Sequence record: MZ622713.1
Length of the DNA stretch: 64,000 nucleotides
Strand: one strand, 5' to 3'
Positions 1-64,000 of the stretch are shown one piece after another. The notes beneath the pieces are model-generated. The model was not told where the DNA came from, did not search any database, and saw only the letters and a list, made by a program, of their open reading frames with translations. Made by a program: the position numbers and the translations under genes. How positions within the stretch are numbered: the stretch's first letter is position 1; each line of letters starts with the position of its first letter.

Positions 1-16
1 CGTACAACACACTTCT

Positions 17-3000
17 ATGTTGCGTGACCACCAAGTGGGTAAACGTTACATTACTAAAGTGGAGTTGGTTGCACCTTGGTTCTTGAACACCAGTGACCCT
101 GAGACACTGAACGTTCCAGTTAACACCATGTTGCAGAACTTGGCTTTCCGTGCTGTAGTGCACTACAGTGATGGTTCTAAGTCTGACGAGTTAAGTATCG
201 ATGGTCAGAAAATCCAGTTACTTGGTTTGAATGAGCACAAGCCTTCTACTCCAAGTCAACGTGGTACTTTGACTCTGGTCTACAACCTAGACCCAGACGA
301 ATACATCTACGAAGCGCAAGCTGGTAACCCTAACCAGTACCGAGCGTCTTACTGGATGTTGGCAGTACCGTTTGATGGTGCGTACTCTCCGAAGCTGTAT
401 TCTTACCCTACTTGGGTAAACGGTCAGTACATCCTAAAACACTTCCTGACTGATTTAAACCGCAGCTTCATTATTGATGCGACCGATCACGTTCGTATTA
501 ATGAGTTGTCTCCGGCTTTCCGTCCTACCACTTACGGTGTGGAACAAACACTGGAACTGAACTGTCGTCTGAGCGATGTAGTCCCTACATTCAAACCGAT
601 GATCATGCGTCAGTCAACTACGTTTGTATTGAAAGCTCCGGGTACTGAAGATGGCAGTAAGTTTGACGTTCGTTATTCTTACGACAAAGGTTCTTACTCA
701 GACCCTACGTTCAAAGCCATTAACCAAGCTGACGGTCGTCAAGAGATTGTGTTCGGTGGTGAATACGAAACCATGGAAGAATGGCTAGACCAAACTTACC
801 ATGCCGTAGAGCCGGGTTACAACCCTCAGCGTGAGAAAGGTCCTATCCCACCTACTCACTTCGAAATCCTAGCGAGTTCTGGTAAGACATACGAATACGA
901 GATTAGCCGTTATGCTGAGAAAATGTATTTGGATGTTCAAGAGCCTCAAGGTCGTACGATCTTTGTTCGCTGGATTCATGAGACTATCCAAGGTGACCGC
1001 TTATTGTTAGCCACCACTGGTATCTCTATTGACGTTACTGAAGGTCCTGATACAGAAACCCCAGTGCCGACTACTATCGAGTTTGATAGCTCTGTTCCGA
1101 GCAGCGTGGGTGAACTTCAAGTTATTGAGTTCAGTGGTCGTGTGTATGACCAGAAAGGTGCATTGGTCACCGATGGTCTGACTAAGATGTTGGTTAAGGG
1201 TGGTGTCAACCACAACTCTCTCCCACGTCGTGTTGCTATTGGCTTGGATGGTTCTTTCCGTTTCTTCACATGGTCTGAACGTGTTAGTGGTTCTACCGAG
1301 ACTTTTGAGTTCGACTTTGAAGTTGCTGGTGAAGAGCCTGAGTATTTCTTGACAAAAGAAATTCGCATCACTACTAACCAAGAACAACAAACCGGTGAGT
1401 TCTTCCCTTACACTCCTACTAAGGTAAGTGTGAGCAAAGCGGGCCGTGCATACGGTCAATTGTTAGATGCAGAAGGCAACTCTCTACGTGATACCGAGTT
1501 CTTCTCTTACGTAGACACAGACCTTGATTCCATTCGTCGTGAAACCACTGACGAACAAGGTAAGTTCTTGTTGACTCGTATTCGTAAAGAAGGTCAAGAC
1601 CGTACTACGTTCCACCTGATCGTTATGGGTAACCGTCATCAACACGTAATTCGTTGGGAAGAAACAACTCCTTACGGTGACCGTGTCGTATTAGACGTGG
1701 AAGACATGACGTTTGTCGGTGAAGAACAGTTGTCTGTTAAAGGCCGCGTTTACGACCAATACGGTGACCTAGTAGTGGGTGTTCCTGTTGAAGTGGGTTA
1801 TGGTCCATTATGGGCTCCTTACGCAGAAACCGATTCTGTTGAAAACGGTAAGTTCGAGTTAACTGGTTCTCCTAAGACTCCGGGTGCTGTTTACCAAGTG
1901 GTCGTTTGGACTGAGAACGATTTCAAGTTCGGTACCGTGGAATGGACTGAAGCACCTAAGATTGCCTTCGATATCGTCATGGACCCTGACAACGCTCCAG
2001 AAGCTCCGGCTGGCACGAGTGTTCGTATTGCGGGTCAATTGGTGGATGAAGACGGCAATAACTTTACTAGTGAAAGCCGCACACCGGTTTACATGAAAGA
2101 GATTAAGGATGCTGAAGAAACCATCATCTACGCTGGTTACGACGGTAAGTTCGAAGCTGAAGTTGGCCCTTACGGGGACTGGGAAGAAACGACGTTCGTA
2201 TTCCGCCTAGAAAACAACAACACTGGCAGTCACATGATTCGTTGGATGGGTGAACCACCACGTCTTGCTGAACTGCGATTCGACGATGGTCTTCCATTGA
2301 GTGGTGAAATGGGTGTTCCTGTGACACTTACTGGTACCACGTTCGATCAACACGGCGATGCATATCTACCGGGTGTACCATTTGAGTTTGATGTAAGCTG
2401 GGCGGGTAAATCCGACAAAGCACAATCAGACGGCAACGGTACTTGGTCTTACCGTGCGGTAGGTGACAAAGTAGGTGACACCACTTACTCGTTCTCTTCC
2501 AACAACCGTGTTATCGGTTCTTACACCATCAACTACACTGGTGATGTGACGCTGAACGCACTTCCAAACGATGATAAGATTTTCCGTGTTCCTTACGGTA
2601 TGAATCGCACCATCGGTTGGTACGTTCTTGATGAGCAAGGTAAAGGTAAGGCTGGCGTAGAACTTAATGTACGTCAGGTGTCTACTATCTACTCACCTGA
2701 ACGTGATCTAGGTACTGTTACGACCGACGAGTTTGGTATTGCTACATTTGTAGCACCTTACATCGAAGAAGAGAAAGACGGCACGTACGTTGCTTCTCTG
2801 GGTCTTAAGGAAGCGCAAGTTGTTGTTAAGTGGAGTGATGAAGCAGGCATCAGTGTTACACTAGAAGCCTTGAACGTCCCACCATTGACATTCGGTACAA
2901 CGATGCAGTTCACTGGTAAAGTCTTAGACGAAACCGGCGCACCGCTTATTGTTGATCGACCTTACACTGGTCTCTGGCTATCTGCTTACGACCGTAACAC

Positions 3001-4096
3001 GTTTGAAGTAGTACCTGTGAGTATCACTGACATCAATGCGACCACTGGTGTGTTTACGGCTGAAGTTACTGAGATGAGTCCAATTACTCGTGAATTGATC
3101 ATCTTCAACGAAGTTGACACTGAACACCATACAGTGGAGTGGCGTAACCCAGACATCAACGGTGCTTACATCGAGTGGGAAACTTCAACATTACCTACGG
3201 TGATGGTTGCTGGTGAATCTTACACGGTACGAGGTAACATTTACCAAGCCGACGGTTCATTGTACACACCAATGAGTCCTGAGACACTTTCTGTAGCAAC
3301 AGATGAAGGTGCTCAACCGGACGCTAATATTTATCCGAACGGCATGATCGCTATGGAAGTCAGCAGCGCGGATAAGAGTACTTGGAACTATACGTTATAC
3401 CGTAATATGGGATCGATCATCGATGACTCTATTGAGATCGAATGGGTAGAACAAGCATCTGTTGTTGTAGCGCCTTACTCATACAGTGAAGTCCCTCAGG
3501 GTGAATCTGGTGAAGTTTGGTTTGTCTACAAGAAAGACGGTGATACTCCTATCCAGTACCGTGATGTATTAGTAGGTGTTGGAACTCCGAGCTTTGACAA
3601 CCCTCCTAAGAAACTGACTACGGATGAATTCGGTATGGTTCACGTAACACTACCGTACAATGCGGAAGTTAGCGGGACGTCAGTTATTGGTTTATTGGGT
3701 GAAACGATCACACCGGCGGACCATACCGTCACTTGGGTGGACGACTCAGTTAAGGTTGGCACAACCTTCCGTAACTTGATCGTTCCTGATAAAGTGGCTT
3801 TGAGTGATGCGGTTGAAGTCGTAGGTGACACACTTGACAAATCTGGTGCAACCACCGATTACAGTCAAGTTGGTATTTACGATAAGACCACTCATACTTA
3901 CCATGAAAATGCGGTTAATGCAAACGGTAGCTTTAGTGTTCAACTTGGTCCTTTGGACGAAGGTGTCCATCATGTAGTAGTGTATACTGGCGCAGAGATT
4001 TCCGAGCACACAGTGACTTGGGATCCAACGTTCGTTAGTTTCACTTCGGTGGGGATTGATCCTAGCTCCAACCGTGTGGCATTAATCACGAAATAG
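17..4096 (+). CDS. Virion structural protein: non-repetitive N-terminal region followed by ~1000 aa of Ig-like (Big/carboxypeptidase-regulatory-like) repeats; probably 5'-truncated by the window edge
   Basis: 1359-aa ORF. The frame is open back to position 2 and there is no RBS before 17. After about aa 350 it has recurring G-x-VYDQ-x-G and TTD-x-x-G beta-sandwich motifs. Confidence 0.7.
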   Translation: MLRDHQVGKRYITKVELVAPWFLNTSDPETLNVPVNTMLQNLAFRAVVHYSDGSKSDELSIDGQKIQLLGLNEHKPSTPSQRGTLTLVYNLDPDEYIYEAQAGNPNQYRASYWMLAVPFDGAYSPKLYSYPTWVNGQYILKHFLTDLNRSFIIDATDHVRINELSPAFRPTTYGVEQTLELNCRLSDVVPTFKPMIMRQSTTFVLKAPGTEDGSKFDVRYSYDKGSYSDPTFKAINQADGRQEIVFGGEYETMEEWLDQTYHAVEPGYNPQREKGPIPPTHFEILASSGKTYEYEISRYAEKMYLDVQEPQGRTIFVRWIHETIQGDRLLLATTGISIDVTEGPDTETPVPTTIEFDSSVPSSVGELQVIEFSGRVYDQKGALVTDGLTKMLVKGGVNHNSLPRRVAIGLDGSFRFFTWSERVSGSTETFEFDFEVAGEEPEYFLTKEIRITTNQEQQTGEFFPYTPTKVSVSKAGRAYGQLLDAEGNSLRDTEFFSYVDTDLDSIRRETTDEQGKFLLTRIRKEGQDRTTFHLIVMGNRHQHVIRWEETTPYGDRVVLDVEDMTFVGEEQLSVKGRVYDQYGDLVVGVPVEVGYGPLWAPYAETDSVENGKFELTGSPKTPGAVYQVVVWTENDFKFGTVEWTEAPKIAFDIVMDPDNAPEAPAGTSVRIAGQLVDEDGNNFTSESRTPVYMKEIKDAEETIIYAGYDGKFEAEVGPYGDWEETTFVFRLENNNTGSHMIRWMGEPPRLAELRFDDGLPLSGEMGVPVTLTGTTFDQHGDAYLPGVPFEFDVSWAGKSDKAQSDGNGTWSYRAVGDKVGDTTYSFSSNNRVIGSYTINYTGDVTLNALPNDDKIFRVPYGMNRTIGWYVLDEQGKGKAGVELNVRQVSTIYSPERDLGTVTTDEFGIATFVAPYIEEEKDGTYVASLGLKEAQVVVKWSDEAGISVTLEALNVPPLTFGTTMQFTGKVLDETGAPLIVDRPYTGLWLSAYDRNTFEVVPVSITDINATTGVFTAEVTEMSPITRELIIFNEVDTEHHTVEWRNPDINGAYIEWETSTLPTVMVAGESYTVRGNIYQADGSLYTPMSPETLSVATDEGAQPDANIYPNGMIAMEVSSADKSTWNYTLYRNMGSIIDDSIEIEWVEQASVVVAPYSYSEVPQGESGEVWFVYKKDGDTPIQYRDVLVGVGTPSFDNPPKKLTTDEFGMVHVTLPYNAEVSGTSVIGLLGETITPADHTVTWVDDSVKVGTTFRNLIVPDKVALSDAVEVVGDTLDKSGATTDYSQVGIYDKTTHTYHENAVNANGSFSVQLGPLDEGVHHVVVYTGAEISEHTVTWDPTFVSFTSVGIDPSSNRVALITK

Positions 4097-4106
4097 GAAG
4101 TAATAA

Positions 4107-7100
4107 ATGGCAGGTATTATCAAGGGGAATCTCCTAGACGCTAATGGCGACGTGGTGATCCCGGGTAAACCGGTCACACTAAAGGCCGTCCGATCGGACG
4201 GCCTACCTGATGTGACTATCACGACCAACGCCAATGGTGATTGGTCATTTGAAGTTAATGCTGAAGTCGACTCAACGGTCGACTTCACTTTTATTTACAA
4301 CGGGGTTGATGTTGGCGCTCATGCGGTGCGCTTCTATGAAACCGCTGAAGTAGTTGGTCTACCTTATTCTAACTCTCGAGTTTTATTTGGCAAAACAGCT
4401 ACCATGGCATTTGCTGTAAAAGACCCGGAAGGAAAGGGTATTCCTTACGCAGATGTTACTATTCACCGTGGAACTGAAGGTTCTGAACCTGTCGCTACTT
4501 TAAAGACAGACCAGTTCGGAATCGTGACTTACACTGCACCTCCACACTCGGTTTATGAACGAGTGGACTTTTACGCCAAGGCTAACGACGCGACTGGTCA
4601 CTGGGGTGTTCAGTATGAGGACGGAGAAGAAGAGTTCGTAACGAAGTTAGTGGATTTCGATTACACACAACAAGTCGACGTTAACCGTCGTTTGGCTGTG
4701 TTCGGCGGAGGTCTGGAATCTTGGGGTATGATGGTCTGGATGCCACCTAAGGTGTTGTTCAATAAAGACACGTTGTCCGAAGTTCCCTTCAATGACGAAC
4801 CTGTTAATACTAACCACGTTTACATCTCGACCGACCCATTGCCTGCTGGACACCATAACTTGGTGTTTGCGATGGAAAGTGAATACCGTGAGTTTGTTGT
4901 TGAGTCCGGTAACTTCCCTGATGAAGTCATCACTGGCACACGTTCATTGTACCCTACGGTAGAAAACTTCCCTAACTTGATCTGGTGTTTGATGGAGGTC
5001 AATCTCCAAGTAGATGGCGCTGATCATCGTCCTCACGGTCTGATGAGTGTTACTGTAGAGGAAGACGGTACTTCAACAGAAGTGTTGGTTCGCCCTAATG
5101 GTGTGTTTGATTACATCGTCAAAGGTGATATTGGAGACGTTAAAAACTTCGTTTACAAGAACCCTGAAGGTGAAGAGATTGGCACACAGACTGCTACAGT
5201 CTTCAGTGCTCGCGTACGCGCTTGTGAGTACTCTGTTGATACACTTCCTACCTTGGGTAACGGTAAAGTTGCTTTTGCTGTAACAGACCCTGCTGGCAAG
5301 CCTGTGGTTAACGCCTTTACTTTGGTTAATGTGGGACATCGTGGTCGTGAACTCGTGGCCGTTTCGGATGAATACGGTATCGTAGAACTAACAGTAGAAC
5401 GTGAACCGGGTGAAAACGACACCGTCGCTCTCATCAACGTGGGTGGGTCGAATTTCGTTCGCTACGTGGTTCAATTCACTGGCGTATCAGTGGCATCTGA
5501 ATTCCGTGATTTAGATATTCCAGTACAAGGTGATACGGTTCGACCTATTACGGTAACTGGTAAAGTCTATGACCAAGGTGGGGTGGGCATTAAACCTCCG
5601 CGTTTAGGTATCTTTGATAAACAGTCTTTGACTTATCAACCTTTTGATGCGACACAGATTGGTAACGATGGTTCGTTTACTTTCGAGTACGGTCCATTGG
5701 CTAAAGGTGTTCACGATTTGGTGATTGGTTCTTCTGGTATCATTTCTGAGAAACGAACTCACTGGTCCATCGGTTTCCCTGATGGTCTTCGAGCTGAACG
5801 CATGAACTACTCGACATTACCTGACGCTTACGTTGGTGATGAAGCAGTAGTGGCTTTCCGAGCAAGTATCGTAGAGAACGCGTTATTGGTTCCAGTAGTT
5901 GGGGTTCCGGTTGTAGTCTACATCAGTTCGACCACTTTACCTACGGTTGAGTTGGCATCCAAAGAAACTGATGCTAACGGTATCGCAGAGTTCGTTATCC
6001 CACCTGAATTAGAGGGTGTGGAACTAAACGGCACTTATTCTGTTCGTGGTGTGATTGGTCCTAAGGATGTCACTACATCTATCAGTTGGGTGGATTCACG
6101 GGAAGTTACTAGTGGATTTGGTAACCTACAGTACACGGCAGAAATAAACAGTGGTGACGAGGTGGTCTTCAACTACCGCCCTCTAAACCAAGACGGTGTG
6201 GAAATGCCGGACTACGGTATAGGTTTAACTACCCGTGACCATTTCCAGATTGGCTCTTACGTCCCAGAACGCATCTTAAATGCCGATGGTTCTCGTACAG
6301 CAGTTTTCCCTCCAATGGAAGACGGTACTTACGATGTGGTATTGCACTCTGGTAACGCTCGTAACTATCTTTCTTTAACTTGGGGTGCGTTTGCAGTTCC
6401 TGTTCCAGCTGGCGTCTTGCTAGACTTTAACTCACCTACCGCTGCGGCTGTAGGGTCTAAAGCGGTTATCTCTGGTAAGGTAGTTGACGCTGACGGCTTA
6501 GTCATTAAGCCTGTAGGGGATATGGAATTAGAGTTACGTGATGAGCTAGGTACTAAGACTCAAATCAAGATCAATCCTGATGGCACTTGGTCTTTTGAAG
6601 CGACGTCCGACAGTGCTAAGTTGAAAACTTACACTCTAAGAAGTGACAACACTACGTTGTACACCCATCAGGTTAACTTCATCGCTACACCTACTTTGGA
6701 GTTCACAGGCTACACTGGTGACTTGGTTGACAAAGCCCATAAAGCTAGACTTGCCGTAATGGTGAAAGATAGTGAGTCAAACGGTGTTGAAGGTATTCTG
6801 GTTGATTTCGATGACACTTATCATGATGGTGTGCAATACGGAAGTATCTTAACCGATGAATTTGGTATCGCTGAAGTTGACATCAGTTTTGACTTGACTA
6901 CTGTGGTTGCTCCTACCACCCATCAAAACGAAGTAACTGCTTCTATCCGTCATACTGAAATCTCAGATAACAAAACTGTTCGTTGGGCTTCTGATTCTCA
7001 GAACTCAGTTATCGACATCGTTGACCTTGTGGTGAGTGACAATAACTACGAAGGTAACAAAGTTAACATTTCTGGTAAGTTAGTTGGTGCGATCAACCAA

Positions 7101-10100
7101 ACCAATAACTCGATCATGTGGTTAACCGTATTCAACAAAACTACGTTGACATACGAAATGTTCAATGGCTCCATTAACTTGGACGGAACATTCAATATCG
7201 AAGTGGGTCCTTACCCATTAGGTATGAACCAAGCGGTCATTGCTTCGAACAGTGTGGTTAAAGACATCGGTGTGGTGGTTACTGAAGCACCAGTGGTGTT
7301 GAAAGAAATTCGAGCACTTCCTTATTCAAGCACTAAGGTGAATAAGACCAGAAGCGCTACAGTGGCGTTTGCAGCGATTAACTCGCTAGATAAGCCAATG
7401 GCTGGTGAAACCATCGAACTGCGCTTAGGAAGCGATACAGGCTTCTTAATCGAGTCTAAAGTGACAGACGATCTGGGTATTGTGGAATTCAGTATTCTGG
7501 AGGATGCGGGTAACCCTAGTTCTGGTGCAATCGGCTACTTTGCAGTAAGTGGTGGTTTGAATACATCGACTTCTGTTGACTGGTCTCCTACAGGTCCAGT
7601 GGTTGAGTTGTTTGAAGGGTTTGAATCTACATCGAAAGTAAGTGGTGGTCAGAAAGGTTTGATTAAACTGGCGGCACGTTACCATGAGTCATTCACAAGT
7701 GGTATCCCGGCAACAGACCCGAACGGCAAAGTCACTCCTTGGGAAACTATGTCTTATATGGCTAACCCAAGCATTGGTGTATTTGACAAGCGTACTTTGA
7801 AACCATTGGCGTTTGAAGTTGTTAACCCGGGCATTAATGTGGCGGGTGAAGAGTTTGTGTTGATTACGGTTGATGCGCAACCAGATGGTGTTTACGATTT
7901 GGTAGTGTACGACGATAACGTCGCTGAACAAGTTACTATGACTTGGAATGCGAACTACACATTGCTCAAACCAAACAACTTCCAAACATTAGGTAACGTC
8001 TCTACAGAGTTTGTTGCCAACACCACTACTCAGTGGTTAGATGGCACGGCAACGGGTTCGGATAATGCTCCTATCGAACTAACCGGATACTTGACAGCAA
8101 TCATTGCCGGTAATGAAGAACACCCAGTTTGGATTACACCGACTGGTCGCTTTGTTACTAAGTTGGTTGAATCACGTCCGGCGGGTACATGGGCAGCAGA
8201 CTTTAAGGTAGATGGTGAAGTTGTATCTACTGTAGATATCAAGTTCCACGATCAAATGGTCGTGACGCTATTGCCTTACACAACACCAAACCCTGCTAAA
8301 GGTAAAGATGCGGTTATCGCAGCTGTTCTTAAAGACGGCTTAGGTGAACCTATCGCTGACGCTTGTGTGACGTTCACTCCGGGCGCTCGCAGTGGTTGGG
8401 GTAAACAGGTTAACCTTAAGTCTAACTTTAATGGTGTGGTGGAAACCACTTGGACGTATGATGACGCTTATCCAGAGTTCACTCTACAAACTGGGGTGAA
8501 TGGTGGTAAAGCCGGCGAAGCTAAACTAATGCGTTGGGTGGAAACACCTGAACTCACTGGTGATAGTTTTGAGACTCTCGTCGTACCTGAGAAAAACGTG
8601 GGTGATGCTAAGGCAACAATCACTGGTAAGATCTTAGACCAAGATGGTAACCCTTACTCTAATGGTGAATTGGTGATGTTTAACAAAACCACCATGGAGT
8701 CATTGAGTCTGACTGATGCTATTCAGGTAGATGGTACTTTCACCACAGAAACAGGCCCTTATCCATTCAACACTTACGAGTTGATCTTCGCTACTCGTGG
8801 TAATGTTGATCGTCGTTACTCGACTTGGGGTGGTAGTGGTATTCTTGCTAGCATCACAATCGACCCTGATAGCCCAACACGTGGTTTGTTAGGCGACAAC
8901 ATCACAATCTTTGGTACGTCTACGGACACCATTGGAACACCTTTCATTCCAGATGAAGGTTTCTATGAGTTGGATGTGGTTAACGATAAGAATGAAGAAA
9001 TTCTTCCTGTTGTTATCGACGGAACTGGCGTGTGGAGATTCAACGCTACGCATGATGTGGAAGAAACAATCACCTACACCTTTAAGGATGGTGAAACAGT
9101 TCTAGCATCACATTCTGTTGAGTTCTTTGTTGGAGCAGGTACATTACGCGACTTCAAGGTTAACAACACCGTAGCAGCTATTGACGAGACCTTTACTTTA
9201 ACAGGTGAAGTTTACAACACGGATAACCAGTTGTACCGTCCAGTGGCGGAAGAAGCATTCGTGTTACGTCTTGACGAAACCACTTCATTTATCGGCTCCA
9301 TCAATCCTGATGGTACGTTCGATGTGGATGTAACTCACGACACGGTAGAAACACTCACTTACACGTTCAACTATCTGGAAACGGATTACAATACAGTGGA
9401 CGTTCGTTGGTGTCAAACTATCACGTTATCGTTCAATGGTGATTCTCAGCCTAAAGCGGTAATTGGTAACGATGCTTACGTGTCAGTGAAAGTGGTTGAT
9501 GAGAACGGCATTGCACCAGAAGGACGTATCGTAGAGTTCTACGAAGGTGACGTTTCTGGTACACCGTTGCACAGTGAAGTAGTCGGCACCAGCTACGTAG
9601 GTTACTGGCCGGCAGCAGCAACTGTGGAAGGTGATGTAACGATCATTGCTAAACTAGGTGAACGTGAAATCCCAATGACTCTGACTTGGGTGGGTAACTC
9701 TCCTCAGATTGCAGCACGCTTTGGACGTGAAACGACAACGGCTGGCTTTGTAGTCGACCGTCTACCAGCTTCTGGTAAGTCTGCGACACTCCGTGGTAAG
9801 ATCGTTGATCAATTGGGTGCAGCTCTGGCAGGTCCTCAATACTTGAAACTGTTCGAACGCACAACGTTTACGTTGACTGATGTTTCTGATCAAGTTCAAG
9901 CAGACGGTACATTCGACATTGAAATCCCTGCTCAAGCAGACGGTGTTTACGAATACAGTCTGACGACAGAAGGTGATTCTGGTCACACTGGCACTGTTAA
10001 ATGGGATCCAGCTAACGAAGACCTTAAAACAGTGGTATTAAACGGCAGCGTACCTACTAGCGTTAACGTTGGTAGCACGATCATGTTGGAAGGTACCATT

Positions 10101-13100
10101 CAAGATAGTGACGGTGCAACTATTGCCCCAGCTGACAGCCTAACGGCTAATGTAACTACTAGCGAGGGTAGCAACTACGACATCACTATCACTCCAACGG
10201 GAACATGGCAATTAGGTTACACGTTCAGCGACCCGGGTGTGGTGTTATTTGACTTCCACACTAGCAAAGGTAAGTACTTGGGTTCAGTGGCTATTTCGGT
10301 GGCTATGGAACCACCAACATTCACGTCGATTAGATTCGATGAAGGGTTGGAGACCGAAGGTACTGTAGGTACACCAGTTAACCTACGAATGACCACACTA
10401 GACCAATACGGTGACCCAATTGGTAACGTGTCTGTAAGACCGTATGTCAATGGAGAACCGGGTTATGCGTTCCGCTCACCACCTGATGGTGCATGGGGTA
10501 TGGACGTTAACTCTGATGTTGCTGGTGAGGTACTGTACCAGTACGGTTGGGAACCTAACGTTCCATTAGTGGGTCACACGGTATTGTGGAAACTTCCAGT
10601 ATCGTCTATTGAGAGTCTACGTTATTCTGATTCTAATGCGGTTCCGGGTCAAGATGCTTTCGCGGCATTTGCAGCTCTGAATGCAGCAGGTGAAGGGATT
10701 GAAGGTGTTCCTATTACACTGCACCTAGATAATGCTAGTGGAACCGAGCACGCAACGGTTACTACTGATTCGTTCGGTATTGCTGAGTTCACTATCCCTC
10801 AATCAGGAACAGATAGCTCTCGCTTGGTTTACGCCAAGTATGGGGATGTGGTTAAAGAACGCCGTCAATGGTGGGCTAGTTCCGCAACGTCTCCAGCGAC
10901 AGGCTTTGCTAATCTTACTATTACTTCACCGGTACCAAATGGTGAACGTGCTATGGTTAGTGTGCAGGCAGTCAGTAAAGATGGAGACCCTCGTCCACTG
11001 GCTTCTATTGGTGTGTTTGATCGCAACACCTTGGATCAAGTCACAGTTAATAAAGTGTCGACAGGTGAAAGTAAGTCATTCCTACTAGACTTTGCTGGCA
11101 CTGGAACGGGTAACTACATCTTGGTAACAGACGCTGGTCGAACAGACTTCACTGTAACTTGGGATGACTCTGTTAAGAAGAACCCTGATGGTTTGATCTT
11201 TGATGCAACTTCACCGGATGCTTTCGCAGTAAACGTGTGGACTCGCATCAGTGGTAACTTGACTGAAGGTGGGGTTCCTGTAACCGACCTGAACAGTTAC
11301 GTTAAACCAACAGTGACAGTAGGTGGTGTGGAAACATACCTTGATGTTAACCTTGATACCGGTGCGTTCTCTGCAATGGTTCGTGGTACGGCAGAAGGGG
11401 ATTCAACTTACACGTTCAAACTGAACGATAACGTAGTTGCTACTAAGACTTACAAAGTCGTGGACGCAGTAACGTTCGGTGATATGGATGTGTTAACCAC
11501 AACAGCTCCTAAGGTTTATCAGGCGGCTGATGTTGGTGTAGTAGTTAAAGATGGTGCAGGTAACAGCATCCCGGGTGTTTACGTTACTTGGAGTGTGACT
11601 GGTGAAGCAGAACCTCGTGGTACGTCTAAGTCTGACGAAGATGGCATCGCAACGTTTAGCATCCCTTACATCCTAGGTACGTCGACCATGGAAGTTGTCG
11701 CGACTGTTAACTCAGTGACTAGCGCAACAACCGTAACTTGGAAAGCGAGTAATGAACTATCTGACGTAGACTTTGAGACCTTAGTAGTCCCAACTGAGAT
11801 CTACGACTTAGAGAAAGCTACTATTACCGGTAAGGTAATCAACCAATCTAGCGAAGGCACAACAACAACGAAGTTCGACGTTTATCACCGTGACATGCTG
11901 ACTTACACAAGTCATGCGGCTGATGTTCAACCGGATGGTACGTTTAGCTTTGAAATTGGACCGTTCGATATCGGAGTGAATCACTTCTACTTCTGTATTA
12001 ACGGTAAACGTGAAGCGCGTGACATTACAGTAATGGAGCGCACAGACCCAAAGCTTAGTACGGTAGAACTGGACGAGAGCAATCCTACGGAGGGGAACTC
12101 AAGCGAAGTTCTTACCGTGAGTGGTACAGGCTATGATCAGTACGGTGAACTATACCCTAACGGGGAAGTTCAATGGTCAATCGGTGGAGATGCCCAACCT
12201 CCATTGATGACCGGTCCTGATGGTAAGTTCTCTACTCAGGTAACGAACAATGCAGATGGTCCTGTAGTTTACAGCTTCGGCGGTAACGACGGTATCCCTG
12301 CAAGAGAGCTGACGATCACATGGACAATAGTGAACCTGTATTCCTTTGGCTTTACAGGTCCGTCACACATTAAACGCACACAGGGTGATGCAGCTCGCTT
12401 AGAGGTGTATCTAACTGATGAGAACGGCGCTGGAGTCTCCAACGCTAGCGTCGTTCTGAAAGATAAGGCAACTGGTGCTACGTTAACCACCATGACGACG
12501 AACAGTCGAGGTACGGCGAACTACAACGTATCGTACAAGTCTGGTGAAAACGTTCGTACTATTGTTGCGACTTATGACACCATGACTGCGGAACATGAAG
12601 TTGTTTGGGTTCCGGCAACGACTAAATACGCAGCAGGGTTTAGCAGTCTGTACATGGATACTCGTATTGCTTCTGGTAAGAAAGCAACCATTCGTGGTAA
12701 GCTTGCTGACCAAGATGGTAATCCGATTACGACTGCAACGAAAGTGGGTGTGTTCAACACTGTTAACTTGGATGATATTGATATTACTGATCGCATCCAA
12801 CCAGACGGTACGTTTGAATACGAATACGGTCCGGTGGCCGATGGTACGTTCTCTACGTTTGTTTACACAGACGGTGGATATAAGAGCGGAGTATTGGTGT
12901 GGAGTACTAGCAACCAAGACATTAAACGTGTGGTCTTTGATGAGGACATTCCTCGCATGGCACCGGGTAATGGTCGAGTTATGTTGCACGGTACACTGGT
13001 GGATACTGAAGGTAACAAGGTTATTCCTAAGTACACTACGGCATGTACAGCTTACGCCGATGGTGGACAAACCTTCACTGGCTCTATCACCACATCAGGA

Positions 13101-14675
13101 ACTTGGTCTGTGGAAGTTTACTTCTCTGAGTTCCGCCCACACACTATCGACATCGTCAATTCGAACAATGCTTGGTTGGGACAATACTCACTTATTGTAA
13201 CACCAGACAACATCATCACCGAGTTACCTTACTCGTCTAATATCGCGACCGTAGGTCAAGCAGCGACTATGGCGGTACGTGTAACTGATCAAGGTGGCTT
13301 GCCAGTAGTTGGAACTGAAGTAACAGCTCATGTGGGTGACCCTTCAAATCCAGCGGCTGTTACTGGTACAACCGACGCTCTAGGTATGCTGTCATTACTA
13401 GTTCCATCTCCAGCGGAATCTGGTGTGACCACAGTATACTTCAAGAACGGCAGTTCTGTTCTGGATGCAGCGGTTGATTGGAAACCACTTGATGTGTTGG
13501 TTGGTCGTGTCTTCCAAGACGTGATTGTACCTGAGTATGTCGATTACAACCAGACTGCTCACGTTAGTGGTAAATTGATGGATCAAAACGGTGACGTTTT
13601 ACTAGGTCGTAACCCTCGGGTTTACCATGTAAATGACAACACTATTTTGAACACAACACTGACTAAGAACGATGAAACTGGCTTCGAGTTACAAATCGCG
13701 GCATTGCCGTCTGGAACTCACCAGTTGGTACTATTCGTAGGTAACGCTGAGACTTACGAAGAAATCACGTGGGAGGTACAAATCCCATCTATCGGTAAAG
13801 TGACAGGTGCAACGTATTCAACTAAGAAAGCTCCACTAGGTGTTGATGCAACTGCGTACTTCTACGTTACTGCTCCGAACGGTGCGGTACTGGCCGATGT
13901 GCCTGTTAAGGCTTACTGGGGTAATGCTTCGGGTGAAATGATTGGTAAAGTTATGACTGATAGTACTGGTCTGGCTACTTTCACAATCCCGGGTAAAGAT
14001 GGCGAAGTTGATCGTACTGGTTCTTACACAGTTTACGCAACGGTTGGTGGTGAGTCTTCCACGGTTACTATTGAGTGGGTAGACGGACAATTGATCGGTA
14101 GCACTATGACTCGTGTGGACAGCATGGACGTAGTAGTGAGCGGGGAGAAATTCTTAGCTCGTATGTCAGTGCTTGATCAGAACGGCGACCCAATGCCAAA
14201 TCCAAACATCGTTTACTACGAACCTCGTATCCAAGTTGCACGCTCCTTCACTATTGTAGACTACCCGTCCGATGACATCGTAGTTGAATGTAGTGTTGGT
14301 TTGTTGAGCAGTAAACAAATGGTACTTGGTACTGATAACGCCGCTACACCTATTCCAATCGATTGGAACAGTTCAGTGTCGTTAATCGCTCCGGTAACCG
14401 CTAAAGTCGAACCTGCACTCCCTGCATCTAACCCAATCGGTCAAGACTTGATTGTGAAAGGTAAAGTGCTGGATGCGGAAGGTCAAGAATTCCGACCAAC
14501 GACTATCTTGTCACTGAAAGCAGTTCGTACTGACACCAGTGCTGAGACTAACATGAAGGTAATGCCTGATGGTGAATGGGCGTTTGTTGTTAATGAAGCA
14601 ACCGCAGGGGATGTGACGTATAACCTAATGTACGGCTCTACTCAGCTAACCAGCTTCACGGTGACATTCGCTTAA
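4107..14675 (+). CDS. Giant Ig-like repeat protein (3522 aa), putative virion fibre/adhesin
   Basis: RBS (AGGAAG) upstream. Roughly 35 beta-rich ~95-100 aa units with recurrent motifs (LPYS..A..G..A, TD.FGIAEF, GK..DQ.G, DGTF..E.GP, I.PDGTW). No signal peptide or TM segment evident. Confidence 0.75.
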   Translation: MAGIIKGNLLDANGDVVIPGKPVTLKAVRSDGLPDVTITTNANGDWSFEVNAEVDSTVDFTFIYNGVDVGAHAVRFYETAEVVGLPYSNSRVLFGKTATMAFAVKDPEGKGIPYADVTIHRGTEGSEPVATLKTDQFGIVTYTAPPHSVYERVDFYAKANDATGHWGVQYEDGEEEFVTKLVDFDYTQQVDVNRRLAVFGGGLESWGMMVWMPPKVLFNKDTLSEVPFNDEPVNTNHVYISTDPLPAGHHNLVFAMESEYREFVVESGNFPDEVITGTRSLYPTVENFPNLIWCLMEVNLQVDGADHRPHGLMSVTVEEDGTSTEVLVRPNGVFDYIVKGDIGDVKNFVYKNPEGEEIGTQTATVFSARVRACEYSVDTLPTLGNGKVAFAVTDPAGKPVVNAFTLVNVGHRGRELVAVSDEYGIVELTVEREPGENDTVALINVGGSNFVRYVVQFTGVSVASEFRDLDIPVQGDTVRPITVTGKVYDQGGVGIKPPRLGIFDKQSLTYQPFDATQIGNDGSFTFEYGPLAKGVHDLVIGSSGIISEKRTHWSIGFPDGLRAERMNYSTLPDAYVGDEAVVAFRASIVENALLVPVVGVPVVVYISSTTLPTVELASKETDANGIAEFVIPPELEGVELNGTYSVRGVIGPKDVTTSISWVDSREVTSGFGNLQYTAEINSGDEVVFNYRPLNQDGVEMPDYGIGLTTRDHFQIGSYVPERILNADGSRTAVFPPMEDGTYDVVLHSGNARNYLSLTWGAFAVPVPAGVLLDFNSPTAAAVGSKAVISGKVVDADGLVIKPVGDMELELRDELGTKTQIKINPDGTWSFEATSDSAKLKTYTLRSDNTTLYTHQVNFIATPTLEFTGYTGDLVDKAHKARLAVMVKDSESNGVEGILVDFDDTYHDGVQYGSILTDEFGIAEVDISFDLTTVVAPTTHQNEVTASIRHTEISDNKTVRWASDSQNSVIDIVDLVVSDNNYEGNKVNISGKLVGAINQTNNSIMWLTVFNKTTLTYEMFNGSINLDGTFNIEVGPYPLGMNQAVIASNSVVKDIGVVVTEAPVVLKEIRALPYSSTKVNKTRSATVAFAAINSLDKPMAGETIELRLGSDTGFLIESKVTDDLGIVEFSILEDAGNPSSGAIGYFAVSGGLNTSTSVDWSPTGPVVELFEGFESTSKVSGGQKGLIKLAARYHESFTSGIPATDPNGKVTPWETMSYMANPSIGVFDKRTLKPLAFEVVNPGINVAGEEFVLITVDAQPDGVYDLVVYDDNVAEQVTMTWNANYTLLKPNNFQTLGNVSTEFVANTTTQWLDGTATGSDNAPIELTGYLTAIIAGNEEHPVWITPTGRFVTKLVESRPAGTWAADFKVDGEVVSTVDIKFHDQMVVTLLPYTTPNPAKGKDAVIAAVLKDGLGEPIADACVTFTPGARSGWGKQVNLKSNFNGVVETTWTYDDAYPEFTLQTGVNGGKAGEAKLMRWVETPELTGDSFETLVVPEKNVGDAKATITGKILDQDGNPYSNGELVMFNKTTMESLSLTDAIQVDGTFTTETGPYPFNTYELIFATRGNVDRRYSTWGGSGILASITIDPDSPTRGLLGDNITIFGTSTDTIGTPFIPDEGFYELDVVNDKNEEILPVVIDGTGVWRFNATHDVEETITYTFKDGETVLASHSVEFFVGAGTLRDFKVNNTVAAIDETFTLTGEVYNTDNQLYRPVAEEAFVLRLDETTSFIGSINPDGTFDVDVTHDTVETLTYTFNYLETDYNTVDVRWCQTITLSFNGDSQPKAVIGNDAYVSVKVVDENGIAPEGRIVEFYEGDVSGTPLHSEVVGTSYVGYWPAAATVEGDVTIIAKLGEREIPMTLTWVGNSPQIAARFGRETTTAGFVVDRLPASGKSATLRGKIVDQLGAALAGPQYLKLFERTTFTLTDVSDQVQADGTFDIEIPAQADGVYEYSLTTEGDSGHTGTVKWDPANEDLKTVVLNGSVPTSVNVGSTIMLEGTIQDSDGATIAPADSLTANVTTSEGSNYDITITPTGTWQLGYTFSDPGVVLFDFHTSKGKYLGSVAISVAMEPPTFTSIRFDEGLETEGTVGTPVNLRMTTLDQYGDPIGNVSVRPYVNGEPGYAFRSPPDGAWGMDVNSDVAGEVLYQYGWEPNVPLVGHTVLWKLPVSSIESLRYSDSNAVPGQDAFAAFAALNAAGEGIEGVPITLHLDNASGTEHATVTTDSFGIAEFTIPQSGTDSSRLVYAKYGDVVKERRQWWASSATSPATGFANLTITSPVPNGERAMVSVQAVSKDGDPRPLASIGVFDRNTLDQVTVNKVSTGESKSFLLDFAGTGTGNYILVTDAGRTDFTVTWDDSVKKNPDGLIFDATSPDAFAVNVWTRISGNLTEGGVPVTDLNSYVKPTVTVGGVETYLDVNLDTGAFSAMVRGTAEGDSTYTFKLNDNVVATKTYKVVDAVTFGDMDVLTTTAPKVYQAADVGVVVKDGAGNSIPGVYVTWSVTGEAEPRGTSKSDEDGIATFSIPYILGTSTMEVVATVNSVTSATTVTWKASNELSDVDFETLVVPTEIYDLEKATITGKVINQSSEGTTTTKFDVYHRDMLTYTSHAADVQPDGTFSFEIGPFDIGVNHFYFCINGKREARDITVMERTDPKLSTVELDESNPTEGNSSEVLTVSGTGYDQYGELYPNGEVQWSIGGDAQPPLMTGPDGKFSTQVTNNADGPVVYSFGGNDGIPARELTITWTIVNLYSFGFTGPSHIKRTQGDAARLEVYLTDENGAGVSNASVVLKDKATGATLTTMTTNSRGTANYNVSYKSGENVRTIVATYDTMTAEHEVVWVPATTKYAAGFSSLYMDTRIASGKKATIRGKLADQDGNPITTATKVGVFNTVNLDDIDITDRIQPDGTFEYEYGPVADGTFSTFVYTDGGYKSGVLVWSTSNQDIKRVVFDEDIPRMAPGNGRVMLHGTLVDTEGNKVIPKYTTACTAYADGGQTFTGSITTSGTWSVEVYFSEFRPHTIDIVNSNNAWLGQYSLIVTPDNIITELPYSSNIATVGQAATMAVRVTDQGGLPVVGTEVTAHVGDPSNPAAVTGTTDALGMLSLLVPSPAESGVTTVYFKNGSSVLDAAVDWKPLDVLVGRVFQDVIVPEYVDYNQTAHVSGKLMDQNGDVLLGRNPRVYHVNDNTILNTTLTKNDETGFELQIAALPSGTHQLVLFVGNAETYEEITWEVQIPSIGKVTGATYSTKKAPLGVDATAYFYVTAPNGAVLADVPVKAYWGNASGEMIGKVMTDSTGLATFTIPGKDGEVDRTGSYTVYATVGGESSTVTIEWVDGQLIGSTMTRVDSMDVVVSGEKFLARMSVLDQNGDPMPNPNIVYYEPRIQVARSFTIVDYPSDDIVVECSVGLLSSKQMVLGTDNAATPIPIDWNSSVSLIAPVTAKVEPALPASNPIGQDLIVKGKVLDAEGQEFRPTTILSLKAVRTDTSAETNMKVMPDGEWAFVVNEATAGDVTYNLMYGSTQLTSFTVTFA

Positions 14676-14702
14676 TACTTGAGTGTTAAATCTGTAAAGA
14701 CA

Positions 14703-14740
14703 ATAACTCGGGTAGGTTAGACCTACCCGAGTTATCTTTA
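14703..14740 (+). terminator. Intrinsic terminator
   Basis: Perfect 15-bp stem ATAACTCGGGTAGGT/ACCTACCCGAGTTAT with a 3-nt loop, followed by CTTTAT, just after the stop of the 3522-aa gene. Confidence 0.8.
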
Positions 14741-14840
14741 TGTTTACGTCGTGGATATATACCGCGATGGGAATTTTATTGAATCAAACAGGCGACTAGG
14801 TTTATGACTTAGTATGTGAAACAAACAAAGGAAGATACTA

Positions 14841-17800
14841 ATGGCGGGTGTTATTAGAGGAAACTTGTTAAACGGTGATGTTGCGGTAAATCCTGAGGGG
14901 CCCGTCAATCTCACTTTGAAGCGAGACGATGGTCTTCCAGATACCGAGGTCACAACAGACGCTCAAGGTAACTGGGAAGTGACGGTCGAATCTGCTGCTA
15001 AGAAGAAGGTGAAGTTTTCTTTCTTCGATAAAAGTAAAGCACTAGGTGAACACGAAGTAGAGTTCATCAAGCAGTTGGAAGTTATCCCTGCTGGCGGTAA
15101 GTACACCACGGACAATGTAAACTATTTCTTTGGTCGTTTAGTAGACGAGAACATGGTCGGGTTACCCAACATCACCATCAACTGTACTTACATGTTTGAT
15201 AGTGATGGCATCTGGCAGGAAGATGAAGCGACTACGGATGCTAACGGGTTCTTCTACTTCTACCGTAGCGGCATGCCAGCGGAAGCTACTTCCCTAACAG
15301 TTACTTTCACTTACGGTGAACTTACCGATACGTTGGTTTATCCTCTTTTAGATGGATTCGTGCCACGTTACTTCTCGGAAGTATTCACTCCGTTTGAAGT
15401 TAAGACCGGTGAACCAATGACCGCTTACGGTCGCATCTTTACTGATTATTCCAACCCACAACCGTTTACTGAAGGTGAGAAATTCCTAGGGCACTTCACA
15501 GACAACGTGTTGGAATATAAAGAGGATTCAGATAAACTATCGGACACTGGTAGCTTTGGTGTTTCATTGGATGGTTTGAAAGGCACTCTGTTTTGTAACA
15601 ACGGCATTCAACGAGTCAGTACTGTTGTGAACGATTCAGTGGTCATGCCTGCTTTAGTTCGTTTCTCACCACGTACCATGTTCCTAACTCCGGGGAGCGG
15701 TAGCTGGGAAGTGTCCTTCCGTACCTTTGGTCCGGATTACACCACTCCAACCACTATGTTGAGTGAGTTACGTTGGACTGACTTTGATAATTCTCGTTAC
15801 ACTCAAGATAGCAGTCATGAATCAGACTGGACTGGTTACAACTGGGTATCTCCACAACAGGGCTGTGTTAAACACACTTTGTTCTGTCGTGGTCGTGTAG
15901 TTGGTGAAGAATTCTATTTCCACCATGTTACTGGCAACACCCTAAACGTGGCAGCTGGTACTCGCAACTTCGTTGAAGTGGGTTCTGATTGTGTCATTCG
16001 CACACTCCTAGCTGATAACGAAGGTAAGGGTATCGCAGGAGAAACAGTTCAGTACTACATTGATGGCGTACTGAGTGGTTCAGGTGTTACTGACCAATAC
16101 GGTCTTACTGAAATCACTGTACCGGGTCTTGCTGAATCTGGTCGTAAACACGTAATGGCAGCATGGGGTGAATTAAAGATCACAGTCTATGCTGACTGGG
16201 TACCGGTAGAGAGAAAGATCGTTGCTAAGAGCATCACGTGTCCTTTCATCACTCCGATTCGTAAACGCGGTCATACGGTTAACTTCTTTAGCCCTATCAA
16301 CTCTGATGGTGAAGAATTTAACCTAACGCCGATCAATACCTACGAAGGTATGGCTATCCAGTATTTTGACGACCCTTACTACCGTCAATACGCTGATACC
16401 GATAACGACATGAACTGTATTCGTATCTCACGCGGTAACACTGCTGGTAAAACCCGCATGGCAATGAGCTGTGACGAGTTCCATACAGAAAAAGATGTAG
16501 TCATTGATAAAGTGGCTGGCATTAACCCTTTGATTTACGCACCGGGTACTTCTGCGGTTGGTCGTACGTTGACTACAGGCTGGCGATTACTGGATGCTGA
16601 TCTTAACCCAATGGTTGGTGAAGATATCCAAGTGTGGATCGACATCAAGTCTGGTGACCCAGCGCAAACACTTACTACTGACAAATACGGCATCGTTCAT
16701 ATCGACGTTCCTTATGAATCAGGTAAGAACATCCGTAAAGCCTTTGCTAAGCACGGTGCAGACGAACACGAGTTAGAACTTTATTGGACTGACCGTAACG
16801 TAGCTTGTGATATTGAACTGACCTTCCCAACGGAAGTGTTTATTGGAGAAAGCTTTACAGTAGACCCAACCACTAAGAACCAACACGGTGAGGTGGTCAC
16901 AGTAGCTAACCCGGCGTTGTACTGGATTGGTACTGGTTACCAGTTTGGTGTTTATCAGAAGGGTGCTCACGAAGATGTCGTTTACGGCGATAACGTGAGT
17001 TCGGCTGTTGATGTTAGCGTTTCAGGTGAAGAAGGTGAACACACTTTCGTATTCTACACGGATGGTGGCTTCAAAGAGTTTACGGTCAATGCGACAAAAC
17101 GTCCTGTTCGTGACGCGAGTGTCATTTGGTACGGTACTGGTAAAGTTCCACCGGGTGAACAAGGGTTATCTGCTTTCTCTATCACTGATAGTGAAGGCAA
17201 CGGTGTTCCGGGTGTTGAGGTATCGTTAACTAACAAGCAACTTGGTACGTTAGTAGGTACAGTGACCACAGATGAATTTGGTATTGCTGAGTTCTATCAT
17301 ACAGTACCAACCACTGAAGGTAACTATGACTTCGAGATCTCTGTTGTAGGCGCTCCTCCAACGTATGTTTATCACACCATCTGGGTGACGGACCGAGACT
17401 ACATTCCAAATGAATTCCGTGACTTCATGATCACTGACGGTGTAGCACTCAACCAAGGTCAGATTGCTAGCTTCACTATTTGGAACAACGGTGGTCTGCA
17501 AGTAACTGAAAGCATGCCTTACGTTAGCTGTTTCATTAAAGAAACGTTAACCGAAATTAGTGGTTACACTAACTGGGTGGATGGTAAAGGTACGTCAGTA
17601 TTTAACCACAACATCCCAGCCGGCACTTACACTGCCGTGTTCTTTGCTAATAATGCTCGTGTTACTAAGTCGATCACATGGGATAACCGTGCTAACCCTA
17701 ACCCAACCAGCTTTGAGTATATTGGTGGAAAACCTAAAGTGCTTGATAGCTCAAGCGACACGATCACACGACTACGTGCATTGGATGCGGAAGGTAACAC

Positions 17801-20318
17801 CTTCATTCCTGCGGGTCTGAAAGAGTTCTTTGTAAGCAAGCCTAGTCAAGAACGTGTTGGTAATGGTTTCATTGGTCCTGAAGGTATTTTGGAAATCCGA
17901 TGGAGACCGTCAATGCCAGCAGGTGAAGCGACGTTTAACTTCGAAATGGGTGGTGAAATATACTACACATTAGACGTTAATCTAATCACGGGTGCAGTAG
18001 TGAAAGTTCTTCCTTATACTCTCGCTTATCCGGTGGTTGGGAACGACGTACTCACAGGTGCTTATTTGGTTGACGCTAATGACGTTCCTGTAGAAGGTGC
18101 GCCTGTTAAACTGACAAACACTCAGAATGGTAAATTGATCGCTGAAGGACTGACTAACGAGTTTGGTGTTATCGAAGGTATCTTGGCTTACGATGCAACT
18201 CAATCTGTAGCACGTGTTAGTGCGACGTTTGGTCAATCTAGTCACTTCATGATGCCTCAGTGGGTGGATGCTGATCGTCCTCGTCCTGTTGAGATTCGTT
18301 TGACGAATCCACCAACAACAGTAGAAGCCGGTGCTTCAGTGAAACTGCTTGGTCAGGTTTACGATCAAGACGGAACTTCATTCGGTTTTACTCAGTTCAA
18401 GACCTTTGAGTTGAGAAAATACGAAATGATCAACCGTAGTACTAACTCTTCTGGTGGTGTTGATCTAAGCTTCAGTGGTTCGCTGGATGGTGCAAACATC
18501 TACGTGATTTACACTGACAGTGGTTTAGTGAAACATACGGTGAATGCTGCTTCGGCTCCTGCTTCGGCTGAGTTAGTGAATGGTCCAGTTCCTACCGTTC
18601 TGTTCGGACAACCAGCAACAGTTGAACTTCAAGTTAAAGATGCGGGTGGTAACAACTTTATCCCTAGCGCTGAAACCAAAGTCAACCTACTTGCTAAGAG
18701 TGGTCGTTACCAGCATTACAATGCAGTTATTGGTGAAGATGGTAAAGTTACTGTTCCTCTTTATACCGACGGGTACACAACAGAAACTTACGTCCTAGCT
18801 AATGAAGCGATGGATACTTCGTTACTGGAATTCCCGGTATCTCACGAAGTATTGAGCTTGACTCGCATGAGTAGTGCGTCCGTTGAACCTCGAGCTAGCC
18901 AAGATGGTACAGTCCAGTGTTCTGTGTTTGGTCTGAACAACTACATGCTTCAAGGTATCTTGGTTGAAGTTTATGAAACGACTTCTGGTGAAACTTTCAT
19001 TACGAAAGGCGTGACTGGTGAATACGGTTGGGTGGAACTAACTATCCCGACGAAGAACCAAGCCGGTACACGTAACTTCAAAATGAAGGTAGCTGGTAAA
19101 GAACATGACTTCAGTATCGATTGGGTAGAAGACACCACTTTACGTCCTGCTTCGGTTACTTGGACTAAGAAACCAGATGCGGGTACTGTGGATGATGGTG
19201 CTATATACCAAGGTACGTTGTTGGATCAATACGGTGACCCACTACCTAACGTCAACATTGTTTTGAACAACAAGACGTGGGAACGTGGTGAGAACTCTTG
19301 GAACGATGTTGGTTCTGATGGTACATTTGAATTCGAAGTATGGCCTGACGCTGGTGTACATCACTTCTCTGCGTTGTTTGGTGGCTTGCTATTGAACTTA
19401 GATGTTAACATCACAGCACCTAACTACATCGAGATTTCTCCACTATCAGTCTTCCTAGTTCCTTGGGAAGAAGAAGCTAACCTTGCGGTTATTTACACTG
19501 GTACAGACGGAAGTTACGTACCGGGTGTGGAGATAACTTACCGTAAGGGTTCTGAAACTGGTGAGATCATCGGTACAGCTACAACGGATGCATCTGGTAC
19601 TGCTGAGCTTAAACTGACATGGGCAGAAGCACAACAACACAAAGGCAACATTCACATCTCTGGTCCTAACGGAGCGAGTCGTGTTCGTATGCTGGAAGTG
19701 GCGGTTAACTCTTCGGCCATGATGTGGCGTGCTCAACCTGTTTGGATTCCTACTCACATTCACCCTACTCAAACCGTAGTGTTATCGGGTATGGCTGTGG
19801 ATAAAGATAATAATCCTAAGACAGGCTTGCGTGCAGCGGTCCACTTGGTTGACCCTGTAACGGGTAAATCTGATAAAGTGTACTCGTCTAGCAATGACAA
19901 CGAGTTCTTCGAAATGGTGATCGAACCAAAACGTTACGAACTCAATAAGAAGTACATCCTAGTCCACGGTAGTGAACGTACTGAGGCTGTCATCTCTTGG
20001 GGTGGCGTCAACAAACCAGTGTACGGTGACGTTAAAGTAGCTTCGGTTCCTTCGAGCTATGTCGCTGGTGAAGCCTTTACTATTACGGGTACTGCTAAAG
20101 GTCCGGGTGGTGTTCCTTGGTCTCCAGAGTTCGGTACGCTGAACTTGAAAGCTGAGGTCATCAAAGGCTACGTCCCACAAAGCTCGGCAACTGCTACGGT
20201 AGATGACCAAGGTAACTGGGAAATGACTATCACAATTCCTACTACAGGTGAACACATGATCTGGTTCCTAACGGAAGACAACGGATACTGCGACCGTAGA
20301 GATGCGTGGGTGGTCTAA
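14841..20318 (+). CDS. Large Ig-like repeat protein (1825 aa), paralog of 4107-14675
   Basis: RBS AAGGAAG. The N-terminus MAGVIRGNLL...DGLPD...GNW matches MAGIIKGNLL...DGLPD...GDW of the previous gene, and it carries the same repeat motifs. Confidence 0.75.
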   Translation: MAGVIRGNLLNGDVAVNPEGPVNLTLKRDDGLPDTEVTTDAQGNWEVTVESAAKKKVKFSFFDKSKALGEHEVEFIKQLEVIPAGGKYTTDNVNYFFGRLVDENMVGLPNITINCTYMFDSDGIWQEDEATTDANGFFYFYRSGMPAEATSLTVTFTYGELTDTLVYPLLDGFVPRYFSEVFTPFEVKTGEPMTAYGRIFTDYSNPQPFTEGEKFLGHFTDNVLEYKEDSDKLSDTGSFGVSLDGLKGTLFCNNGIQRVSTVVNDSVVMPALVRFSPRTMFLTPGSGSWEVSFRTFGPDYTTPTTMLSELRWTDFDNSRYTQDSSHESDWTGYNWVSPQQGCVKHTLFCRGRVVGEEFYFHHVTGNTLNVAAGTRNFVEVGSDCVIRTLLADNEGKGIAGETVQYYIDGVLSGSGVTDQYGLTEITVPGLAESGRKHVMAAWGELKITVYADWVPVERKIVAKSITCPFITPIRKRGHTVNFFSPINSDGEEFNLTPINTYEGMAIQYFDDPYYRQYADTDNDMNCIRISRGNTAGKTRMAMSCDEFHTEKDVVIDKVAGINPLIYAPGTSAVGRTLTTGWRLLDADLNPMVGEDIQVWIDIKSGDPAQTLTTDKYGIVHIDVPYESGKNIRKAFAKHGADEHELELYWTDRNVACDIELTFPTEVFIGESFTVDPTTKNQHGEVVTVANPALYWIGTGYQFGVYQKGAHEDVVYGDNVSSAVDVSVSGEEGEHTFVFYTDGGFKEFTVNATKRPVRDASVIWYGTGKVPPGEQGLSAFSITDSEGNGVPGVEVSLTNKQLGTLVGTVTTDEFGIAEFYHTVPTTEGNYDFEISVVGAPPTYVYHTIWVTDRDYIPNEFRDFMITDGVALNQGQIASFTIWNNGGLQVTESMPYVSCFIKETLTEISGYTNWVDGKGTSVFNHNIPAGTYTAVFFANNARVTKSITWDNRANPNPTSFEYIGGKPKVLDSSSDTITRLRALDAEGNTFIPAGLKEFFVSKPSQERVGNGFIGPEGILEIRWRPSMPAGEATFNFEMGGEIYYTLDVNLITGAVVKVLPYTLAYPVVGNDVLTGAYLVDANDVPVEGAPVKLTNTQNGKLIAEGLTNEFGVIEGILAYDATQSVARVSATFGQSSHFMMPQWVDADRPRPVEIRLTNPPTTVEAGASVKLLGQVYDQDGTSFGFTQFKTFELRKYEMINRSTNSSGGVDLSFSGSLDGANIYVIYTDSGLVKHTVNAASAPASAELVNGPVPTVLFGQPATVELQVKDAGGNNFIPSAETKVNLLAKSGRYQHYNAVIGEDGKVTVPLYTDGYTTETYVLANEAMDTSLLEFPVSHEVLSLTRMSSASVEPRASQDGTVQCSVFGLNNYMLQGILVEVYETTSGETFITKGVTGEYGWVELTIPTKNQAGTRNFKMKVAGKEHDFSIDWVEDTTLRPASVTWTKKPDAGTVDDGAIYQGTLLDQYGDPLPNVNIVLNNKTWERGENSWNDVGSDGTFEFEVWPDAGVHHFSALFGGLLLNLDVNITAPNYIEISPLSVFLVPWEEEANLAVIYTGTDGSYVPGVEITYRKGSETGEIIGTATTDASGTAELKLTWAEAQQHKGNIHISGPNGASRVRMLEVAVNSSAMMWRAQPVWIPTHIHPTQTVVLSGMAVDKDNNPKTGLRAAVHLVDPVTGKSDKVYSSSNDNEFFEMVIEPKRYELNKKYILVHGSERTEAVISWGGVNKPVYGDVKVASVPSSYVAGEAFTITGTAKGPGGVPWSPEFGTLNLKAEVIKGYVPQSSATATVDDQGNWEMTITIPTTGEHMIWFLTEDNGYCDRRDAWVV

Positions 20319-20328
20319 CAACTAAACT

Positions 20329-20366
20329 ATAACCTAGGGTGGCTCAAGGCCACCCTAGGTTATTTA
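20329..20366 (+). terminator. Intrinsic terminator
   Basis: 15-bp stem ATAACCTAGGGTGGC/GCCACCCTAGGTTAT immediately after the stop codon. Confidence 0.75.
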
Positions 20367-20406
20367 GGCATCGTATAGACCCTAGCCGTTTAGCAAGGAG
20401 TTATCA

Positions 20407-23400
20407 ATGGGTGCCAAATTAGAATTTAAATTTGACGAACAAGAACAAGTTTTAAAATATCTTAATATCCAGAAAGACGTTATACCAGAAAAACTGGTTG
20501 ATGAACCAGCCGATGATGTCCCTGAACGTAGCTGGGAAGAATTACTGAAAGCGCATTGGGAAGAAGATTCCCTACGTTCCATTAAGACAGTGCGTTTTAT
20601 GAAGGACTTCGAACGTTATCGTTGTCGACCAGATTTAACTACCACCAATAAATCTTTCATTCGTACTATGGATGTTTTCCGTAAGATGAAAGTAAAGAAC
20701 TGTGCTTTCCACTTACAACTTAACAACCCTGCATTAGTTGGTGTGGACCCACGTTCCCCAGATTTAACCGATGATCAACGTTTGATGATCATGAAGGAAA
20801 TGGAAGAGAACTTCTGGTACTTTTTACGAGAAGTTTGTCACCTGAATGGTGGTATCCGATTCCGTGCCAACCGTGCTAACATCAGTTTTGCTTGGTGCTG
20901 GCTAAACCACTTAACCACCATGCTCATCCTTCCTCGTCAGCAAGGTAAGGAACTGTCGGTTGACGCTAAAGTTCGAACCTTGAATGGATGGGTTCGAAAT
21001 GGTGACATCAAACCGGGCGATATCGTCTTGGCTTCTAATGGTGACCCTGTTAAAGTTAAGGGGATTTATCCTCAAGGTGTGAAGTCCCTATATTGGGTGA
21101 CCATGGAAGATGGTCGTAAAGTTAAGGCTGGTCTCGATCACTTATGGAAAGTATTTGACTGGGGTAAAAGCAGTTGGAAGATCGTAAGTACGAGAGAACT
21201 GATCGCTGATTTATGTAAGGGTCGCAAGTGCAGTATTCCTATTGCGTTGCCGGAACATAAACCTGACGTCAAACTACCAGTTCATCCTTGGTTACTGGGG
21301 ATGATCTTGGGAGGTAATGGGATTACCGGAGCACTAACAAAGGTCGGTAATAAAGACCCGTTGGTGCGTCAGAAACTCGATCACATCCTAAGCCTCCACG
21401 ACAAGCCTATCGTGACAGGAAGGGGAATCCCAGACGAATACCTTAACGCTTCTTATTTGCAGCGTGTGGAGCTTGTACAGGGCTTAATGGATGCCCACGG
21501 AGAAGTTACCCCACTTGGTAATCTGTTATGGGTAAATGACGATGTGGAATTTAACGTACGCTTGACCGAACTTATCCGTTCAGTAGGTGGCATCGTTTAT
21601 TCAAGTGAGGACGGAACGTGTCTTGAGATCAATGACCCAGCTTTAGAACTGTTGGTTTCTGTTGAACATAAGAAAGCGTTGTTAAAGCAAAACTCTAAAG
21701 GGGTGGCGAGACCGACTCAGTTAGAGATCACTTCTATCGAGTATGCGTGTGATGAAGAAGCGCTTTGTATAGAGATCGACCATCCAAGTCACTTGTACGT
21801 GACTGACGATTACATCGTTACTCACAATACGGTTACCGCGCAGTGTATCTTCTTCTGGTTGACTTACATTTCCGGCCGTGCTTATGAATCTCACTTGATC
21901 ACACTGAAAGACGATAACCGTCAACAATTCGTAGATGCGATCAAGGGTATCCGTAACAACATCCCAGCTTGGATGACTAACGTAACTTACCGAGATAAAG
22001 ATGCGGGTAACTCACTAACTTACTCTGCCTTTGGTGATGAGGTTAAGAACAAGCTCACGATCTCAGTACCACAAATCGGCCAAGAAGCAGCACGGAACGT
22101 AGGTCGTGGTTTGACCATCAAGTCCCGCTTTATAGATGAGCCCGCGTACATTAAGTGGATGGAAGAAATCCTCAACGGTGCAGGTCCATCCACACTGACC
22201 GCTCGTGAAAACGCCCGTCGTCTAAACGAACCTTACGCAACGGGCTTCATCACAACACCTGCCAGCATCCTAACCGAATCTGGACAGTACATGTACAACA
22301 TCCTCATGGAGTCGACTGAGTGGCGTGAAAACTACTTTGACACTTATGGTGAGTCTCATCTGTACGATGTGTTGTTGAAGAACGCTCCTAAGGCAACCAC
22401 CAGTCCGTCGGTCGGTATGGTGTTCAACTACCTACAACTTGGTAAGAACCGAGATTGGGTTAAGAAAACAATCGATGAACTTAAGCTATCACTTAGTGAG
22501 GCTAAGATCGACTTGTTGTTGATGTGGGACGACAACGGTAAAGGTAAGCTGTTCGATGACGAAACTCGTGATGCGTTGAACGATGCTAAACGTGGTCGAC
22601 TCTGGAGTCAACAAATAGCCGGGACTTCGTTGTTCTTTGACTGGTTTATTTCAGAAGAAGAGCACGCAGATATTCTGAGTGGTGGTAAAAACTCTACCTT
22701 CTATTTGATCGGCCTAGATACATCAGGTGCGGTCGGACGAGATGCTTGCACTATCGTAGTGCGAGATATCCGAGATGGTAGTGTGGCTGGTGTAGGTCGT
22801 TACCAACGTGCTTTCTTAACCGAAGTAGGTATGGTGGTTCAAACGTTGCTCATGGAGTTACCTAACTCACTATTGATTCCTGAACGTAACTATGCTCACC
22901 ACATGATCGACCAGTTACTGCAATCGTTGCCAGCGATGGGATTGGATCCATTTAAGAAGATCTACAACCGTATCTATCAAGACCCAATGAAGTACCAGAA
23001 CCATTACCGAGATATTAAAGCACGTAGCTTTGGTAACCGTAATGATGCGTTCTATCTTAAGTACAAAGAGTTCTTTGGATTTAACACTGGTGCTAAATCT
23101 CGTGAAACGATGTATGGTTTCCTAGAAGAAGCAGTTGGGTTGACTGGCACAGGCACTCGTTACACCAAACTGATTGACGAGTTGACTAACCTGAAGATTA
23201 AGAATGGACGCATCGACCACGAAGCAGGTAATCACGATGATATCGTAATCAGTTGGTTGTTGTCTTACTGGTTTATCAAACTGGGTGAAAACAAAAATGA
23301 ATACGGCATTCCTAACGGTATTGCTTTGACCAACGTTAGTATGTTGAAGTTAGGGGAAACTAAGAAAGAACTAAGTGACCCTATCATGCAAAAACGCGTT

Positions 23401-23622
23401 GCCTTCTATCGACAAAAAATCGAGGAAGTAAGTGCTAAACTGTTGGACAGTGACGACCCTGTGATCATCGCTCGTCTAGAAGTTGCTTTGGAACGTTTAC
23501 GTGCTATGGTTCCGCCTGAGGTACAGAAATCGATCACCATCGATGACATCAAACGTCAAGCTGAACAAGAACGTAATAAACGTGCTATCGAAAGTAAACG
23601 TCGTAAGTACCACGGTCGTTAA
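20407..23622 (+). CDS. terL: Terminase large subunit (phiKZ gp25-like) containing an intein
   Basis: Walker A LPRQQGK|T interrupted by the intein; Walker B-like RFIDEPAY; nuclease motifs IGLDTSG and HDDIVIS. About 778 aa after intein removal. Confidence 0.92.
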   Translation: MGAKLEFKFDEQEQVLKYLNIQKDVIPEKLVDEPADDVPERSWEELLKAHWEEDSLRSIKTVRFMKDFERYRCRPDLTTTNKSFIRTMDVFRKMKVKNCAFHLQLNNPALVGVDPRSPDLTDDQRLMIMKEMEENFWYFLREVCHLNGGIRFRANRANISFAWCWLNHLTTMLILPRQQGKELSVDAKVRTLNGWVRNGDIKPGDIVLASNGDPVKVKGIYPQGVKSLYWVTMEDGRKVKAGLDHLWKVFDWGKSSWKIVSTRELIADLCKGRKCSIPIALPEHKPDVKLPVHPWLLGMILGGNGITGALTKVGNKDPLVRQKLDHILSLHDKPIVTGRGIPDEYLNASYLQRVELVQGLMDAHGEVTPLGNLLWVNDDVEFNVRLTELIRSVGGIVYSSEDGTCLEINDPALELLVSVEHKKALLKQNSKGVARPTQLEITSIEYACDEEALCIEIDHPSHLYVTDDYIVTHNTVTAQCIFFWLTYISGRAYESHLITLKDDNRQQFVDAIKGIRNNIPAWMTNVTYRDKDAGNSLTYSAFGDEVKNKLTISVPQIGQEAARNVGRGLTIKSRFIDEPAYIKWMEEILNGAGPSTLTARENARRLNEPYATGFITTPASILTESGQYMYNILMESTEWRENYFDTYGESHLYDVLLKNAPKATTSPSVGMVFNYLQLGKNRDWVKKTIDELKLSLSEAKIDLLLMWDDNGKGKLFDDETRDALNDAKRGRLWSQQIAGTSLFFDWFISEEEHADILSGGKNSTFYLIGLDTSGAVGRDACTIVVRDIRDGSVAGVGRYQRAFLTEVGMVVQTLLMELPNSLLIPERNYAHHMIDQLLQSLPAMGLDPFKKIYNRIYQDPMKYQNHYRDIKARSFGNRNDAFYLKYKEFFGFNTGAKSRETMYGFLEEAVGLTGTGTRYTKLIDELTNLKIKNGRIDHEAGNHDDIVISWLLSYWFIKLGENKNEYGIPNGIALTNVSMLKLGETKKELSDPIMQKRVAFYRQKIEEVSAKLLDSDDPVIIARLEVALERLRAMVPPEVQKSITIDDIKRQAEQERNKRAIESKRRKYHGR
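20950..21828 (+). mobile_element. Class 3 intein (293 aa) with a degenerate LAGLIDADG-type endonuclease, inserted in the terminase Walker A motif
   Basis: Starts ELSVDAKV right after GK and ends IVTHN before T. Block B is DHLW, block F is ALCIEI and block G is VTHN (the W-C-T triad). Central PWLLGMILGGNG and LVQGLMDAHG helices. Confidence 0.88.
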
Positions 23623-23634
23623 TTAAAAAACATA

Positions 23635-23670
23635 AATAACTCCTACCTCCCTAGGGAGGTAGGAGTTATT
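23635..23670. terminator. Bidirectional terminator; perfect 36-bp palindrome
   Basis: AATAACTCCTACCTCCCTAGGGAGGTAGGAGTTATT is its own reverse complement and lies between the convergent terL and tmk genes. Confidence 0.8.
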
Positions 23671-23810
23671 ATTATGCCACGCGCCTCATCGGAGCTTCAA
23701 GTCACGCCAATAACTTGAAGATAAGGCAACATCTTTCACCAGAGAGGAGTTATCATGTACGCTTTTACCCAAACTCGTTCGTACATAAAATAATACACGC
23801 TGGTTAAAAA

Positions 23811-24434
23811 TTACCAAGCGAGTTCTTTTAGCTTTTTGTACACTTCGTCAGGGTCGTTAGAGTAAATGACTTTCACACCAGAAGTTAAACGGAGTTTACG
23901 TAAAGCGTTTTCGTATTCTGTTTTAAAGCGTTGGAAGTTCTTAGGGTCACTGATATAAGTTTCCACTGCTTCAGTTTCATCGCGACCTTGACCAAGGCGT
24001 TCAATGTACGTTGGATGATCAATGTTCAAATAAACGATCACGTCTGGAACAACATTGTGTTCTAGGAAACGACCACCTTGAACGTTGGCTAAAAGGATTT
24101 CATCGGCACCGTGTTTATCGTCTTGCTGATAAACCATAGAGGTCAATAGACAACGATCGGTGATCACATTACATCCAGTTTTAAGCGAAGGACACACTCG
24201 TTCTTGATACAAAGCAACACGTTGAGCAACACTCATGTGAATCTGTGCAACCTTAGGCATCGTAGGAGAGATGATCATCTTACGCAGAGCTTTCCATTCA
24301 TCGGAGTCTTTACGTGGCTCAGCGAGCAGCACAGGACGTTCTAGGCCATCATCCTCCATCTTTTTTAGAATAGTTTCAATCATGGTGGATTTGCCAGCAT
24401 AATCTAGACCTTCGAACGCGACTACTTTATTCAT
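23811..24434 (-). CDS. tmk: Thymidylate kinase
   Basis: P-loop VAFEGLDYAGKST, the diagnostic ITDRCLLTSMVYQ motif and PDVIVYL; 207 aa. Confidence 0.9.
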   Translation of the reverse strand: MNKVVAFEGLDYAGKSTMIETILKKMEDDGLERPVLLAEPRKDSDEWKALRKMIISPTMPKVAQIHMSVAQRVALYQERVCPSLKTGCNVITDRCLLTSMVYQQDDKHGADEILLANVQGGRFLEHNVVPDVIVYLNIDHPTYIERLGQGRDETEAVETYISDPKNFQRFKTEYENALRKLRLTSGVKVIYSNDPDEVYKKLKELAW

Positions 24435-24497
24435 TATTAAAATTCCTTGGATGTGTAAAAAGTATTAGGAGTCTATAGACTCCTAATACCAGTTTTA

Positions 24498-25868
24498 TTA
24501 TAATCGATCTTTAGTTAAGACTCGGAGCACGATGTACAACATTAAAGCGGTGCGCAGTGCTGAGTAAGTAACACGAGTACGGATACCAGTCAGGTCCTGA
24601 ACAATGTCGTCGCCCATGGAACGCATTTTAAGAATCGATTCGTTTTGGTTACGAGGTGAAGCGTAAGTTCCGGCCATGCGGGTAATCACTTCACGGAGGT
24701 TCGTTTGACGAATACGGTTAGAACTCAAGTACTCGAACAAATGAGTAAGTACCTCATCAACAAACTCATGATAGAACTCACCTTTCTTACCACGTGCTTG
24801 GTAGTTAAAAGGGAACTCTTTCAGAACACGTTCCAACTTGTCCTTAGGTGCATTGTCAATACGAGAAGTAATGACGTCAGCGAGTTCTTCTTTATAGAAC
24901 CCAGTTGGTGCCGTAAGGATAGTTTTAGCGTAGTTCTTGTACACGTTAACTTGTTTGGTGATTTCCTTAACAGTCATCCCCTCTTCCATGTTAACCTGAG
25001 CTTTATCAAGCTGCATGATGTTACTGCGTTTCTTCACATCATGGAACACTTTGTTGATATCATTAACCAGACCACGAAGACGGTCCTGAATATCACCTAC
25101 CATGTAAATGATTTTCTTATCGTCATTCATGTTCATGAACGTTTTGTAGTGGATGCCTGTCGTTGGACTTAAGATGTACTCAGCACGCGCTAGGAACAAC
25201 GCTCGCCAGCTTTCATACTTTTTGATGTCGTACTTCAAGCTAAGACGGTTGTACGTCTCATAGACCACCTCAGGCTTCGCTAGGAATGGGTAGTCGTTAT
25301 GGATGATGGACGTGATACATTTACAGTGGTACATAAACAATACCATGATCTGCGCTTCACGTTTCATACCACTCGGTAGATGTTTGGAGTATTGAATCTT
25401 CCACAACAAATAAGGAATGGTTAAGTTAAAGACATCACCTGTTACCGCCCAGTCTTTGTTCACCCACTTACATTGGTGTAAGTTTTCTTTCAGTTCTTCT
25501 TCATCCACATCCCAGATGTCGGTAAACCATTCATTACGGTCAGCGGTAGTGAATGTGATTTTTTGCAGACCGAGATAAGGGGAACCGAAGAAATCACCGT
25601 AATCGGTAATGCCCACTTTACGAGTGGTGAAGTTGAACATGTAACGTTTAAGTGTGGTAGCCCACTTAACGTCAATGACTAAGTCTCGTCCGAATTGTTC
25701 ACATACGTCGAGGATAGCATTATCACGGTTGTAGTTGAAGTTCGGAATCAACGACTCCATACCGTTTATCAGGAACTCGTCTTGACTCTCGTATGGTTTG
25801 TCGTTGAACAATGAGACCGTAGGTTGATAGAACTGCTCGCCACCAAATACGTCGCTTTCTAAAAGCAT
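24498..25868 (-). CDS. Conserved phiKZ-like protein, probable virion structural protein
   Basis: 456-aa ORF in the position next to terminase typical of phiKZ-like structural genes; no catalytic motif recognised. Confidence 0.5.
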   Translation of the reverse strand: MLLESDVFGGEQFYQPTVSLFNDKPYESQDEFLINGMESLIPNFNYNRDNAILDVCEQFGRDLVIDVKWATTLKRYMFNFTTRKVGITDYGDFFGSPYLGLQKITFTTADRNEWFTDIWDVDEEELKENLHQCKWVNKDWAVTGDVFNLTIPYLLWKIQYSKHLPSGMKREAQIMVLFMYHCKCITSIIHNDYPFLAKPEVVYETYNRLSLKYDIKKYESWRALFLARAEYILSPTTGIHYKTFMNMNDDKKIIYMVGDIQDRLRGLVNDINKVFHDVKKRSNIMQLDKAQVNMEEGMTVKEITKQVNVYKNYAKTILTAPTGFYKEELADVITSRIDNAPKDKLERVLKEFPFNYQARGKKGEFYHEFVDEVLTHLFEYLSSNRIRQTNLREVITRMAGTYASPRNQNESILKMRSMGDDIVQDLTGIRTRVTYSALRTALMLYIVLRVLTKDRL

Positions 25869-26713
25869 TACATTCTCCCCGGAACCGTCTTACGAATCAT
25901 CTCAGCTTTACGTTGAGTATCAGAGTAAGACATGTATTTGAGCCATTCGTTTTCGAAGTACTCTTTGTATTCACGCCAAGAATCTTGGTAACCGTAGACT
26001 TCATCTTTAATGGAATCCACACTCACACCACCACGAACCACACCTTCGTTGATTTTGTTTCGTACGTTTTTGTAGATGTGGGCTTTGGTAGCAAGGTTGA
26101 CCAAAGTTGCAAAGTACGGGTAAGCACGAGGGTTGATGTGTGAAAGTGCGTCGTCTGATTCTAAGGTCACACGGGCTGTCATCGAGAAAATGCCTGAAGG
26201 ACAATTACTGATGATAAAGGTGTTGTTACCAATCACTTGGATATTGGTAAAGGTTTGTGGAATAGCACGGTTAGAACGCAGACCATTCAACATACCTGCG
26301 GTCATGTCATTAAGAGTACCTTCACCGCAGCCAACGTTTTGTGCTGCCATGGATAACACGCCGCTGGAAGAACCGATTGAGCCTTGGTATACTTCCGCTA
26401 CAGAAATGATCTTACGACCACCTGTAATGAAGTCCGGTACTTGGACTTGGATTTTACCTTGACCTAACTGGATAATACTTGCGCCAGTTAAATCTAAAAG
26501 TTCTGTGATGCCGCCTTGGACATTACACTGCTTAAGGACAACTCCATGAATGACTCGTTCTCGTAGACCCTGCTCAACACTATAGTTGATCGGTTCCGAT
26601 AACCAGTTATCCACCACGTTTTGGTTAGGGTTAGCGAACGCTAGTTCTAACACATAACTTGAGATATCCCCGCCTTCTACTACTTCGTTGATTGCATAAT
26701 CTACGCAGTTCAT
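25868..26713 (-). CDS. Conserved phiKZ-like protein, probable virion structural protein
   Basis: 281-aa ORF with a 1-nt stop/start overlap with the downstream gene; assigned by synteny near terminase. Confidence 0.5.
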   Translation of the reverse strand: MNCVDYAINEVVEGGDISSYVLELAFANPNQNVVDNWLSEPINYSVEQGLRERVIHGVVLKQCNVQGGITELLDLTGASIIQLGQGKIQVQVPDFITGGRKIISVAEVYQGSIGSSSGVLSMAAQNVGCGEGTLNDMTAGMLNGLRSNRAIPQTFTNIQVIGNNTFIISNCPSGIFSMTARVTLESDDALSHINPRAYPYFATLVNLATKAHIYKNVRNKINEGVVRGGVSVDSIKDEVYGYQDSWREYKEYFENEWLKYMSYSDTQRKAEMIRKTVPGRM

Positions 26714-26769
26714 AATACGTCGCCTTATGAGGTTGATGGTCGGTTTTGGTCCAATAAAATTCCAAAAAC

Positions 26770-26803
26770 AAAAAAATAAGGGGTAGGGGATGGGTCCCCT
26801 ACC
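26770..26803 (-). terminator. Minus-strand intrinsic terminator
   Basis: The minus strand reads GGTAGGGGA-CCCA-TCCCCTACC followed by CCTTATTTTTTT. Confidence 0.6.
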
Positions 26804-27001
26804 AAACCTTAAAAATTATAACCTAGATATTGAAACCCAATCGCAAGACATCCCGGTCATATGACCACCGAAGACTACCAACCAAAGCGTCTTTCGTAAA
26901 AGAGTTAACTTGCTATATAATGGCTGTGGGAATTTAATGTAGTGTTAACTTAACTGTAGCACTACATTTATGTCAGGATTTTAATAATTTATATTAGGAG
27001 T

Positions 27002-27604
27002 ATGGCAATGCCGCAATTATACAAAGATATAGCGTTCGCTCTACAATTCGTAGTGTTGCGCGTTATTTACGATAACTTCAGTACGCTAGTTCACGCAGCC
27101 CACCGTGAGATCATCCGTAACGGAATTGATGTTCGAGTCATCGGATTCCCTAAACCGTTAGGAGGGATGAGTGTTGTGGTGCGTCGAGACATCAAGGCTC
27201 ACTATTACGTAGACTTCTTGAATATCCCGTTTCCAGACGGTCCGCAAGATTTCACCATTAAACTCGGTACCGGCAAGAACTTAGTGAATCGTCGTGTGAT
27301 GAATGACGTTGGGGTTAAGCTCAATGCTTTCTTGAGTGACACCGCTTTTTCAAGAAAGAAATCTGTGTTGATGAAGTACGGTTTGAACTTTGCTAGTAGT
27401 GAAGTCGTAATCAAAAAGATCAGTTGGTTCTCTCGTCTATTCGGAACTACACAAATTAATTACGATGACGTAATGGATAAGATCAAACTTCCTTGTCTGC
27501 GTTTGTCACACGTAACCGAATGGCATCGTTTGAAACACAAAACTAGCTTCACCATTGAGGTCAGCTTAATGGGTGGAGTGAAGGAAACGATCTATTCCAT
27601 CTAA
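27002..27604 (+). CDS. Hypothetical protein (basic, 200 aa)
   Basis: RBS TAGGAG upstream and a terminator downstream. Confidence 0.7.
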   Translation: MAMPQLYKDIAFALQFVVLRVIYDNFSTLVHAAHREIIRNGIDVRVIGFPKPLGGMSVVVRRDIKAHYYVDFLNIPFPDGPQDFTIKLGTGKNLVNRRVMNDVGVKLNAFLSDTAFSRKKSVLMKYGLNFASSEVVIKKISWFSRLFGTTQINYDDVMDKIKLPCLRLSHVTEWHRLKHKTSFTIEVSLMGGVKETIYSI

Positions 27605-27615
27605 ATTAACTTTTT

Positions 27616-27646
27616 AGTAGTGGGGGTGACCTCACTACTTTTTTTC
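27616..27646 (+). terminator. Intrinsic terminator
   Basis: AGTAGTGGG/CTCACTACT stem followed by a T-run. Confidence 0.7.
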
Positions 27647-27660
27647 ATTTTTAATATAAA

Positions 27661-27680
27661 ACAAACCTATATTACTAACG
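27661..27680 (+). promoter_or_regulatory. Phage early-type promoter (TATATTAC)
   Basis: AAACCTATATTAC contains the phiKZ early consensus TATATTAC at 27668-27675, between a terminator and the RBS of 27716. Confidence 0.6.
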
Positions 27681-27715
27681 TGAACGATCTTCAAGTATTA
27701 CGTTAGGGGCTAACT

Positions 27716-28294
27716 ATGAACCACTATATCGAAACATTATTGTTCCAACAGTTTTACGAAAATCTAGAACCGTGGCTAGAGCTACGACACAAAGCTGTAC
27801 AAGAAGGACTTAATCATCAACCTTGCGGACAAATCGTTAGACATAATGAATTGGACGTGACTTACCAAATCACCGAACAAGGCATCGTACAAGTCCATGT
27901 GGACTGGATGTACTATCGAGCTTACGGCTTGATGTTTAACTTTAAACAAGGAGATAAGCTGGCGATTGATAAATTCAAATCAGCTTTCGGTCCTTACGTT
28001 ACACCGAGCCGAGTAAAGGAAGCGAAAGATCAACTATGTCGAATTATTAAACGCGACATTCCTTTACCTGTTATCCGTAAAATGCAAAACGGTGAGTTAG
28101 AACATTACAAAGCAATAGTGGGTCACTTAGGAACTCCATTCGCTGCTTTTGTACAACCTCGCATTAAACCTGTGGGTGGAACTACTCACGAACTTATCTT
28201 TAGTTTTCAGAACACACTTGGAGGATATGAAGAATGTGTGATGGGCGATCTAACGGGGCCAACATGGGACCCGCTTACAGATACCACGTGCTGA
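27716..28294 (+). CDS. Hypothetical protein
   Basis: 192-aa ORF with RBS AGGGG. Confidence 0.7.
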   Translation: MNHYIETLLFQQFYENLEPWLELRHKAVQEGLNHQPCGQIVRHNELDVTYQITEQGIVQVHVDWMYYRAYGLMFNFKQGDKLAIDKFKSAFGPYVTPSRVKEAKDQLCRIIKRDIPLPVIRKMQNGELEHYKAIVGHLGTPFAAFVQPRIKPVGGTTHELIFSFQNTLGGYEECVMGDLTGPTWDPLTDTTC

Positions 28295-28854
28295 CTCTGA
28301 TGAAGGAGTTGGTTGTTAAACTACGACCTATCCTACTCCACCGTGCTAGCGGTGGATATGCAACGGAGAGTCATCAGTTATTTAACATCAATCTCGATGA
28401 TAAAGAATGTAAATGTGACTTACATACTTTCGGTGATGAGGTAACCCTCGCTATTTACGGTCTTCACTCTTTACTTGAAGATAACGTACACGAAGCTGTG
28501 GTTTATCGTTTCAACTTACACATCGATGAAGAAGTAGAAGAAGTCAAGGAATTACTCCGTGAACTATTTCAACCGTATTTCGATAAGTACCTCACCAAAG
28601 AAGTCGAAGACGAAGCTAATGCTTTGTTCTTTACTCGTATAGGTGCTATGAAGGAAATGGGGATGGGACGTCATCGTTTCTTTAAAAGAGAACAAGTAGT
28701 GGGATTCTTTTTCTTGGATAGTTATCTTCGTATCGAACAAGTAGTGATTAAGTATGGTAGAAGTAAAGGACGTTCGTTCTACAACATCTTCCGTACTTCG
28801 TTACTAGGTGAACAAACTAAGACTTCTATTCCGTGTACAACACCTAATAATTAA
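28234..28854 (+). CDS. Hypothetical protein, weakly paralogous to 27716-28294; true start probably GTG 28288 or ATG 28300
   Basis: Open frame overlapping the previous stop. LRELFQPYF..LTKEV resembles FKSAFGPYV..RVKEA of the neighbour. Confidence 0.6.
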   Translation: MCDGRSNGANMGPAYRYHVLTLMKELVVKLRPILLHRASGGYATESHQLFNINLDDKECKCDLHTFGDEVTLAIYGLHSLLEDNVHEAVVYRFNLHIDEEVEEVKELLRELFQPYFDKYLTKEVEDEANALFFTRIGAMKEMGMGRHRFFKREQVVGFFFLDSYLRIEQVVIKYGRSKGRSFYNIFRTSLLGEQTKTSIPCTTPNN

Positions 28855-29234
28855 TTTTTAACCAACTAACATGTATTATATGTTACAAAACCTTTTCACC
28901 CATTTTTAATGAACGGTTTTCTTCCTTACGTAAACACTACCAAAAGTGAACACGTGAGGGGGGAAAGGGGGGTGTCAAGGTTGAGTGGGTGTCAAGGTTA
29001 GTTGGTTCAAGTTAGTTAAAAGAATCGGGCAAAGCCCAAGATAATTAATATTAATATATATTAATATATCTAACTAGTATGACTTCCTTACAACGTAACG
29101 AGTAGAACGAGTGAAGTGGTTAAGGTAACAAGTCATACGTATAAGGTGAGTAGTAAACTTCGTAGGATATCCGTTGAGGAGTCCTACAAGGGTTTATACT
29201 GCTTTTTAAATATTTAGTTAAGGATTAAGGTAAA
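28855..29234. other. Non-coding island 1: G-runs, 13-bp direct repeats, 29-nt pure A/T tract, hairpins (origin-like)
   Basis: No ORF over 380 bp. G6-AAA-G6 at 28958-28972; GGGTGTCAAGGTT at 28970 and 28987; A/T only at 29041-29069. Confidence 0.55.
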
Positions 29235-29639
29235 ATGGTAGTAGAAGAAACTTTAGCTGGTTTAGTAAGTCTTACAATGGAATTAGGCTTAGGGGTTACG
29301 TTAGAAACAGATCAAAGAGTTTGTTTATTTAACGTTAGTCGTTTACGTAATAAGAATGGACCAGTGGGTTATGACGTAAAGGTATGGTTAAAGCGTACCG
29401 AAGACCAATACCACCTTAATACGACGGGATTAGATCTACTGGGTTATAGTGACATTAACTTAGTATATCGATTAGGGGAACGGGTAGACTTAGAACAGTT
29501 CGGGGATAGAGATAAAGAAAACCTTAAACAGTTACTAGGCCCACTACGATACGAATGGTTAGGGTTACCTAGCTTAATACGACATCATGAAGACTACCAA
29601 ATCATCTTTGGTGGTGAATTACATCAACAACCTTTATAG
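29235..29639 (+). CDS. Hypothetical protein, short member of the tandem paralog family
   Basis: RBS AAGG. LNTTGLDLLGYSDINLVYRLG resembles ITTVGLTKLGVRDLNFEYQVG in 34069-35019. Confidence 0.6.
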   Translation: MVVEETLAGLVSLTMELGLGVTLETDQRVCLFNVSRLRNKNGPVGYDVKVWLKRTEDQYHLNTTGLDLLGYSDINLVYRLGERVDLEQFGDRDKENLKQLLGPLRYEWLGLPSLIRHHEDYQIIFGGELHQQPL

Positions 29640-29650
29640 GAAACATTATC

Positions 29651-30700
29651 ATGACTACATTACCAACAGACGTAAGCTTAGCACTACGAGCATTAAGCAA
29701 ACATTGGGTAGCAGAAGCGGTACGTAAGATCAAAGCTAAAGAAGTTAGCGCGAAAGAGATCTTAGGAATCGTACAACACAACGAACTGTGTGTGGGGGTG
29801 GGTACGTTAAACCAAGCAGATGGTAACAAACTGGTGTTAGAAGGTTTACCTTTCGACTTCAGTCCGTTTGGTGTAGAAGAAAACCCGATTCTGATTAATT
29901 ACCGACTCGGGGACGATCTAACTAATAACTCGCTCATTCAATACATCCTAGGTCAAAGCACCCAAATGGGAGAGCGTACGTTAGCGGGTTTGTGTTGTGA
30001 GCAACACTTCGTAGAATCCCTAGGTTTAGAAGTAAAACAAGAACGTATTCGATTTAAGTCTGATCGTCCGTCTGAAGCGTCAGGGAGCATTTGGGATTAC
30101 GACCGTAACAACCGAAAGGTGGAAGTACTGCACGTTAAAGCCAAAGGTAGTTCCGAACCGCTTACGGTGATGTTAGACGAATCACCGGATGACCTTGTGG
30201 ATGAATTTGAATTTAACGAACACATCGTCTCACAGCGTCGTTCATTAACTAAGGCTATAGCTTACGCTTTTACTAAGCTCTTACCAGAGATGGTAGAAAA
30301 AGAGTTGTTGGTATACCGACCAAACACCAACGCCCGTCATCCAGAAATCGTAACACTATTGAATCTGGACATCACTCACTACGAAGGTATTAAGTTAAAA
30401 CTAGAGTTCGAAGGTAGTAAGGTGTTTATCGTTTTAGAGCACGATAAGGAAAGACTACCTTACTTAATCCCTAAGGCTCTAAATTCACGCACTTCATTTC
30501 TAAGTGAGTTTTCTGACCACCTTAAAACTTTGTTCCAAATAAACCAAGATGACAAAGTCCGCATGCACAATCTTTACATGGAGTCCAAAACTGGAGCGAC
30601 TGACTACGGTTACTTGGGTTGTTCGGATAACTGTATGGATATCATCGTAGCGCAACATGTCATCAAAACTCAGCCAAACTTATTATTGATCAACAAATAG
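29651..30700 (+). CDS. Hypothetical protein, tandem paralog family member (349 aa)
   Basis: Shared N-terminal LAxRAxxxxW helix and central RRSL...LPExxExxLL helix. Confidence 0.7.
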   Translation: MTTLPTDVSLALRALSKHWVAEAVRKIKAKEVSAKEILGIVQHNELCVGVGTLNQADGNKLVLEGLPFDFSPFGVEENPILINYRLGDDLTNNSLIQYILGQSTQMGERTLAGLCCEQHFVESLGLEVKQERIRFKSDRPSEASGSIWDYDRNNRKVEVLHVKAKGSSEPLTVMLDESPDDLVDEFEFNEHIVSQRRSLTKAIAYAFTKLLPEMVEKELLVYRPNTNARHPEIVTLLNLDITHYEGIKLKLEFEGSKVFIVLEHDKERLPYLIPKALNSRTSFLSEFSDHLKTLFQINQDDKVRMHNLYMESKTGATDYGYLGCSDNCMDIIVAQHVIKTQPNLLLINK

Positions 30701-30710
30701 GAGCAATCCC

Positions 30711-31700
30711 GTGAAAAACCTAAGTGAAAACATCAAACTTAAACTAGCAATGAGTGCCATTATTAAAGCGTGGTTATATCAAGCTCTGAAAGTAGTCACT
30801 CCGCTTAGTAAGGACCCGTTAGTGATCGGTGAGTTTGGTGTCCCTTGGTCCACCAGTCCAATGAACATCGGGGTGATAGTTACTGACATCGACGATGAAG
30901 GTTACACCATATCGACAGTCAACATGTTCCAGCTAGGTCTTCCTCACGTGGAGGTTAAAGTAGGATACGACACCACCCCTTCACTAATTCAAGATTTCCG
31001 CTGGAAAGAGTTCCATAGCAAAGTAGGTCCTTTACAAAACCGAGCTTTATATGAGCTGGCTTCAAAGGAATATATGAATGTCGACCTTCGTCTGGAAATC
31101 GTAGATGGTGGGGTGAAGGTTTCTTCCGCAGGTGAAGGTGAGCCGTTCTTACCTGTTCCATCTACCGACTGCGGGGTACCGCAACCAGACCTTACTAAGA
31201 TTTACCGCAGAGAGTCGTTGACACGTAATATCTTCCATTACGCTTTGGATGAAATTCCTAGTATCATCGAGCACTTGCTGATCACCAACGACCCTATTAC
31301 CTTGGACCGTATGTTGATTGATGCACCTTTCTGTTTTGGTAAGCGTCATTCAATCAAACTGACTATCGTAGATAGCGAGCTTTGTTTGTTGGTTCAACTG
31401 GGAGACCCTAGCACTGCATTCAGTCTAGCGATTCCGTCTGACATTCCTAACCGCATCCATTGGTATCAAAACTTAGTGGGTTGTTTAAAAGAACTGACTA
31501 AGCCAGATTACTTTACTCATACCGAAGCCTACAACATGGTTAAAGGTCCAGCAGCAATGATCAAAGACCTTTGTGTGGGATTCACTAACGGCGAAGTCGA
31601 TTACGATCTAGTCGTAAATGAAAGTGTGTTACCGGAGCACACCAAACGCACTTTCAACATCAGTACCAAAAATCCTAAATCCATTGAAATCCTAAAATAA
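30711..31700 (+). CDS. Hypothetical protein, tandem paralog family member (329 aa)
   Basis: GTG start with RBS AGGAG; LAMSAIIKAWL and RESL...IPSIIEHLL motifs. Confidence 0.7.
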   Translation: MKNLSENIKLKLAMSAIIKAWLYQALKVVTPLSKDPLVIGEFGVPWSTSPMNIGVIVTDIDDEGYTISTVNMFQLGLPHVEVKVGYDTTPSLIQDFRWKEFHSKVGPLQNRALYELASKEYMNVDLRLEIVDGGVKVSSAGEGEPFLPVPSTDCGVPQPDLTKIYRRESLTRNIFHYALDEIPSIIEHLLITNDPITLDRMLIDAPFCFGKRHSIKLTIVDSELCLLVQLGDPSTAFSLAIPSDIPNRIHWYQNLVGCLKELTKPDYFTHTEAYNMVKGPAAMIKDLCVGFTNGEVDYDLVVNESVLPEHTKRTFNISTKNPKSIEILK

Positions 31701-31712
31701 GGACATCCAAAT

Positions 31713-32702
31713 ATGTACAACACAACCAACCAACATCGTCTGGCTTACCGCGCTATCGTTAAATCTTGGTTAGAAGGTATCGAGCCAATGTTCGATAAAA
31801 CGGGTAGCGAGCCAATCACTAACGGAACCGTCGTAGGTAAATTCACTTTACTAGACGAACGAGAAGTTAGCCTTACCCTTGAGGACATCACCGATAAAGA
31901 CTATCGTGTGGTTTCAAAAGGATTCGAAATTCTAGGCTTGCCTGAATTAAACAAAAAGGTAAAACGTGGTCGTGACATTCATGACGTGGTCGATGCAGAC
32001 ATTACCGCCATCACTAAAGGCGTGAGTGTGTTATCAGTTATCGAGCTCGCTACATTATCCATGCACGACAACCTTCGTCTCCAAGATGTTAAGGTCATGG
32101 GAGTTGACGGACGACTAATGTTGATCTGTCCGGGTCGTGGCTTACCGGTCGACGTTTCTTATCCTGACGATGCGCAATTCCTAGAGTTAGAGGAAGGGCT
32201 TTTAGAAGGACGTAAGGCGTTGGGTAACCTTGTGATGCAACAAGCCTTAGAAGAGCTCCCAAGCGTCCTAGAGACGACATTGCTTGCTCCGATTAAAGGT
32301 ATCCCACACAACACCCCTTACTCTAAAGAGATCATCTCATTGGTGGTGGCTCAGCACATGACCTACCGCTTGCAATTAGATGTTTCAGGCGGGACTGTGG
32401 CGATCTCCTTCCAACTAGGCGTGCCGTTGTCCGAAGAACGTTACCTGCTACCACGCTCTTACGAGCTACGCGCTAAGTGGGTTCTCGAATTGGTTGAACA
32501 CATCCGTGCGGAACTTAAAGCACAGGAAATTGATGAGCAAGCCCTTGTTGAACTGGCTAAACGTTATGAAGGCATCCGTAACGACATCGGTACCTTCGGC
32601 GTTTCTGAAAACTCTGATGAGTGTGTGGTTAGCGTCTACAACGAAAACATGCCGTACCACACTAACACTACCTTCGAACTATTGAAAGATAAAAGCGAGT
32701 AA
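31713..32702 (+). CDS. Hypothetical protein, tandem paralog family member (329 aa)
   Basis: RBS AAGGA; LAYRAIVKSWL and RKAL...LPSVLETTLL motifs. Confidence 0.7.
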   Translation: MYNTTNQHRLAYRAIVKSWLEGIEPMFDKTGSEPITNGTVVGKFTLLDEREVSLTLEDITDKDYRVVSKGFEILGLPELNKKVKRGRDIHDVVDADITAITKGVSVLSVIELATLSMHDNLRLQDVKVMGVDGRLMLICPGRGLPVDVSYPDDAQFLELEEGLLEGRKALGNLVMQQALEELPSVLETTLLAPIKGIPHNTPYSKEIISLVVAQHMTYRLQLDVSGGTVAISFQLGVPLSEERYLLPRSYELRAKWVLELVEHIRAELKAQEIDEQALVELAKRYEGIRNDIGTFGVSENSDECVVSVYNENMPYHTNTTFELLKDKSE

Positions 32703-32707
32703 TAATC

Positions 32708-33697
32708 ATGAAAGTTGAAAACTTCGTATTGGATGTTGCTAAAACTAAATTAGCCATCCGTCCTCTTGTTGTTCATTGGCTGAACCAAGTCCAAAACTGC
32801 ATCGATCTCCTTAAAGAAAAAGATAAGGTAGTGATCGGTAAAGTTAAACTTAATGACGAAACGGTTTCTGTTTCCATCGAGTCGGTGTTAAACAGTGAAG
32901 ATGAATACCGTATCGTCGGTACCAACTTACCGTTCCTCATCCAAGACTTCTCTGTGATTTTGTACAAGTCTTTCCCACTTGATGCTTGCTCGCATGTAGG
33001 GGTGTCGTCTATTCTAAACGCACCTACCGGGCTCGGTCTCCAAGCTTTGTACTCTTTGTTAGATGATAAGCTGACTACGTCTCAGATCGGGTTAAGCATG
33101 TGTACTAGCGCACCTAATCTAATGCTGGTAGGTTACGAAGGTGCTGGTGCGGGATTCGACTTCAATTTAAACAAAATTGAGACTGATCTGGAAGATGGTT
33201 ACCACTTTGCTGAAGATTTGGTCGAGAAGCGTCGCAGCGTTATTAAAGCGATCGCTAAAGGTTTGTCCGGCAAACTACCGAAGATCATCGAAGAACAGAT
33301 GTTGATCTGCCCGATCAGATACGGTGATGACCGATTTAAACCAGTGGTCATCGCTAACCTGAGCGCGAGTTTAGAAGAACACTTCCGAGTTGTCTTAGAT
33401 TACGATGGACGTTTCTTCAAACTGATCGTTGGTTTACCGGGTCTACCAGTGCAAAGTTTCACCATCCCTCAGTTCCCTGCGATTCGTGAGGAGTTCTTAC
33501 TTGAACTTAACGAATGGATCCAAGGGACGCTGTCATTAAGTTCTAAGGACTTTATCAACATCAGACAGTTTGCTAAAGGGGAACAATCAACACCATTCGG
33601 TGTGATACGTAAGATAGCTAACGAAGATAGTTTCGAGATTATGCTCAAAGAAAGTGTAAGTATCGTCACTAGTCCTATTTTTCTAATTAAAGCTTAA
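32708..33697 (+). CDS. Hypothetical protein, tandem paralog family member (329 aa)
   Basis: LAIRPLVVHWL and RRSV...LPKIIEEQML motifs. Confidence 0.7.
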   Translation: MKVENFVLDVAKTKLAIRPLVVHWLNQVQNCIDLLKEKDKVVIGKVKLNDETVSVSIESVLNSEDEYRIVGTNLPFLIQDFSVILYKSFPLDACSHVGVSSILNAPTGLGLQALYSLLDDKLTTSQIGLSMCTSAPNLMLVGYEGAGAGFDFNLNKIETDLEDGYHFAEDLVEKRRSVIKAIAKGLSGKLPKIIEEQMLICPIRYGDDRFKPVVIANLSASLEEHFRVVLDYDGRFFKLIVGLPGLPVQSFTIPQFPAIREEFLLELNEWIQGTLSLSSKDFINIRQFAKGEQSTPFGVIRKIANEDSFEIMLKESVSIVTSPIFLIKA

Positions 33698-33727
33698 TCA
33701 AATATAACGTCAGTTGGACCAAGGAAC

Positions 33728-34072
33728 ATGGAAAAACATAATTACCAAGAAATGGCTTTGTCGCTAGTAGAACAAACTATCAGCGAAGGTAAGGGTGAAG
33801 TAATTACACACGAGGGCAAAGTAACGTTAGTTTTAAAAGGCAACGACCTCCTGCTCATCGTTAAAGACATCACTCACAAATACAACGGATTACGATTACT
33901 CGATCGCAAAGGCTTAGCTAAGAGTATTAAACGTGTCCTTAACTTAACACTGGGTCAACCGGATATAGATCACGAGGCCCACGTGTTAGCGAATCTCGAA
34001 CAAGGTACGTTTTGGTTAGATCCAATCAAACGTGTCGTTCACAACTACTTATTAAACAGGAAAGCAGCATGA
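33728..34072 (+). CDS. Hypothetical protein (114 aa)
   Basis: RBS AAGGA; ATGA overlap with the next gene. Confidence 0.65.
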   Translation: MEKHNYQEMALSLVEQTISEGKGEVITHEGKVTLVLKGNDLLLIVKDITHKYNGLRLLDRKGLAKSIKRVLNLTLGQPDIDHEAHVLANLEQGTFWLDPIKRVVHNYLLNRKAA

Positions 34073-35019
34073 ACTCTAAAATCGGACTACTAGGTACTCG
34101 TTACATCATCCAACACGTATTCCAAAAACTGGAGAAAGTGATTGTAGATCACCACGGTGAAGGTAAGCGCATCAACGGTAGTGTTTACAAAAGTTGTTTG
34201 CCTGACGGTTCGGTCATCACGGTGACCGTCGGGATACTCAACGATGTTAAGTATCTCATCACTACAGTCGGTCTCACCAAACTGGGTGTAAGAGATCTTA
34301 ACTTTGAATATCAAGTAGGGGCGGATGCTGGCGTATTCAGAAAAGCACTGGAGTCGTTAGGGAATCTTCCGCATGAAATCTTTAGGGCGTTCGTTAACGA
34401 TATCGATTTCAATCCTTCCGATTACGGATTGTCCGGTACCCGAGATGATCAAGGGGATATCTTTATTTCCCTACCTTCCAAATATTTTAATTTATTGGAA
34501 GTTCGTTCACAAAAACAAGACCGATACAAAAACGATGTAGCAAAACTTCGTGAAGCCCTAAGTACAATTCTGGTGCGCACAGCGTTACCAAGACTGGGAA
34601 CTTACATCGAAGACGCTATCGCTCGTGGGTTTAACCAAGATGTGGAGAACATCACTAAACCTCTCCTTAACTACCGCCCTAACCATTACCTAACGGTAAA
34701 CATTTATCTGGGTATGGATGACCTAGGTTATTTGAATTTGTTTGTTACGGGTCTTCACCGTCGTGATATGTACCCGGTCCCAGCTGATTATGAAACACGT
34801 CGTACGTGGTACCCATTAATCAATGAGATCATTCTAAGCAAGTTCAAGGATGTTCACACTGAGAATGTACTTGTCGCTTTAGCTGAAGTATACAAACGTT
34901 CATGTAACGACTTAGGTGAATTTAAAACCAGTCCGCATGATTCGGTCCGTGGTACTCTTTGTATCGATCAAAGCATCCTGCCTTGGTCTTTAGAATTCGA
35001 CCGCACACTTCAGTACTAA
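34069..35019 (+). CDS. Hypothetical protein, divergent member of the tandem paralog family (316 aa)
   Basis: Start taken at the ATGA overlap with RBS AGGA (the ORF track starts it at 34012); LLGTRYIIQHVF and REAL...LPRLGTYIE motifs. Confidence 0.65.
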   Translation: MNSKIGLLGTRYIIQHVFQKLEKVIVDHHGEGKRINGSVYKSCLPDGSVITVTVGILNDVKYLITTVGLTKLGVRDLNFEYQVGADAGVFRKALESLGNLPHEIFRAFVNDIDFNPSDYGLSGTRDDQGDIFISLPSKYFNLLEVRSQKQDRYKNDVAKLREALSTILVRTALPRLGTYIEDAIARGFNQDVENITKPLLNYRPNHYLTVNIYLGMDDLGYLNLFVTGLHRRDMYPVPADYETRRTWYPLINEIILSKFKDVHTENVLVALAEVYKRSCNDLGEFKTSPHDSVRGTLCIDQSILPWSLEFDRTLQY

Positions 35020-35028
35020 CTAAAACGT

Positions 35029-35057
35029 CCTAGGAAGCCTTCTAAGGGCTTCCTAGG
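35029..35057 (+). terminator. Hairpin / probable terminator ending the paralog operon
   Basis: CCTAGGAAGCCTT-CTA-AGGGCTTCCTAGG; the U-tract is weak. Confidence 0.55.
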
Positions 35058-35127
35058 GTCTCTGTTTATAATTCATATCAGTTTAACTTTAAATGCGCGC
35101 ACAGCGCCTCTAATTAAGGATTTCATT

Positions 35128-35886
35128 ATGTCTAATTGTCCATTCGCTTTCAACCTCGGAACCAATCGCCACGGTTTACCAGTTCCTCATAGACCGGGAC
35201 ACGATGCTTACCTAGCACGTAAAGCTAAAATCAAAAAGCTCGCCTTCCTATCCAGCAGTCTTTACTCTATGGAGTATTGGTTGAAATCAACAATCAACTC
35301 TCTCCACGAAACTCGTACTGAGCATTTTCATCCCAATCTAAACAAAAACCTCTACGGAAGCATGTTTACTATTTTTGAACATCCTTCTAAGGTTACTCAT
35401 GAAAAAGAGTACAGCACGGTATTGTTAAGTGAATGTCCTTACGATGCCAATCCAGACATAACACTGGAAATCAAGTTCACCCCTAACAAAGGTTACCAGC
35501 TAACTTGGTCTTTCCCTTGGTGGATGTGTCGTGATCAGTCTGAATCGAATGGTGAAGATAAACGCGTGTTTACTTACGAGTTCTCTAATGTAGATGAAAC
35601 TGAGATGCTTGCCATGGAGCACGACATCATGGAAGTGCTTTGGATGGATAACCATCAGTGTGTTGAAGAACTCCATCGTTACTTAGTTTCAGAAACACCA
35701 AAACCTAAGTTCAACTGGGCCTTTAAAGAAGGTAAAAAGTACGCAGACCCTAAACATGAACGTTTCTTGACTACTCAGGTCGTTACCACCCATGTTCCAT
35801 TTAAACGAGATGAGGTCAGCATTCATTGTGAGATCATCACTTTAGGTGGGATTAAGTTGGCTACTCTCGCTAAAGTTAATTCTTAA
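35128..35886 (+). CDS. Hypothetical protein (252 aa)
   Basis: RBS TAAGGA; no recognisable domain. Confidence 0.7.
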   Translation: MSNCPFAFNLGTNRHGLPVPHRPGHDAYLARKAKIKKLAFLSSSLYSMEYWLKSTINSLHETRTEHFHPNLNKNLYGSMFTIFEHPSKVTHEKEYSTVLLSECPYDANPDITLEIKFTPNKGYQLTWSFPWWMCRDQSESNGEDKRVFTYEFSNVDETEMLAMEHDIMEVLWMDNHQCVEELHRYLVSETPKPKFNWAFKEGKKYADPKHERFLTTQVVTTHVPFKRDEVSIHCEIITLGGIKLATLAKVNS

Positions 35887-36213
35887 CGGATAATATATTA
35901 TATGTACTAAACTAAATCCGTCGAAGACCCCCTAGAAAGGATGGGAAAGGGTTATTTTTGCATACGAGTTATAGTAGTACTCCTTAGAGTGATCTATGAG
36001 GTACGAATAGTCACGGTGAGTGTTGTAGTACGAAGTACGTAAACACGATAAAAGGAGTGTACTACGTATAACGAGTAGGTGGGTATAGGTTTGGAATCAT
36101 GTAATAGGGATACTGTGATTCAGTAAAAGAATTTAGTTCTATATAACTTAGGGGTAAATAAAACTGAGTCGTGTAAGTTATTAGTTAATAACGTTAGTAG
36201 GAGAAGATTCAAA
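35887..36213. other. Non-coding island 2 with a multi-branched stem-loop and a promoter motif
   Basis: No ORF. Stem 35974-35985/36052-36065 encloses two smaller hairpins. Shares 9-11 nt words with island 1. Confidence 0.5.
36139..36153 (+). promoter_or_regulatory. Phage promoter motif CTATATAACTTAGGG
   Basis: Matches CTATATAACCTAGGTG upstream of chimallin (47879-47894). Confidence 0.55.
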
Positions 36214-36993
36214 ATGAGTAGAGTGATAACACAAATCAATAACACGAACTTACATCACTTGTGGGGGATGATCGTTACCGCTAAAGGCAAGCCTTATCGC
36301 CAGAACAATGTTACGTTTACGGTTAAAGGTCGTAAACAAGTTCGCCTTACCCGAGCGCAGTGTTGGTTGACACACTTAACTAAATTGAAAGAAGGCTTCC
36401 CTATCCACTTAGTGGACTTAGCGGAGGATTTTCACTTTAAAGAGGTGTTGTTACCGACTTACGAAGATTACGTGGTTCATGCACCTTACCTGACCAAAGT
36501 AATTAACTGGGAAGGTTTAAACCTTTACATCCTCCCCGGGTTCTTAGGGAACGCCGTAGGGGACGACGGTAAGATCTACGAACTGTACGTAGACAATCGA
36601 GCTAAGGAATGGTACTGGGCTGAGATCTACCCTAACCAAAACGAATGCTACGATTTGATCAACAGTATCGATGGGGATATGCTGGAAGTTAGCGTAGACG
36701 ACATCATTTATTTGTTGAAGTCTTCTGTGGTGACTGGTGATGACTTGAGTAACTATTACGCTAAGCGAGTAGTAAGTCGTCGTGCTGAAGTAGCGATCGA
36801 AGATGGCTGGGTAGATGTAGATCCAGAAGACATTTACAAAGCTCAACACGAAGAAGCTTTAAAGCGAGCCCATAAGGACAACGTGTTAGTTCGTTTAGAA
36901 ACAAAACCAAAGACCGTTACAGAAGCTTTCCTATCGGCTTATCGTCGCTGTGGAGAGTTGGCTGTTCCTTGGGATAACCGTCTGGTGTCCTAA
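36214..36993 (+). CDS. Hypothetical protein; central segment weakly reminiscent of a NUMOD4-like motif
   Basis: RBS AGGAG; contains YILPGFLGNAVGDDGKIY. No intact HNH motif seen. Confidence 0.55.
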   Translation: MSRVITQINNTNLHHLWGMIVTAKGKPYRQNNVTFTVKGRKQVRLTRAQCWLTHLTKLKEGFPIHLVDLAEDFHFKEVLLPTYEDYVVHAPYLTKVINWEGLNLYILPGFLGNAVGDDGKIYELYVDNRAKEWYWAEIYPNQNECYDLINSIDGDMLEVSVDDIIYLLKSSVVTGDDLSNYYAKRVVSRRAEVAIEDGWVDVDPEDIYKAQHEEALKRAHKDNVLVRLETKPKTVTEAFLSAYRRCGELAVPWDNRLVS

Positions 36994-37001
36994 TCGTATC
37001 G

Positions 37002-37024
37002 ACCCTATCCCGTCGGGATAGGGT
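37002..37024. terminator. Hairpin upstream of the AraC cluster
   Basis: ACCCTATCCC-GTC-GGGATAGGGT, a perfect 10-bp stem with no long U-tract. Confidence 0.5.
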
Positions 37025-37057
37025 TATGACCATTTATCAAATAATTAAGGATTTATT

Positions 37058-38215
37058 ATGTCCATTCAGATTCCAGAAGTAACTGACCCTAAAGTAGCAC
37101 ACGCGCTAGACATCATTAAAAACCGTTACTTAGAAATTCGTACCGTAAAGGAAGTAGCGGAGCAAATAGGTATTTCCGATAACACCTTAGGTAAACGTTT
37201 CGAGATCAGAGGTTTAAAACCACCTCGTTTTTACCTGAACGGATTACGTAAGGATTATGCGGAAAAACACGTCAAAGAAAACATCAAAACTTTGAGCACT
37301 ATCGCCAAAGAGATGGGATTCAGTAAAACTAACCAACTTCATACTTGGTACCTAGCTGCCTTTGGAGTAAGAGCGACAGAAGTGCGTCGTGGTATCGGTA
37401 TTCCTAAAGAAGCTCACAATGGTAACAAACCACTGTCTGTGATAGCTGGAGAGATTAAAGCGAAGATCGATCAAGAAGCCCACCACATTCAATTTGAACG
37501 TGAGCTGTACCAACCTTATGGATATGGTCGTAATGCTATCTACCTTGCTTTCTCTCAAGCTTACGGTTGCACTGTACGGGAACATTTGATCAACACTCAA
37601 TTAGCGTACGTGGAACGTAAGATTCGCGAACAAGGTTATTGTATCCCGTCTTTGTTGAAGCACACCATTTACAACAACGCTTCAGCTTTGAGTAATGCCT
37701 TTGAACGCAAATACGGTATGTGTTCTAGTGATTACGCGATTAAACATTCCATTGGTGTGAGAACGTTTATATTCGGGGAATCTCGTTGGGTGACGTCAAG
37801 TTTCGTTAAAGAACTGTTAGAACACATCGCTGAAGATTTGTTAACGGCTCGTCAGGAAATGGAAGCGTTGCGTAATTTCTATCAGATCGGTACGAAATCT
37901 TGGAGAGAGATCTTTATCTCTTGTGCTGGCATGAGTCCAAAACAAACTCAACTGGCTATCGAAATGGAGATGATACTTCACATCGTACAAACCACTGATT
38001 GGACTATTCAAGATATCTATGAAAGGCTGAATCGTAGTCGTCGTGACTCTTGGTGTGCGCGTTTCCGTGATTACTTTAACTGTTCACCGGCTCAAGCAAA
38101 GACTAACCCTAAGTTGGTTATCCGTAACTATGACTCAAAACAGTTTAAGCCTTTAGTGGAAGAAGTATTCAATCTGATTGATAAAAACGATGGAGTGGAA
38201 GATCTCGCAGCATGA
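37058..38215 (+). CDS. Protein with three tandem AraC/MarA-type HTH DNA-binding domains
   Basis: VKEVAEQIGIS...IAKEMGFS...FGVRATEVR; second unit ...AFSQAYGCT...FERKYGMCSSDY; third unit ...AGMSPKQ...FRDYFNCSPAQ. No effector domain. Confidence 0.8.
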   Translation: MSIQIPEVTDPKVAHALDIIKNRYLEIRTVKEVAEQIGISDNTLGKRFEIRGLKPPRFYLNGLRKDYAEKHVKENIKTLSTIAKEMGFSKTNQLHTWYLAAFGVRATEVRRGIGIPKEAHNGNKPLSVIAGEIKAKIDQEAHHIQFERELYQPYGYGRNAIYLAFSQAYGCTVREHLINTQLAYVERKIREQGYCIPSLLKHTIYNNASALSNAFERKYGMCSSDYAIKHSIGVRTFIFGESRWVTSSFVKELLEHIAEDLLTARQEMEALRNFYQIGTKSWREIFISCAGMSPKQTQLAIEMEMILHIVQTTDWTIQDIYERLNRSRRDSWCARFRDYFNCSPAQAKTNPKLVIRNYDSKQFKPLVEEVFNLIDKNDGVEDLAA

Positions 38216-38931
38216 ATGACGAATTCAAACAGTTGCTCATGAGTGATCTGAAGGATTGGTTGGAAGATAACTATTTGGGTAAGGTGTCCATGCAAGATAT
38301 TGCTGATCAACTTGGTACCCATATCCCGGTGATGTACGAACTGTTCTTTGAACACTTTGGTTGCACGCCGGGAACCTACTTAATTAAGAAACGACTAGAA
38401 AAAGGAAAGGAGCTGATATCCAAAGGTACCCGACCTACTATAGCGTGTAATTACGTAGGCTATAAACACTTCCAATCATTCCGGACAGCTTACCGTGAAC
38501 ATTTCGGTGAGTTACCCGAAGTGGATTTTGAAGAGTCCATGGATATTCCTACCATGAATGACTATGGTAAAGAAACTATGGACCGATATTATCCATATGA
38601 GTTAAGGATAGAGATATTAAGATATTTGAATGAGAATATCAAAACTAATATCCCATACGGAGATGTGGAGGCAAAATTTAAACTTCCCAACCGTAGTCTA
38701 AATGAAATGTTCCTGCACTTCTATAACCTGACTTACATCGAATGGCGTAGAGACGTGAGAGTCTCAATTGCCAAACGTAAGATTCGTTCAAACCCGTCCA
38801 TCAGTCTTTCAGAACTGGCGGAAGAGGTAGGGTCTTGCAGTTCCCAATATTTGAGTAAGCAGTTTAAAGAGGTTTATGGTATTGCGCCTAAGCAGTACGC
38901 AAAGAAATTGAGAGGTTTATGTGTTAACTAA
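38212..38931 (+). CDS. Protein with two tandem AraC/MarA-type HTH domains
   Basis: SMQDIADQLG...FGCTPGTYL..KRLEKGKELI...VGY...FRTAYREHFGELP; then ...LSELAEEVG..S.QYLSKQFKEVYGIAPKQY. ATGA overlap with the previous gene. Confidence 0.85.
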   Translation: MNDEFKQLLMSDLKDWLEDNYLGKVSMQDIADQLGTHIPVMYELFFEHFGCTPGTYLIKKRLEKGKELISKGTRPTIACNYVGYKHFQSFRTAYREHFGELPEVDFEESMDIPTMNDYGKETMDRYYPYELRIEILRYLNENIKTNIPYGDVEAKFKLPNRSLNEMFLHFYNLTYIEWRRDVRVSIAKRKIRSNPSISLSELAEEVGSCSSQYLSKQFKEVYGIAPKQYAKKLRGLCVN

Positions 38932-39619
38932 AGATCAACAATGGGCGGCTCTAAACATCGCCATTGAGAAACATTACCTTCAAGGTAACGCTCGTGAACT
39001 CATCCTAAACGAACTTGGTATCAGTGAAACTTGCATCCATCATTTGTATTCTGGACGCGGGGACCTAACGCTACATAATCAAATCACCGAACTCCGTATG
39101 TTAAAGGCTAAGAGTTTGTTGGATGACCGATCGATCAAAATCCCTGACATTGCTAAGATGGTTGGTTACAAGGCTGGTAAATCCTTAAGAGAACATTTCA
39201 CTAAGTATTACGGAATGTCTCCTTCGGACTATCGCTTACGTCCTAAGTTCGATGAGCTGACGGAAAAGTTATTTTATCGTCACCCTAAGCTCAACCCGAC
39301 CAGACAACTCGCAGTGAATAACTACGTAAAGCAAAACTGTCGTTCTTCAGAAACCACGGTATATGCAGTAGCTGAGAAATTTGGATTGACTACCAAGGAA
39401 GTAGAGTTGGTTATTAAAGAACACCACGGGAAGAGCTTTAAAGATCATCTAGTGAGTCTGCGGTTGACCCATGTGAGTTCTCGTTTAACCCGTAGTCATA
39501 AGACGGTTCGAGAATTAGCCAAAGAAGCTGGGTTCATTGATTTCTCTTTCTTTGTTAGAAAGTTCGAAAAAGAATATGGCATGGGACCTAACCAATACCG
39601 TACTTGGACTCGTCTGTGA
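38921..39619 (+). CDS. Protein with two tandem AraC/MarA-type HTH domains
   Basis: LRMLKAKSLL...IPDIAKMVGY...FTKYYGMSPSDYR; then ...VRELAKEAGF.D.S.F.RKFEKEYGMGPNQYR. GTG start overlapping the previous stop. Confidence 0.85.
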   Translation: MLTKDQQWAALNIAIEKHYLQGNARELILNELGISETCIHHLYSGRGDLTLHNQITELRMLKAKSLLDDRSIKIPDIAKMVGYKAGKSLREHFTKYYGMSPSDYRLRPKFDELTEKLFYRHPKLNPTRQLAVNNYVKQNCRSSETTVYAVAEKFGLTTKEVELVIKEHHGKSFKDHLVSLRLTHVSSRLTRSHKTVRELAKEAGFIDFSFFVRKFEKEYGMGPNQYRTWTRL

Positions 39620-39647
39620 TTATTTCTTTACCAGATGTCAATTGTAT

Positions 39648-40220
39648 GTAAGCGATGCAAATAACTGAACTTTCTAGTCTAGCGAATCCGAACAACTTGG
39701 TGTATACCGCGTGATCAGTCTAGTACGTTAGATTCTTTAGAGTGTCGCTTACAACCTTTTACTCTTAATCACTGGCGTGTTAGGTGTATAAAGTGCAGAT
39801 CGTCGCCCCCACGACGATCCCTATCCCTTCAGCCCAGAGACTCCTTAGTTTAACAAACATCGATGTGTTATTCTCTCTGGGCTGAACCCTATAAACCCGG
39901 TAGCTCTGACTATTTCCCTTGTCACCTTAGTTGCCTATTGTTGCCGGGTCCCTATTCAAACGGAAGTCGAGCCTTCTGTTTGTAGGACGGCAGTGCCTTT
40001 AACACTACCGTCCACAGCGGTTGACCCCCTGACCGCTTTAGAAATGAGAGTGTTTTCTTCAGCTCCAAACATTCTGATAAGGGGTTGCTATGCTGAGGCT
40101 AGCCGGCTGAGCTTTCGACCGCACAAAGACTAATGTCTTTTGAGAGCTCAGTTCGGATACGTTCAGTAAAGATGTATCATTCCACTGCTTCACCATCCCA
40201 TGAGGGATGGTGCTTTTTTG
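39648..40220 (+). ncRNA. Candidate ~570-nt highly structured non-coding RNA, not matching any family I recognise
   Basis: No ORF on either strand. At least eight 7-15 bp stems, with G-U wobbles mostly favouring the + strand. TATG (phiKZ late promoter, +1 = G) at 39645-39648 coincides with the first stem base. Ends in an intrinsic terminator. Confidence 0.75.
40191..40220 (+). terminator. Intrinsic terminator closing the structured RNA
   Basis: CACCATCCC-ATGA-GGGATGGTG followed by CTTTTTTG. Confidence 0.8.
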
Positions 40221-40259
40221 CATTTTAAATATTTTAACGAAACTTTAAAGGAGTTTTAT

Positions 40260-41225
40260 ATGTCTACATTGCGTGCATGGTGTGTTGGTGGTGCTGGTAT
40301 CAACGTTGGCTCGGCTTGGAGAAAATCCCTAGACCGTTTGCAAGTAGCCGAAGTTGATTTTGTTGGTTTAGATACCTCCACAAACAACCGCCCAGATGAC
40401 GACGCCTTTGTGGTAGAATCTCTAGCCAACACTCGTGGTGGTGGTAAGAAGCGTACTCTAAACCGTGACCTCATCCCTGATTTTGTGAAGCAAATGTTGG
40501 TGAAACATCGCCCGGGCGATTTCAACGTTGTTATCTACAGTGGTGCAGGTGCTTCTGGTTCTACTATCGGTCCATTCCTAGTTCGTGCTATGATGGATGC
40601 TGGTATTCCGGTGGTGTCTTTCTTGATCTTGGATCAAACAACAGACATCGAATTTGAAAACACATTGGCGACCCTTCGTTCCCTTGACGGTCAGCGTAAG
40701 CATTTCAACATGCCTGTTGTTCTTGATGTATTACAAAACAACGAACGTATGACCCGTGGGCAAATGAATGATATCGCCGTAGATCGTCTGAACCTTCTAA
40801 GCTTGTTCTTAACTGACAAACATGAAGAAGCAGACTATGAAGATATCCGTCACCTACTAAACTACTCTAGTGTGATCGATATCCCACCTGCGCTAACCCG
40901 TATCGAGTACTACGATGCTGAAACCCTAGACCAACGTCAAGGTGTTGCTGTAGCTAGTTACTCTTTGTACGACCAGCGTGATAATGTTCGTTCTGTTCAA
41001 ATTGGTAAGGGTTACCGTGTGACTGGTGTAATGTATCCTGACACACGCACTCCTAACAAAACAGGTGAGTTGCACATGATGTTGGAGTACGATAGCATCA
41101 CCGAACAAATCCTAGAAGACTTGGAGCGTTCTGAACAACAAGCCGTGGAACGTCAGTCACGTTTCAATAAAGTTCGTCCTAAAGACCTCACAGAAGGCGC
41201 TGACGGCGATTCAATGGTTTGGTAA
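40260..41225 (+). CDS. phuZ: Phage tubulin PhuZ
   Basis: CVGGAGINVG, GGGKKR and tubulin signature-like YSGAGASGSTIGP motifs; acidic C-terminal tail ending DSMVW. Start set at ATG 40260 behind AAGGAG. Confidence 0.92.
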   Translation: MSTLRAWCVGGAGINVGSAWRKSLDRLQVAEVDFVGLDTSTNNRPDDDAFVVESLANTRGGGKKRTLNRDLIPDFVKQMLVKHRPGDFNVVIYSGAGASGSTIGPFLVRAMMDAGIPVVSFLILDQTTDIEFENTLATLRSLDGQRKHFNMPVVLDVLQNNERMTRGQMNDIAVDRLNLLSLFLTDKHEEADYEDIRHLLNYSSVIDIPPALTRIEYYDAETLDQRQGVAVASYSLYDQRDNVRSVQIGKGYRVTGVMYPDTRTPNKTGELHMMLEYDSITEQILEDLERSEQQAVERQSRFNKVRPKDLTEGADGDSMVW

Positions 41226-41245
41226 TACCTAAGTAACTCTTAACT

Positions 41246-41282
41246 ACGTATGGCATCTTCTAGGTGCCATACGTTTATTTTT
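41246..41282 (+). terminator. Intrinsic terminator after phuZ
   Basis: ACGTATGGCATC/GGTGCCATACGT stem plus TTATTTTTT. Confidence 0.8.
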
Positions 41283-41316
41283 TATATTTTTAGTTTTATT
41301 AAAAACGGGAAGGTAT

Positions 41317-41610
41317 ATGAGCAGAACTTGTCTCAAAATGGTTACTGTGTGTCTCAATGAATACACTGAACTAATGAACAATGAACATTCCGTTTTTAAT
41401 GGAATTGCTTTAGTTCATGAAGCTTTAATCAATTTAGGATATCACGTGCTGAATCTTCACACATCCTTTGAGGATAATGCGAAGTTACACCCAGCTCGTG
41501 TCTTTATTCAAACTGCCCTTGCTGATCAAACGAACGGAATATCGACTGATGTCGATGTTGTAGTTCGTCCATCGATGCCGGGGTGTTATGCAGTCATGTT
41601 TTTTCAATAA
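41317..41610 (+). CDS. Hypothetical protein (97 aa)
   Basis: RBS GGAAGG. Confidence 0.6.
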   Translation: MSRTCLKMVTVCLNEYTELMNNEHSVFNGIALVHEALINLGYHVLNLHTSFEDNAKLHPARVFIQTALADQTNGISTDVDVVVRPSMPGCYAVMFFQ

Positions 41611-41619
41611 GAGGTTTTT

Positions 41620-42093
41620 ATGTACGTTGTCAACACGGGTAAGATTATGCAAGATCTACTCACGTTCGATAAATTGGATTTCGATGACATCTTAATTCAC
41701 GGTTATGCACACGCTTTACTCGAAGATGTTTTACGTGTATTTAACTCTAAGGACTTTGACCAAGCTTACGACCGTGTGGGTCACATGACCACATTGTTGG
41801 GAAATAATACTGCGGTGGAAGTTATTTATATGGACTTGTTGGACCAACTAAGAAGCTACGCTCGTCGCTCTGGTTGGGACCCTCGAATCCGTATGAAGAT
41901 CTGCGAAGATAAAAATGTCAAAGATCGTAAAGGTATCATCCACCAAGTTCTGCTAGTAATGGATTTAGACGCCACGGCAGAGGCTTTGTGGGAAGAGCCA
42001 GATACAACAACTTCTTTAGGAGAACTTGTAAGTGACAACCCAAGTCAAGATGACATATCAAAACTCATCATCGACTCGATCGATAATGGTTGA
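41620..42093 (+). CDS. Hypothetical protein (157 aa)
   Basis: RBS AGAGG; acidic C-terminus. Confidence 0.65.
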   Translation: MYVVNTGKIMQDLLTFDKLDFDDILIHGYAHALLEDVLRVFNSKDFDQAYDRVGHMTTLLGNNTAVEVIYMDLLDQLRSYARRSGWDPRIRMKICEDKNVKDRKGIIHQVLLVMDLDATAEALWEEPDTTTSLGELVSDNPSQDDISKLIIDSIDNG

Positions 42094-42610
42094 TCTGGAA
42101 GAAACTAATATCTTGGTAAAGGAATTGATGTATGAGAACGATCTTCGATCAATTCCTAAGAATAAGATTTCGGATGTCATGGCCGGTCTTATTCAGCGCG
42201 CGGTTAAAGAACTGTGTGAACATGACTTATTCACGTTCACTCGCACTCCTTCGGACCCGGTCAAATACGAGCCGTATTATTTTCACGACCGTATAAAAGA
42301 CCTAGTTGAATTCCAATTCATATCCATTTTTCCGGTGTATGATGAAACTCTTTTATTGCGATACTACACAGCAGAAACATTAGAAGAGATCACTCAAGAT
42401 TTGTTATACACCATAACCAAAAAGCTGTACTCCATTATACCGAACACTAAATTCAGTCACGAGGTGAAAGTATCTTTGCCTCACACTGGTTTCATTATAG
42501 CGGAAGTACATGAAGACGATTTAGAGGAATGCCATGCTGACGATATATCAGATGCAACCGATAGCGGACTTCATCCAGAGGCGTTGCTTAACGGACTTTA
42601 CTGGAATTGA
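42086..42610 (+). CDS. Hypothetical protein (start probably ATG 42086)
   Basis: Overlaps the previous stop; the ORF track gives 42032. Confidence 0.6.
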   Translation: MVDLEETNILVKELMYENDLRSIPKNKISDVMAGLIQRAVKELCEHDLFTFTRTPSDPVKYEPYYFHDRIKDLVEFQFISIFPVYDETLLLRYYTAETLEEITQDLLYTITKKLYSIIPNTKFSHEVKVSLPHTGFIIAEVHEDDLEECHADDISDATDSGLHPEALLNGLYWN

Positions 42611-42917
42611 CCAAGCCGGGTTGCTGCACGCGTTTTTCTACACTGCGTATGAGAATGCGGTGAGCTGGGGAACGGAAACAGCCATAGACCAAGCCAAATC
42701 CGGAATGCTAGGCAACTTACTACGTTCAATGATATTTCCAGAGAAACAAAACGACTTCCCTTGGCTGCTAGTTGATGCGGAGCTGGTAGCCTTAGGGATT
42801 TTCTTAGTTGAAGAAATCGGTGCTATCCTAGATGGTAACGAAATCATTTCTTACAACCCTCTGCCTAATGTCGATGAACCAAAATCAATGATGTTGGAGA
42901 TTGTACATGAGCTTTAA
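42534..42917 (+). CDS. Hypothetical protein
   Basis: ORF overlapping both neighbours; start uncertain. Confidence 0.55.
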   Translation: MLTIYQMQPIADFIQRRCLTDFTGIDQAGLLHAFFYTAYENAVSWGTETAIDQAKSGMLGNLLRSMIFPEKQNDFPWLLVDAELVALGIFLVEEIGAILDGNEIISYNPLPNVDEPKSMMLEIVHEL

Positions 42918-43230
42918 ATTCTCACACAATTTTACCGTACCGCCGGCGACTGACATAGAAGCCTTAATGACTTTTATTGCGCGCTTACTTAGTGCCCATC
43001 AGGTTCCGGCGAACATACAAACCTTAGGGGTGGCTGAACTAGACCACCCGATAGAAGCGTCTAAGGTTCTTCTAATGCAAGAGGCTTATCGCTTGAATGA
43101 AACGATCAGTAGCTTGAAATCACAATACTCAGTTGTTACCGTTGATGATGCTCGCATGGCTGGAGTCCAAGTAATGATAACATTCAACTGTTCGGGGGAC
43201 CGATCAAATGAATTTATTTCTCTTGGCTAG
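42901..43230 (+). CDS. Hypothetical protein
   Basis: ORF overlapping both neighbours; start uncertain (ATG 42907 possible). Confidence 0.55.
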   Translation: MYMSFKFSHNFTVPPATDIEALMTFIARLLSAHQVPANIQTLGVAELDHPIEASKVLLMQEAYRLNETISSLKSQYSVVTVDDARMAGVQVMITFNCSGDRSNEFISLG

Positions 43231-43537
43231 TGTGGATTACCCCCGTATGGCTCAGTATGTCAACAGCCTGTATGATAATGATCAGTGGGTATTGACTAGT
43301 GAGACACTCGGCACCCACCTAGCCGATCACCTCTTTAAGTTGAATGATCAAGGGTCAGATCCCGACCCATGTCTAACGGACATGATCATTGAGGACCAAT
43401 TGCAGCTAGGTAGTTTTGTCCCAGTGATGAAAGATTTTACGGCCAAGGTTCTGTATCCGGATAATGGCATTCCTTGTCATTGTCCCATGATCATCTTAAT
43501 GGACCGGTCGTATTATGATCATTTCTATAGGCAATAA
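43208..43537 (+). CDS. Hypothetical protein (109 aa)
   Basis: RBS GGGGA; overlaps the previous stop. Confidence 0.55.
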   Translation: MNLFLLASVDYPRMAQYVNSLYDNDQWVLTSETLGTHLADHLFKLNDQGSDPDPCLTDMIIEDQLQLGSFVPVMKDFTAKVLYPDNGIPCHCPMIILMDRSYYDHFYRQ

Positions 43538-43567
43538 CTGTCTACGTCAACCATAGGAGTAACTAAC

Positions 43568-43975
43568 GTGATCTACAACATCGGTGATGAAGATCGCATC
43601 AGTTTTCGTATCGTTGAATCCGGTCTGATGAACAGCACTTTCGAAGGTGTGATTTATCAAGGTACAGTGTCTTACGCTGTCGCTTTGCAACTCACCCAAG
43701 ATATCAACATCAAACACCAGAATCTGCGTGCGTACTTTAAAGCTGATTTCCCTAACGCCATCAATCCTTCTGACTACAAATACATTTTGGTTAAACACCT
43801 TAATGGTAAAGTTGAAGCGATTGGCGAACCATGGATTGTGAAGAATTCACTTAAAGTGGTTAACGTCCAGTCCAAAGTAATTACGATTACTAACTGGTCT
43901 GAGTGGTTTAACGACCCTATCGAAGATCTACTGACTTCTTTAGGTGCGACTTTCACCATCAAAGATAAAGAGTAA
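43568..43975 (+). CDS. Conserved phiKZ-like hypothetical protein (135 aa, SH3-like beta-rich)
   Basis: GTG start with RBS AGGAG, high-expression codon usage, own terminator. Confidence 0.65.
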   Translation: MIYNIGDEDRISFRIVESGLMNSTFEGVIYQGTVSYAVALQLTQDINIKHQNLRAYFKADFPNAINPSDYKYILVKHLNGKVEAIGEPWIVKNSLKVVNVQSKVITITNWSEWFNDPIEDLLTSLGATFTIKDKE

Positions 43976-43981
43976 CTTATC

Positions 43982-44012
43982 CTACCCTGTCCATTCGGGC
44001 AGGGTAGTTTCC
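43982..44012 (+). terminator. Intrinsic terminator
   Basis: CTACCCTGTCC-ATTC-GGGCAGGGTAG followed by TTT. Confidence 0.7.
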
Positions 44013-44040
44013 ACATTATTATTTTTTTTTTCGGTGTTTT

Positions 44041-44478
44041 ATGACTCAGCAATTTGAACAAGAACTGCAATACAACTTGGAACGTCATGAGGAATGGTCG
44101 AAGAGTTTTCCTAACATCAAACTTCAACCTTATCGTGGGCCGTTTAAGCATCTAGATTTAGAGCAAACATGGTTTTGTCCCCGTTGTCGTAATCTTAACA
44201 AACCCCTAGTGCTATCCACCAACAAGCTTACACTGTTTTGTACTGCACCCGCTCATACGTGCGAATACAGCTACAGTAATTTTGAAGAACGAACTCGACG
44301 TAAGAGCTATTTAGGCGAAGGTTATTCTCTCCCATTGTCTCTTAGCGATGTAACACAAATCACCATCGGTAAGTTGCAAAAAGAGCACGAAGATAACATC
44401 CGTAAGAAAGAAGATCTCGATCTACGGAATGAAGAAATCCACAACCATATTATAAAGTTACAACGGACCTTGCAGTAA
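44041..44478 (+). CDS. Zn-ribbon protein with C-terminal coiled coil
   Basis: WFCPRC...FCTAPAHTC motif followed by a heptad-like tail. Confidence 0.6.
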   Translation: MTQQFEQELQYNLERHEEWSKSFPNIKLQPYRGPFKHLDLEQTWFCPRCRNLNKPLVLSTNKLTLFCTAPAHTCEYSYSNFEERTRRKSYLGEGYSLPLSLSDVTQITIGKLQKEHEDNIRKKEDLDLRNEEIHNHIIKLQRTLQ

Positions 44479-44538
44479 ACCAAAACTCCAAGGTAAATGA
44501 TCTAGCACACTTAAAATTTTTTACTTTGGAGTGATACA

Positions 44539-46611
44539 ATGATACAACCTATGTTGTCTCCTTTTGTGGATCCGGATTATCATTCTGATAGAAACATCGT
44601 GAAACATTATCACGATCAGATGATCACCTACTTACAAAAACGATTCAAGGTGACCGCTGAACAAGCAGCCCAAGTCATAAAGAAGCGCATGCGCCCTAAC
44701 CAAGGCGAATACCAAGACCGTAAGTTTAAGGTCCTTGAAAAGAATAAATTTGGTGACCGTGAACTTAAAGTCATGACCGCCAGTCAGTTCTTCCAAAACG
44801 TTCAAGAAAACAACTACCACCTAAGTCCATCTTTGGTGGGTTACAAGAACTCAGAAGAAGAACAATCAGTAAACTCAATCGGTACCGAACGTTTCCTTAA
44901 ACTTCGTAAGCTTTACAAAAACAAACGACAAGACGCCAAAGGTACTGGTGACAAATGGGCAGAGAAGACTTATGACGTTATTCAAAACGCATTGAAAATC
45001 TTCAACAACGCTCAGTCGGGTGCAATGTCTTCCAACGGTACTCCGCTAGTAAACAAGTCGGGTCACACATCCATGACCTCCACGTGTCGCGGTCTGACCT
45101 CCACGGCAAACATTTGTAATGAGAAGTTCCTAGCAGGTAACCGACTCTATAACACTTTCGAGAACACCTTACAAAACATCATCGCTACCGTGCAATATAC
45201 AGACCTCAAGCGTATGCAAGAAGTCATGGATAAGCACAACATGCGACATGCGACTGTAGAAGAAGTGATGAACATGATTCGTCACTCTACTGGTCGTTAC
45301 TGGCGTAATGCTTCTCGTATGCAAATCATCGAAGAAATGGTTAACACATTCCATCCGGTCGAACTGACCGCGTTGTTGTGTGTTCTTGACTTGGAAGGTT
45401 TGCGTGTTACCAACTGTAAAGTGTTGTACGAGCTACTGGATGATTTCTCTTTAGTTCCTGAAATCCCAGAGGACGCTAAAGCTGAAGATTACCCTAAACC
45501 AGATACCGGAGACCGTTACGTACTTTGTGTGTCTAAGATTGTTGGGGAAGCATCTCAACTTCAAATCAACCATTTGAATGCTTGGCATTTACAATGTGAG
45601 CAGAAGTGGTTCGATTTCATTGAAGTGTTCTTGAAGCAAGACATTCCACCATCTGGTGTGTACAACATCAAAGACATGATTCGCGAAGTAGTATTGACGT
45701 CGGATACCGACTCGTCTATCTACACTGTGGACACAGTAGTTGACCAGTACACCAAAGACCGTGCGACTTCACTACGTACTAACGGCGTATTGACTTACTT
45801 CATTCGTATGATCGCGGTGCATCAACACGCTCAGTTCTCTGAGAACATGAACGTAGCGAAACGTTTCCGTTACCGCTTGAACATGAAAAACGAATACTTG
45901 TTTGGCGCTTATGTAACAACCACTATGTCTAAACACTACTACGCGACTCAGCTCATGGTAGAGGGTGTGATGAACAAAGAGGTTGAAATGGAGATTAAAG
46001 GTGTGCATCTACGGTCGGCTAAGATTGCGGCTAAGATTAAAGCCTTTGCTCACGGCCTAATGCGGGAAGTGCTTGATGCCATCCACGAACACCGACAGCT
46101 CGATGCGGCTGATGTACTTTATCGTGCTGCTGAACTGGAACGTGAAATCATTGCGGATATTGAAGCGGGTGACTGGGCGTGGTTGACTAAGTCGACTATT
46201 AAGGATGCGGAAGTTTATTCTAAACCAGAATCGTCTGTATTCCAATACCACGTTCTATGGGAAAAGATTTTCTCTAAGCAATACGGACATGCCCCAGAGT
46301 TACCTTACACGGCAATCAAGGTGAATGCAAAAACGCTAAACCGTGCTACTATCAGTGAGTGGATGGAAACACTACCTGCTGAAATGAAGAAAAGCGCTGA
46401 GAGTCATTTATCAGATACAACTAAGCTAACCACCATTTATGTGCCTGAGGAATGTTTAGGTGCAGAAGGGATTCCTAAAGAAGTGATTCGTGCGGCAGAC
46501 ATTCGTTCTATCATCAAACAGAACTTGAAATGTGTATACGCAGTATTGGAGTCTTTGGGGTTGTTTATCGTTAATGAGAAAATAACTCGACTAATAAGTG
46601 ATGAGCATTAA
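44539..46611 (+). CDS. Family B DNA polymerase, palm/thumb subunit (phiKZ gp50-like split polymerase)
   Basis: Motif B-like QNALKIFNNAQSG, motif C TSDTDSSIY, KHYYA and KGVHL. No N-terminal exonuclease domain. Confidence 0.88.
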   Translation: MIQPMLSPFVDPDYHSDRNIVKHYHDQMITYLQKRFKVTAEQAAQVIKKRMRPNQGEYQDRKFKVLEKNKFGDRELKVMTASQFFQNVQENNYHLSPSLVGYKNSEEEQSVNSIGTERFLKLRKLYKNKRQDAKGTGDKWAEKTYDVIQNALKIFNNAQSGAMSSNGTPLVNKSGHTSMTSTCRGLTSTANICNEKFLAGNRLYNTFENTLQNIIATVQYTDLKRMQEVMDKHNMRHATVEEVMNMIRHSTGRYWRNASRMQIIEEMVNTFHPVELTALLCVLDLEGLRVTNCKVLYELLDDFSLVPEIPEDAKAEDYPKPDTGDRYVLCVSKIVGEASQLQINHLNAWHLQCEQKWFDFIEVFLKQDIPPSGVYNIKDMIREVVLTSDTDSSIYTVDTVVDQYTKDRATSLRTNGVLTYFIRMIAVHQHAQFSENMNVAKRFRYRLNMKNEYLFGAYVTTTMSKHYYATQLMVEGVMNKEVEMEIKGVHLRSAKIAAKIKAFAHGLMREVLDAIHEHRQLDAADVLYRAAELEREIIADIEAGDWAWLTKSTIKDAEVYSKPESSVFQYHVLWEKIFSKQYGHAPELPYTAIKVNAKTLNRATISEWMETLPAEMKKSAESHLSDTTKLTTIYVPEECLGAEGIPKEVIRAADIRSIIKQNLKCVYAVLESLGLFIVNEKITRLISDEH

Positions 46612-46614
46612 TAA

Positions 46615-46640
46615 CTCCGTACGGGATATCCCGTACGGAG
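46615..46640. terminator. Bidirectional terminator; perfect 26-bp palindrome
   Basis: CTCCGTACGGGATATCCCGTACGGAG lies between convergent genes. Confidence 0.75.
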
Positions 46641-46648
46641 CTACTTCT

Positions 46649-47752
46649 TTATATACGTTTTTCTAACTCTTTGCGCATGGCTAAGAATCGTTTCTCTAAC
46701 AAAGGGCTACGGATTTGTTGAGTTACTAATTTCACGTCTTGACGCAACCAAAGCTGGACACGGTTCTTCAACACACCGTTACTCGTTTTAGTTAGACGGT
46801 TATAGTGAAATAAAACCGTGAGGAGTTTCATATACGAGAAATTCCAAACCCAACGAGATTTAAGGTACATCTCGTATTGCCCCGGGTTCTTCCAAACCAC
46901 CGGATTATCAATTGGGGTAGGAAGGGTGTCAAACACCTCCAAATCGTAAACCAGTGCGTCTAGATTACGTAATGGTTTCTTGGTGAGCAGTTCATCGTAC
47001 TTTTCGATAACACGCTCTAGGTGACGTTCTACGGAGTTAATGGCGTAAGTAGTTCTAGGGACACTAACGATGTCTTTGATCTCTTTGCCTGTAACAATGT
47101 GTTCGTACAAAACGTTCAGCACTGTTAAACGGTTACCTAACAGCTGAGCATTCAACAATGGGAACTTAGGTAACCACAGATGTGGTTTAGGGTCAAAACC
47201 ATAGGTAATAGCGTCCTTTAAATAGCGCCAATAAGCAACGGCCAAGGCGCTATAGTCAATACCTATGATAGCGAACTTACCATCTGGTGTGTTCTCTTGT
47301 TTATCCTTGACAGGGCGGAAATCTAATTCCGTTGAATCACTGAATACAGGAATGAAGGGACACAAGTCTTCGGTGTTCGTAGAGAGATAATCTGTAAAAG
47401 ATAACTGAGGTGGCAAAGATATTAGTAGCTCACGAAAGCCTTGCATATATAGTGCATTTTGGTGAAGTCGACCAGAGTCGTACACACCAACTGCTTTTGC
47501 TGCGCTTGCCCATCGTTCTCTTTTGAACTCGATGACATGTTCCAGTTCTTCGGCGTCCCACGTCGGGTCTATTTGCATAAACTCTACGAGTTGTACCAAT
47601 GGGTGTTCGTTTGGTAAACGGTAACTGGTACTCAGTACCCGTTCCTTAAATTGTTCTTGGTTGAACCAACACATGCGTATTAAGTTACTAACGTTAGTAT
47701 AACTATAGTCCGCATTACTCGTTGAGTTCAATTCAGTAAATAAAGTTTGCAT
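46649..47752 (-). CDS. Conserved phiKZ-like protein (between DNA polymerase and chimallin), possibly virion-associated
   Basis: 367-aa ORF; assigned by synteny only. Confidence 0.55.
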   Translation of the reverse strand: MQTLFTELNSTSNADYSYTNVSNLIRMCWFNQEQFKERVLSTSYRLPNEHPLVQLVEFMQIDPTWDAEELEHVIEFKRERWASAAKAVGVYDSGRLHQNALYMQGFRELLISLPPQLSFTDYLSTNTEDLCPFIPVFSDSTELDFRPVKDKQENTPDGKFAIIGIDYSALAVAYWRYLKDAITYGFDPKPHLWLPKFPLLNAQLLGNRLTVLNVLYEHIVTGKEIKDIVSVPRTTYAINSVERHLERVIEKYDELLTKKPLRNLDALVYDLEVFDTLPTPIDNPVVWKNPGQYEMYLKSRWVWNFSYMKLLTVLFHYNRLTKTSNGVLKNRVQLWLRQDVKLVTQQIRSPLLEKRFLAMRKELEKRI

Positions 47753-47864
47753 GAACTGAATACCTATTATATGTAAATAAAACTTTCTCCGACCTCACGG
47801 TTGGAGTGGATAGGACTGGTATCGAAATATTTAAGACATAAAATCGAGTGATTACCGACGTTCT

Positions 47865-47894
47865 AAATATTTTCAAACCTATATAACCTAGGTG
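47865..47894 (+). promoter_or_regulatory. Phage promoter upstream of chimallin
   Basis: AAATATTTTCAAACCTATATAACCTAGGTG, near-identical to 57307-57334 and sharing its core with 27661, 36139, 52906 and 63038. Confidence 0.65.
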
Positions 47895-47973
47895 TTAAGC
47901 AAGTGGTATTAATAAATGCCCCGGTGTTTAATAACGTTATTAAATATTGAAACTCAGTAACAAAGGATCAACC

Positions 47974-50043
47974 ATGATCTCAAATCGTAATGAATGGGAT
48001 AACGTAGAAGAAAATGATCAATCTTCTGCTAACCAACAATCGCAACAACCAACCAATACTAAACCTGCACAACAAGGAGCAGAAAAAATGTCTCAATCTA
48101 ATAAAAACCAATCTCTACTAGACTTCGCTAACGTTCTTGGTATGAACTCAATGATGGCTGGTGGTCGTAGCGTTCCTGTTGTGAACGAGATCGTTAAGAA
48201 ATTGAACGACTTCCGTGAAGAGAAAGACAAGTCTTCTATCAACCCTTCGCTACAGCAAATCATCCCGCAAGAAGTTATCTCTATGGATACTAACTTGTCT
48301 CCAGTTCTTCCGGGTATCATTCTGACTCGTCGCGTAGGTAGCACACTGATCATCGCACCAGTGTTGTTCTCTAACCGTGAAATCGCTATCCAGCTGGAAG
48401 AGATTCACACTAACGGCGCTATTGGTCAAAACGTTCCTAGCAAGGTTCAGATCAAACAAGCACCTAACCGTTACATGTCTAAAGAAGTGGTTCGTAACAT
48501 CATCGAATCAATGAAGCTTCGCCATGCTAACGACGGCGTGAACGACGTTCAACTTATCACATCTCGCGTGATCGACCTTGAGTCTTACCAGACTCCAGAG
48601 AACAAAGAGATTGGTATGGCTGATCTTCTATCTAACGTTATCCTAGAAGAGTGGGAACGTGGTATGAAGACTACACTAGCTAAAACTATGGTTAAAGCTG
48701 GTCTAGAACTTAAGACTCCGTTCATCGACGCTAAAGGTCAAGTTGACAAAAACGCATACGGTCCTACCAAATGTGCAACTGCACGTATCGAGTCTATCAA
48801 AACTCAATCTGGTACTCCTCTATGCATCGACGGCGTTCCATCTGGCGCTAACATGCTGGTTCAACTACAAACAGCACCAAAAGACGGTCAGCACTACAAC
48901 ACCGATGCAGCTCGTGGTATCGTGAATGCTTACTCTAACGTTCTTCTAGTTGGTGTTCCATTTGCAGTTTACACAGCGCAGCTACAAAACCGTCAAATCC
49001 AACCAGCGTTCAACCCAATGATGAATGCCGAAGGTATGTACCCACACGGTTACCACCCACTACAAGCAGTTGTAGTAATGGAAACTTCTCGTGCACAAGC
49101 ACAAATGGGTAACAACTCAGGTATCGCTTCTTGGTTGATGGCGCTATACGCGAACATGACTGTGAACCACAACCACCTATTCACTGAGCCTCTACGTATG
49201 GCTAAGATTGGTGCTCGTGGTAACCTAGCTAACATCGAGCGTCGTATCGATGACATGGTTGCAGGTGTTCTACCTAAACGTGATGAAAAACTGAAGATCA
49301 CAGAAGCTCGTCTAAAAGACATGGACTTCACTTCTTCTTGGATTCGTCGTAACATCGCTGAGCGTGCGTCTTACGCAGTTGACCTAGTTGAATTCGGTAA
49401 CGAAGCTGCACTACACAACTTCCTACTGAACCTAACTGGTAACGGTGACGCGGCAACTGAAAACAAACTTGTTATCGTTAAGATGATCGATGCTATCACC
49501 GGCGGTGAAGCGACTCGTCGTATTGCAGATAACAAACAATCTGGTAAAGGCTGGACTCCAGACAAACCAATCCTTTGCCCATCAGCAATCATCAACCCAG
49601 TTGGTACATTCAAACATAACGGTGAGCTTCACTCTCTACAAGAAGTAGACGAGATGTTCCTAAGCCGTCTATGTCCAACTGACACTACTCCAATGGTTCA
49701 GTACCTACAAGCTGTGTACGGTGACGGTGGTCAAACTCCAGAACCTGTACGTCGTTACAAAATGACTACCATGCTTCCTACACTGATCAACGATGATGTA
49801 AACATCACTGGTACTTCACGTCGTCATTACGTGGCACCAGCGTTTGCAGAGTTCCTAGGTCAATGTATGGATAAACTTGGTAACCTTAACGCTTCTGGTA
49901 CTATGGGTACGTTTGCTTCTAACGTTGCTATCTACGCTCCATCTGTTGAGTTCGCTGTAATGGCGGCAGCAGGTGCATCTGGTGCGTACATGGTTAACGG
50001 CCAAGGCATGGTAGGTAATAGCTCTGGTATTACTTACGCGTAA
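47974..50043 (+). CDS. chmA: Chimallin, phage nuclear shell protein
   Basis: 650-690 aa, strong high-expression codon bias, and the conserved position immediately upstream of the nvRNAP beta-prime gene. Two SD-backed starts (47974 and 48088). Confidence 0.82.
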   Translation: MISNRNEWDNVEENDQSSANQQSQQPTNTKPAQQGAEKMSQSNKNQSLLDFANVLGMNSMMAGGRSVPVVNEIVKKLNDFREEKDKSSINPSLQQIIPQEVISMDTNLSPVLPGIILTRRVGSTLIIAPVLFSNREIAIQLEEIHTNGAIGQNVPSKVQIKQAPNRYMSKEVVRNIIESMKLRHANDGVNDVQLITSRVIDLESYQTPENKEIGMADLLSNVILEEWERGMKTTLAKTMVKAGLELKTPFIDAKGQVDKNAYGPTKCATARIESIKTQSGTPLCIDGVPSGANMLVQLQTAPKDGQHYNTDAARGIVNAYSNVLLVGVPFAVYTAQLQNRQIQPAFNPMMNAEGMYPHGYHPLQAVVVMETSRAQAQMGNNSGIASWLMALYANMTVNHNHLFTEPLRMAKIGARGNLANIERRIDDMVAGVLPKRDEKLKITEARLKDMDFTSSWIRRNIAERASYAVDLVEFGNEAALHNFLLNLTGNGDAATENKLVIVKMIDAITGGEATRRIADNKQSGKGWTPDKPILCPSAIINPVGTFKHNGELHSLQEVDEMFLSRLCPTDTTPMVQYLQAVYGDGGQTPEPVRRYKMTTMLPTLINDDVNITGTSRRHYVAPAFAEFLGQCMDKLGNLNASGTMGTFASNVAIYAPSVEFAVMAAAGASGAYMVNGQGMVGNSSGITYA

Positions 50044-50064
50044 TCTACCTAAGTAGTGAGTTCT

Positions 50065-50098
50065 AAGGGTGAGGGGCTCCGGCTCCTCACTCCTTTAT
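50065..50098 (+). terminator. Intrinsic terminator after chimallin
   Basis: GGGTGAGGGGC/GCTCCTCACTC stem followed by CTTTAT. Confidence 0.7.
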
Positions 50099-50138
50099 AT
50101 CGTTTTTTAATTTTTTATCAAAATAAGGAGTTTCTGTA

Positions 50139-51740
50139 ATGTCATCCCCTGAACGAGATGTTGCAGTAGAGGTACTGGCTGGTGAGTCGTTTGATGACCT
50201 TCTGCCTATTAAGCAGTTTGAGCGTTATCAAGAGGAATTGGGAGAAAAACTCTTCGACGATCAAAGCTACTACGCTCCGCTATATCCGGATTTCCGAGAT
50301 TTCAATTTTGCACATGATACTTCGAAATCCCAACCTATCTATCTAAATGACTTCGACTTCTGTTTAGAAGAAGATCGTGACCGTTTAGAGAAACTCATCC
50401 GTATGGATTTTGATGCGGATACTTTTGAAACCATCGCTAGTTGTGGATGCGATAAGCCACTAAAAGGCAACCACTTAATCGGTTCAGGACGAGTGTGTAA
50501 AAACTGTGGGAACCAAGTAGAACGTTTAGTGGATACTGAACTGTCTACCAAAGTTTGGTTACGTCTACCTACAGGTGTGCACTCATTTATTAACCCGGCG
50601 TTCTACAAAACCTTTTTGCAGAAGATCGCTACGGCGTCACCTAAAATCGAGATCATCACTTACATCATCGACCCGGGATACCGTCGCAAGATCAACGCCA
50701 ATAGCTCTGAAAAGCTTCGTGAACTACAATCCCATCTTAAGCGACTAATCACCCGATTAGATCTTAATGAGTTTGTATTGCACGCTGATACCATTATGGA
50801 CCACTTCCTATTAGGGGATGGTCGAACTTTAACGGCTTTGAAGAATGCTGATGCCAAAGAGATCATGTTAGGTTACATGGACTTCAAAGACACGGTGTTC
50901 ACAAAGTACTTACCAGTTCCGAATAAACTTTCTACGGTTATCGAGAAATCTGGTAAAGAACGTTATGCGTCAAGTAGCCAACTAAAAATGGATTCGACTT
51001 ACATGTCCATCGCAGACACTAAAGACAACACAGAGTTGTACCAAGTGAATGAGTTCGATGTTCATGAATCTGTTAACCGAGTTGGTAAAGGTATCGTAGC
51101 CCTCGCCGCACAAAACTCACAGCACTTGAAGGACTTTATGTTCCCTAAACCCGGTGCTGCACGTAAGTTGGTGGCGTCTGGGTCTCTGCCTATGACAGGT
51201 CGTTCGGTAATCACTTCTCGAACGGGTATCCACAACCCGGGTATGATTGAAATACCTTGGATTATGGCATTGTCCCAATTAGAGAAACAAATCCTATCTC
51301 ATCTGTATCGCAAAGGTTATTCACCAACAGCAGCTTTAACCAAGATCTCTAAAGCAGCTCATTACCTTGATCCAGACATCGATGCTTTCTTCCGTTATCA
51401 TGAAGAACGTAACGATATCGTGTGTAAAGCCGGTCGTATGCCGTCGATTCAATACTTGTCTCGCCGAGCCTTCTTTGCACGCGTTAAACGAGATCTGGGT
51501 GACCAATCTATTGGCTTACCGATACTTTCCGTGTCTAACTACAACGCTGACTTTGATGGAGACCAGATGACAGTATTCTTCTTGCCTGACCTAAGATCTA
51601 AGGCACTAAGTTACGGGGCATTCGGACATCAATCAGTGTTTGACGAAAACAAACCGTTCTCAATCAGTCGACATTATAAACAACCGTCGACCAACTTGAT
51701 GAACATCAATAACGTAATGCGTAAACTGGAGTTCAAATAA
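50139..51740 (+). CDS. Non-virion RNA polymerase beta-prime subunit, N-terminal part (phiKZ gp55-like)
   Basis: Zn-binding CGC...CKNCG, TGRSVIT and catalytic YNADFDGDQM motifs; uninterrupted. Confidence 0.92.
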   Translation: MSSPERDVAVEVLAGESFDDLLPIKQFERYQEELGEKLFDDQSYYAPLYPDFRDFNFAHDTSKSQPIYLNDFDFCLEEDRDRLEKLIRMDFDADTFETIASCGCDKPLKGNHLIGSGRVCKNCGNQVERLVDTELSTKVWLRLPTGVHSFINPAFYKTFLQKIATASPKIEIITYIIDPGYRRKINANSSEKLRELQSHLKRLITRLDLNEFVLHADTIMDHFLLGDGRTLTALKNADAKEIMLGYMDFKDTVFTKYLPVPNKLSTVIEKSGKERYASSSQLKMDSTYMSIADTKDNTELYQVNEFDVHESVNRVGKGIVALAAQNSQHLKDFMFPKPGAARKLVASGSLPMTGRSVITSRTGIHNPGMIEIPWIMALSQLEKQILSHLYRKGYSPTAALTKISKAAHYLDPDIDAFFRYHEERNDIVCKAGRMPSIQYLSRRAFFARVKRDLGDQSIGLPILSVSNYNADFDGDQMTVFFLPDLRSKALSYGAFGHQSVFDENKPFSISRHYKQPSTNLMNINNVMRKLEFK

Positions 51741-52390
51741 TGAATACATGTCAAGCTTTCTCTATAGGTACATCAGGGATCGTGCATGACAATCAGATGC
51801 AGTCTTATTCGAACATGATTCAAATGAACTATGAACAAATCCAAAACGTTGGAGGTTGGTTGGGCGAAGGTGCAACTAACTTCATGGATTCGTTCAAGAA
51901 CTTCGTTAACTCTCGAGCGTGGGACTTGGCTAGCCGCATTCGCGGTAACTCCGAGAGCAACTACATCGGTTATTACGATATCGGTGTTGCTACTTCTGTT
52001 GAGATGTTACAAGCTTCACAAGGGTTCATGCGAGATTACATCATGGCTATGCCGGGTGTGATGGAGTTGTATCAAGAAGGGGATATCAGCGGCTGGGAAG
52101 GACAGTTTAGTGACTGGTGTTCTGGTACGGGCGAAGACAACATTTATTATCGTCGACAAATGCACGGTCTTCTTCAGTTAGAAGAAGTCGAAGATAAGAA
52201 TGTAGCGTTTACCAAACACTATTACGATTCTGTTGCTGGCACCGGTCTGAGTGTGCGTGAGCGTTATGATTTAGCGTTAACCCGCACCGCAGTAAACCAC
52301 CATCTTGCTGGGAATCTGTTTGATATCACTAATGCCGATGGTGAACTACGTAAATCGGCACAGGAAAAAGAAGCGGAAGGCGGGGAGTAA
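51740..52390 (+). CDS. Conserved phiKZ-like hypothetical protein
   Basis: 216 aa, 1-nt overlap with the nvRNAP gene; core-block synteny. Confidence 0.65.
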   Translation: MNTCQAFSIGTSGIVHDNQMQSYSNMIQMNYEQIQNVGGWLGEGATNFMDSFKNFVNSRAWDLASRIRGNSESNYIGYYDIGVATSVEMLQASQGFMRDYIMAMPGVMELYQEGDISGWEGQFSDWCSGTGEDNIYYRRQMHGLLQLEEVEDKNVAFTKHYYDSVAGTGLSVRERYDLALTRTAVNHHLAGNLFDITNADGELRKSAQEKEAEGGE

Positions 52391-52403
52391 TCCCCCCTTT
52401 TTT
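52378..52403 (+). terminator. Short GNRA-loop terminator
   Basis: GGGGA-GTAA-TCCCC followed by a T6 run. Confidence 0.55.
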
Positions 52404-52412
52404 AGGAGTGTT

Positions 52413-52886
52413 ATGAGTTCTGTTAATATTGTTAATCGCCGCAGAATGGTTATCTTTACGAAAGATAATCTGGATTTGTGTGTAACCAAGTTACTCCGTA
52501 GCCTAAAGAAGCGTCCGGAAAAGAAACGTTTCTTATTAGCTGAATACGGAGAACCACTGGATGATCGCATTAATCCCAAGCATGCTGTATTTAAACTAAC
52601 CAACTTTGATTATGATAAAGAGGGCAATCTGACAGCATTGGTTTACCCAGCTGATAAAGAGTCACCAAACATAACCTTAGGCGGTTGTACTAAACGTTTA
52701 AGCTTAGGTCAAGTATTACTGAGTTCTACTAAACCAACTTTTAAGTTTTGTTACAAGAAAATCAAGCGTAAGGTATTGAAGGATGAACAGCCAGTGTTCG
52801 ACGAACAAGGGAGACAACAATACTTCCTTAACTGCTGTTTATTTGCCGAACCATTAGAGAGTCCAATTTTATCAGGTAAGAATTGA
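52413..52886 (+). CDS. Hypothetical basic protein (start ATG 52413)
   Basis: RBS TAGGAG before 52413; the ORF track extends it to 52305. Confidence 0.6.
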   Translation: MSSVNIVNRRRMVIFTKDNLDLCVTKLLRSLKKRPEKKRFLLAEYGEPLDDRINPKHAVFKLTNFDYDKEGNLTALVYPADKESPNITLGGCTKRLSLGQVLLSSTKPTFKFCYKKIKRKVLKDEQPVFDEQGRQQYFLNCCLFAEPLESPILSGKN

Positions 52887-52905
52887 CATACAGTCTTTTA
52901 CAGGT

Positions 52906-52921
52906 CTATATAGTCTAGGTG
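52906..52921 (+). promoter_or_regulatory. Phage promoter motif CTATATAGTCTAGGTG
   Basis: Matches the motif upstream of chimallin in 14 of 16 positions. Confidence 0.55.
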
Positions 52922-52958
52922 TAAAATGAATTAATAATTTATATCCGGAGACATTCCC

Positions 52959-53087
52959 ATGAAAGATTACGTAAACATTCAACCTAAAAACACTGAAAGC
53001 AAAACTCCTTGGTACCGTTCTAACGGCGCGTTTACTTTACTGATGGTAGTCAGTGCGCTAGTTAGTTACAACTTCGGTAACTGGTAA
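52959..53087 (+). CDS. 42-aa small membrane protein (missed by the ORF track)
   Basis: RBS GGAG. MKDYVNIQPKNTESKTPWYRSNGAFTLLMVVSALVSYNFGNW has a hydrophobic C-terminal segment and is flanked by a promoter motif and a UUCG terminator. Confidence 0.7.
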   Translation: MKDYVNIQPKNTESKTPWYRSNGAFTLLMVVSALVSYNFGNW

Positions 53088-53093
53088 TTATTC

Positions 53094-53117
53094 TCCTCCT
53101 ACCTTCGGGTAGGAGGA
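53094..53117 (+). terminator. UUCG hairpin terminator
   Basis: TCCTCCTACC-TTCG-GGTAGGAGGA. Confidence 0.7.
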
Positions 53118-53150
53118 ATCCACCTCTCTTTATTTTTTTTTAGGTTTAAT

Positions 53151-53573
53151 ATGGCAAAAGATTACATAGTCGGAACTATGTCCACTTTAGGGCATATCAC
53201 AGACGCTCCAGAAATTGCAATGGATCGACATATCGCTTATTGGTTTGCAGCACGCCGTAGCCAAGGCATGACGATTCTTAAAACCAGTTCTTTTGAATGG
53301 GTGCTCAAAGAAGCACAAGGTAACCAGCAACGTGTGGCTGACGATGTACAGTCCGCCCTGAAGACCTACTTTGAAGAACTCTTTGAACGAGTGGAAGTAC
53401 AGACTTCTACCGAAGGTTTTGAAAATGACCGTGACGGTCGTTTCCATCTTTATGTACAAGTTTCTGTGACACACAAAGGTCAATGGTACGATCTAGGTAC
53501 TGCCGTAACTGTGTCAGGTGAAACATTCGAACTTATCAACCAAGGACGCACCAATGCAAGAGCAAGAACTTAA
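53151..53573 (+). CDS. Conserved phiKZ-like hypothetical protein (140 aa)
   Basis: Clean ORF in the core block. Confidence 0.65.
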   Translation: MAKDYIVGTMSTLGHITDAPEIAMDRHIAYWFAARRSQGMTILKTSSFEWVLKEAQGNQQRVADDVQSALKTYFEELFERVEVQTSTEGFENDRDGRFHLYVQVSVTHKGQWYDLGTAVTVSGETFELINQGRTNARART

Positions 53574-54519
53574 TCAAGAAACTGATTCTGTAGAAATGGG
53601 TGAAGAGACCACAGAAGTGGTTAAAGAAACGACTGTTGAACAAACAGTTGAAGATGAAGATCAAGACGAAGAACTGACGGAAGAAGATCTGGTTGAGATC
53701 GCCAACAATGAAGATTACCGTTACATCGATCGTGTTGAAGTAAGTGACGAGAAACACAAAGCTCGTCTAAAAGAAGACTTCGGTTGGATTGGTGATCTTA
53801 AGTTAGAGAAGATCGACGGCCAATACTCACTTCGTGACCCAGATGGTTCTTACATTATCTCTGACACACGTATTCGTGAAAGTGTATTCGTAAACCGCTG
53901 GTTAGACCAATTCGCTCTAGGTTACGTGGGTAAGACTAATTACTTCGATGCTACTAGCTGGGGTAAAATCACTCATGGTCACCAACGTGGTGTAATCGTT
54001 ACCGATGATCAAGATAACCCTATCTTCGTCATCCCACCGTTATCTCGTGCTCAGTTCACAGCTGAAGAACAATTCGTGCTAGACTTAGCTCATAAGTCCT
54101 ACACTAACGCTTCATCTGCCGAACAAACAGGTGATTCATTCCGTGCGCAAGAGATCATCACTAATACCTCTAAGCTTATCAAAGAACACATTTCGGACAA
54201 CACAGTGACCATCACTGATCTTGTTCCAGCGTGGTTCTATGAGAAGTACGATGTAGTGCCTTACGTGAAACGTTCCATGATCTACTGTCGTGATATCTAC
54301 GGCCTTAACCCTGCTATTGGGGTTGACTGGAAGATGGCACAATCTATCTTTGAAGATATCCACAACAAGCGTAAGTTGTCTGAACATCAATTGACGTTCA
54401 TGAGTATCCTGACTGATAACGAGTTCGTGGTTCCTGACTATGAACCAGTGGAAGATTCAGGTAAACCTCTACTGGAAGGTCCATCTAACAGCGAGGAATT
54501 AAACCCTTTTGAAAACTAA
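53554..54519 (+). CDS. Conserved phiKZ-like hypothetical protein with acidic N-terminus (start ATG 53554)
   Basis: RBS AAGGA before 53554; E/D-rich first 50 aa. Confidence 0.65.
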   Translation: MQEQELNQETDSVEMGEETTEVVKETTVEQTVEDEDQDEELTEEDLVEIANNEDYRYIDRVEVSDEKHKARLKEDFGWIGDLKLEKIDGQYSLRDPDGSYIISDTRIRESVFVNRWLDQFALGYVGKTNYFDATSWGKITHGHQRGVIVTDDQDNPIFVIPPLSRAQFTAEEQFVLDLAHKSYTNASSAEQTGDSFRAQEIITNTSKLIKEHISDNTVTITDLVPAWFYEKYDVVPYVKRSMIYCRDIYGLNPAIGVDWKMAQSIFEDIHNKRKLSEHQLTFMSILTDNEFVVPDYEPVEDSGKPLLEGPSNSEELNPFEN

Positions 54520-54540
54520 TCAGATGGACTAATAACAAAA

Positions 54541-55665
54541 ATGAAAAACAACCACCTTTTCGGGTTATGGTTCAGTGACCAACACACTCTCCATAGCAAG
54601 ACACCGACCTCACATGTGTTGCGTAACTCGTCTCAGTTTTTGAGACGTAGTCATAATTTAGAAGAAGTGGATATCGTTGTATTCGGCGGGGACTTCTATG
54701 ACCGCTTGGTCGACGCGTCTCACCCAGACATGCGTTTAACTCAACACTGGATTCGTGAGTTTTTATTGGATTGTTTGAAGCACAACGTGATTGTGAGGGT
54801 GCTTGAAGGTACATCTTCACACGACCGTGAACAACCAGAGAACTTCATCGTTCAGTGTCCTGAGGGATTAAACCTTAAATGGGTGAAAGAACTCTCCTAC
54901 GAATACATCGAAGAATTAGGAATAGACGTCGTCTACGTCCCAGATAACATGGGAGACTTGTCCCCTGACCTTATCTGGGATAAAACCCTAGAGATTCTTA
55001 GTGCCAATGGGAAGCAACAAGTAGACTATGTCTTTTTCCACGGTGCATTTGAATATCAAATTCCTCTTAAGTTTAGTAAGCATTCTCACTCTGAAGTCCG
55101 CTGGCAGTCTATCGTAAGGCGTCATCTGTTTGCAGGGCATGTTCACAAACCATCGGAGTACGGAAAGATTCGCGTAAGTGGTTCTTTTGACCGTACTGCG
55201 CATGGCGAGGAACACGCCAAAGGTGGTTACGAGTTCTGGTGGGACCCAAATAGTGATGAATGTGGAACTAAGTTTTGGGAGAATAAAAACGCCCTACCTT
55301 ACTTGCGTGTGTTACAACACCCAGACGACACTAATGACCAATTGTTAGATAAAGTCAATCGGGTGATTAAGTTGAAGAATCCAATGCCTAAAAGCCGGAT
55401 TCAAATACGTGGTAAGAATGGGGCGTTAATCAAGGGTGTGGTAGAATACCTTAAAGGTACATATGTAGACTACTTCTTTGATATCGATACCTCCAGTCAA
55501 ATGGAGAAAATGATTTCTTCAGACACGGTGAACGATCTTACTTACGAGGGTGTGTCTTTAACTAAGGACAACTTCTCTGAACATCTCCGTCAGTACATGA
55601 TGGAGGAAATGATAGATCAAAACCGTATGAATGGAGCTTTGGAATTATTGGAGGAATTCTTATGA
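54541..55665 (+). CDS. SbcD/Mre11-like metallophosphoesterase nuclease
   Basis: SDQH, GGDFYD, LEGTSSHD, FHG and GHVH metallophosphoesterase motifs. Confidence 0.85.
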   Translation: MKNNHLFGLWFSDQHTLHSKTPTSHVLRNSSQFLRRSHNLEEVDIVVFGGDFYDRLVDASHPDMRLTQHWIREFLLDCLKHNVIVRVLEGTSSHDREQPENFIVQCPEGLNLKWVKELSYEYIEELGIDVVYVPDNMGDLSPDLIWDKTLEILSANGKQQVDYVFFHGAFEYQIPLKFSKHSHSEVRWQSIVRRHLFAGHVHKPSEYGKIRVSGSFDRTAHGEEHAKGGYEFWWDPNSDECGTKFWENKNALPYLRVLQHPDDTNDQLLDKVNRVIKLKNPMPKSRIQIRGKNGALIKGVVEYLKGTYVDYFFDIDTSSQMEKMISSDTVNDLTYEGVSLTKDNFSEHLRQYMMEEMIDQNRMNGALELLEEFL

Positions 55666-56459
55666 GAGAACTAGGTGCTGAACTCCCTATGTCTTTTGGG
55701 ACCGCAATGGCCTTTGAGGGTGAGGAAGGCAAACACGCTATTCCTTTGACCGACTCTTTCTTAATTAACTTACGCACCTTGATACGTAACGTACACGGTG
55801 CGTTCTCAAAAGACGATCCACAGTTAACTGACGTCACTGCTTTAAAGGCGGCGTTGTTGGAAGACATTAAAGAGATTGCGAAGGCCATCACTACTATAGC
55901 TCCACGTACCACGATGTCCATCGAAATCTATTACCCTTCGTACAAATCTTTAGCCAGTAAATTTCCCCACGCTAGTATTTGGAAACCTCGTACCGAGAAA
56001 CAAATCGCGTTGAATAAATTGTACGACGATGTTGCCGCGGCTTTTATTAAAGATCACGGTGAACTGGTAACTAAGACGGACTGCGGGCTACCGTCTTTTA
56101 AGGGTAAAGGTTTGGTGATTACTCATCATCCTGTTGACCTTGCTTTAACGGACTCTTGGGGACGTTTGACGTTATTAGAAACTCACTCTGGCGTAGTGAA
56201 ACCATACTTGCTATGGAACTCCAAGCTGACGGGTGGGGAAGCTCCTAACTACAACATCCCCTTAAACCGAATGACCATCCAAGTGTTCGGTGACAAGTCT
56301 GTGAACTTCTTAGGACAAAGTAATGGTATTAAGAAGTTAGTCCGTGACCTAGCGGTTAAAGCAGGGTGGACATCAGCTACGACACCTCAACGATGCCGTA
56401 GTTCTATTAATACGTATTTACAGGGTGTGGACAAAAAAGGACTGTTATTGTTCTGGTAA
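55662..56459 (+). CDS. Conserved phiKZ-like protein (265 aa), function unknown
   Basis: ATGA overlap with the nuclease; core-block synteny. Confidence 0.6.
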   Translation: MRELGAELPMSFGTAMAFEGEEGKHAIPLTDSFLINLRTLIRNVHGAFSKDDPQLTDVTALKAALLEDIKEIAKAITTIAPRTTMSIEIYYPSYKSLASKFPHASIWKPRTEKQIALNKLYDDVAAAFIKDHGELVTKTDCGLPSFKGKGLVITHHPVDLALTDSWGRLTLLETHSGVVKPYLLWNSKLTGGEAPNYNIPLNRMTIQVFGDKSVNFLGQSNGIKKLVRDLAVKAGWTSATTPQRCRSSINTYLQGVDKKGLLLFW

Positions 56460-56532
56460 GTCTTAACCCCGGTGTACTTTTATTAGTACAAAACACTTTT
56501 TCAACTAATTCAAAATTTAAGGCACTACTCTT

Positions 56533-57243
56533 ATGTCTCAACAAAACTCAAACGCACGTGTAAAAACTCCACTGAACGATTTCTACGCTGTTCACCCAAC
56601 AACTGCTCAACCAGTGGAAGGTGCTAAGTTCCCGGGCCAAATGCTGTGGGAATTCGCTAACAACGGTAAAGTGCTTTTCAAAGCTGATGACAAGCGTTAC
56701 AACCCGAACGACCAGCAAGCTTACAAAAAGAAAGAATGTGAGATGGAAGCAGCTGACCGTAACATGATCTTCGAATTGTTGCTAGAAGCGGCGAACGATG
56801 AGAACTTCACTAAAGGTCAGTACATCATCAAGAAACAAACGTTCATCCGTCAGAACGGTCAATCTAAACTTTCTGATCAACCTATCGCTCAAGGTCAGTT
56901 CACTGTTATCCGTGACCCTAACGGTGTTATCTCTATGGGTTACACTCGTGGCGATTACAAAATCCTGTTTGTCTTCACTGCACCGGGTCACTCTGAACTA
57001 CGTTTCTTTGAAAACGGTGAGTGGGTTTCTAAAGAAGGCAAGATGTCTCAAATGTGGGTGCGTTCTTACGTGAAACGCATGGGCGGTATCATCAACACGA
57101 AAGAGATGGAAATCTACCAACCACCTAAACCAAAGAACGGCGGTGGTAACGGCGGCTGGGGTAACAACAACAACGGCGGCGGTAACAACAATAACGGTGG
57201 TAACAACTTTGGTGGCGACGATTTCAACGATATTGAATTCTAA
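56533..57243 (+). CDS. chmC: ChmC-like nucleus-associated nucleic-acid-binding protein
   Basis: Sits directly upstream of the gp68-like and PicA genes. Has a G/N-rich disordered tail with an SSB-like acidic end DDFNDIEF. Confidence 0.7.
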   Translation: MSQQNSNARVKTPLNDFYAVHPTTAQPVEGAKFPGQMLWEFANNGKVLFKADDKRYNPNDQQAYKKKECEMEAADRNMIFELLLEAANDENFTKGQYIIKKQTFIRQNGQSKLSDQPIAQGQFTVIRDPNGVISMGYTRGDYKILFVFTAPGHSELRFFENGEWVSKEGKMSQMWVRSYVKRMGGIINTKEMEIYQPPKPKNGGGNGGWGNNNNGGGNNNNGGNNFGGDDFNDIEF

Positions 57244-57265
57244 TCCATCGTTAATAAACGTATGA

Positions 57266-57294
57266 GAAGAGGGGCTTCGGTCCCTCTTCCTTTT
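57266..57294 (+). terminator. UUCG intrinsic terminator
   Basis: GAAGAGGGGC-TTCG-GTCCCTCTTC plus CTTTT. Confidence 0.8.
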
Positions 57295-57306
57295 ATGCTG
57301 TCGTTA

Positions 57307-57334
57307 AAATATTTCAAACCTACATTATCTTAGG
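57307..57334 (+). promoter_or_regulatory. Phage promoter upstream of the nvRNAP gp68-like gene
   Basis: AAATATTTCAAACCTACATTATCTTAGG, near-identical to 47865-47892. Confidence 0.65.
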
Positions 57335-57355
57335 GTAATCCATAGGAGATAAATC

Positions 57356-58930
57356 ATGGAATTCCATATTACCAATAAAACTCGTTCCCAGTTCAAAGGG
57401 ATTGCGGTTATCCATAAGGGTGAGACCGTCACCTTTGCAGCCCACAGCAAGATTCATTGTGGTGATTCCGATGGTGATCTTTTCGTTCACGTTAATGACT
57501 ACTTCCAGTCTATCCCCGATGCTCGATTAGATCGAATGTTTGAGATCTTTAAGACAGTCAAAGGCATCTTAGAACCAGATTATGCGGAGACCGTAGGTAA
57601 AGACGATGAGCTACTACGCAATCATCGAGACTACCGTTATTTGATCGATCGTCTAATCCCATTGGTTCGAGACCTTTATGAACAAGTCGATCTTCGCAAT
57701 TATTCGTACTATCTGAAACAGTCTGGTGTTTGTGCTCCTCCTAAGGGATTACGTGAAACTGTGGCTCGTGGTGAATATCATGCGGAACAGACCATCAACC
57801 CTACTGAGTATGAACAAGTCGCTGAACTCGCTTTGCTAATGCGTCCTAGTTTCCCGATCATTTCGGGTATGATGCAGAAAGCCAAAGAGATTACTGGTGA
57901 CGAATACAAAGAGGTTGTGACTTCTGGTTTGTTTAAAGACTTTGATGCTTTCACTAACCACCATGGTTGGATTAAGATTCGTAATTACATGAATTACTTC
58001 TATTCCACCAATGGAGTGAACTCGCTTCAGTTGTCTTTGATCTCTGAAGACTCTTACGTTAACCATGCTTTCTATTCTGCATTGTTTAGCCGTCTTGGGT
58101 CTACTCACATCCCGTCATTGGACAACAACAAAAACATTGCTAAGTCATTGTACTCGGTCGCTAAGCAATTCTCCGCACCTTCATCCCGTATCCGTGAAAA
58201 GAAACTCACGTCTAAAGATGAGATGAACGAGAAGCGCAGTCTGTATGAAATCTACTTCCTTAAAGAAGAAGTGAGTTCAGCAGATGAAGAAGCTCATGCT
58301 GAGTTCTTTTCAATGGGATTGTTTGACAACCAAGACCGCCCTAAAACCCAAGACCGTTTCACCCATGCGTGTCTCGGACTCGGTATCCATCGTCACGACT
58401 TGGTGGAGTGGGTTTATGATCAGATCCCTAGTAACTGGGAATTTGAACTACAACCTCATATTTACAAACTTCTCCAGCTGGCGTTCAGAGACGATATTTC
58501 GTACAACATCTATCTGTCTTTAGATCACTATCAGTTGATGTCTGCGATGTCTTTAGCCACTGTAAAACTTCACCAGATGGGCTATCCTAAGCTAGCAACA
58601 CTCATCTGTACGGTTTATGATGAAACACAGCCTCGTAGCTTGACTGACGAGATTTTCTCGTTGGATAGTAGCGAAAAGGAAATGTTAGAACAAATCTGTG
58701 CAGTGTATCGTGGACAGTCCGGTCTAAGCACCGACAACGAAGCAGTGATCTCTGCTAATGACTTCTTACGCGAACTCGGTAATGGGCGTTGGTCTTCGAT
58801 CATCGAACCGGGAATGTTAAGTGACCCAGAGCACATGAGAAATGCTGCACAAGGTGACTTATTTGAAGTCGAATTAGATCGCGGTATTAAAACCGAATTT
58901 CTTAACCTAGTTTACCAAGTGAACTCTTAA
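57356..58930 (+). CDS. Non-virion RNA polymerase specificity subunit (phiKZ gp68-like)
   Basis: 524 aa, helical, in the ChmC-gp68-PicA-gp70-gp71 synteny. Size and position only, no motif proof. Confidence 0.7.
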   Translation: MEFHITNKTRSQFKGIAVIHKGETVTFAAHSKIHCGDSDGDLFVHVNDYFQSIPDARLDRMFEIFKTVKGILEPDYAETVGKDDELLRNHRDYRYLIDRLIPLVRDLYEQVDLRNYSYYLKQSGVCAPPKGLRETVARGEYHAEQTINPTEYEQVAELALLMRPSFPIISGMMQKAKEITGDEYKEVVTSGLFKDFDAFTNHHGWIKIRNYMNYFYSTNGVNSLQLSLISEDSYVNHAFYSALFSRLGSTHIPSLDNNKNIAKSLYSVAKQFSAPSSRIREKKLTSKDEMNEKRSLYEIYFLKEEVSSADEEAHAEFFSMGLFDNQDRPKTQDRFTHACLGLGIHRHDLVEWVYDQIPSNWEFELQPHIYKLLQLAFRDDISYNIYLSLDHYQLMSAMSLATVKLHQMGYPKLATLICTVYDETQPRSLTDEIFSLDSSEKEMLEQICAVYRGQSGLSTDNEAVISANDFLRELGNGRWSSIIEPGMLSDPEHMRNAAQGDLFEVELDRGIKTEFLNLVYQVNS

Positions 58931-58983
58931 GTTCATTCACAAATTATCAATCAACGTTTAAAACGAATCAAAGGAACCCAACC

Positions 58984-60462
58984 ATGGCAACTCTATCACT
59001 TTTGCAAGCTACTATCGGTCTATCAAGCCAATACCAAGACCACTACCTACGTGCTCATGCACTGAATCTATCAGCAGGTGATGCCAACCAATTACTAGCT
59101 GGTCGTTTAGGTAATACCAGCCGTGTAGCTCCAACTGACTTGCACGACATCGCAACACGTTCTGGTGGTGTATCTGCACAAGCAGGTGGCATGGCTAACA
59201 TCGAAGACGGTTGGCAGACTTCACGCGGTCTAGCAAGCTTTGAGTTTGCTATTATCGGCGCATCTCCTGTGCAACAACAAACCCTGACTGTTTACGGTTA
59301 CATGTACGGCGGTTCTCCTGTGCAAGCAGGTGGTTCACTTCCAGAAGACGCAATGTTTGTCCCTGTGCGTATGTGGATGGTAGAAACTACTATCGCAACT
59401 GACCATACTGGCTTCCCTGTGGAGCAACGTCAGATGAGTCAATCAGGTACTTACTTGATGAACGATCCAAACTCTATCGGTAACGTAGACGGTCTGCACA
59501 CCATCCGTCCTATGGACGTTATCAACTCAGCATCAGCGTACGCTGCATTTGATGATGACGATCAACCAGCTGGTATGATGGACGGCTTCGGTGGTACTAC
59601 TAGTGCGATGCTTGCTACAGCAGGTATGAACATTTCCAAGGCCAGCAACGCATCAACTGTGAACTATGCTCAGCAAATCCTTGGTGCGGCTACCATGGCT
59701 TCATTTGAAAACCAAATGAAAGGTGACCGTTACGAAGCAATCTCTGCGGCAACTGGTATGTCGACCATTAAAGAAGTATCTTTGGAAGACAACCCATTCA
59801 TTCGTGTAATGCGTCGTTCACTAGGTCATGTTAATATGGCTAACTTCCACGGTTACTCAATGTTGGATATCGCTACGGTATTTGAAAACTTTGCAGCAGT
59901 AACTAACGTGGCCTTGACTGACCAAAGTGCGTACAACGTTGTTGACCACCGTTACACAGCGGACACTATGGGCGGTGCTAACTTCCAAACTCTGATTGCT
60001 AGCGAACTTAACAACCTAGGTAACGCTACAATGGATGGCTACCGTCTGTCTTACCTACACATCCGTGCTACTAATGATGTGCAAACAGGTATGGGTCAAG
60101 TGAACGTTAACGGTCTTCCGGTGGCTTACCAATTAGGTCAATCTGCTCCACTAGTGGACAAAGACCCTGATTGGCAGTTCAACGCTACTCAAGCGGTTGA
60201 ATACCTACTGGGTCAGTTTTACGCGAAATACAACGCAGCGGTTATCCATGACCGTATGATTGTTGATATCGAGCTACAACTTTCTTTGTTCGGTGAATCA
60301 CACATCACAGTATCTATTAACGGTGAACGTGATAAACCACACACAGAAGTCTTTGGTACTATGGCAGGTAACCGTTTCGACCCTACTCTAGTAACCAACC
60401 AAGGTCTAAACCAATCTGTATCTGGTTTCTACAGCAACCTAAAAGAATACATGAACTTCTAG
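58984..60462 (+). CDS. picA: PicA/Imp1-like phage nuclear import factor (phiKZ gp69-like)
   Basis: 492 aa directly downstream of the gp68-like gene; assigned by synteny and size. Confidence 0.65.
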   Translation: MATLSLLQATIGLSSQYQDHYLRAHALNLSAGDANQLLAGRLGNTSRVAPTDLHDIATRSGGVSAQAGGMANIEDGWQTSRGLASFEFAIIGASPVQQQTLTVYGYMYGGSPVQAGGSLPEDAMFVPVRMWMVETTIATDHTGFPVEQRQMSQSGTYLMNDPNSIGNVDGLHTIRPMDVINSASAYAAFDDDDQPAGMMDGFGGTTSAMLATAGMNISKASNASTVNYAQQILGAATMASFENQMKGDRYEAISAATGMSTIKEVSLEDNPFIRVMRRSLGHVNMANFHGYSMLDIATVFENFAAVTNVALTDQSAYNVVDHRYTADTMGGANFQTLIASELNNLGNATMDGYRLSYLHIRATNDVQTGMGQVNVNGLPVAYQLGQSAPLVDKDPDWQFNATQAVEYLLGQFYAKYNAAVIHDRMIVDIELQLSLFGESHITVSINGERDKPHTEVFGTMAGNRFDPTLVTNQGLNQSVSGFYSNLKEYMNF

Positions 60463-60543
60463 CAAAACCGCCGTGGGTAAGAAGTGCACGTCTAACTCAC
60501 GGTTAATCCTCCATTATTGATCAATAACAAGGAACCTTTCCTG

Positions 60544-61959
60544 ATGAATGAACTAAACAAATTGTACGCTGCGATTATGCGTACGTGGAATGCCGTTTAT
60601 GATGACAACGGTAAACTGGAACTAGAACTGGATGGTAACCGCTATCCGATCACATTGGACGGGATGAACGTTTACCTTCCGTTTAATGAAGCATTGGAAA
60701 TGGATACCTCGGACATGGTGTTCTTCCACCCTGCGTGTGAATCGATCATCTCTAAAGAAACTGAGATTTTCCGTATCATCCGTAAACTAAGTAGCTTACA
60801 ACTGTTGACTCACTTCAAGAAGTTTGCACCGGTACTGTTTGATGTAGCGAACAAAAAAGCTAAACGTGGTTTGCGTAATGATTTGCTGGAACGCATCGAA
60901 GTGATCAAATCAGCGAAAGCTTCACATCGTAAAGAAGTAGCGGCTCTGTTTGACCACATGGCGGTTGAAATGGAAGACGACAACCTAGACCGTCGTTTTA
61001 TCCACTTTGACATCAAACGTGGTGGTCGTAGCAAACTAACTGGTGACAAGATCTACTACAGCTGTAAACCAACCTTCCCGTTCTACAACGAATTAGTTCG
61101 TCGTCTGACTCGTACTGAAGGTGAAGCAGCTAACCGTCCTGTTAAGATTCTTGGTAAAGAGTTTTCACGTGGTGCATTGGTCGTAGCTGAAGAGATCTTC
61201 CGTTTCGTACTTCCGGGTGTAGAAGACCCATTGGCGTATGAGCAAGAACAAACATCAGCAGAAGCAGCGCGTTTCTCTGTGTTAGTGAATGTGTACGTGG
61301 CTTTGATCAGCGACATGAACAACCTACAAAACACATTCCGTGCGGAATTTGATAAAGTAGGCGTTTACGAGATCGACACTTCGTTTACCACTATGTTGGA
61401 AGACATTGACGTCATCTACAAACAAGTTCCTCCTATGCCGTACAACTCACAATCAAGTGGTGCTGACTCAGCTCGTGCTGAAATTCAAACCCATCAGATG
61501 GTGAGCGGTTTAATGAACCAAACATCACAAACCAATACAGTTACTCAAAACGTCACACCGACTAACCATATCGGCGCTATGACGACTGAGCAAGTTCCGG
61601 GAGATGGTGGTAATGGTTTTGCTGCTCTAGTGCAAGCATCACTACTACCGGGTGAAACTTGGGTAGGTGTAACACAAGACCCAATGAGTGGTCAGTACAT
61701 CCACACTATCCAAACTCCTAACGGTCCAGCACAAATCCGTTACACACGTCAAGGTAACTTCTTGAGCAAAGAGTCTACCATGATGGGTAACATGATGATG
61801 ATGGGTGGTATGTCCCCTTACGGTTACAACATGACTCAAGCTCAATACGCTGCGATCATGGCGGGTAACCTAAACCCTGCTATTCAGCAACAGCCAGTGT
61901 ACGATACATCAGTAACTCCAACGTACCAGCCTATTACTGAGCCTGCTACTACTTGGTAA
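60544..61959 (+). CDS. phiKZ gp70-like conserved protein with low-complexity Q/M/G/T C-terminus
   Basis: ATG 60544 (the ORF track gives TTG 60517); synteny; tail MMGNMMMMGGMSPYGYNMTQAQY. Confidence 0.6.
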   Translation: MNELNKLYAAIMRTWNAVYDDNGKLELELDGNRYPITLDGMNVYLPFNEALEMDTSDMVFFHPACESIISKETEIFRIIRKLSSLQLLTHFKKFAPVLFDVANKKAKRGLRNDLLERIEVIKSAKASHRKEVAALFDHMAVEMEDDNLDRRFIHFDIKRGGRSKLTGDKIYYSCKPTFPFYNELVRRLTRTEGEAANRPVKILGKEFSRGALVVAEEIFRFVLPGVEDPLAYEQEQTSAEAARFSVLVNVYVALISDMNNLQNTFRAEFDKVGVYEIDTSFTTMLEDIDVIYKQVPPMPYNSQSSGADSARAEIQTHQMVSGLMNQTSQTNTVTQNVTPTNHIGAMTTEQVPGDGGNGFAALVQASLLPGETWVGVTQDPMSGQYIHTIQTPNGPAQIRYTRQGNFLSKESTMMGNMMMMGGMSPYGYNMTQAQYAAIMAGNLNPAIQQQPVYDTSVTPTYQPITEPATTW

Positions 61960-61965
61960 TAGTTT

Positions 61966-61993
61966 CCGGGGGCCTTCGGGTCCTCGGCTTTTT
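61966..61993 (+). terminator. UUCG intrinsic terminator
   Basis: CCGGGGGCC-TTCG-GGTCCTCGG plus CTTTTT. Confidence 0.8.
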
Positions 61994-62022
61994 ATTTAAT
62001 TAACTTTTCGGAGAACCCCACC

Positions 62023-62646
62023 ATGTTTAAGAAACTGAGTTCGTCTGAACTTCAACACTTGAGTCCTAAGGACTTGGAAAGTTACCAGCTAGAACTAATG
62101 AAACATGAAAAGTTCAATGCTGGTGAATACCTAGAGCACAACAAACCAAAGATTCGTCAACCCAATAAACCTTTATATCGTCCAATCTTAAAAGATGAAG
62201 AAGATCCATCTCAAGGTTGGGAGATCGTAGGGATTCTTTCTTCTGAGTTTGAAAAATTCAAAGATGGTGAAGTCACTAATATCGTGAACAGCATTAAAGA
62301 AGAACTTCAACAAGGTGAGTTGGTTGGTGAAGTCGGTGCTCGTCCAGATATCGATTTCTCGATGTACAAGGCGACCCTAGAAGGCGTTAAAGGATACAAG
62401 CAACTTATCCGTGGTCACTTCTCTTTAAAAGAGAATCGTGTTGGGTTCCGAGTGCTCGACATCCGTATGGGACGTTCAGGTGTACACATCACCTTTATCC
62501 CACATGGTCCGCTAGCCGAAATCGTTACTAAATGGATTGAAGATAAAGAAACTTCTTTCCGTATGTACCCGCGTCTAGGTTACGACACTAACTTGCAGCA
62601 AACCTTCATCACTTTTGATTTGGATAAAGAAAACCTGATGCCTTAA
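62023..62646 (+). CDS. Hypothetical protein (207 aa)
   Basis: RBS GGAG. Confidence 0.65.
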   Translation: MFKKLSSSELQHLSPKDLESYQLELMKHEKFNAGEYLEHNKPKIRQPNKPLYRPILKDEEDPSQGWEIVGILSSEFEKFKDGEVTNIVNSIKEELQQGELVGEVGARPDIDFSMYKATLEGVKGYKQLIRGHFSLKENRVGFRVLDIRMGRSGVHITFIPHGPLAEIVTKWIEDKETSFRMYPRLGYDTNLQQTFITFDLDKENLMP

Positions 62647-62654
62647 TAACCCGC

Positions 62655-62680
62655 ACCCACTCCCTACCAAGGGAGTGGGT
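62655..62680. terminator. Bidirectional terminator
   Basis: ACCCACTCCCT-ACCA-AGGGAGTGGGT between convergent genes. Confidence 0.7.
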
Positions 62681-62698
62681 ACGAATTACTATTTATTT

Positions 62699-63019
62699 TT
62701 AACGTTCGATGTTCATACGCTGAACCAACTTATTGACTACTGCGGTGTCAATAATTAGTACCTCCTTCATTTCACCTATATACTGTGATGGATCCTCTAC
62801 GTCATTAAGGAACGCCACAGTCCAGTGCATATGTTGAGGTACGCCAAAGCTCTCCCACAATACTCGATAGAAGTCGTAGCGATGTGCGTGGAGAAAACTT
62901 AGATCTTGAATAGGGTATTTGCCAGCAACAGACAACAAATACTCTTTATTGGAACGAATCATCGTTTTATATTCGTCAGTATAAAACTGTTCCATAGCTT
63001 TTGGTAATTCGATCGCCAT
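62699..63019 (-). CDS. Small conserved protein, possibly LysM/T4 gp53-like baseplate component
   Basis: YDFYRVLWESFGVPQHMHWTVAFLNDVEDPSQY resembles the YG-x(4)-WW-x(4)-N-x(3)-DP pattern of gp53-like LysM proteins. Confidence 0.45.
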   Translation of the reverse strand: MAIELPKAMEQFYTDEYKTMIRSNKEYLLSVAGKYPIQDLSFLHAHRYDFYRVLWESFGVPQHMHWTVAFLNDVEDPSQYIGEMKEVLIIDTAVVNKLVQRMNIER

Positions 63020-63037
63020 AGCTAACCTTTTTGAGTT

Positions 63038-63053
63038 CTATATTACCTGAGTG
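63038..63053 (+). promoter_or_regulatory. Early-type promoter (TATATTAC) for the nvRNAP beta gene
   Basis: CTATATTACCTGAGTG contains TATATTAC at 63039-63046. Confidence 0.6.
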
Positions 63054-63086
63054 TGAACCAACCTAAGTGACATCAAAGGTAGTCCA

Positions 63087-64000
63087 ATGAAAGTCCATAA
63101 AATTGAAAACCAAATATTACCAGAAGTGGGATCTATCGCCATCAACCTTGGCGTAGGTACTCACAACGCGTCGGCTGCGCGTAAATACATGTCTGGTAAC
63201 ATGATCCCTAAGTCATGTCGTGCTAAGGGGATTACCAACCGTCGAATCACCTCTGGTTTTGAACGCCAATACGGGGACCATGCTCGAAAGATTGTGGTGC
63301 CTTGTAACATGGAAGTTGAACTGGTCGTCTATCGAAAAGCCATTAACTCTAACGAGTCAAGAACCGATGATTGGGGAACGATTCATGTCGTCTATTTCGA
63401 TGCTGATATTCAGCGTTATAGCGTCTTACATCTCCCTAAATATCACACCCATAACTTCTACGTAGGTTTTGAGTACGATTACGACAAACAAATGTTGAAC
63501 CGTCTGCGCAAAGGTGCGACTTACGCTAAGGGTGAGGTCTTCGCTAAATCACCGGGTATCGATGAGGAATCTGGTGAGTGGAAATTCGGCTTAGAGACAA
63601 TGGTTGCTGGTATGACTTTATCGTCTACCGAAGAAGATGGTATCATGGTCCGTGATGACTATCTAGAGCGCTTAACCGTAATGTTCGAACACATTCGTAA
63701 ATTCAGCTGGAACGAAGCGGAATACATCCCAGTGAACCTTTACGGAACACTGGATAATCCGAAAGCCTTCCCTGAGAATGGTGAACGTGTTCGTGATGAT
63801 GGTTTGGTTATGGCATTCCGTCGTCGTGATGGTAATTCTGGATTAGCTTCATTAACTAAGAGAGCGTTAATGAAACCAGACCTACTTTACGATGTGAAGT
63901 TCTATGCCCCACCTAACTCTATCGTTAAGAACATTGAGGTGCGCTCAGAGCGTCTTAAAGACCGTTCTAACAACCGTCGTGTAGAGAAACCTAGTTATGC
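63087..64000 (+). CDS. Non-virion RNA polymerase beta subunit, C-terminal part (phiKZ gp71-73-like); runs off the window (not in the ORF track)
   Basis: ATG 63087 with RBS AAGGT and an open frame to the end. NASAARKYM (fork/SSQR-M-like), TEEDGI (EDAI-like) and NLYG..PKAFPENGERVRDDGLVMAFRR motifs. Confidence 0.88.
   Translation, partial: MKVHKIENQILPEVGSIAINLGVGTHNASAARKYMSGNMIPKSCRAKGITNRRITSGFERQYGDHARKIVVPCNMEVELVVYRKAINSNESRTDDWGTIHVVYFDADIQRYSVLHLPKYHTHNFYVGFEYDYDKQMLNRLRKGATYAKGEVFAKSPGIDEESGEWKFGLETMVAGMTLSSTEEDGIMVRDDYLERLTVMFEHIRKFSWNEAEYIPVNLYGTLDNPKAFPENGERVRDDGLVMAFRRRDGNSGLASLTKRALMKPDLLYDVKFYAPPNSIVKNIEVRSERLKDRSNNRRVEKPSY

Follow-up and report, generated by a model that had tools for sequence, protein, structure and literature searches.

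The atlas paper of phiKZ assigns gp26 and gp27 to the outer peripheral baseplate, which these two proteins build and to which the fibre paralogues are docked; gp26 has its C-terminus inserted into partner proteins. A position of gp26 in the star-lobe of the virion baseplate is established for phiKZ alone. For the DUF7941 fibre proteins, i.e. gp22 and gp23 of Goslar and gp126 and gp127 of phiKZ, head-to-tail joining via an intermolecular beta-sheet has been proposed. Most of the peripheral baseplate and fibre region is unmodelled in the structures of both phiKZ and Goslar.

Ig-like domains can also be completed by strands from elsewhere. In chaperone-usher pili, a strand contributed by the neighbouring subunit makes up for the one that an Ig-like subunit lacks; in pilins this is the G strand at the C-terminus, an N-terminal extension acts as donor, and the pili require both a chaperone and an usher. 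In filamin, some repeats lend strand A to the neighbouring repeat.

The stretch of 64,000 nucleotides analyzed here (the window, from record MZ622713.1) belongs to Vibrio phage phiKT1019, a nucleus-forming jumbo phage of the Gorgonvirinae. Three of its genes, ORF1, ORF2 and ORF3, are the subject of this study (Table 1). Literature searches returned no description of these genes and no adsorption data for them, and neither a virion proteome nor a micrograph of the fibres was found in the literature for the Gorgonvirinae group. A preliminary description of the window had proposed that ORF2 and ORF3 compete for the same C-terminal strand of ORF1. From sequence and structure models, we give about an even chance to the explanation that ORF2 and ORF3 are baseplate-anchored, exchangeable distal fibres whose N-terminal module is completed by the ORF1 tail.

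Table 1. Features of the ORF1-ORF3 locus, in coordinates of the window
Feature	Position	Strand	Basis or remark
ORF1 (UPT54003, 1587 aa)	1..4096	+	annotated CDS 174173-178936 of MZ622713; start 667 nt 5' of window
Last complete Ig-like unit of ORF1 (residues 1468-1563), whole-unit reference	3734..4021	+	AlphaFold2
ORF1 C-terminal tail, 24 aa past closing Trp; orphan A + A' segment, putative donor	4022..4093	+	alignment, HMM
ORF2 (UPT54004, 3522 aa, annotated 'putative invasin'), long distal Ig-repeat protein	4107..14675	+	
N-module of ORF2 (residues 1-76)	4107..4334	+	
Intrinsic-terminator-like hairpin, ORF2-ORF3 gap	14703..14735	+	15 pairs, 7 G-C, loop of 3, T-rich tail
Three TATG motifs (14739, 14803, 14813)	14739..14816	+	last = candidate late-promoter start site
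Ribosome-binding site of ORF3, AGGAAG	14829..14834	+	read from sequence
ORF3 (UPT54005, 1825 aa), shorter distal Ig-repeat protein	14841..20318	+	
N-module of ORF3 (residues 1-76), Ig-like unit without strands A + A', putative acceptor	14841..15068	+	
16-bp hairpin downstream of ORF3	20329..20363	+	RNA fold of 20319-20406

The locus and its gene products

ORF2 and ORF3 were found in the sequence with the coordinates, lengths, starts and ends that the preliminary description had given them, and the reading frames of the ORF1-3 locus are unbroken and without internal stops. The genes sit in a tail and baseplate cluster, where sheath, tube, gp27-like and gp26-like genes adjoin. The 860-aa protein encoded upstream of ORF1 resembles phiKZ gp27 (a chain of PDB entry 9xqd, E 2.4e-43). 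ORF1 itself belongs to the phiKZ gp26 family by full-length homology to PHIKZ026: its residues 39-562 align with residues 22-545 of the 552 in PDB 9xqd chain a (E 1.5e-47). It matches phrog_3430 and phrog_27497 as well, both labelled 'virion structural protein'. The gp26-homologous N-terminal part of ORF1 is followed by about 1000 aa of Ig-like repeats. Since ORF1 is homologous to an outer-baseplate protein of phiKZ, 'fibre' is a reasonable word for what is described below. Another gene upstream encodes a 292-aa homologue of gp28, which in phiKZ is a protein of the inner capsid vertex. It prompted a reading of the locus as head fibres; with gp26 and gp27 of the baseplate as the matches of ORF1 and the 860-aa protein, this reading was discarded.

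ORF2 and ORF3 consist of repeated beta-sandwich units of about 95 aa that match family profiles of bacterial Ig-like/E-set repeats. Pfam domains in ORF2 are Big_1 (E 4e-24), MG4, bMG3, CarboxypepD_reg and Filamin, those in ORF3 are Big_1 (E 1e-22), CarboxypepD_reg, bMG3 and MG4. When the profile of the Ig-like unit was compared against the PDB, filamin was the nearest solved relative (E 2e-4), while Foldseek matched the model of the unit to Ig-like, CARDB, S-layer and MG domains. Dividing protein length by about 97 aa per unit gives an estimate of approximately 36 Ig-like domains in ORF2 and 19 in ORF3. Both proteins finish flush with a complete unit and thus have no donor tail, in agreement with the earlier claim that neither ends in a donor-like strand. 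The start of ORF2 lies 10 nt past the ORF1 stop, and its ribosome-binding site overlaps this stop. A fusion of ORF1 and ORF2 by read-through or frameshift was rejected, as the ORF2 frame differs and is closed by a TAA right before the ATG, with the ribosome-binding site at the ORF1 stop.

The shared N-terminal module

At their extreme N-termini, ORF2 and ORF3 share 101 aa with 42% identity (BLASTP, E 3e-15), which confirms the common N-terminus noticed before. A HMMER scan with residues 1-100 of ORF3 against 1.84 billion proteins recovered ORF2 (E 4.5e-14) and located the module in 11 cluster representatives, ORF3 and ORF2 included, at residues 1-13. Each module-bearing representative whose source was checked belongs to the Gorgonvirinae group, while the remaining matches are generic internal Ig repeats; searches aimed at remoter relatives brought up nothing beyond this phage group.

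The preliminary description had both proteins lacking the first strand of the domain. The absence was borne out by the unit profile and by the internal copies, but it concerns two short strands, A and A', rather than a single one. Each of the 20 internal unit copies that an iterated HMM detected in ORF1-3 carries 24-28 residues ahead of the first core strand, and the N-terminal copies of ORF2 and ORF3 carry just Met-Ala-Gly. In a full-unit profile of 98 positions, the N-modules all begin at positions 28-51 and none covers 1-27.

AlphaFold2 models, calculated as single chains with each piece alone, gave a consistent picture, whereby the alignments comprise paralogous units of this window only. 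The reference unit of ORF1 (mean pLDDT 87.9) contains eight strand elements, i.e. A at residues 11-16, A' at 20-22, B at 27-34 and five more. Its strands A and A' reach a pLDDT of 95-96; being confidently predicted strands, they are part of the fold of the unit in this model. The ORF3 N-module (mean pLDDT 88.4) has six strands, the first of which is strand B at residues 2-8. These are the same six later strands as in the complete unit, with nothing ahead of strand B; as the N-module starts at this strand, it is without A and A'. Because AlphaFold2 folds it confidently without A and A', the N-module may be stable alone.

Pfam aligns ORF2 residues 5-52 with positions 2-47 of the CarboxypepD_reg family, and the N-module could on this basis be taken as a complete domain of that type, with the segment ahead of strand B in other units (the pre-segment) as a linker. 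This idea was dismissed, since the pre-segment is modelled as two strands (pLDDT 95-96) and only six strands come after it. In a Foldseek search with the N-module model, all matches had E values above 0.001; the top ones were strand-swapped FN3/Ig domains at E of about 0.03, from which nothing was drawn.

The C-terminal tail of ORF1

Of the three proteins, ORF1 alone terminates in a conserved tail whose type and length suit it to supply A and A'. This tail lines up with the start of the next unit in the internal repeats, and AlphaFold2 modelled it as coil that is not folded back onto its own unit. When ORF1 tails were scored with an HMM of the pre-segment of the G-x-W subclass of units, 5.1 bits were obtained for KT1019, 10.6 for pTD1, 13.2 for VP4B and 3.6 for KT1028, against 1.7 for the best control (21,142 residues). 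The score of the Aphrodite-like tail is modest, with these 5.1 bits reached in isolation and less than 1.5 within 110 residues of context. The ORF1 tail fits the pre-segment of the G-x-W subclass and not that of the other subclass, and the N-modules are of the G-x-W subclass too.

With unit positions counted from the closing Trp of the unit before (position 1), the strand-B Gly, which is invariant, lies at position 31 in 11 of the 20 internal units. In the N-modules this Gly is residue 7, so they start at position 25, which is also the last position of the tail in each of the five Aphrodite-like homologues of ORF1. The ORF1 tails of pTD1 and VP4B extend into a strand-B-like piece, which would overlap strand B of their 04-type module, a point against the proposed joint. 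Conservation goes up at both putative contact pieces, the tail and the N-module: the last 12 columns of the ORF1 tail are 92% invariant, compared to 35-54% upstream.

Comparison among relatives

A comparison of the cassette across related phages had been suggested as a check. All eight genomes compared, from two genera, keep one tail-bearing ORF1 together with module-bearing genes. The number of the latter varies from one to five per genome (two to five in the seven isolated phages), and gene number in the array shifts readily between relatives. The 04-type and 05-type module lineages are older than the split of the genera. The N-module of ORF3 is 82-89% identical to its orthologues, compared to about 33% for the whole protein, and that of ORF2 87-93%, compared to 54-64%. 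With megablast, the match to 2 TSL-2019 is confined to positions 14683-15112 of the window. ORF2 and ORF3 thus show the pattern expected of receptor-binding proteins, i.e. an N-terminus conserved among paralogues and orthologues and a divergent distal part. Varying gene number and distal sequence next to a constant module fit interchangeable distal parts, as far as sequence comparison can tell.

Most distal proteins in the eight genomes finish with a complete unit and nothing beyond it. A further donor-like tail is present on the others, namely gene 04 of pTD1 and VP4B and ORF2 of the metagenome contig L009. The last of these bears a 24-aa tail past its last Trp, and the gene 16 nt downstream begins inside the A'-B region of a unit, which makes a second junction with the same split point. 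In Tidunavirus, two or three A/A'-like motifs seem to stand in tandem at the end of the ORF1 homologues, and four or five module-bearing genes come next.

Signals between the genes

A strong terminator had been noted between ORF2 and ORF3, and the predicted hairpin there indeed outranks all other terminator-like sites of the scanned 20 kb, positions 1-20000 of the window; it comprises a G+C-rich stem-loop followed by a T run, as expected of an intrinsic terminator. Equivalent hairpins precede nearly every module-bearing gene in the relatives, while L009 is without a terminator between its two distal genes.

The TATG motifs reported upstream of ORF3 are present as well, and three or more of them occur in just 0.6% of 105-nt windows. 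In phiKZ, the late-promoter consensus is TATG with G as +1, yet TATG alone is insufficient for a promoter of this type and further undefined downstream determinants take part (PMC4666361). The TATG at 14813 fits the phiKZ motif and is kept in 2 TSL-2019 and Aphrodite1; ahead of the equivalent Tidunavirus genes it was not seen. The idea of the preliminary description that independent transcription sets the ratio of long to short fibres is conjectural. With 4 matches in the window compared to 6.6 expected, the conserved GTATGTGAAAC near 14812 is no repeated promoter motif there.

Another hairpin lies inside the coding sequence of the ORF2 N-module (4262-4287, plus strand), with a perfect stem of 10 bp that is followed by a T-rich tail. 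Among the terminator-like sites of window 1-20000 it ranks second in strength, and it is kept, with loop changes, in four Aphrodite-like phages; in 65 control windows the longest perfect stem was 8 bp.

Discussion

In our proposal, ORF2 and ORF3 would be paralogous distal fibre proteins, strings of Ig-like domains at the tail baseplate of a phiKZ-like jumbo phage. ORF1 would be anchored in the outer baseplate by its gp26-like N-terminal part and reach outward with about ten Ig-like domains. The shared 76-aa N-module would then serve as attachment piece, and the ORF1 tail, an A and A' segment without a domain of its own, might complete the sandwich of whichever N-module it meets, i.e. by fold complementation in trans. 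If the tail completes any N-module, each stem could carry either a long or a short distal fibre. A constant module with a remainder that can vary freely would permit phages to exchange, gain or lose distal parts. What we infer here is that tail and module touch, that ORF2 and ORF3 compete, and where in the virion these two proteins lie.

That the N-module is a shared anchor docking elsewhere on the baseplate, for example on the gp27-like scaffold, the gp26-like body or another peripheral protein, while the ORF1 tail has a different partner or none, appears unlikely to us, albeit worth serious consideration. Docking by shared N-termini is established for the paralogous fibres gp131, gp133, gp134 and gp135 of phiKZ, the conservation pattern of the N-module suits any fixed docking site, and the module is confidently folded alone by AlphaFold2. 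However, such a dock leaves unexplained why each module begins exactly where the ORF1 tail stops, why this tail resembles the pre-segment of just that subclass to which the module belongs, and why the second junction of L009 is split at the same point of the unit.

The exact fit might be viewed differently, if tail and truncated module were leftovers of the fission of a giant gene and subsequent duplication, without a joining role and with distal proteins that are loosely associated or independent. The short distance of 10 nt between ORF1 and ORF2, ends that look like one unit cut in the A'-B loop, and the ready change of gene number in the array between relatives speak for such an origin. We nevertheless regard it as improbable: tail and module are both better conserved than their surroundings, they are kept in eight genomes of two genera, and the 04-type and 05-type module lineages predate the split of the genera. 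A cut within the domain is what a non-covalent joint needs, whereas a neutral cut should decay. Still more remote, and in our view very improbable, is a role of ORF2 and ORF3 outside the virion, e.g. as adhesin-like proteins made during infection. The record label 'putative invasin' hints at it, the sole family matches are generic bacterial Ig-like domains (Big_1, MG and filamin-like), and the literature offered no proteome for this phage group. On the other hand, the genes lie in a tail and baseplate cluster beside sheath, tube, gp27-like and gp26-like genes, ORF1 has the same repeats fused to a baseplate protein, and phage receptor-binding proteins are typically recognized by such a modular N-terminus followed by divergent distal parts.

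If the split-domain joint exists, it would account for the attachment of proteins of 1800-3500 residues to the baseplate, for the differing number of distal genes in close relatives and for the place of the module boundary. It would bear on how nucleus-forming jumbo phages assemble their peripheral baseplate and fibres. One might speculate further that long baseplate fibres of the Gorgonvirinae are in general made of separate polypeptides joined by a naturally split Ig-like domain, as a plug-and-socket rule of this locus in which the upstream protein ends in A/A' and the downstream protein begins at strand B. We hold this wider rule tentatively, at somewhat less than an even chance. If true, it would allow serial joints, as at the ORF2-ORF3 junction of L009, and several alternative distal fibres per stem; the tandem A/A'-like motifs of Tidunavirus and its four or five module genes could even give branched fibres. 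Related genomes could then be read accordingly, with an orphan A/A' tail at a protein's end marking a stem and a start at strand B marking an alternative distal part, a reading hypothesis drawn from sequence and single-chain models.

Comparison with known systems reveals similarities of principle rather than an identical arrangement. Strand lending in filamin takes place within one chain and is regulatory, whereas here separate polypeptides would be assembled. Compared to chaperone-usher pili, the polarity is reversed, as A and A' are missing and the donor would be C-terminal, so that the analogy is one of principle only; no chaperone or usher family matched among the locus proteins scanned, and the locus does not belong to the pilus type of donor-strand systems. 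The DUF7941 fibre proteins are closer, since they likewise belong to the family Chimalliviridae and to the baseplate periphery, and in their proposed join a flexible segment of one protomer extends the beta-sheet of the next protomer's N-terminal domain. However, they have a different fold and self-polymerize head to tail, whereas here one donor would meet several terminating acceptors, and no Pfam match to the DUF7941 domain was obtained in ORF1, ORF2 or ORF3 at E up to 0.01. The tail-fibre paralogues of phiKZ (gp131, gp133, gp134 and gp135) and the branched receptor-binding sets of other phages resemble the present locus in their paralogous fibres with conserved N-terminal attachment and distal differences. 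The shared segments in phiKZ reportedly form a helical bundle in a hetero-hexamer, whereas those described here are a single Ig-like domain without two strands, and, unlike for the gp131 set, the proposed dock would be the C-terminal tail of the gp26 homologue.

Results

Megablast placed the window at 100% identity within Vibrio phage phiKT1019 (MZ622713, 238,840 bp), position 1 corresponding to position 174841 of the record. Its nearest relatives belong to the genera Aphroditevirus and Tidunavirus of the subfamily Gorgonvirinae, which are phiKZ-like, nucleus-forming jumbo phages. All reading frames of the locus are intact.

Features of the locus and of related sequences (window positions unless another sequence is named)
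Feature	Position	Product	Strand
Tail tube and sheath genes			minus
292-aa protein, then 860-aa protein, then ORF1			plus
ORF1	start 667 nt before the window, end 4096	1587 aa	plus
ORF2	4107-14675	3522 aa	plus
Hairpin in ORF2 N-module coding sequence	4262-4287
Hairpin between ORF2 and ORF3	14703-14735
ORF3	14841-20318	1825 aa	plus
Gene after ORF3	20407-23622	1071 aa
Insert in the 1071-aa protein	about 20950-21828	293 aa
Tandem array of five genes	29651-35019	~330-350 aa each
First baseplate-cluster gene	L002 30696-31574
Tidunavirus ORF1 homologues, C-terminal ends	comparison sequences L005 7369-14814; L007 7114-14574; L008 7115-14566	about 2485 aa
Junction region of L009 (metagenomic relative)	L009 10001-25490

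The genes of the tandem array are distantly related paralogues, with identities of 21-23% and E values as low as 2e-15. Depending on the record, the 1071-aa protein is labeled helicase, DarB-like or terminase, and its top match is to terminase large-subunit PHROGs (E 4e-50). Compared with its 777-aa homologues in pTD1 and VP4B it carries the 293-aa insert, being 89% identical elsewhere. This insert sits within the Walker A motif, ends in His-Asn followed by Thr and looks like an intein; it matched no Pfam family.

The starts and ends of the ORF2 and ORF3 proteins quoted in the preliminary description were found in the sequence, and their common N-terminus was borne out by BLASTP, in which their first 101 residues share 42% identity (E 3e-15). 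When 1.84 billion representative proteins were scanned with ORF3 residues 1-100 using HMMER, this N-terminal Ig-like unit of ~76 residues (the N-module) was found at residues 1-13 in 11 representatives, ORF3 and ORF2 themselves among them. Those whose source was checked all came from the phage group of phiKT1019, and the remaining matches were generic internal Ig repeats. With ORF2 residues 1-80 as the seed, an iterated HMM detected 20 internal copies of the unit in ORF1-3, each preceded by 24-28 residues that are absent from the N-terminal copies. Likewise, the N-modules of seven phages start at positions 28-51 of the 98-position full-unit profile, and positions 1-27 are covered by none.

The last complete ORF1 unit was modeled together with the ORF1 tail by AlphaFold2, employing an alignment of the 20 paralogous units from the window (mean pLDDT 87.9, eight strand elements). 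Strands A (11-16) and A' (20-22) lie within the pre-segment, the residues ahead of strand B (pLDDT 95-96). The model of ORF3 residues 1-95 (mean pLDDT 88.4) has six strands and opens with strand B at residues 2-8. Since A and A' are predicted as strands in the whole unit and the module starts at B, the N-module is predicted to be an Ig-like unit without strands A and A', so that more than a linker is missing. Thus the N-terminal truncation proposed earlier holds, but two strands are missing rather than one.

The last complete unit of ORF1 is closed by a Trp, beyond which the protein runs on for 24 residues, and this tail aligns with the beginning of the next unit in the internal repeats. In the AlphaFold2 model it forms a coil that does not fold back onto its own unit; the A' motif of the unit before the tail recurs in the tail's final strand-like piece. 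Two subclasses of units exist, and the N-modules fall into the one with a G-x-W motif. A pre-segment HMM of this subclass, trained on phiKT1019 internal units only and run against 21,142 control residues, ranked the ORF1 tails at the top (VP4B 13.2 bits, pTD1 10.6, phiKT1019 5.1, phiKT1028 3.6; best control 1.7), while the pre-segment HMM of the other subclass did not single them out. If the closing Trp is counted as position 1, the invariant strand-B Gly lies at position 31 in 11 of the 20 internal units, and position 25 is the last of the ORF1 tail in each of the five Aphrodite-like homologues. This Gly is residue 7 of the N-modules, which consequently begin at position 25. The arithmetic of tail end and module start, read from the sequences, thus fits a single unit. 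As had been stated, ORF2 and ORF3 lack a donor-like end strand, each ending at most a few residues away from a complete unit. By eye, the C-terminus of the Tidunavirus ORF1 homologues appears to hold two or three A/A'-like motifs in tandem instead of a single one; of these, only the last obtained a clear HMM score. Gene 04 of pTD1 and VP4B likewise finishes in a donor-like tail.

A second, independent junction was found in L009, a 244-kb metagenomic contig. Its ORF1 and ORF2 possess the usual tail and module, and ORF2 has a 24-residue tail of its own past the last Trp. The following gene lies 16 nt downstream, has a ribosome-binding site in front and starts at profile position 17 of the unit; no terminator was found between the two. 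By this tail and gene start, two different gene boundaries are cut in the same part of the unit.

ORF3 and its orthologues in 2 TSL-2019 and Aphrodite1 are 82-89% identical at residues 1-76 and about 33% overall; for ORF2 the values are 87-93% and 54-64%. The Megablast match to 2 TSL-2019 comprises only window 14683-15112. The share of invariant ORF1 columns drops to 0.35-0.54 over columns 1101-1500 and recovers to 0.72 in the last 88 columns and 0.92 in the last 12. One tail-bearing ORF1 is kept in all eight genomes examined. Two module genes come after it in the Aphrodite-like isolates, while pTD1 and VP4B have four and phiKT1028 has five; in L009, a single canonical module gene precedes the gene beginning inside the A'-B region. 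Both N-module lineages (04-type and 05-type) occur in both genera, and thus the module duplication is old.

A strong hairpin precedes each module gene, save those directly following a neighbor gene. The hairpin of 15 pairs between ORF2 and ORF3, where the preliminary description had noted a strong terminator, outranks every other terminator-like site of the scanned 20 kb (window 1-20000), and as a structure the terminator is real. The TATG motifs were confirmed as well: three lie between this hairpin and the ORF3 start, while at least three occur in only 0.6% of windows of equal length. The one at 14813 is kept in two relatives; upstream of Tidunavirus genes TATG was not seen. In phiKZ, TATG is the late-promoter motif, with the start at G, yet is insufficient by itself (PMC4666361). 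The fibre ratio might, as the preliminary description put forward, be set by independent transcription. Another hairpin, with a perfect 10-bp stem and a T-rich tail, lies within the ORF2 module coding sequence. It is kept, with changes in the loop, in four Aphrodite-like phages, and several other module genes have 6-9 bp hairpins at the equivalent place; the longest perfect stem in control windows (n = 65) was 8 bp. Sigma-70-like promoter matches are scarce in window 1-20000 (7 observed vs. 26.8 ± 4.9 in shuffles), which fits a phage not relying on host RNA polymerase.

Discussion

ORF1 residues 39-562 match phiKZ gp26 (PDB 9xqd, E 1.5e-47). For the 860-aa protein, matches were obtained to phiKZ gp27 (E 2.4e-43) and to another solved virion protein (E 2.2e-68). 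According to the phiKZ atlas, the outer peripheral baseplate has a gp27 scaffold cross-linked by gp26, which is present in five copies per star lobe and inserts its C-terminus into partner proteins. Since phiKZ gp26 has 552 residues, ORF1 comprises about 1000 additional C-terminal residues, entirely Ig-like repeats. Such repeats make up ORF2 and ORF3 from end to end (Big_1, MG, CarboxypepD_reg, filamin-like), and a PDB search with the unit profile retrieved filamin repeats (E 2e-4). The 'invasin' label in the record reflects the Ig fold only. Given this homology and the repeats, a baseplate-anchored stem (ORF1) with fibre-like distal proteins (ORF2 and ORF3) is a fair description. The first baseplate-cluster gene encodes a phiKZ gp28 homologue (Pfam PhiKZ_VTX); gp28 lines the inside of the capsid vertices in phiKZ and was not seen in the Goslar map.

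We propose that the ORF1 tail would act in trans, completing the sandwich of the N-module in either ORF2 or ORF3, so that baseplate stems could bear alternative distal fibres. We rate this mechanism about as likely as not. For the Aphrodite-like tail, sequence-level support is modest and context-dependent, and in pTD1 and VP4B the tail extends into a piece resembling strand B, which would overlap with strand B of their 04-type module. The main rival is that the module docks elsewhere on the baseplate, which fits the conservation pattern and has a parallel in the shared N-termini of phiKZ fibre paralogues; however, it leaves both the tiling of tail and module and the second junction in L009 unfitted.

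Paralogous fibres sharing an N-terminal anchor are of a known kind. The ORF1-ORF2/3 pair is no member of the chaperone-usher system, because its polarity is opposite and none of the locus proteins scanned matched a chaperone or usher family. For DUF7941 proteins a beta-sheet joint has been proposed within the family. The joint proposed here is a split Ig-like unit. With a gp26 homologue donating its C-terminal tail, such a split unit would represent a new variant in the literature searched.

What the first reader, a model, noticed from the sequence alone, without database searches (positions are those of the whole stretch)
37058..39619. Seven AraC/MarA-type DNA-binding domains in three coupled genes, with no sensor domain
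Seen: 3+2+2 tandem AraC DBDs in translationally coupled ORFs (ATGA and GTG overlaps), none with a ligand-binding domain. The third gene keeps near-canonical signatures (IAKMVGY...F.K.YGMSPSDYR), while the first is divergent. Established: single-domain MarA/SoxS bind about 20 bp and contact the host RNAP alpha-CTD, whereas phiKZ-like phages transcribe with their own RNAPs inside a shell. Tandem multi-DBD AraC proteins are unusual. Inference: (a) modular readers of 40-60 bp sites, (b) decoys or reprogrammers of host AraC regulons such as efflux, secretion or virulence, or (c) protein partners of the large structured RNA immediately downstream, forming an RNP.
Basis: partly seen in the sequence, partly recalled or inferred. 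Interest (0 to 1): 0.75.

Follow-up and report, generated by a model that had tools for sequence, protein, structure and literature searches.

The report
Sensor-less AraC domain arrays, jumbo vibriophage
Three overlapping genes of the nucleus-forming Vibrio phage phiKT1019 encode seven AraC/MarA-type DNA-binding modules (3+2+2) with no sensor domain; related phages keep the set, it is probably a group of DNA-binding regulators with unknown targets, and the gene family was already annotated.

Summary
The window is Vibrio phage phiKT1019 (MZ622713).

**What is there**
- Genes at 37058-38215, 38212-38931 and 38921-39619 overlap by 4 and 11 nt.
- They encode 3, 2 and 2 AraC-type DNA-binding domains. 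This rests on Pfam HTH_18, my own HMM, AlphaFold models and Foldseek matches to MarA, SoxS and AraC.
- There is no room for a sensor domain.

**Conservation**
- The triplet sits at the same position in all 8 isolates of the subfamily Gorgonvirinae and in 2 metagenomic relatives.
- Each of the seven modules is its own orthologous group: 39-53% identity within a group, 12-19% between groups.
- dN/dS among close relatives is 0.05-0.15, yet the predicted recognition helices vary between lineages.

**What lowers the novelty**
- GenBank and RefSeq already call these genes AraC-type regulators.
- Iyer et al. 2021 cite the gene-3 orthologue as a predicted activator.
- Sensor-less tandem AraC proteins also occur in bacteria and in an integrase-bearing element.

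**Most likely function**
- These are constitutive "single-chain multimer" DNA-binding regulators that read long composite sites.
- Whether they act on phage or host DNA is unresolved.

**The RNA idea**
- The array is always followed by the conserved structured RNA (10 of 10 genomes), even where phuZ was lost.
- That is synteny within one clade, not evidence of a ribonucleoprotein.
- The scan has already followed up this RNA as finding s1-156747.

The verdict is a new variant of a known kind, of moderate interest.

The parts
37003..37023 (+). Hairpin (9-bp stem, 3-nt loop) followed by a T-rich tract, between the stop of the upstream 259-aa gene and g1; terminator-like
   Evidence: Sequence. All 10 related genomes have a hairpin at this position, with both arms changed together.
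37047..37052 (+). AAGGAT ribosome-binding site of g1
   Evidence: Invariant in all 10 genomes.
37058..38215 (+). g1, 385 aa: three AraC-type DNA-binding modules and an acidic C-terminal helix
   Evidence: GenBank UPT54022.1, 'AraC-type DNA-binding protein'.
37079..37402 (+). Module D1 (g1 aa 8-115), net charge +8
37439..37762 (+). Module D2 (g1 aa 128-235), net charge +3
37793..38125 (+). Module D3 (g1 aa 246-356), near neutral in all ten genomes. It is preceded by a beta-hairpin (aa 231-246).
38138..38209 (+). C-terminal helix of g1 (aa 361-384); the C-terminal tail (aa 357-385) has pI 4.1
38212..38931 (+). g2, 239 aa: two AraC-type modules joined by a conserved linker modelled with low confidence. 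It is the best conserved of the three genes.
   Evidence: GenBank name 'lactose operon transcriptional activator'.
38224..38541 (+). Module D4 (g2 aa 5-110). Net charge is -3 here but +5 to +12 in the orthologues.
38596..38928 (+). Module D5 (g2 aa 129-239), net charge +7
38921..39619 (+). g3, 232 aa, GTG start: two AraC-type modules
   Evidence: GenBank name 'Msm operon regulatory protein'.
38933..39256 (+).
39293..39616 (+). Module D7 (g3 aa 125-232), net charge +8, the most canonical second helix-turn-helix
39640..39650 (+). AATTGTATGTA motif at the 5' edge of the downstream RNA. Candidate phage promoter or transcription start. It is a neighbour and is not shown to belong to the array.
   Evidence: The TATGT core is invariant in the 8-genome alignment, and the motif TATGTR is found 15-27 nt after the g3 stop in all 6 genomes scanned, including both metagenomic relatives. 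The motif class is depleted in the window and occurs only in intergenic DNA.
39645..40220 (+). Conserved structured non-coding RNA ending in a hairpin plus U-tract (40191-40212). It is a constant neighbour of the array; a functional link is not shown.
   Evidence: Fold z-score -8.5 on the + strand against -3.7 on the - strand. Alignment, terminator, no Rfam match. Earlier finding s1-156747.

Best explanation
**What the genes are.** g1, g2 and g3 encode sensor-less proteins. Each is a chain of two or three complete AraC/MarA-type DNA-binding modules, and each module has two helix-turn-helix motifs.

**How they most likely work.**
- Classical AraC/XylS regulators bring two such modules together through a ligand-controlled dimerisation domain. 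These proteins have the modules fused in one chain.
- Each protein would therefore bind double-stranded DNA constitutively, at a long composite site made of two or three adjacent sites of about 20 bp.
- Control would come from when the operon is expressed, not from a ligand.

**What they regulate.** My leaning is that they regulate the phage's own transcription programme. They could act as repressors or roadblocks, or as specificity factors for the sigma-less phage RNA polymerases.

**Shown and inferred.**
- Shown: the fold, the domain count, the absence of a sensor, conservation across the subfamily, and purifying selection.
- Inferred: DNA binding, site length, constitutive action and the phage target.

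**Odds.** I put DNA binding of some kind at about 0.8. The full statement, including the phage target, gets the confidence given for this explanation.
For: **Fold and architecture**
- There are seven HTH_18 modules with no other domain.
- The seven-helix modules are modelled at pLDDT 84. They match the DNA-binding domains of MarA, SoxS, AraC, XylR and Rns at target TM-scores of 0.7-0.8.
- A profile of the 2-module proteins matches PDB AraC-family chains one module at a time.

**Conservation**
- The 3+2+2 layout is kept in all 8 isolates and 2 metagenomic relatives.
- The seven modules form seven separate orthologous groups.
- dN/dS is 0.05-0.15.
- Mean net charge is +4.5 to +7 for six of the seven modules.

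**Operon organisation**
- Gene junctions overlap or lie no more than 13 nt apart in all ten genomes. This fits joint expression.

**Setting in the literature and in the genome**
- Iyer et al. 2021 (PMC7824862) note that group-1 jumbo phages lack sigma factors and may combine their own transcription factors with their RNA polymerases. They cite QGZ14570.1, which is the g3 orthologue of phage PDCC-1.
- The array lies in a conserved block next to phuZ and the DNA polymerase gene.
Against: - No binding site was identified. No 9- or 10-mer recurs four or more times in the intergenic DNA of the 64-kb window.
- The predicted recognition helices are the least conserved surfaces between lineages.
- By my reading of the alignment, the first recognition helix carries an acidic residue in D3, D4 and D5, and a non-basic one in D2, D6 and D7, where MarA has Arg. 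The MarA residue numbering is recalled, not tested.
- D3 is near neutral in every genome.
- AraC-type activation normally works through contacts with the host RNA polymerase alpha-CTD or sigma-70 region 4 (established knowledge). The phage polymerases have neither.
- The genes diverge much faster than their neighbours. In phiKT1019 versus USC-1 they are 30-51% identical, against 77-79% for phuZ and the 259-aa gene. Fast divergence is more typical of host-interaction genes.
Confidence: 0.42

Rival explanations
1. Host-directed regulators or decoys. The proteins stay in the cytoplasm. There they either bind host promoters normally served by host AraC-family regulators, or they titrate the host RNA polymerase alpha-CTD or sigma-70. 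Either action would rewire or shut down host transcription early in infection.
For: - The AraC-family mechanism depends on host RNA polymerase contacts (established knowledge).
- The array is an accessory of this lineage. Among 50,697 phage records, full-length matches occur only in Gorgonvirinae.
- The genes diverge fast, and the recognition helices vary between phages with different Vibrio or Photobacterium hosts.
- Iyer et al. allow that jumbo-phage transcription factors may modulate host transcription.
Against: - No module reaches the equivalog score of any named bacterial regulator.
- No close cellular relative was found in genomes. The nearest hits outside the family score far lower.
- phiKZ-type phages do not need host transcription (established knowledge; also stated in PMC7824862).
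- Seven to ten distinct modules kept across the subfamily seems a lot for a decoy.
Confidence: 0.27
2. Architectural or scaffold proteins. Some or all modules have lost base-specific reading. The chains would then bind DNA non-specifically to organise the genome, or use the helical modules for protein-protein contacts.
For: - The recognition helices are poorly conserved.
- D3 is near neutral in every genome.
- pTM values of 0.48-0.57 point to flexible beads on a string.
- No recurring site was found in the window.
Against: - Each of the seven modules is kept as its own orthologous group under strong purifying selection. That argues for seven distinct, specific roles.
- The second helix-turn-helix keeps its canonical framework in all modules.
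Confidence: 0.12
3. Protein partners of the structured RNA encoded immediately downstream, forming a ribonucleoprotein.
For: - The RNA follows g3 in 10 of 10 genomes and starts 15-27 nt after the g3 stop.
- The linkage survives the loss of phuZ in Tidunavirus (PMC10587174).
- No terminator lies between g3 and the RNA, so read-through co-transcription is possible.
- The RNA is strongly structured, with a z-score of -8.5.
Against: - All ten genomes are one clade, and the whole block is syntenic in them, so the co-occurrence is not independent.
- To my knowledge no AraC-family domain is known to bind RNA.
- The RNA has its own conserved promoter-like motif.
- Neither the array nor the RNA could be found outside this clade to test the link.
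Confidence: 0.07

Closest known systems
MarA / SoxS / RamA (sensor-less AraC-family monomers of enterobacteria)
   Same: They share the seven-helix fold with two helix-turn-helix motifs and lack a ligand-binding domain. Foldseek target TM-scores are 0.75-0.81.
   Different: - They have one module per protein and read about 20 bp. The phage proteins have two or three.
- None of the phage proteins reaches the MarA, SoxS or RamA equivalog scores.
- They act through the host RNA polymerase, which this type of phage does not need.
Classical AraC/XylS regulators (AraC, XylS, RhaS, ToxT, MelR)
   Same: They have the same DNA-binding domain. The functional unit usually holds two such domains that read two adjacent sites.
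   Different: In those regulators the two domains are brought together by a ligand-responsive dimerisation domain. Here that domain is absent and the modules are fused in one chain.
Uncharacterised bacterial tandem AraC-domain proteins
   Same: - They have two or more HTH_18 modules per chain, some with no other domain.
- Examples: P0170 (215 aa) beside SusC/SusD and a cellulase gene; P0160 (235 aa); P0069 (261 aa) and P0007 (677 aa, five HTH_18 stretches) beside ECF sigma genes; P0026 (405 aa, three modules) in an integrase-bearing element.
- ESM Atlas clusters from Bacillota hold proteins of about 200-230 aa that carry only AraC-type domains. They also hold proteins of about 410 aa with an AraC_binding domain that match the 2-module model over 160-179 residues.
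   Different: - They are single genes in cellular or temperate-element contexts, and are only distantly related in sequence.
- None forms a three-gene, seven-module operon, and none lies in a lytic nucleus-forming phage.
- As far as I could find, none has been studied experimentally.
Multi-AraC-domain proteins fused to TerB-C, Hsp70-like or ankyrin domains
   Same: They carry four HTH_18 modules in a row: P0013, P0014 and P0020.
   Different: They carry additional non-DNA-binding domains, and they sit in metagenomic contigs that show no sign of a phage.

Membership tests
AraC/XylS-family DNA-binding domain (Pfam HTH_18 PF12833 / HTH_AraC PF00165) | Sequence match above the curated Pfam cut-off | tested here: met
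   HTH_18 scores are 76.4, 94.7 and 105.5 bits against a cut-off of 33.6, with 3, 2 and 2 stretches.
AraC/XylS-family DNA-binding domain (Pfam HTH_18 PF12833 / HTH_AraC PF00165) | Module of about 100 aa and seven helices, with two helix-turn-helix motifs joined by a long helix | tested here: met
   AlphaFold2 models of g1 and g2 show this. Foldseek matches MarA, SoxS, AraC and XylR.
AraC/XylS-family DNA-binding domain (Pfam HTH_18 PF12833 / HTH_AraC PF00165) | Sequence-specific binding to double-stranded DNA | not testable with these tools
   There are only indirect signs. Six of the seven modules are basic on average. No site was found.
Classical AraC/XylS regulators | N-terminal ligand-binding or dimerisation domain | tested here: not met
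   No AraC_binding or other companion domain was found. Residues outside the modules amount to linkers, a hairpin and one helix.
MarA/SoxS/Rob-type stand-alone activators | A single DNA-binding module acting as a monomer | tested here: not met
   There are two or three modules per chain.
MarA/SoxS/Rob-type stand-alone activators | Equivalog-level sequence match | tested here: not met
   The MarA, SoxS and RamA models score 26-40 bits against cut-offs of 174-250.
MarA/SoxS/Rob-type stand-alone activators | Contact with the host RNA polymerase alpha-CTD or sigma-70 | not testable with these tools
   No test was available.
MsmR / lactose-operon activator (the names in the GenBank record) | Full-length orthology, including the sugar-sensing domain | tested here: not met
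   Only the DNA-binding part matches any named regulator. The names come from partial best hits.
TubR-like centromere adaptor for the phage tubulin PhuZ | Occurs together with the tubulin gene | tested here: not met
   phiKT1028, pTD1 and VP4B keep the array and the RNA, but no phuZ is annotated at this locus. For phiKT1028 and pTD1 the papers confirm that the whole genome lacks phuZ (PMC10587174, PMC11724907).
Protein partner of the adjacent structured RNA | Co-occurrence with the RNA in independent lineages | tested here: inconclusive
   Co-occurrence is 10 of 10, but all ten genomes are one syntenic clade. No member of either was found outside it.
Protein partner of the adjacent structured RNA | RNA binding | not testable with these tools
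   No test was available.
Anti-phage defence or counter-defence families (PADLOC) | Match to a defence-system model | tested here: not met
   Only one sub-threshold hit of 15 bits was found.

The most novel reading that the evidence does not exclude
The AraC-module chains work inside the phage nucleus as promoter-specificity or timing factors for the sigma-less, non-canonical phage RNA polymerases. They might do this together with the co-located structured RNA. That would be the first case of AraC-type domains coupled to a polymerase that has neither an alpha-CTD nor sigma-70.
Probability: 0.15. Interest if true: 0.8.

Novelty: new variant of a known kind. Interest (0 to 1): 0.45.

Why it matters
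**The open question.** Nucleus-forming jumbo phages transcribe with their own sigma-less RNA polymerases. How these phages choose promoters and time their gene expression is largely unknown.

**What this array offers.**
- It is a conserved operon of seven distinct DNA-reading modules, with a fourth multi-module gene elsewhere in the genome.
- That makes it a concrete and testable candidate for part of that control, or for host takeover.
- Fused AraC modules would also be a natural example of single-chain multimers that read 40-60 bp.

**Limits.**
- The family assignment itself is already in the databases and in one review-type paper.
- The architecture exists in bacteria.
- Nothing here shows the target.

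The value therefore lies mainly in pointing to experiments.

Tried and rejected
- **Word-indexed protein search with g3.** It returned only the query itself.
- **Related loci in IMG/VR.** The scan returned only the known isolates.
- **Related loci in bacterial genomes.** Two alignments were too variable to search with. The third found no relative.
- **Complex prediction of g1+g2+g3.** The tool returned no answer, so this is evidence neither way.
- **RNA-seq.** No RNA run was listed, only DNA metagenomes. The timing of expression therefore could not be read.
- **Recurring binding sites.** No 9- or 10-mer recurs four or more times in the intergenic DNA of the window. This is a weak negative, because AraC sites are degenerate and only 64 kb was scanned.
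- **Motif scan for the RNA in IMG/VR.**
  - It gave 119+ hits. The largest group, 50 of them, is one gut-phage sequence that looks protein-coding, and nearly all the rest look like chance matches.
  - Only phage USC-1 was recognised as a relative.
- **TubR/centromere idea for phuZ.** Rejected, because Tidunavirus lost phuZ but keeps the array.
- **Sigma-70 promoters.** They are fewer than chance in this region.
- **Rfam.** Nothing was found in 36000-42000.
- **PADLOC.** Nothing was found.
- **Literature.** Searches for tandem AraC domains, or for AraC in phage nuclei, found nothing relevant.
Full report
**Identity of the window.** Region 36900-40300 is 100% identical to Vibrio phage phiKT1019, MZ622713.1, positions 211740-215140. 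This phage, also called 'Eric', is a nucleus-forming jumbo phage of V. parahaemolyticus of about 239 kb (PMC10587174). The record already names the three genes 'AraC-type DNA-binding protein', 'lactose operon transcriptional activator' and 'Msm operon regulatory protein'. RefSeq names the orthologues 'transcriptional regulator'.

- ORFs 37058-38215, 38212-38931 and 38921-39619 are present on the + strand. The first junction is an ATGA overlap. The second is a GTG start 11 nt before the g2 stop, preceded by GAGAGG.
- Pfam HTH_18 finds 3, 2 and 2 stretches, and the whole-protein scores are far above the cut-off.
- An HMM built from the clear C-terminal modules finds the same 3+2+2 in every isolate.
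- AlphaFold2 models of g1 and g2 (pLDDT 84 each) show three and two seven-helix modules.
  - The linkers are short and modelled with low confidence.
  - g1 also has a beta-hairpin (aa 231-246) and a C-terminal helix.
- Foldseek matches each module to the DNA-binding domains of MarA, SoxS, AraC, XylR, Rns and others, with target TM-scores of 0.7-0.8.
- No PDB chain matches the two-module profile over both modules.
- There is no room and no signal for a sensor domain.

**Distribution and evolution.**
- Full-length relatives in 50,697 phage records occur only in the subfamily Gorgonvirinae.
  - The Aphroditevirus members are Aphrodite1, USC-1, 2 TSL-2019, 5 TSL-2019 and PDCC-1.
  - The Tidunavirus members are pTD1, VP4B and phiKT1028.
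- A profile search of 1.84 billion representative proteins added two metagenomic relatives with the same gene order: a 244-kb scaffold and a 17.7-kb contig.
- In all ten genomes the order is: 252-aa gene, 259-aa gene, g1, g2, g3, a gap of 500-680 nt, then phuZ where it is present.
- The gene junctions overlap or lie no more than 13 nt apart.
- The pTD1 g3 is annotated too short. Its frame is open for 234 aa.
- The seven modules form seven orthologous groups: mean identity is 39-53% within a group and 12-19% between groups.
- Profile-profile scores weakly group the first modules (D1, D4, D6) together. They also link D5 with D7. This fits old duplications of a two-module unit, but it is an inference.
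- dN/dS among Aphroditevirus members is 0.05-0.15, so the genes are functional. dS differs from gene to gene between the same phage pairs, which suggests recombination inside the cluster.
- Over longer distances the genes diverge faster than their neighbours. In phiKT1019 versus USC-1 identity is 30, 51 and 42% for g1-g3, against 79% for the 259-aa gene and 77% for PhuZ.
- The framework residues of the recognition helices are kept, but the exposed positions vary between lineages.
- Six of the seven modules are basic on average, and D3 is near neutral everywhere.

**How unusual the architecture is.** AraC-family hits in the representative library number 328,680 at E <= 0.001, and I could inspect only the best 150. 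Among them are other multi-module proteins:
- Two-module proteins without a sensor, of 215-261 aa. They lie beside SusC/SusD and glycoside hydrolase genes, or beside ECF sigma and FecR genes.
- A three-module protein in an integrase-bearing element.
- A 677-aa protein with five HTH_18 stretches.
- Four-module proteins fused to TerB-C, Hsp70-like or ankyrin domains.
- A protein of about 410 aa with an AraC_binding domain followed by two HTH_18 modules. ESM Atlas clusters of similar size from Bacillota match the g2 model over 160-179 residues.

So the fused-module design is rare but pre-existing and uncharacterised. I found no paper on it. Iyer et al. 2021 mention AraC-like predicted activators in group-1 jumbo phages and cite QGZ14570.1. 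That accession is the PDCC-1 orthologue of g3.

**A fourth gene.** A whole-record search finds eight HTH_18 hits in each of phiKT1019, phiKT1028 and Aphrodite1. Seven are in the array and one lies elsewhere. In phiKT1019 the extra gene is UPT53916.1 (320 aa, record 91346-92308, outside the window, next to the RNase HI gene). It has one full module, a weak second one and a half module.

**Transcription context.**
- A hairpin with compensatory changes and a T-rich tail separates the 259-aa gene from g1 in all ten genomes.
- No terminator-like site lies between g3 and the downstream RNA. That RNA ends in a strong hairpin plus U-tract at 40191-40212.
- The motif TRTATGTR occurs only three times in the window, against 10.4 expected. 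All three copies are on the + strand in intergenic DNA: at 35899, 39643 and 47768.
- The copy upstream of the 259-aa gene lies in a conserved block of about 24 nt that is found in 9 of 10 genomes. The copy at 39643 marks the 5' edge of the RNA.
- I read this motif as a candidate phage promoter class. That rests partly on my recollection that phiKZ late promoters carry TATG, which I did not test.

**The RNA link.**
- The gap after g3 folds far better than shuffles on the + strand (z = -8.5, against -3.7 for the - strand).
- It is alignable across the subfamily, with conserved blocks between variable hairpins, and it has no Rfam match.
- Another agent of this scan already followed it up as a new structured RNA (s1-156747).
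- Its 5' motifs are present after g3 in both metagenomic relatives as well, so array and RNA co-occur in 10 of 10 genomes.
- The pairing survives the loss of phuZ in Tidunavirus. That ties the RNA to the array rather than to phuZ, and it rejects a TubR-like centromere role for the array.
- All ten genomes are one syntenic clade, so this is not independent evidence. Nothing tested here bears on RNA binding.

**Mechanism.**
- The best-supported reading is that each protein is a covalent multimer of MarA-like units that binds long composite DNA sites without needing a ligand.
- Whether the DNA is phage or host remains open.
  - For a phage target: the array is kept throughout the subfamily inside a conserved block, and these phages lack sigma factors.
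  - For a host target: AraC-family activation normally depends on host polymerase contacts, and the genes evolve fast.
- My odds are 0.42 for phage-directed regulators, 0.27 for host-directed action, 0.12 for non-specific or scaffold roles and 0.07 for an RNP. The remainder is unassigned.

**Verdict.**
- The family identity is already known. The multi-module, three-gene organisation in a nucleus-forming phage is a new variant of a known kind.
- Interest is moderate.

Noticed in passing
Outside the window: MZ622713.1 record 91346-92308 (L144:2847-3809): A fourth AraC-type gene (UPT53916.1, 320 aa, phrog_27247) lies next to the RNase HI gene. It has one full module, a weak second one and a half module. 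A single extra HTH_18 hit outside the array, in an open frame of similar size (328-335 aa), is also present in phiKT1028 and Aphrodite1. The phage therefore carries about 9-10 AraC-type modules in all.
   Followed up: partly
window 35899-35906, 39643-39650, 47768-47775: The motif TRTATGTR occurs 3 times against 10.4 expected. All three copies are on the + strand and intergenic. The first sits in a block of about 24 nt conserved in 9 of 10 related genomes, 15-29 nt after the stop of the 252-aa gene. This is a candidate phage promoter class.
   Followed up: partly
window 35887-36213: A 327-nt non-coding leader lies between the conserved motif and the 259-aa gene. It folds moderately better than shuffles (z = -2.9) and might be a structured 5' leader.
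   Followed up: no
window 39645-40220: A conserved structured RNA with no Rfam match ends in a hairpin plus U-tract. It is present after g3 in all ten genomes, including those without phuZ. It was already followed up as s1-156747.
   Followed up: partly
L007:5842-6552 (pTD1, NC_041916): The g3 orthologue of pTD1 is annotated as 197 aa, but the frame is open from an upstream ATG and gives 234 aa with both modules.
   Followed up: yes
L002-L005 (Aphroditevirus loci), genes g1-g3: Synonymous divergence differs strongly from gene to gene between the same phage pairs. For example, USC-1 versus PDCC-1 has dS 0.44 for g3 but is saturated for g1. This suggests recombination breakpoints inside the array.
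   Followed up: partly
window 40200-41225: The longest ORF for PhuZ starts at 40200. The annotated and conserved start is the ATG at 40260, preceded by AAAGGAG.
   Followed up: partly
L018, L146, L021, L145 (metagenomic contigs): Bacterial multi-module AraC proteins without sensors sit next to ECF sigma/FecR pairs or SusC/SusD loci. One three-module protein sits in an integrase-bearing element. This protein class appears to be unstudied.
   Followed up: partly

Follow-up and report, generated by a model that had tools for sequence, protein, structure and literature searches.

A probable large structured noncoding RNA gene in the Gorgonvirinae jumbo phages of Vibrio and Photobacterium

The window analysed here is a stretch of 64,000 nucleotides of sequence record MZ622713.1 and corresponds to Vibrio phage phiKT1019. 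It harbours an array of AraC-type helix-turn-helix genes followed by a gene-free stretch of about 570 bases and then by phuZ. In view of its elaborate predicted fold, its conservation and the lack of a match to known RNA families, it is very likely that this stretch is a new gene for a noncoding RNA, and the largest 'empty' gap in the annotations of these phages would thus be a gene. The phiKT1019 element has a length of ~571 nt and starts 28 nt 3' of the stop codon of the AraC-type array. A terminator scan detected no terminator between the AraC-type operon and the element. Gorgonvirinae are nucleus-forming jumbo phages of Vibrio and Photobacterium. Chimalliviridae phages possess a protein 'nucleus' and their own RNA polymerases, and to our knowledge almost nothing is known of their noncoding RNAs, save for a few short ones.

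We searched for homologs of the element. Using blastn, it was found in five distinct Aphroditevirus sequences. The copies of the genus Tidunavirus were reached by tblastn with the neighbouring AraC-type protein, followed by a search with covariance model R1, built on the 3' domain block, which matched three copies (E-values of 3.6e-6, 0.0028 and 0.015). They are found in phages phiKT1028, pTD1 and VP4B, in the syntenic intergenic region. The element is present in all eight distinct related sequences of the two genera, with lengths of ~427-570 nt in the relatives of phiKT1019, and its locus in the Gorgonvirinae is always just 3' of the AraC-type gene array. Judging from these searches, every sequenced Gorgonvirinae phage carries the putative RNA gene. 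The original prediction had placed it between the AraC array and phuZ. This description holds in Aphroditevirus, where phuZ lies directly downstream, but the tie to phuZ does not, as Tidunavirus phages are devoid of phuZ (PMC10587174) and keep the RNA at the same locus. Their downstream genes are homologous, with phuZ alone missing. Thus, the RNA would be a Gorgonvirinae gene for which the link with phuZ is not essential.

Beyond the known isolates, scans of IMG/VR with exact or gapped patterns and with PhuZ yielded only chance matches among the matches listed, as did searches of JGI metagenomes and GTDB genomes. The chance matches lay in unrelated, mostly coding DNA, and the sequence labelled L224 is VP4B itself. 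The covariance models found no match beside phuZ in four other Chimalliviridae that we checked. Upstream of phuZ there is a gap of 656 nt in RisingSun and a gene-poor stretch of approximately 1.5 kb in Miami. Homology of these regions with the element is not supported by pairwise alignments against shuffled sequences or by three covariance models. By eye, the RisingSun gap contains GGCUAGC, UCGACCG and UACUUUCAG, in the same order as in the element. We found nothing in the literature describing this RNA.

The boundaries of the element are marked by sequence signals; these and all the features described below are on the + strand. At the 5' edge, the promoter-like 9-mer ATTGTATGT (39641-39649) holds a TATG (39645-48) whose G is the first paired base of the first helix, P1. 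This coincidence, on which the original prediction relied, recurs in all eight sequences, in which TATGT is invariant. The form ATTRTATGT occurs four times in the 64-kb window, in each case on the + strand and at the 5' border of intergenic DNA. Late promoters of phiKZ have a TATG whose G is +1, some middle promoters of that phage also carry TATG, and TATG by itself is insufficient as a promoter there (PMC4666361). By analogy, transcription would start at G39648; as the motif is shared with some middle promoters, it does not establish the late class that had been proposed. We found no transcriptome of any Gorgonvirinae phage in the literature.

At the 3' end, where a terminator had been claimed at 40191-40220, the terminator scan returned an intrinsic terminator at 40191-40219. 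Its stem (40191-99/40204-12) has nine pairs, six of them G-C, with a loop of 4, and is followed by CTTTTTT as the U-run. Across the genera, four pairs of the stem change on both sides and the T-run is invariant. Immediately beyond lie the AT-rich block TTTTAAATATTT (40223-34) and the ribosome-binding site of phuZ (together 40223-40259), which are probably the promoter and leader of the downstream gene itself and thus outside of the RNA. The window has only two exact copies of the AT-rich 12-mer (29204 and 40223), both located about 30-37 nt ahead of a start codon. Tolerating one mismatch brings the number to five, for 0.66 expected, and the block is nearly invariant across Aphroditevirus. The phage group thereby gains candidate promoter and terminator motifs.

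Between these boundaries, all the stems listed in the original prediction were found in the phiKT1019 sequence. The 5' domain (39648-39752) is closed by P1 (39648-58/39742-52; 11 bp with two G·U), in which seven of nine pairs differ on both sides between the two genera. The domain measures 105-112 nt in all eight sequences; within it lie a hairpin, GGU-GUAU-ACC (39699-39708), and the segment GGUGUAUACCGCG, which is conserved. Between phages 2 TSL-2019 and USC-1 it is 97% identical, compared with 52% for the third codon positions of phuZ. No consistent cross-genus structure was obtained for its interior, and the MAFFT registers in the domain differ by one column.

A row of peripheral hairpins follows. 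The first module (39786-39819) is composed of the linker GUAUAAAGUGCA (39786-97) and the 8-bp hairpin P2b (39798-805/39812-19, loop CCCCCA), with two compensatory pairs between phiKT1019 and 2 TSL-2019/PDCC-1. The linker segment GUAUAAAGCGCA is conserved in Tidunavirus too, and the linker and P2b module is absent from USC-1, 5 TSL-2019 and Aphrodite1. Next comes the long hairpin P3 (39828-39886), with a perfect 13-bp stem (39828-40/39874-86). In hand alignments, one stem position of P3 shows the four Watson-Crick pairs C-G, U-A, G-C and A-U, and CC/GG flips to GG/CC in the USC-1 group. The apical palindrome of P3, CAUCGAUG (39858-65), is invariant in Aphroditevirus; it is not conserved across genera, being variable in Tidunavirus, and we rejected kissing-loop dimerization through it on this account. 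P4 (39895-39949; stem 39895-904/39940-49, 10 bp with two G·U) is variable: its site is occupied by a hairpin of unrelated sequence in 2 TSL-2019 and PDCC-1 and by none in the short forms. Three stem changes distinguish the P4-site hairpins of 2 TSL-2019 and PDCC-1, with pairing kept in all cases. Altogether, three peripheral hairpins are missing in USC-1, 5 TSL-2019 and Aphrodite1, and the remainder of the element is kept.

The central part (39957-40075) comprises four hairpins, Ha (39957-65/39974-82; the originally listed 39957-66/39973-82 is also in the sequence), Hb (39986-95/40003-12, nine of ten positions paired and one C·A; loop CCUUUAA), Hc (40016-21/40032-37, listed as 40016-22/40031-37 and present in that extent as well; loop with ACCCC) and Hd (40048-53/40069-74, loop with CAGCUCC). 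Ha and Hd show one compensatory pair each, Ha shows in addition five one-sided G·U changes, and hand alignment of Hb revealed G-C/C-G and A-U/G-C swaps. The loops of the central hairpins are invariant within Aphroditevirus. RNAalifold predicts pairing of CCCU (39887-90), in the linker CCCUAU (39887-39892), with GGGG (40081-84), both segments being invariant in Aphroditevirus save for one U-A to U-G change. We tentatively propose that this predicted pairing closes a central multi-helix domain, the caution being due to the lack of covariation. Covariance model R2, made of the central block, found no match in Tidunavirus, which indicates that this block is genus-specific. A central domain that is not conserved between genera fits poorly with a single rigid fold.

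In contrast with the central block, the 3' domain (40087-40151) is conserved in both genera. It is made of hairpin He (40087-93/40098-40103), the palindrome AGCCGGCU (40101-08) and helix Hf (40107-15/40143-51), which carries a single-stranded CGACCGC (40116-22) and an insert hairpin (40125-30/40135-40); the longer stem first listed here, 40103-16/40142-56, is in the sequence. An A-U pair of He is G-C in the other genus, and Hf has three pairs with two-sided changes, one pair showing three pair types. The palindrome is invariant in the eight sequences. It is the only lead towards self-association of the RNA, and it sits in helix strands rather than in a loop. In the 3' tail, the motif CCACUGC (40182-40188) was counted in seven of the eight sequences; 2 TSL-2019 and PDCC-1 have ACACUGC instead, and CACUGC is invariant in all eight, with flanks that vary in sequence and length.

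The two terminal domains may be linked by long-range pairing. The candidate strands are AUCCGAA (39686-39692) and UUCGGAU (40152-40158), the latter within a conserved AGUUCGGRU whose AGUUCGG is invariant in 8/8 sequences. Seven base pairs are possible in seven of the eight sequences, and VP4B, with a one-base deletion in the first strand, can form six after re-registration by hand. The variants are A/G or C/U opposite U/G, all of them one-sided and giving G·U, and they are therefore consistent with pairing rather than proof of it. Two long-range complements had been noticed originally, and both exist in phiKT1019. UCCGAA/UUCGGR is kept in all eight sequences, but the proposed pseudoknot ACTGAAC/GTTCAGT is specific to phiKT1019 and complementary in no relative. 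The kept complement, ATCCGAAC/GTTCGGAT in phiKT1019, lies within an inverted repeat of 11 nt that is 91% complementary.

Folding analyses point to the + strand. The minimum free energy of the phiKT1019 + strand is -198.4 kcal/mol, compared with -149.9±6.5 for dinucleotide shuffles (z of -7.50, none of 100 shuffles as good), and the z value of the - strand is -4.32; for pTD1 they are -9.2 (+) and -4.4 (-). The strand assignment based on wobbles in the original prediction agrees with the alignments, in which the helices have 34 G·U cells and no A·C cells, the exception being a C·A mismatch that one sequence shows. Such wobble variants, G·U on the + strand and none A·C, would be meaningless in duplex DNA or on the opposite strand. 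A small-protein gene was rejected, since no ORF keeps its frame or extent: when the five Aphroditevirus sequences are compared, those of 25 codons or more vary in frame, in length and in whether they are present at all. The indels of the Aphroditevirus alignment, 17, about 60 and about 65 nt in length, are not multiples of three.

Covariation was assessed on the eight distinct sequences, which represent about six lineages. In the Aphroditevirus alignment A1 (96 pairs, 97.8% paired), nine of the 96 pairs change on both sides, and in the two-genus alignment A8 (42 pairs, 96.4% paired) 15 of the 42 do. After column shuffling, these numbers fall to 3.1±1.3 and 6.0±1.7, respectively, and 0 of 500 shuffles reach the observed value in either case; given that related sequences can beat column shuffles without structure, the slid controls, with 0-2 such pairs for A1 and 1-5 for A8, are the fairer comparison. 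In A8, the VP4B row is off by one base at P1 and at the long-range pairing, so that pairing is understated at these places, and P3 and Hb contribute further compensatory changes in the hand alignments. Covariation among homologs had been set as a test of the RNA reading, and the compensatory changes are clear in both alignments.

The RNA is far better conserved than the synonymous sites of phuZ. Between lineages, the identity of phuZ third codon positions is 52-58%, while that of the RNA is 74-79% in the central block, 73-86% in the 3' domain and up to 97% in the 5' domain. The adjacent AraC-type protein shows 41-44% amino-acid identity, and the RNA is thus more strongly conserved than the neighbouring protein genes. 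These comparisons indicate that the element is under strong purifying selection. Together with the compensatory changes, the lack of a conserved ORF, the + strand specificity and the boundaries set by TATG and terminator, they support the original reading of a noncoding structured RNA.

No known RNA family accounts for the element. As anticipated in the original prediction, a search of Rfam 15 at the gathering threshold gave no match in the 64-kb window, including for ROOL, GOLLD, OLE, HEARO, raiA, RNase P, tmRNA, 6S, SRP, group I/II introns, riboswitches, self-cleaving ribozymes and RNAIII, all covered by that release. At E<=10 over 39500-40350, we obtained one 15-bit noise match, on the terminator, and at E<=1 nothing relevant was found in the three Tidunavirus loci. 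ARAGORN detected no tRNA or tmRNA genes in the window, which together with the Rfam result agrees with the reported absence of tRNA, tmRNA, RNase P and intron signatures.

We consider it likely that the element is a new structured RNA gene of the + strand, independently transcribed and acting in trans. The non-virion RNA polymerase of the phage would start at G39648, from the TATG-type promoter, and stop at the terminator, which would yield a discrete RNA. This RNA may fold into the 5' domain closed by P1, a series of peripheral hairpins that are in part dispensable, the genus-specific central multi-helix domain and the conserved 3' domain, with the 5' and 3' domains tied together by the 7-bp long-range pairing. 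The junction or strand segments common to both genera are GGUGUAUACCGCG, AGCCGGCU, AGUUCGGGU and CCACUGC. As cross-genus conservation resides in these segments and not in the apical loops, our guess is that the molecule acts in trans as a folded RNA that serves a ribonucleoprotein, or an assembly made of RNA alone, as its scaffold or subunit. We found no pointers to a protein partner or target of the RNA.

The apical loops are the basis of an alternative that we regard as unlikely, namely a base-pairing regulator of the type of Staphylococcus aureus RNAIII, a 514-nt RNA with 14 hairpins whose C-rich loops bind ribosome-binding sites. The pyrimidine-rich loops of the element would then act on purine-rich ribosome-binding sites of the phage or the host. 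The unpaired bases are indeed C-rich and G-poor, with about 2.5 C per G, the GC skew is negative across the element, the loops CCUUUAA, ACCCC, CAGCUCC and CCCCCA are invariant in Aphroditevirus, and an invariant Tidunavirus loop, UCCUCCA, resembles an anti-Shine-Dalgarno sequence. However, the loops are not conserved between genera, as opposed to the non-loop segments. Furthermore, a duplex scan of 47 translation start regions within the window revealed no favoured target, the best scores merely tracking G-rich ribosome-binding sites.

In both genera the element lies directly 5' of one conserved operon, a position that might also be that of a cis-acting leader or attenuator. Transcripts from the TATG promoter would then extend into phuZ, or into a 97-codon gene in Tidunavirus, only if termination is overcome, and the structured RNA would be a sensor or an early-termination by-product. 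Short RNAs derived from 5' UTRs by premature termination are known in phage 201phi2-1 (PMC11512511), and the order of promoter 9-mer, structured RNA, AT-rich motif and gene recurs in one more intergenic region of the window. Nevertheless, we find this quite unlikely. At about 570 nt, the element is several times the size of known riboswitches and attenuators, its terminator is strong (9-bp G+C-rich stem, 6 U) and kept with compensatory changes, a separate promoter-like AT-rich block lies 3' of it, and the first downstream gene differs between genera. The phuZ ribosome-binding site contains UUAAAGG, the complement of the Hb loop CCUUUAA, but the match amounts to seven AU-rich pairs (-6.8 kcal/mol) and ranks 13 of 47 genes, and the loop is absent in Tidunavirus; regulation of phuZ by this pairing thus fails.

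As no terminator follows the AraC-type operon, the RNA could derive, entirely or partly, from the 3' untranslated end of the operon mRNA, processed or not, with no promoter of its own. Its constant location after the array and the short distance to the stop codon would fit. We deem this distinctly improbable given the invariant TATG with its G as the first base of P1 in all eight sequences, the recurrence of the 9-mer at three other intergenic edges and the much faster divergence of the AraC-type genes. In any case, such an origin would alter how the RNA is produced and not its nature. Lastly, a DNA-level element (a replication origin, a packaging site or a tubC-like PhuZ centromere of the TubZRC type) is extremely unlikely, in spite of its location next to phuZ in Aphroditevirus and the AT-rich block after it, as there are no direct repeats or iterons in 39600-40270 (zero families) and no shift of GC skew or gene orientation at the element, its folding is strand-asymmetric, and phages devoid of phuZ keep it.

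Returning to the trans-acting folded RNA, an RNA of 430-570 nt with several domains and no Rfam relative would be a new entry among the large orphan RNAs of bacteria and phages, several of which proved to form unexpected assemblies. The same genome contains a second candidate for a conserved structured RNA at 28879-29206. It is possible, although rather doubtful, that the element is the first known representative of a class of large structured RNAs particular to nucleus-forming jumbo phages, perhaps together with that of 28879-29206, acting as a catalyst, scaffold or self-assembler rather than as an ordinary antisense regulator or leader. It would then take part in a process peculiar to these phages, for instance traffic across the nucleus of the phage or escape from defences that target RNA. 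The system is tractable, as phiKT1019, Aphrodite1 and pTD1 are cultured and natural 'minimal' variants exist. Antisense knock-down works in jumbo phages (PMC12571901).

The element can be compared with several known systems. The tubC centromere of TubZRC partition systems consists of arrayed direct repeats in DNA to which TubR binds. Like tubC, the element is noncoding and immediately 5' of a gene for a tubulin of the TubZ/PhuZ family; unlike tubC, it has no direct repeats, no tubR-like gene is found in the annotations, it shows covariation of the RNA type and it persists without phuZ. Closer in origin are sRNA005 of 201phi2-1 and sRNAgp182 of phiKZ, RNAs of <250 nt upstream of a tail gene (PMC11512511). 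They share with the element their status as Chimalliviridae noncoding RNAs conserved among related jumbo phages, and a layout in which a phage promoter, putative in our case, and then a terminator precede a gene; the element is 2-3 times larger, at another locus and with a multi-domain fold. RNAIII has a similar length and, like the element, is a string of hairpins with domains closed by long-range helices and with loops rich in C and poor in G; it has a promoter (for the element, a predicted one) and a terminator of its own. It is not homologous to the element, which has no embedded peptide gene, and whose C-rich loops are genus-specific, with no target singled out.

The original prediction had likened the RNA to OLE and ROOL. 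This stands for size and complexity but not for homology, as neither sequence nor structure homology relates the element to ROOL, GOLLD or OLE, for which cryo-EM structures are available (PMC12286853). It also differs from them in its narrow distribution, a single subfamily of jumbo phages of Vibrio and Photobacterium, and in not being next to tRNAs, which its phages do not have. Nevertheless, it resembles these RNAs in its size class of about 430-570 nt, its many covarying helices, its conserved junction sequences and variable peripheral hairpins, and its lack of a conserved ORF, and, like GOLLD and ROOL, it is phage-borne, with neighbours that give no clue to its function.

Vibrio phage phiKT1019 (MZ622713.1) belongs to the family Chimalliviridae and is a jumbo phage that forms a nucleus (PMC10587174); the window corresponds to its final 64 kb. 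By blastn, the stretch studied here is 100% identical to positions 214460-215100 of that record. The largest intergenic gap within the window (39620-40259, 640 nt) lies directly downstream of three tandem AraC-type genes (37058-39619; 385, 239 and 232 aa) with HTH_18 domains (E-values from 2e-21 to 2e-30), and upstream of the tubulin gene phuZ (40260-41225). Its G+C content is 0.45-0.49 vs ~0.41 in the flanks, and C is in excess over G. All the stems of the original prediction were found where it had placed them, and the proposed terminator (40191-40220) was recovered as a 9-bp stem (40191-40212) followed by CTTTTTT. The minimum free energy of the + strand is -198.4 kcal/mol, vs -149.9±6.5 for dinucleotide shuffles (z -7.5); the z-score of the - strand is -4.3. 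Given these stems, the + strand z-score and the terminator, the observation of a structured RNA is confirmed and exceeds chance.

The gap is present in all Aphroditevirus phages identified by blastn (2 TSL-2019, PDCC-1, USC-1, 5 TSL-2019 and Aphrodite1), between the same two flanking genes; 5 TSL-2019 and USC-1 are identical across it. Alignment revealed a long form of ~570 nt (phiKT1019, 2 TSL-2019 and PDCC-1) and a short form of ~430 nt (USC-1, 5 TSL-2019 and Aphrodite1) that lacks three peripheral hairpins and keeps the rest, and each sequence folded individually yields the same helices. These gaps are devoid of annotated features except for a 37-codon, - strand ORF coding for a hypothetical protein in the GenBank records of USC-1 and 5 TSL-2019 (2615-2728 in both L004 and L006, our extracts of these genomes), inside the 3' domain of the RNA. 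This ORF is absent from the other phages; we rejected it as a gene, and it is probably a mis-call.

Using the adjacent AraC-type protein as a tblastn query, we reached three further loci, in the Tidunavirus phages phiKT1028, pTD1 and VP4B. Here the AraC-type array is again present, followed by a 656-941-nt gap and then by homologs (36% and 45% identity) of the two genes 3' of phuZ in phiKT1019. phuZ itself is missing from all three, as already published for pTD1 and phiKT1028 (PMC10587174). A covariance model of the 3' domain matched the + strand of the gap in 3/3 phages (E-values 3.6e-6, 0.0028 and 0.015). Both genera share the initial TATG, helix P1 (39648-39658/39742-39752 in phiKT1019) with a 5' domain of 105-112 nt containing GGUGUAUACCGCG, the linker GUAUAAAGCGCA, hairpin He (40087-40093/40098-40103), the palindrome AGCCGGCU, helix Hf (40107-40115/40143-40151), AGUUCGGGU and CCACUGC, and the terminator. 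The central hairpins Ha to Hd (39957-40075) were not found in the three Tidunavirus loci with a covariance model of that block, and a different, smaller set of hairpins replaces them. The pTD1 copy has folding z-scores of -9.2 (+ strand) and -4.4 (- strand). As Gorgonvirinae comprises no named genera other than Aphroditevirus and Tidunavirus, the element is subfamily-wide, and it is independent of phuZ. Between the RNA terminator and the next gene, in the place of phuZ, the Tidunavirus loci contain ~150 nt of moderately conserved noncoding DNA (4709-4850, 4715-4858 and 4683-~4830 in extracts L051, L052 and L053, respectively). The AraC-type array keeps its position throughout Gorgonvirinae but its sequence diverges fast, the last copy sharing 41-44% identity within the genus and 26-31% with Tidunavirus. 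Host-type transcription factors are a surprise in phages with their own transcribing polymerases.

Two covariation analyses, strand preference, and selection and coding analyses agree that the element is an RNA structure. Collecting homologs, as the original prediction had proposed, yielded two-sided changes in excess of shuffles. For the five distinct Aphroditevirus sequences and a hand-curated structure of 96 pairs, 97.8% of cells are paired and nine pairs show two-sided changes, vs 3.1±1.3 in column shuffles (0/500 reach nine) and 0-2 when partners were slid by 1-3 columns. Across both genera, eight sequences were compared, with a spacer linking the 5' and 3' domains for the count; over 42 pairs, the paired cells amount to 96.4%, and 15 pairs show two-sided changes, vs 6.0±1.7 in shuffles (0/500) and 1-5 in slid controls; these figures are conservative, since VP4B is off by one column in two helices. 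The covarying pairs belong to P1 (7/9), the terminator (four), Hf (three) and He (one). P3 (39828-39840/39874-39886) and Hb were poorly aligned by MAFFT, and hand alignment adds compensatory changes; at a single P3 position, four different Watson-Crick pairs occur.

The Aphroditevirus helices contain 34 G·U and no A·C cells, a count somewhat biased by allowing G·U in the structure definition; nevertheless, had the other strand or duplex DNA been what counts, A·C would be seen at internal positions. In line with the earlier claim that wobbles favour the + strand, one-sided changes are G·U apart from a single C·A in the hand-aligned Hb. Between lineages, the central block is 74-79% and the 3' domain 73-86% identical, vs 52-58% at phuZ third codon positions and only 41-44% for the neighbouring AraC-type protein; the 5' domains of 2 TSL-2019 and USC-1 are 97% identical. 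Comparison of the homologs revealed no conserved ORF, and no direct repeats were detected in the element.

Two pseudoknots had also been proposed. That of ACTGAAC with GTTCAGT is limited to phiKT1019, its counterparts in relatives not being complementary. The other, pairing (A)UCCGAA with UUCGG(A/G)U (39686-39692/40152-40158), is kept in the relatives: 7 bp can form in 7/8 sequences, and a one-base deletion in VP4B leaves six after re-registration by hand. All changes are one-sided (A or G opposite U, U opposite A or G, and C to U opposite G in pTD1 and VP4B). For the 5' strand, the local pairings predicted instead vary from phage to phage, which favours the long-range pairing, without proving it.

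TATG(T) is invariant in 8/8 sequences and, as predicted for phiKT1019, its G is the first base of P1 in every one of them. TATG defines the late promoters of the phiKZ non-virion RNA polymerase, with G as +1, although it is insufficient alone and also occurs on some middle promoters (PMC4666361). The 9-mer ATTRTATGT has only four copies in the window (28875, 35897, 39641 and 47766), all on the + strand; each marks the upstream boundary of an intergenic region, with the next start codon 200-610 nt away. As intergenic DNA makes up only ~6% of the window, this distribution independently argues for a promoter. It is likely a phage promoter motif from which long leaders or noncoding RNAs arise; two of the leaders, 35901-36200 and 47770-47965, show no more than mild structure (z -2.3 and -1.9, respectively). 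The 3' end carries a terminator whose stem covaries and whose T-run is invariant. The promoter-like 9-mer and the conserved terminator suggest a discrete RNA of ~571 nt, from G39648 to ~40219. The AT-rich block TTTTAAATATTT (40223-40234), immediately after the terminator, probably serves the downstream gene as a promoter of its own. This exact 12-mer has only one other site in the window (29204-29215); both follow a T-run, ~30-37 nt before a start codon, and with one mismatch there are five matches vs 0.66 expected. It would probably represent a second promoter class, of the AT-rich type used early by other jumbo phages (PMC11512511).

A second candidate structured RNA (~28882-29206, + strand) was found in the 380-nt intergenic region 28855-29234. 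The region starts with the same 9-mer, ATTATATGT (28875-28883), ends just before TTTTAAATATTT (29204-29215), and has a + strand z-score of -6.4. Its identity is 82-90% in all Aphroditevirus phages, and 83-85% over nt 99-286 in pTD1 and VP4B. It holds G-runs and tandem GGGTGTCAAGGTT (28957-29000), and has no annotation anywhere.

The element is thus conserved, highly structured, + strand and noncoding, with a promoter-like motif and a terminator at its ends. We consider it likely that it is a discrete RNA acting in trans through its fold, as a ribonucleoprotein subunit or an RNA assembly; our confidence in any specific activity is much lower. Alternatively, it is possible that it serves as a leader or attenuator of the downstream operon, which is conserved, and a second gap in the window has the same layout; nevertheless, its size counts against this, as do a terminator that is both strong and conserved and the promoter-like block that follows. 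A regulator similar to RNAIII, acting by C-rich loops, would fit the ~2.5 to 1 ratio of unpaired C to G and the anti-Shine-Dalgarno-like Tidunavirus loop UCCUCCA, but the loops differ between genera and no target stands out. Conservation across both genera lies in helix strands and junctions, each genus has its own apical loops and central domain, and peripheral hairpins can be lost, a pattern more typical of fold-based action than of seed-based antisense. That the RNA is the 3' end of the AraC-type operon mRNA would bear on how it is made, not on its identity, and a DNA element is effectively excluded.

No Rfam 15 family matched the window or the Tidunavirus copies, as had been expected, and ARAGORN found neither tRNA nor tmRNA, in keeping with the original prediction. 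The literature searched contains no description of this RNA, and no member beyond cultured isolates was found among the matches listed from IMG/VR, JGI metagenomes and GTDB genomes. Next to phuZ, none of three covariance models gave a match in Klebsiella phage Miami, Erwinia phage RisingSun, Shewanella phage FishSpeaker or Aeromonas phage pAEv1810. Other Chimalliviridae do have long gene-poor stretches directly 5' of phuZ (2345-3000 in the RisingSun extract L035, 1491-3000 in the Miami extract L034), and the 656-nt RisingSun gap contains TATG and a + strand terminator, with z-scores of -2.25 (+) vs 0.16 (-). By eye, GGCUAGC, UCGACCG and UACUUUCAG appear there in the same order as in the phiKT1019 element; no statistical test supports homology, and we did not retain this gap as a homolog. 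The distribution is narrow, with eight sequences in one subfamily, and the evidence for structure is good for so few. As the element fails every available test of family membership, it is a candidate new RNA class, within an already known broad kind, the large structured RNAs of unknown function.
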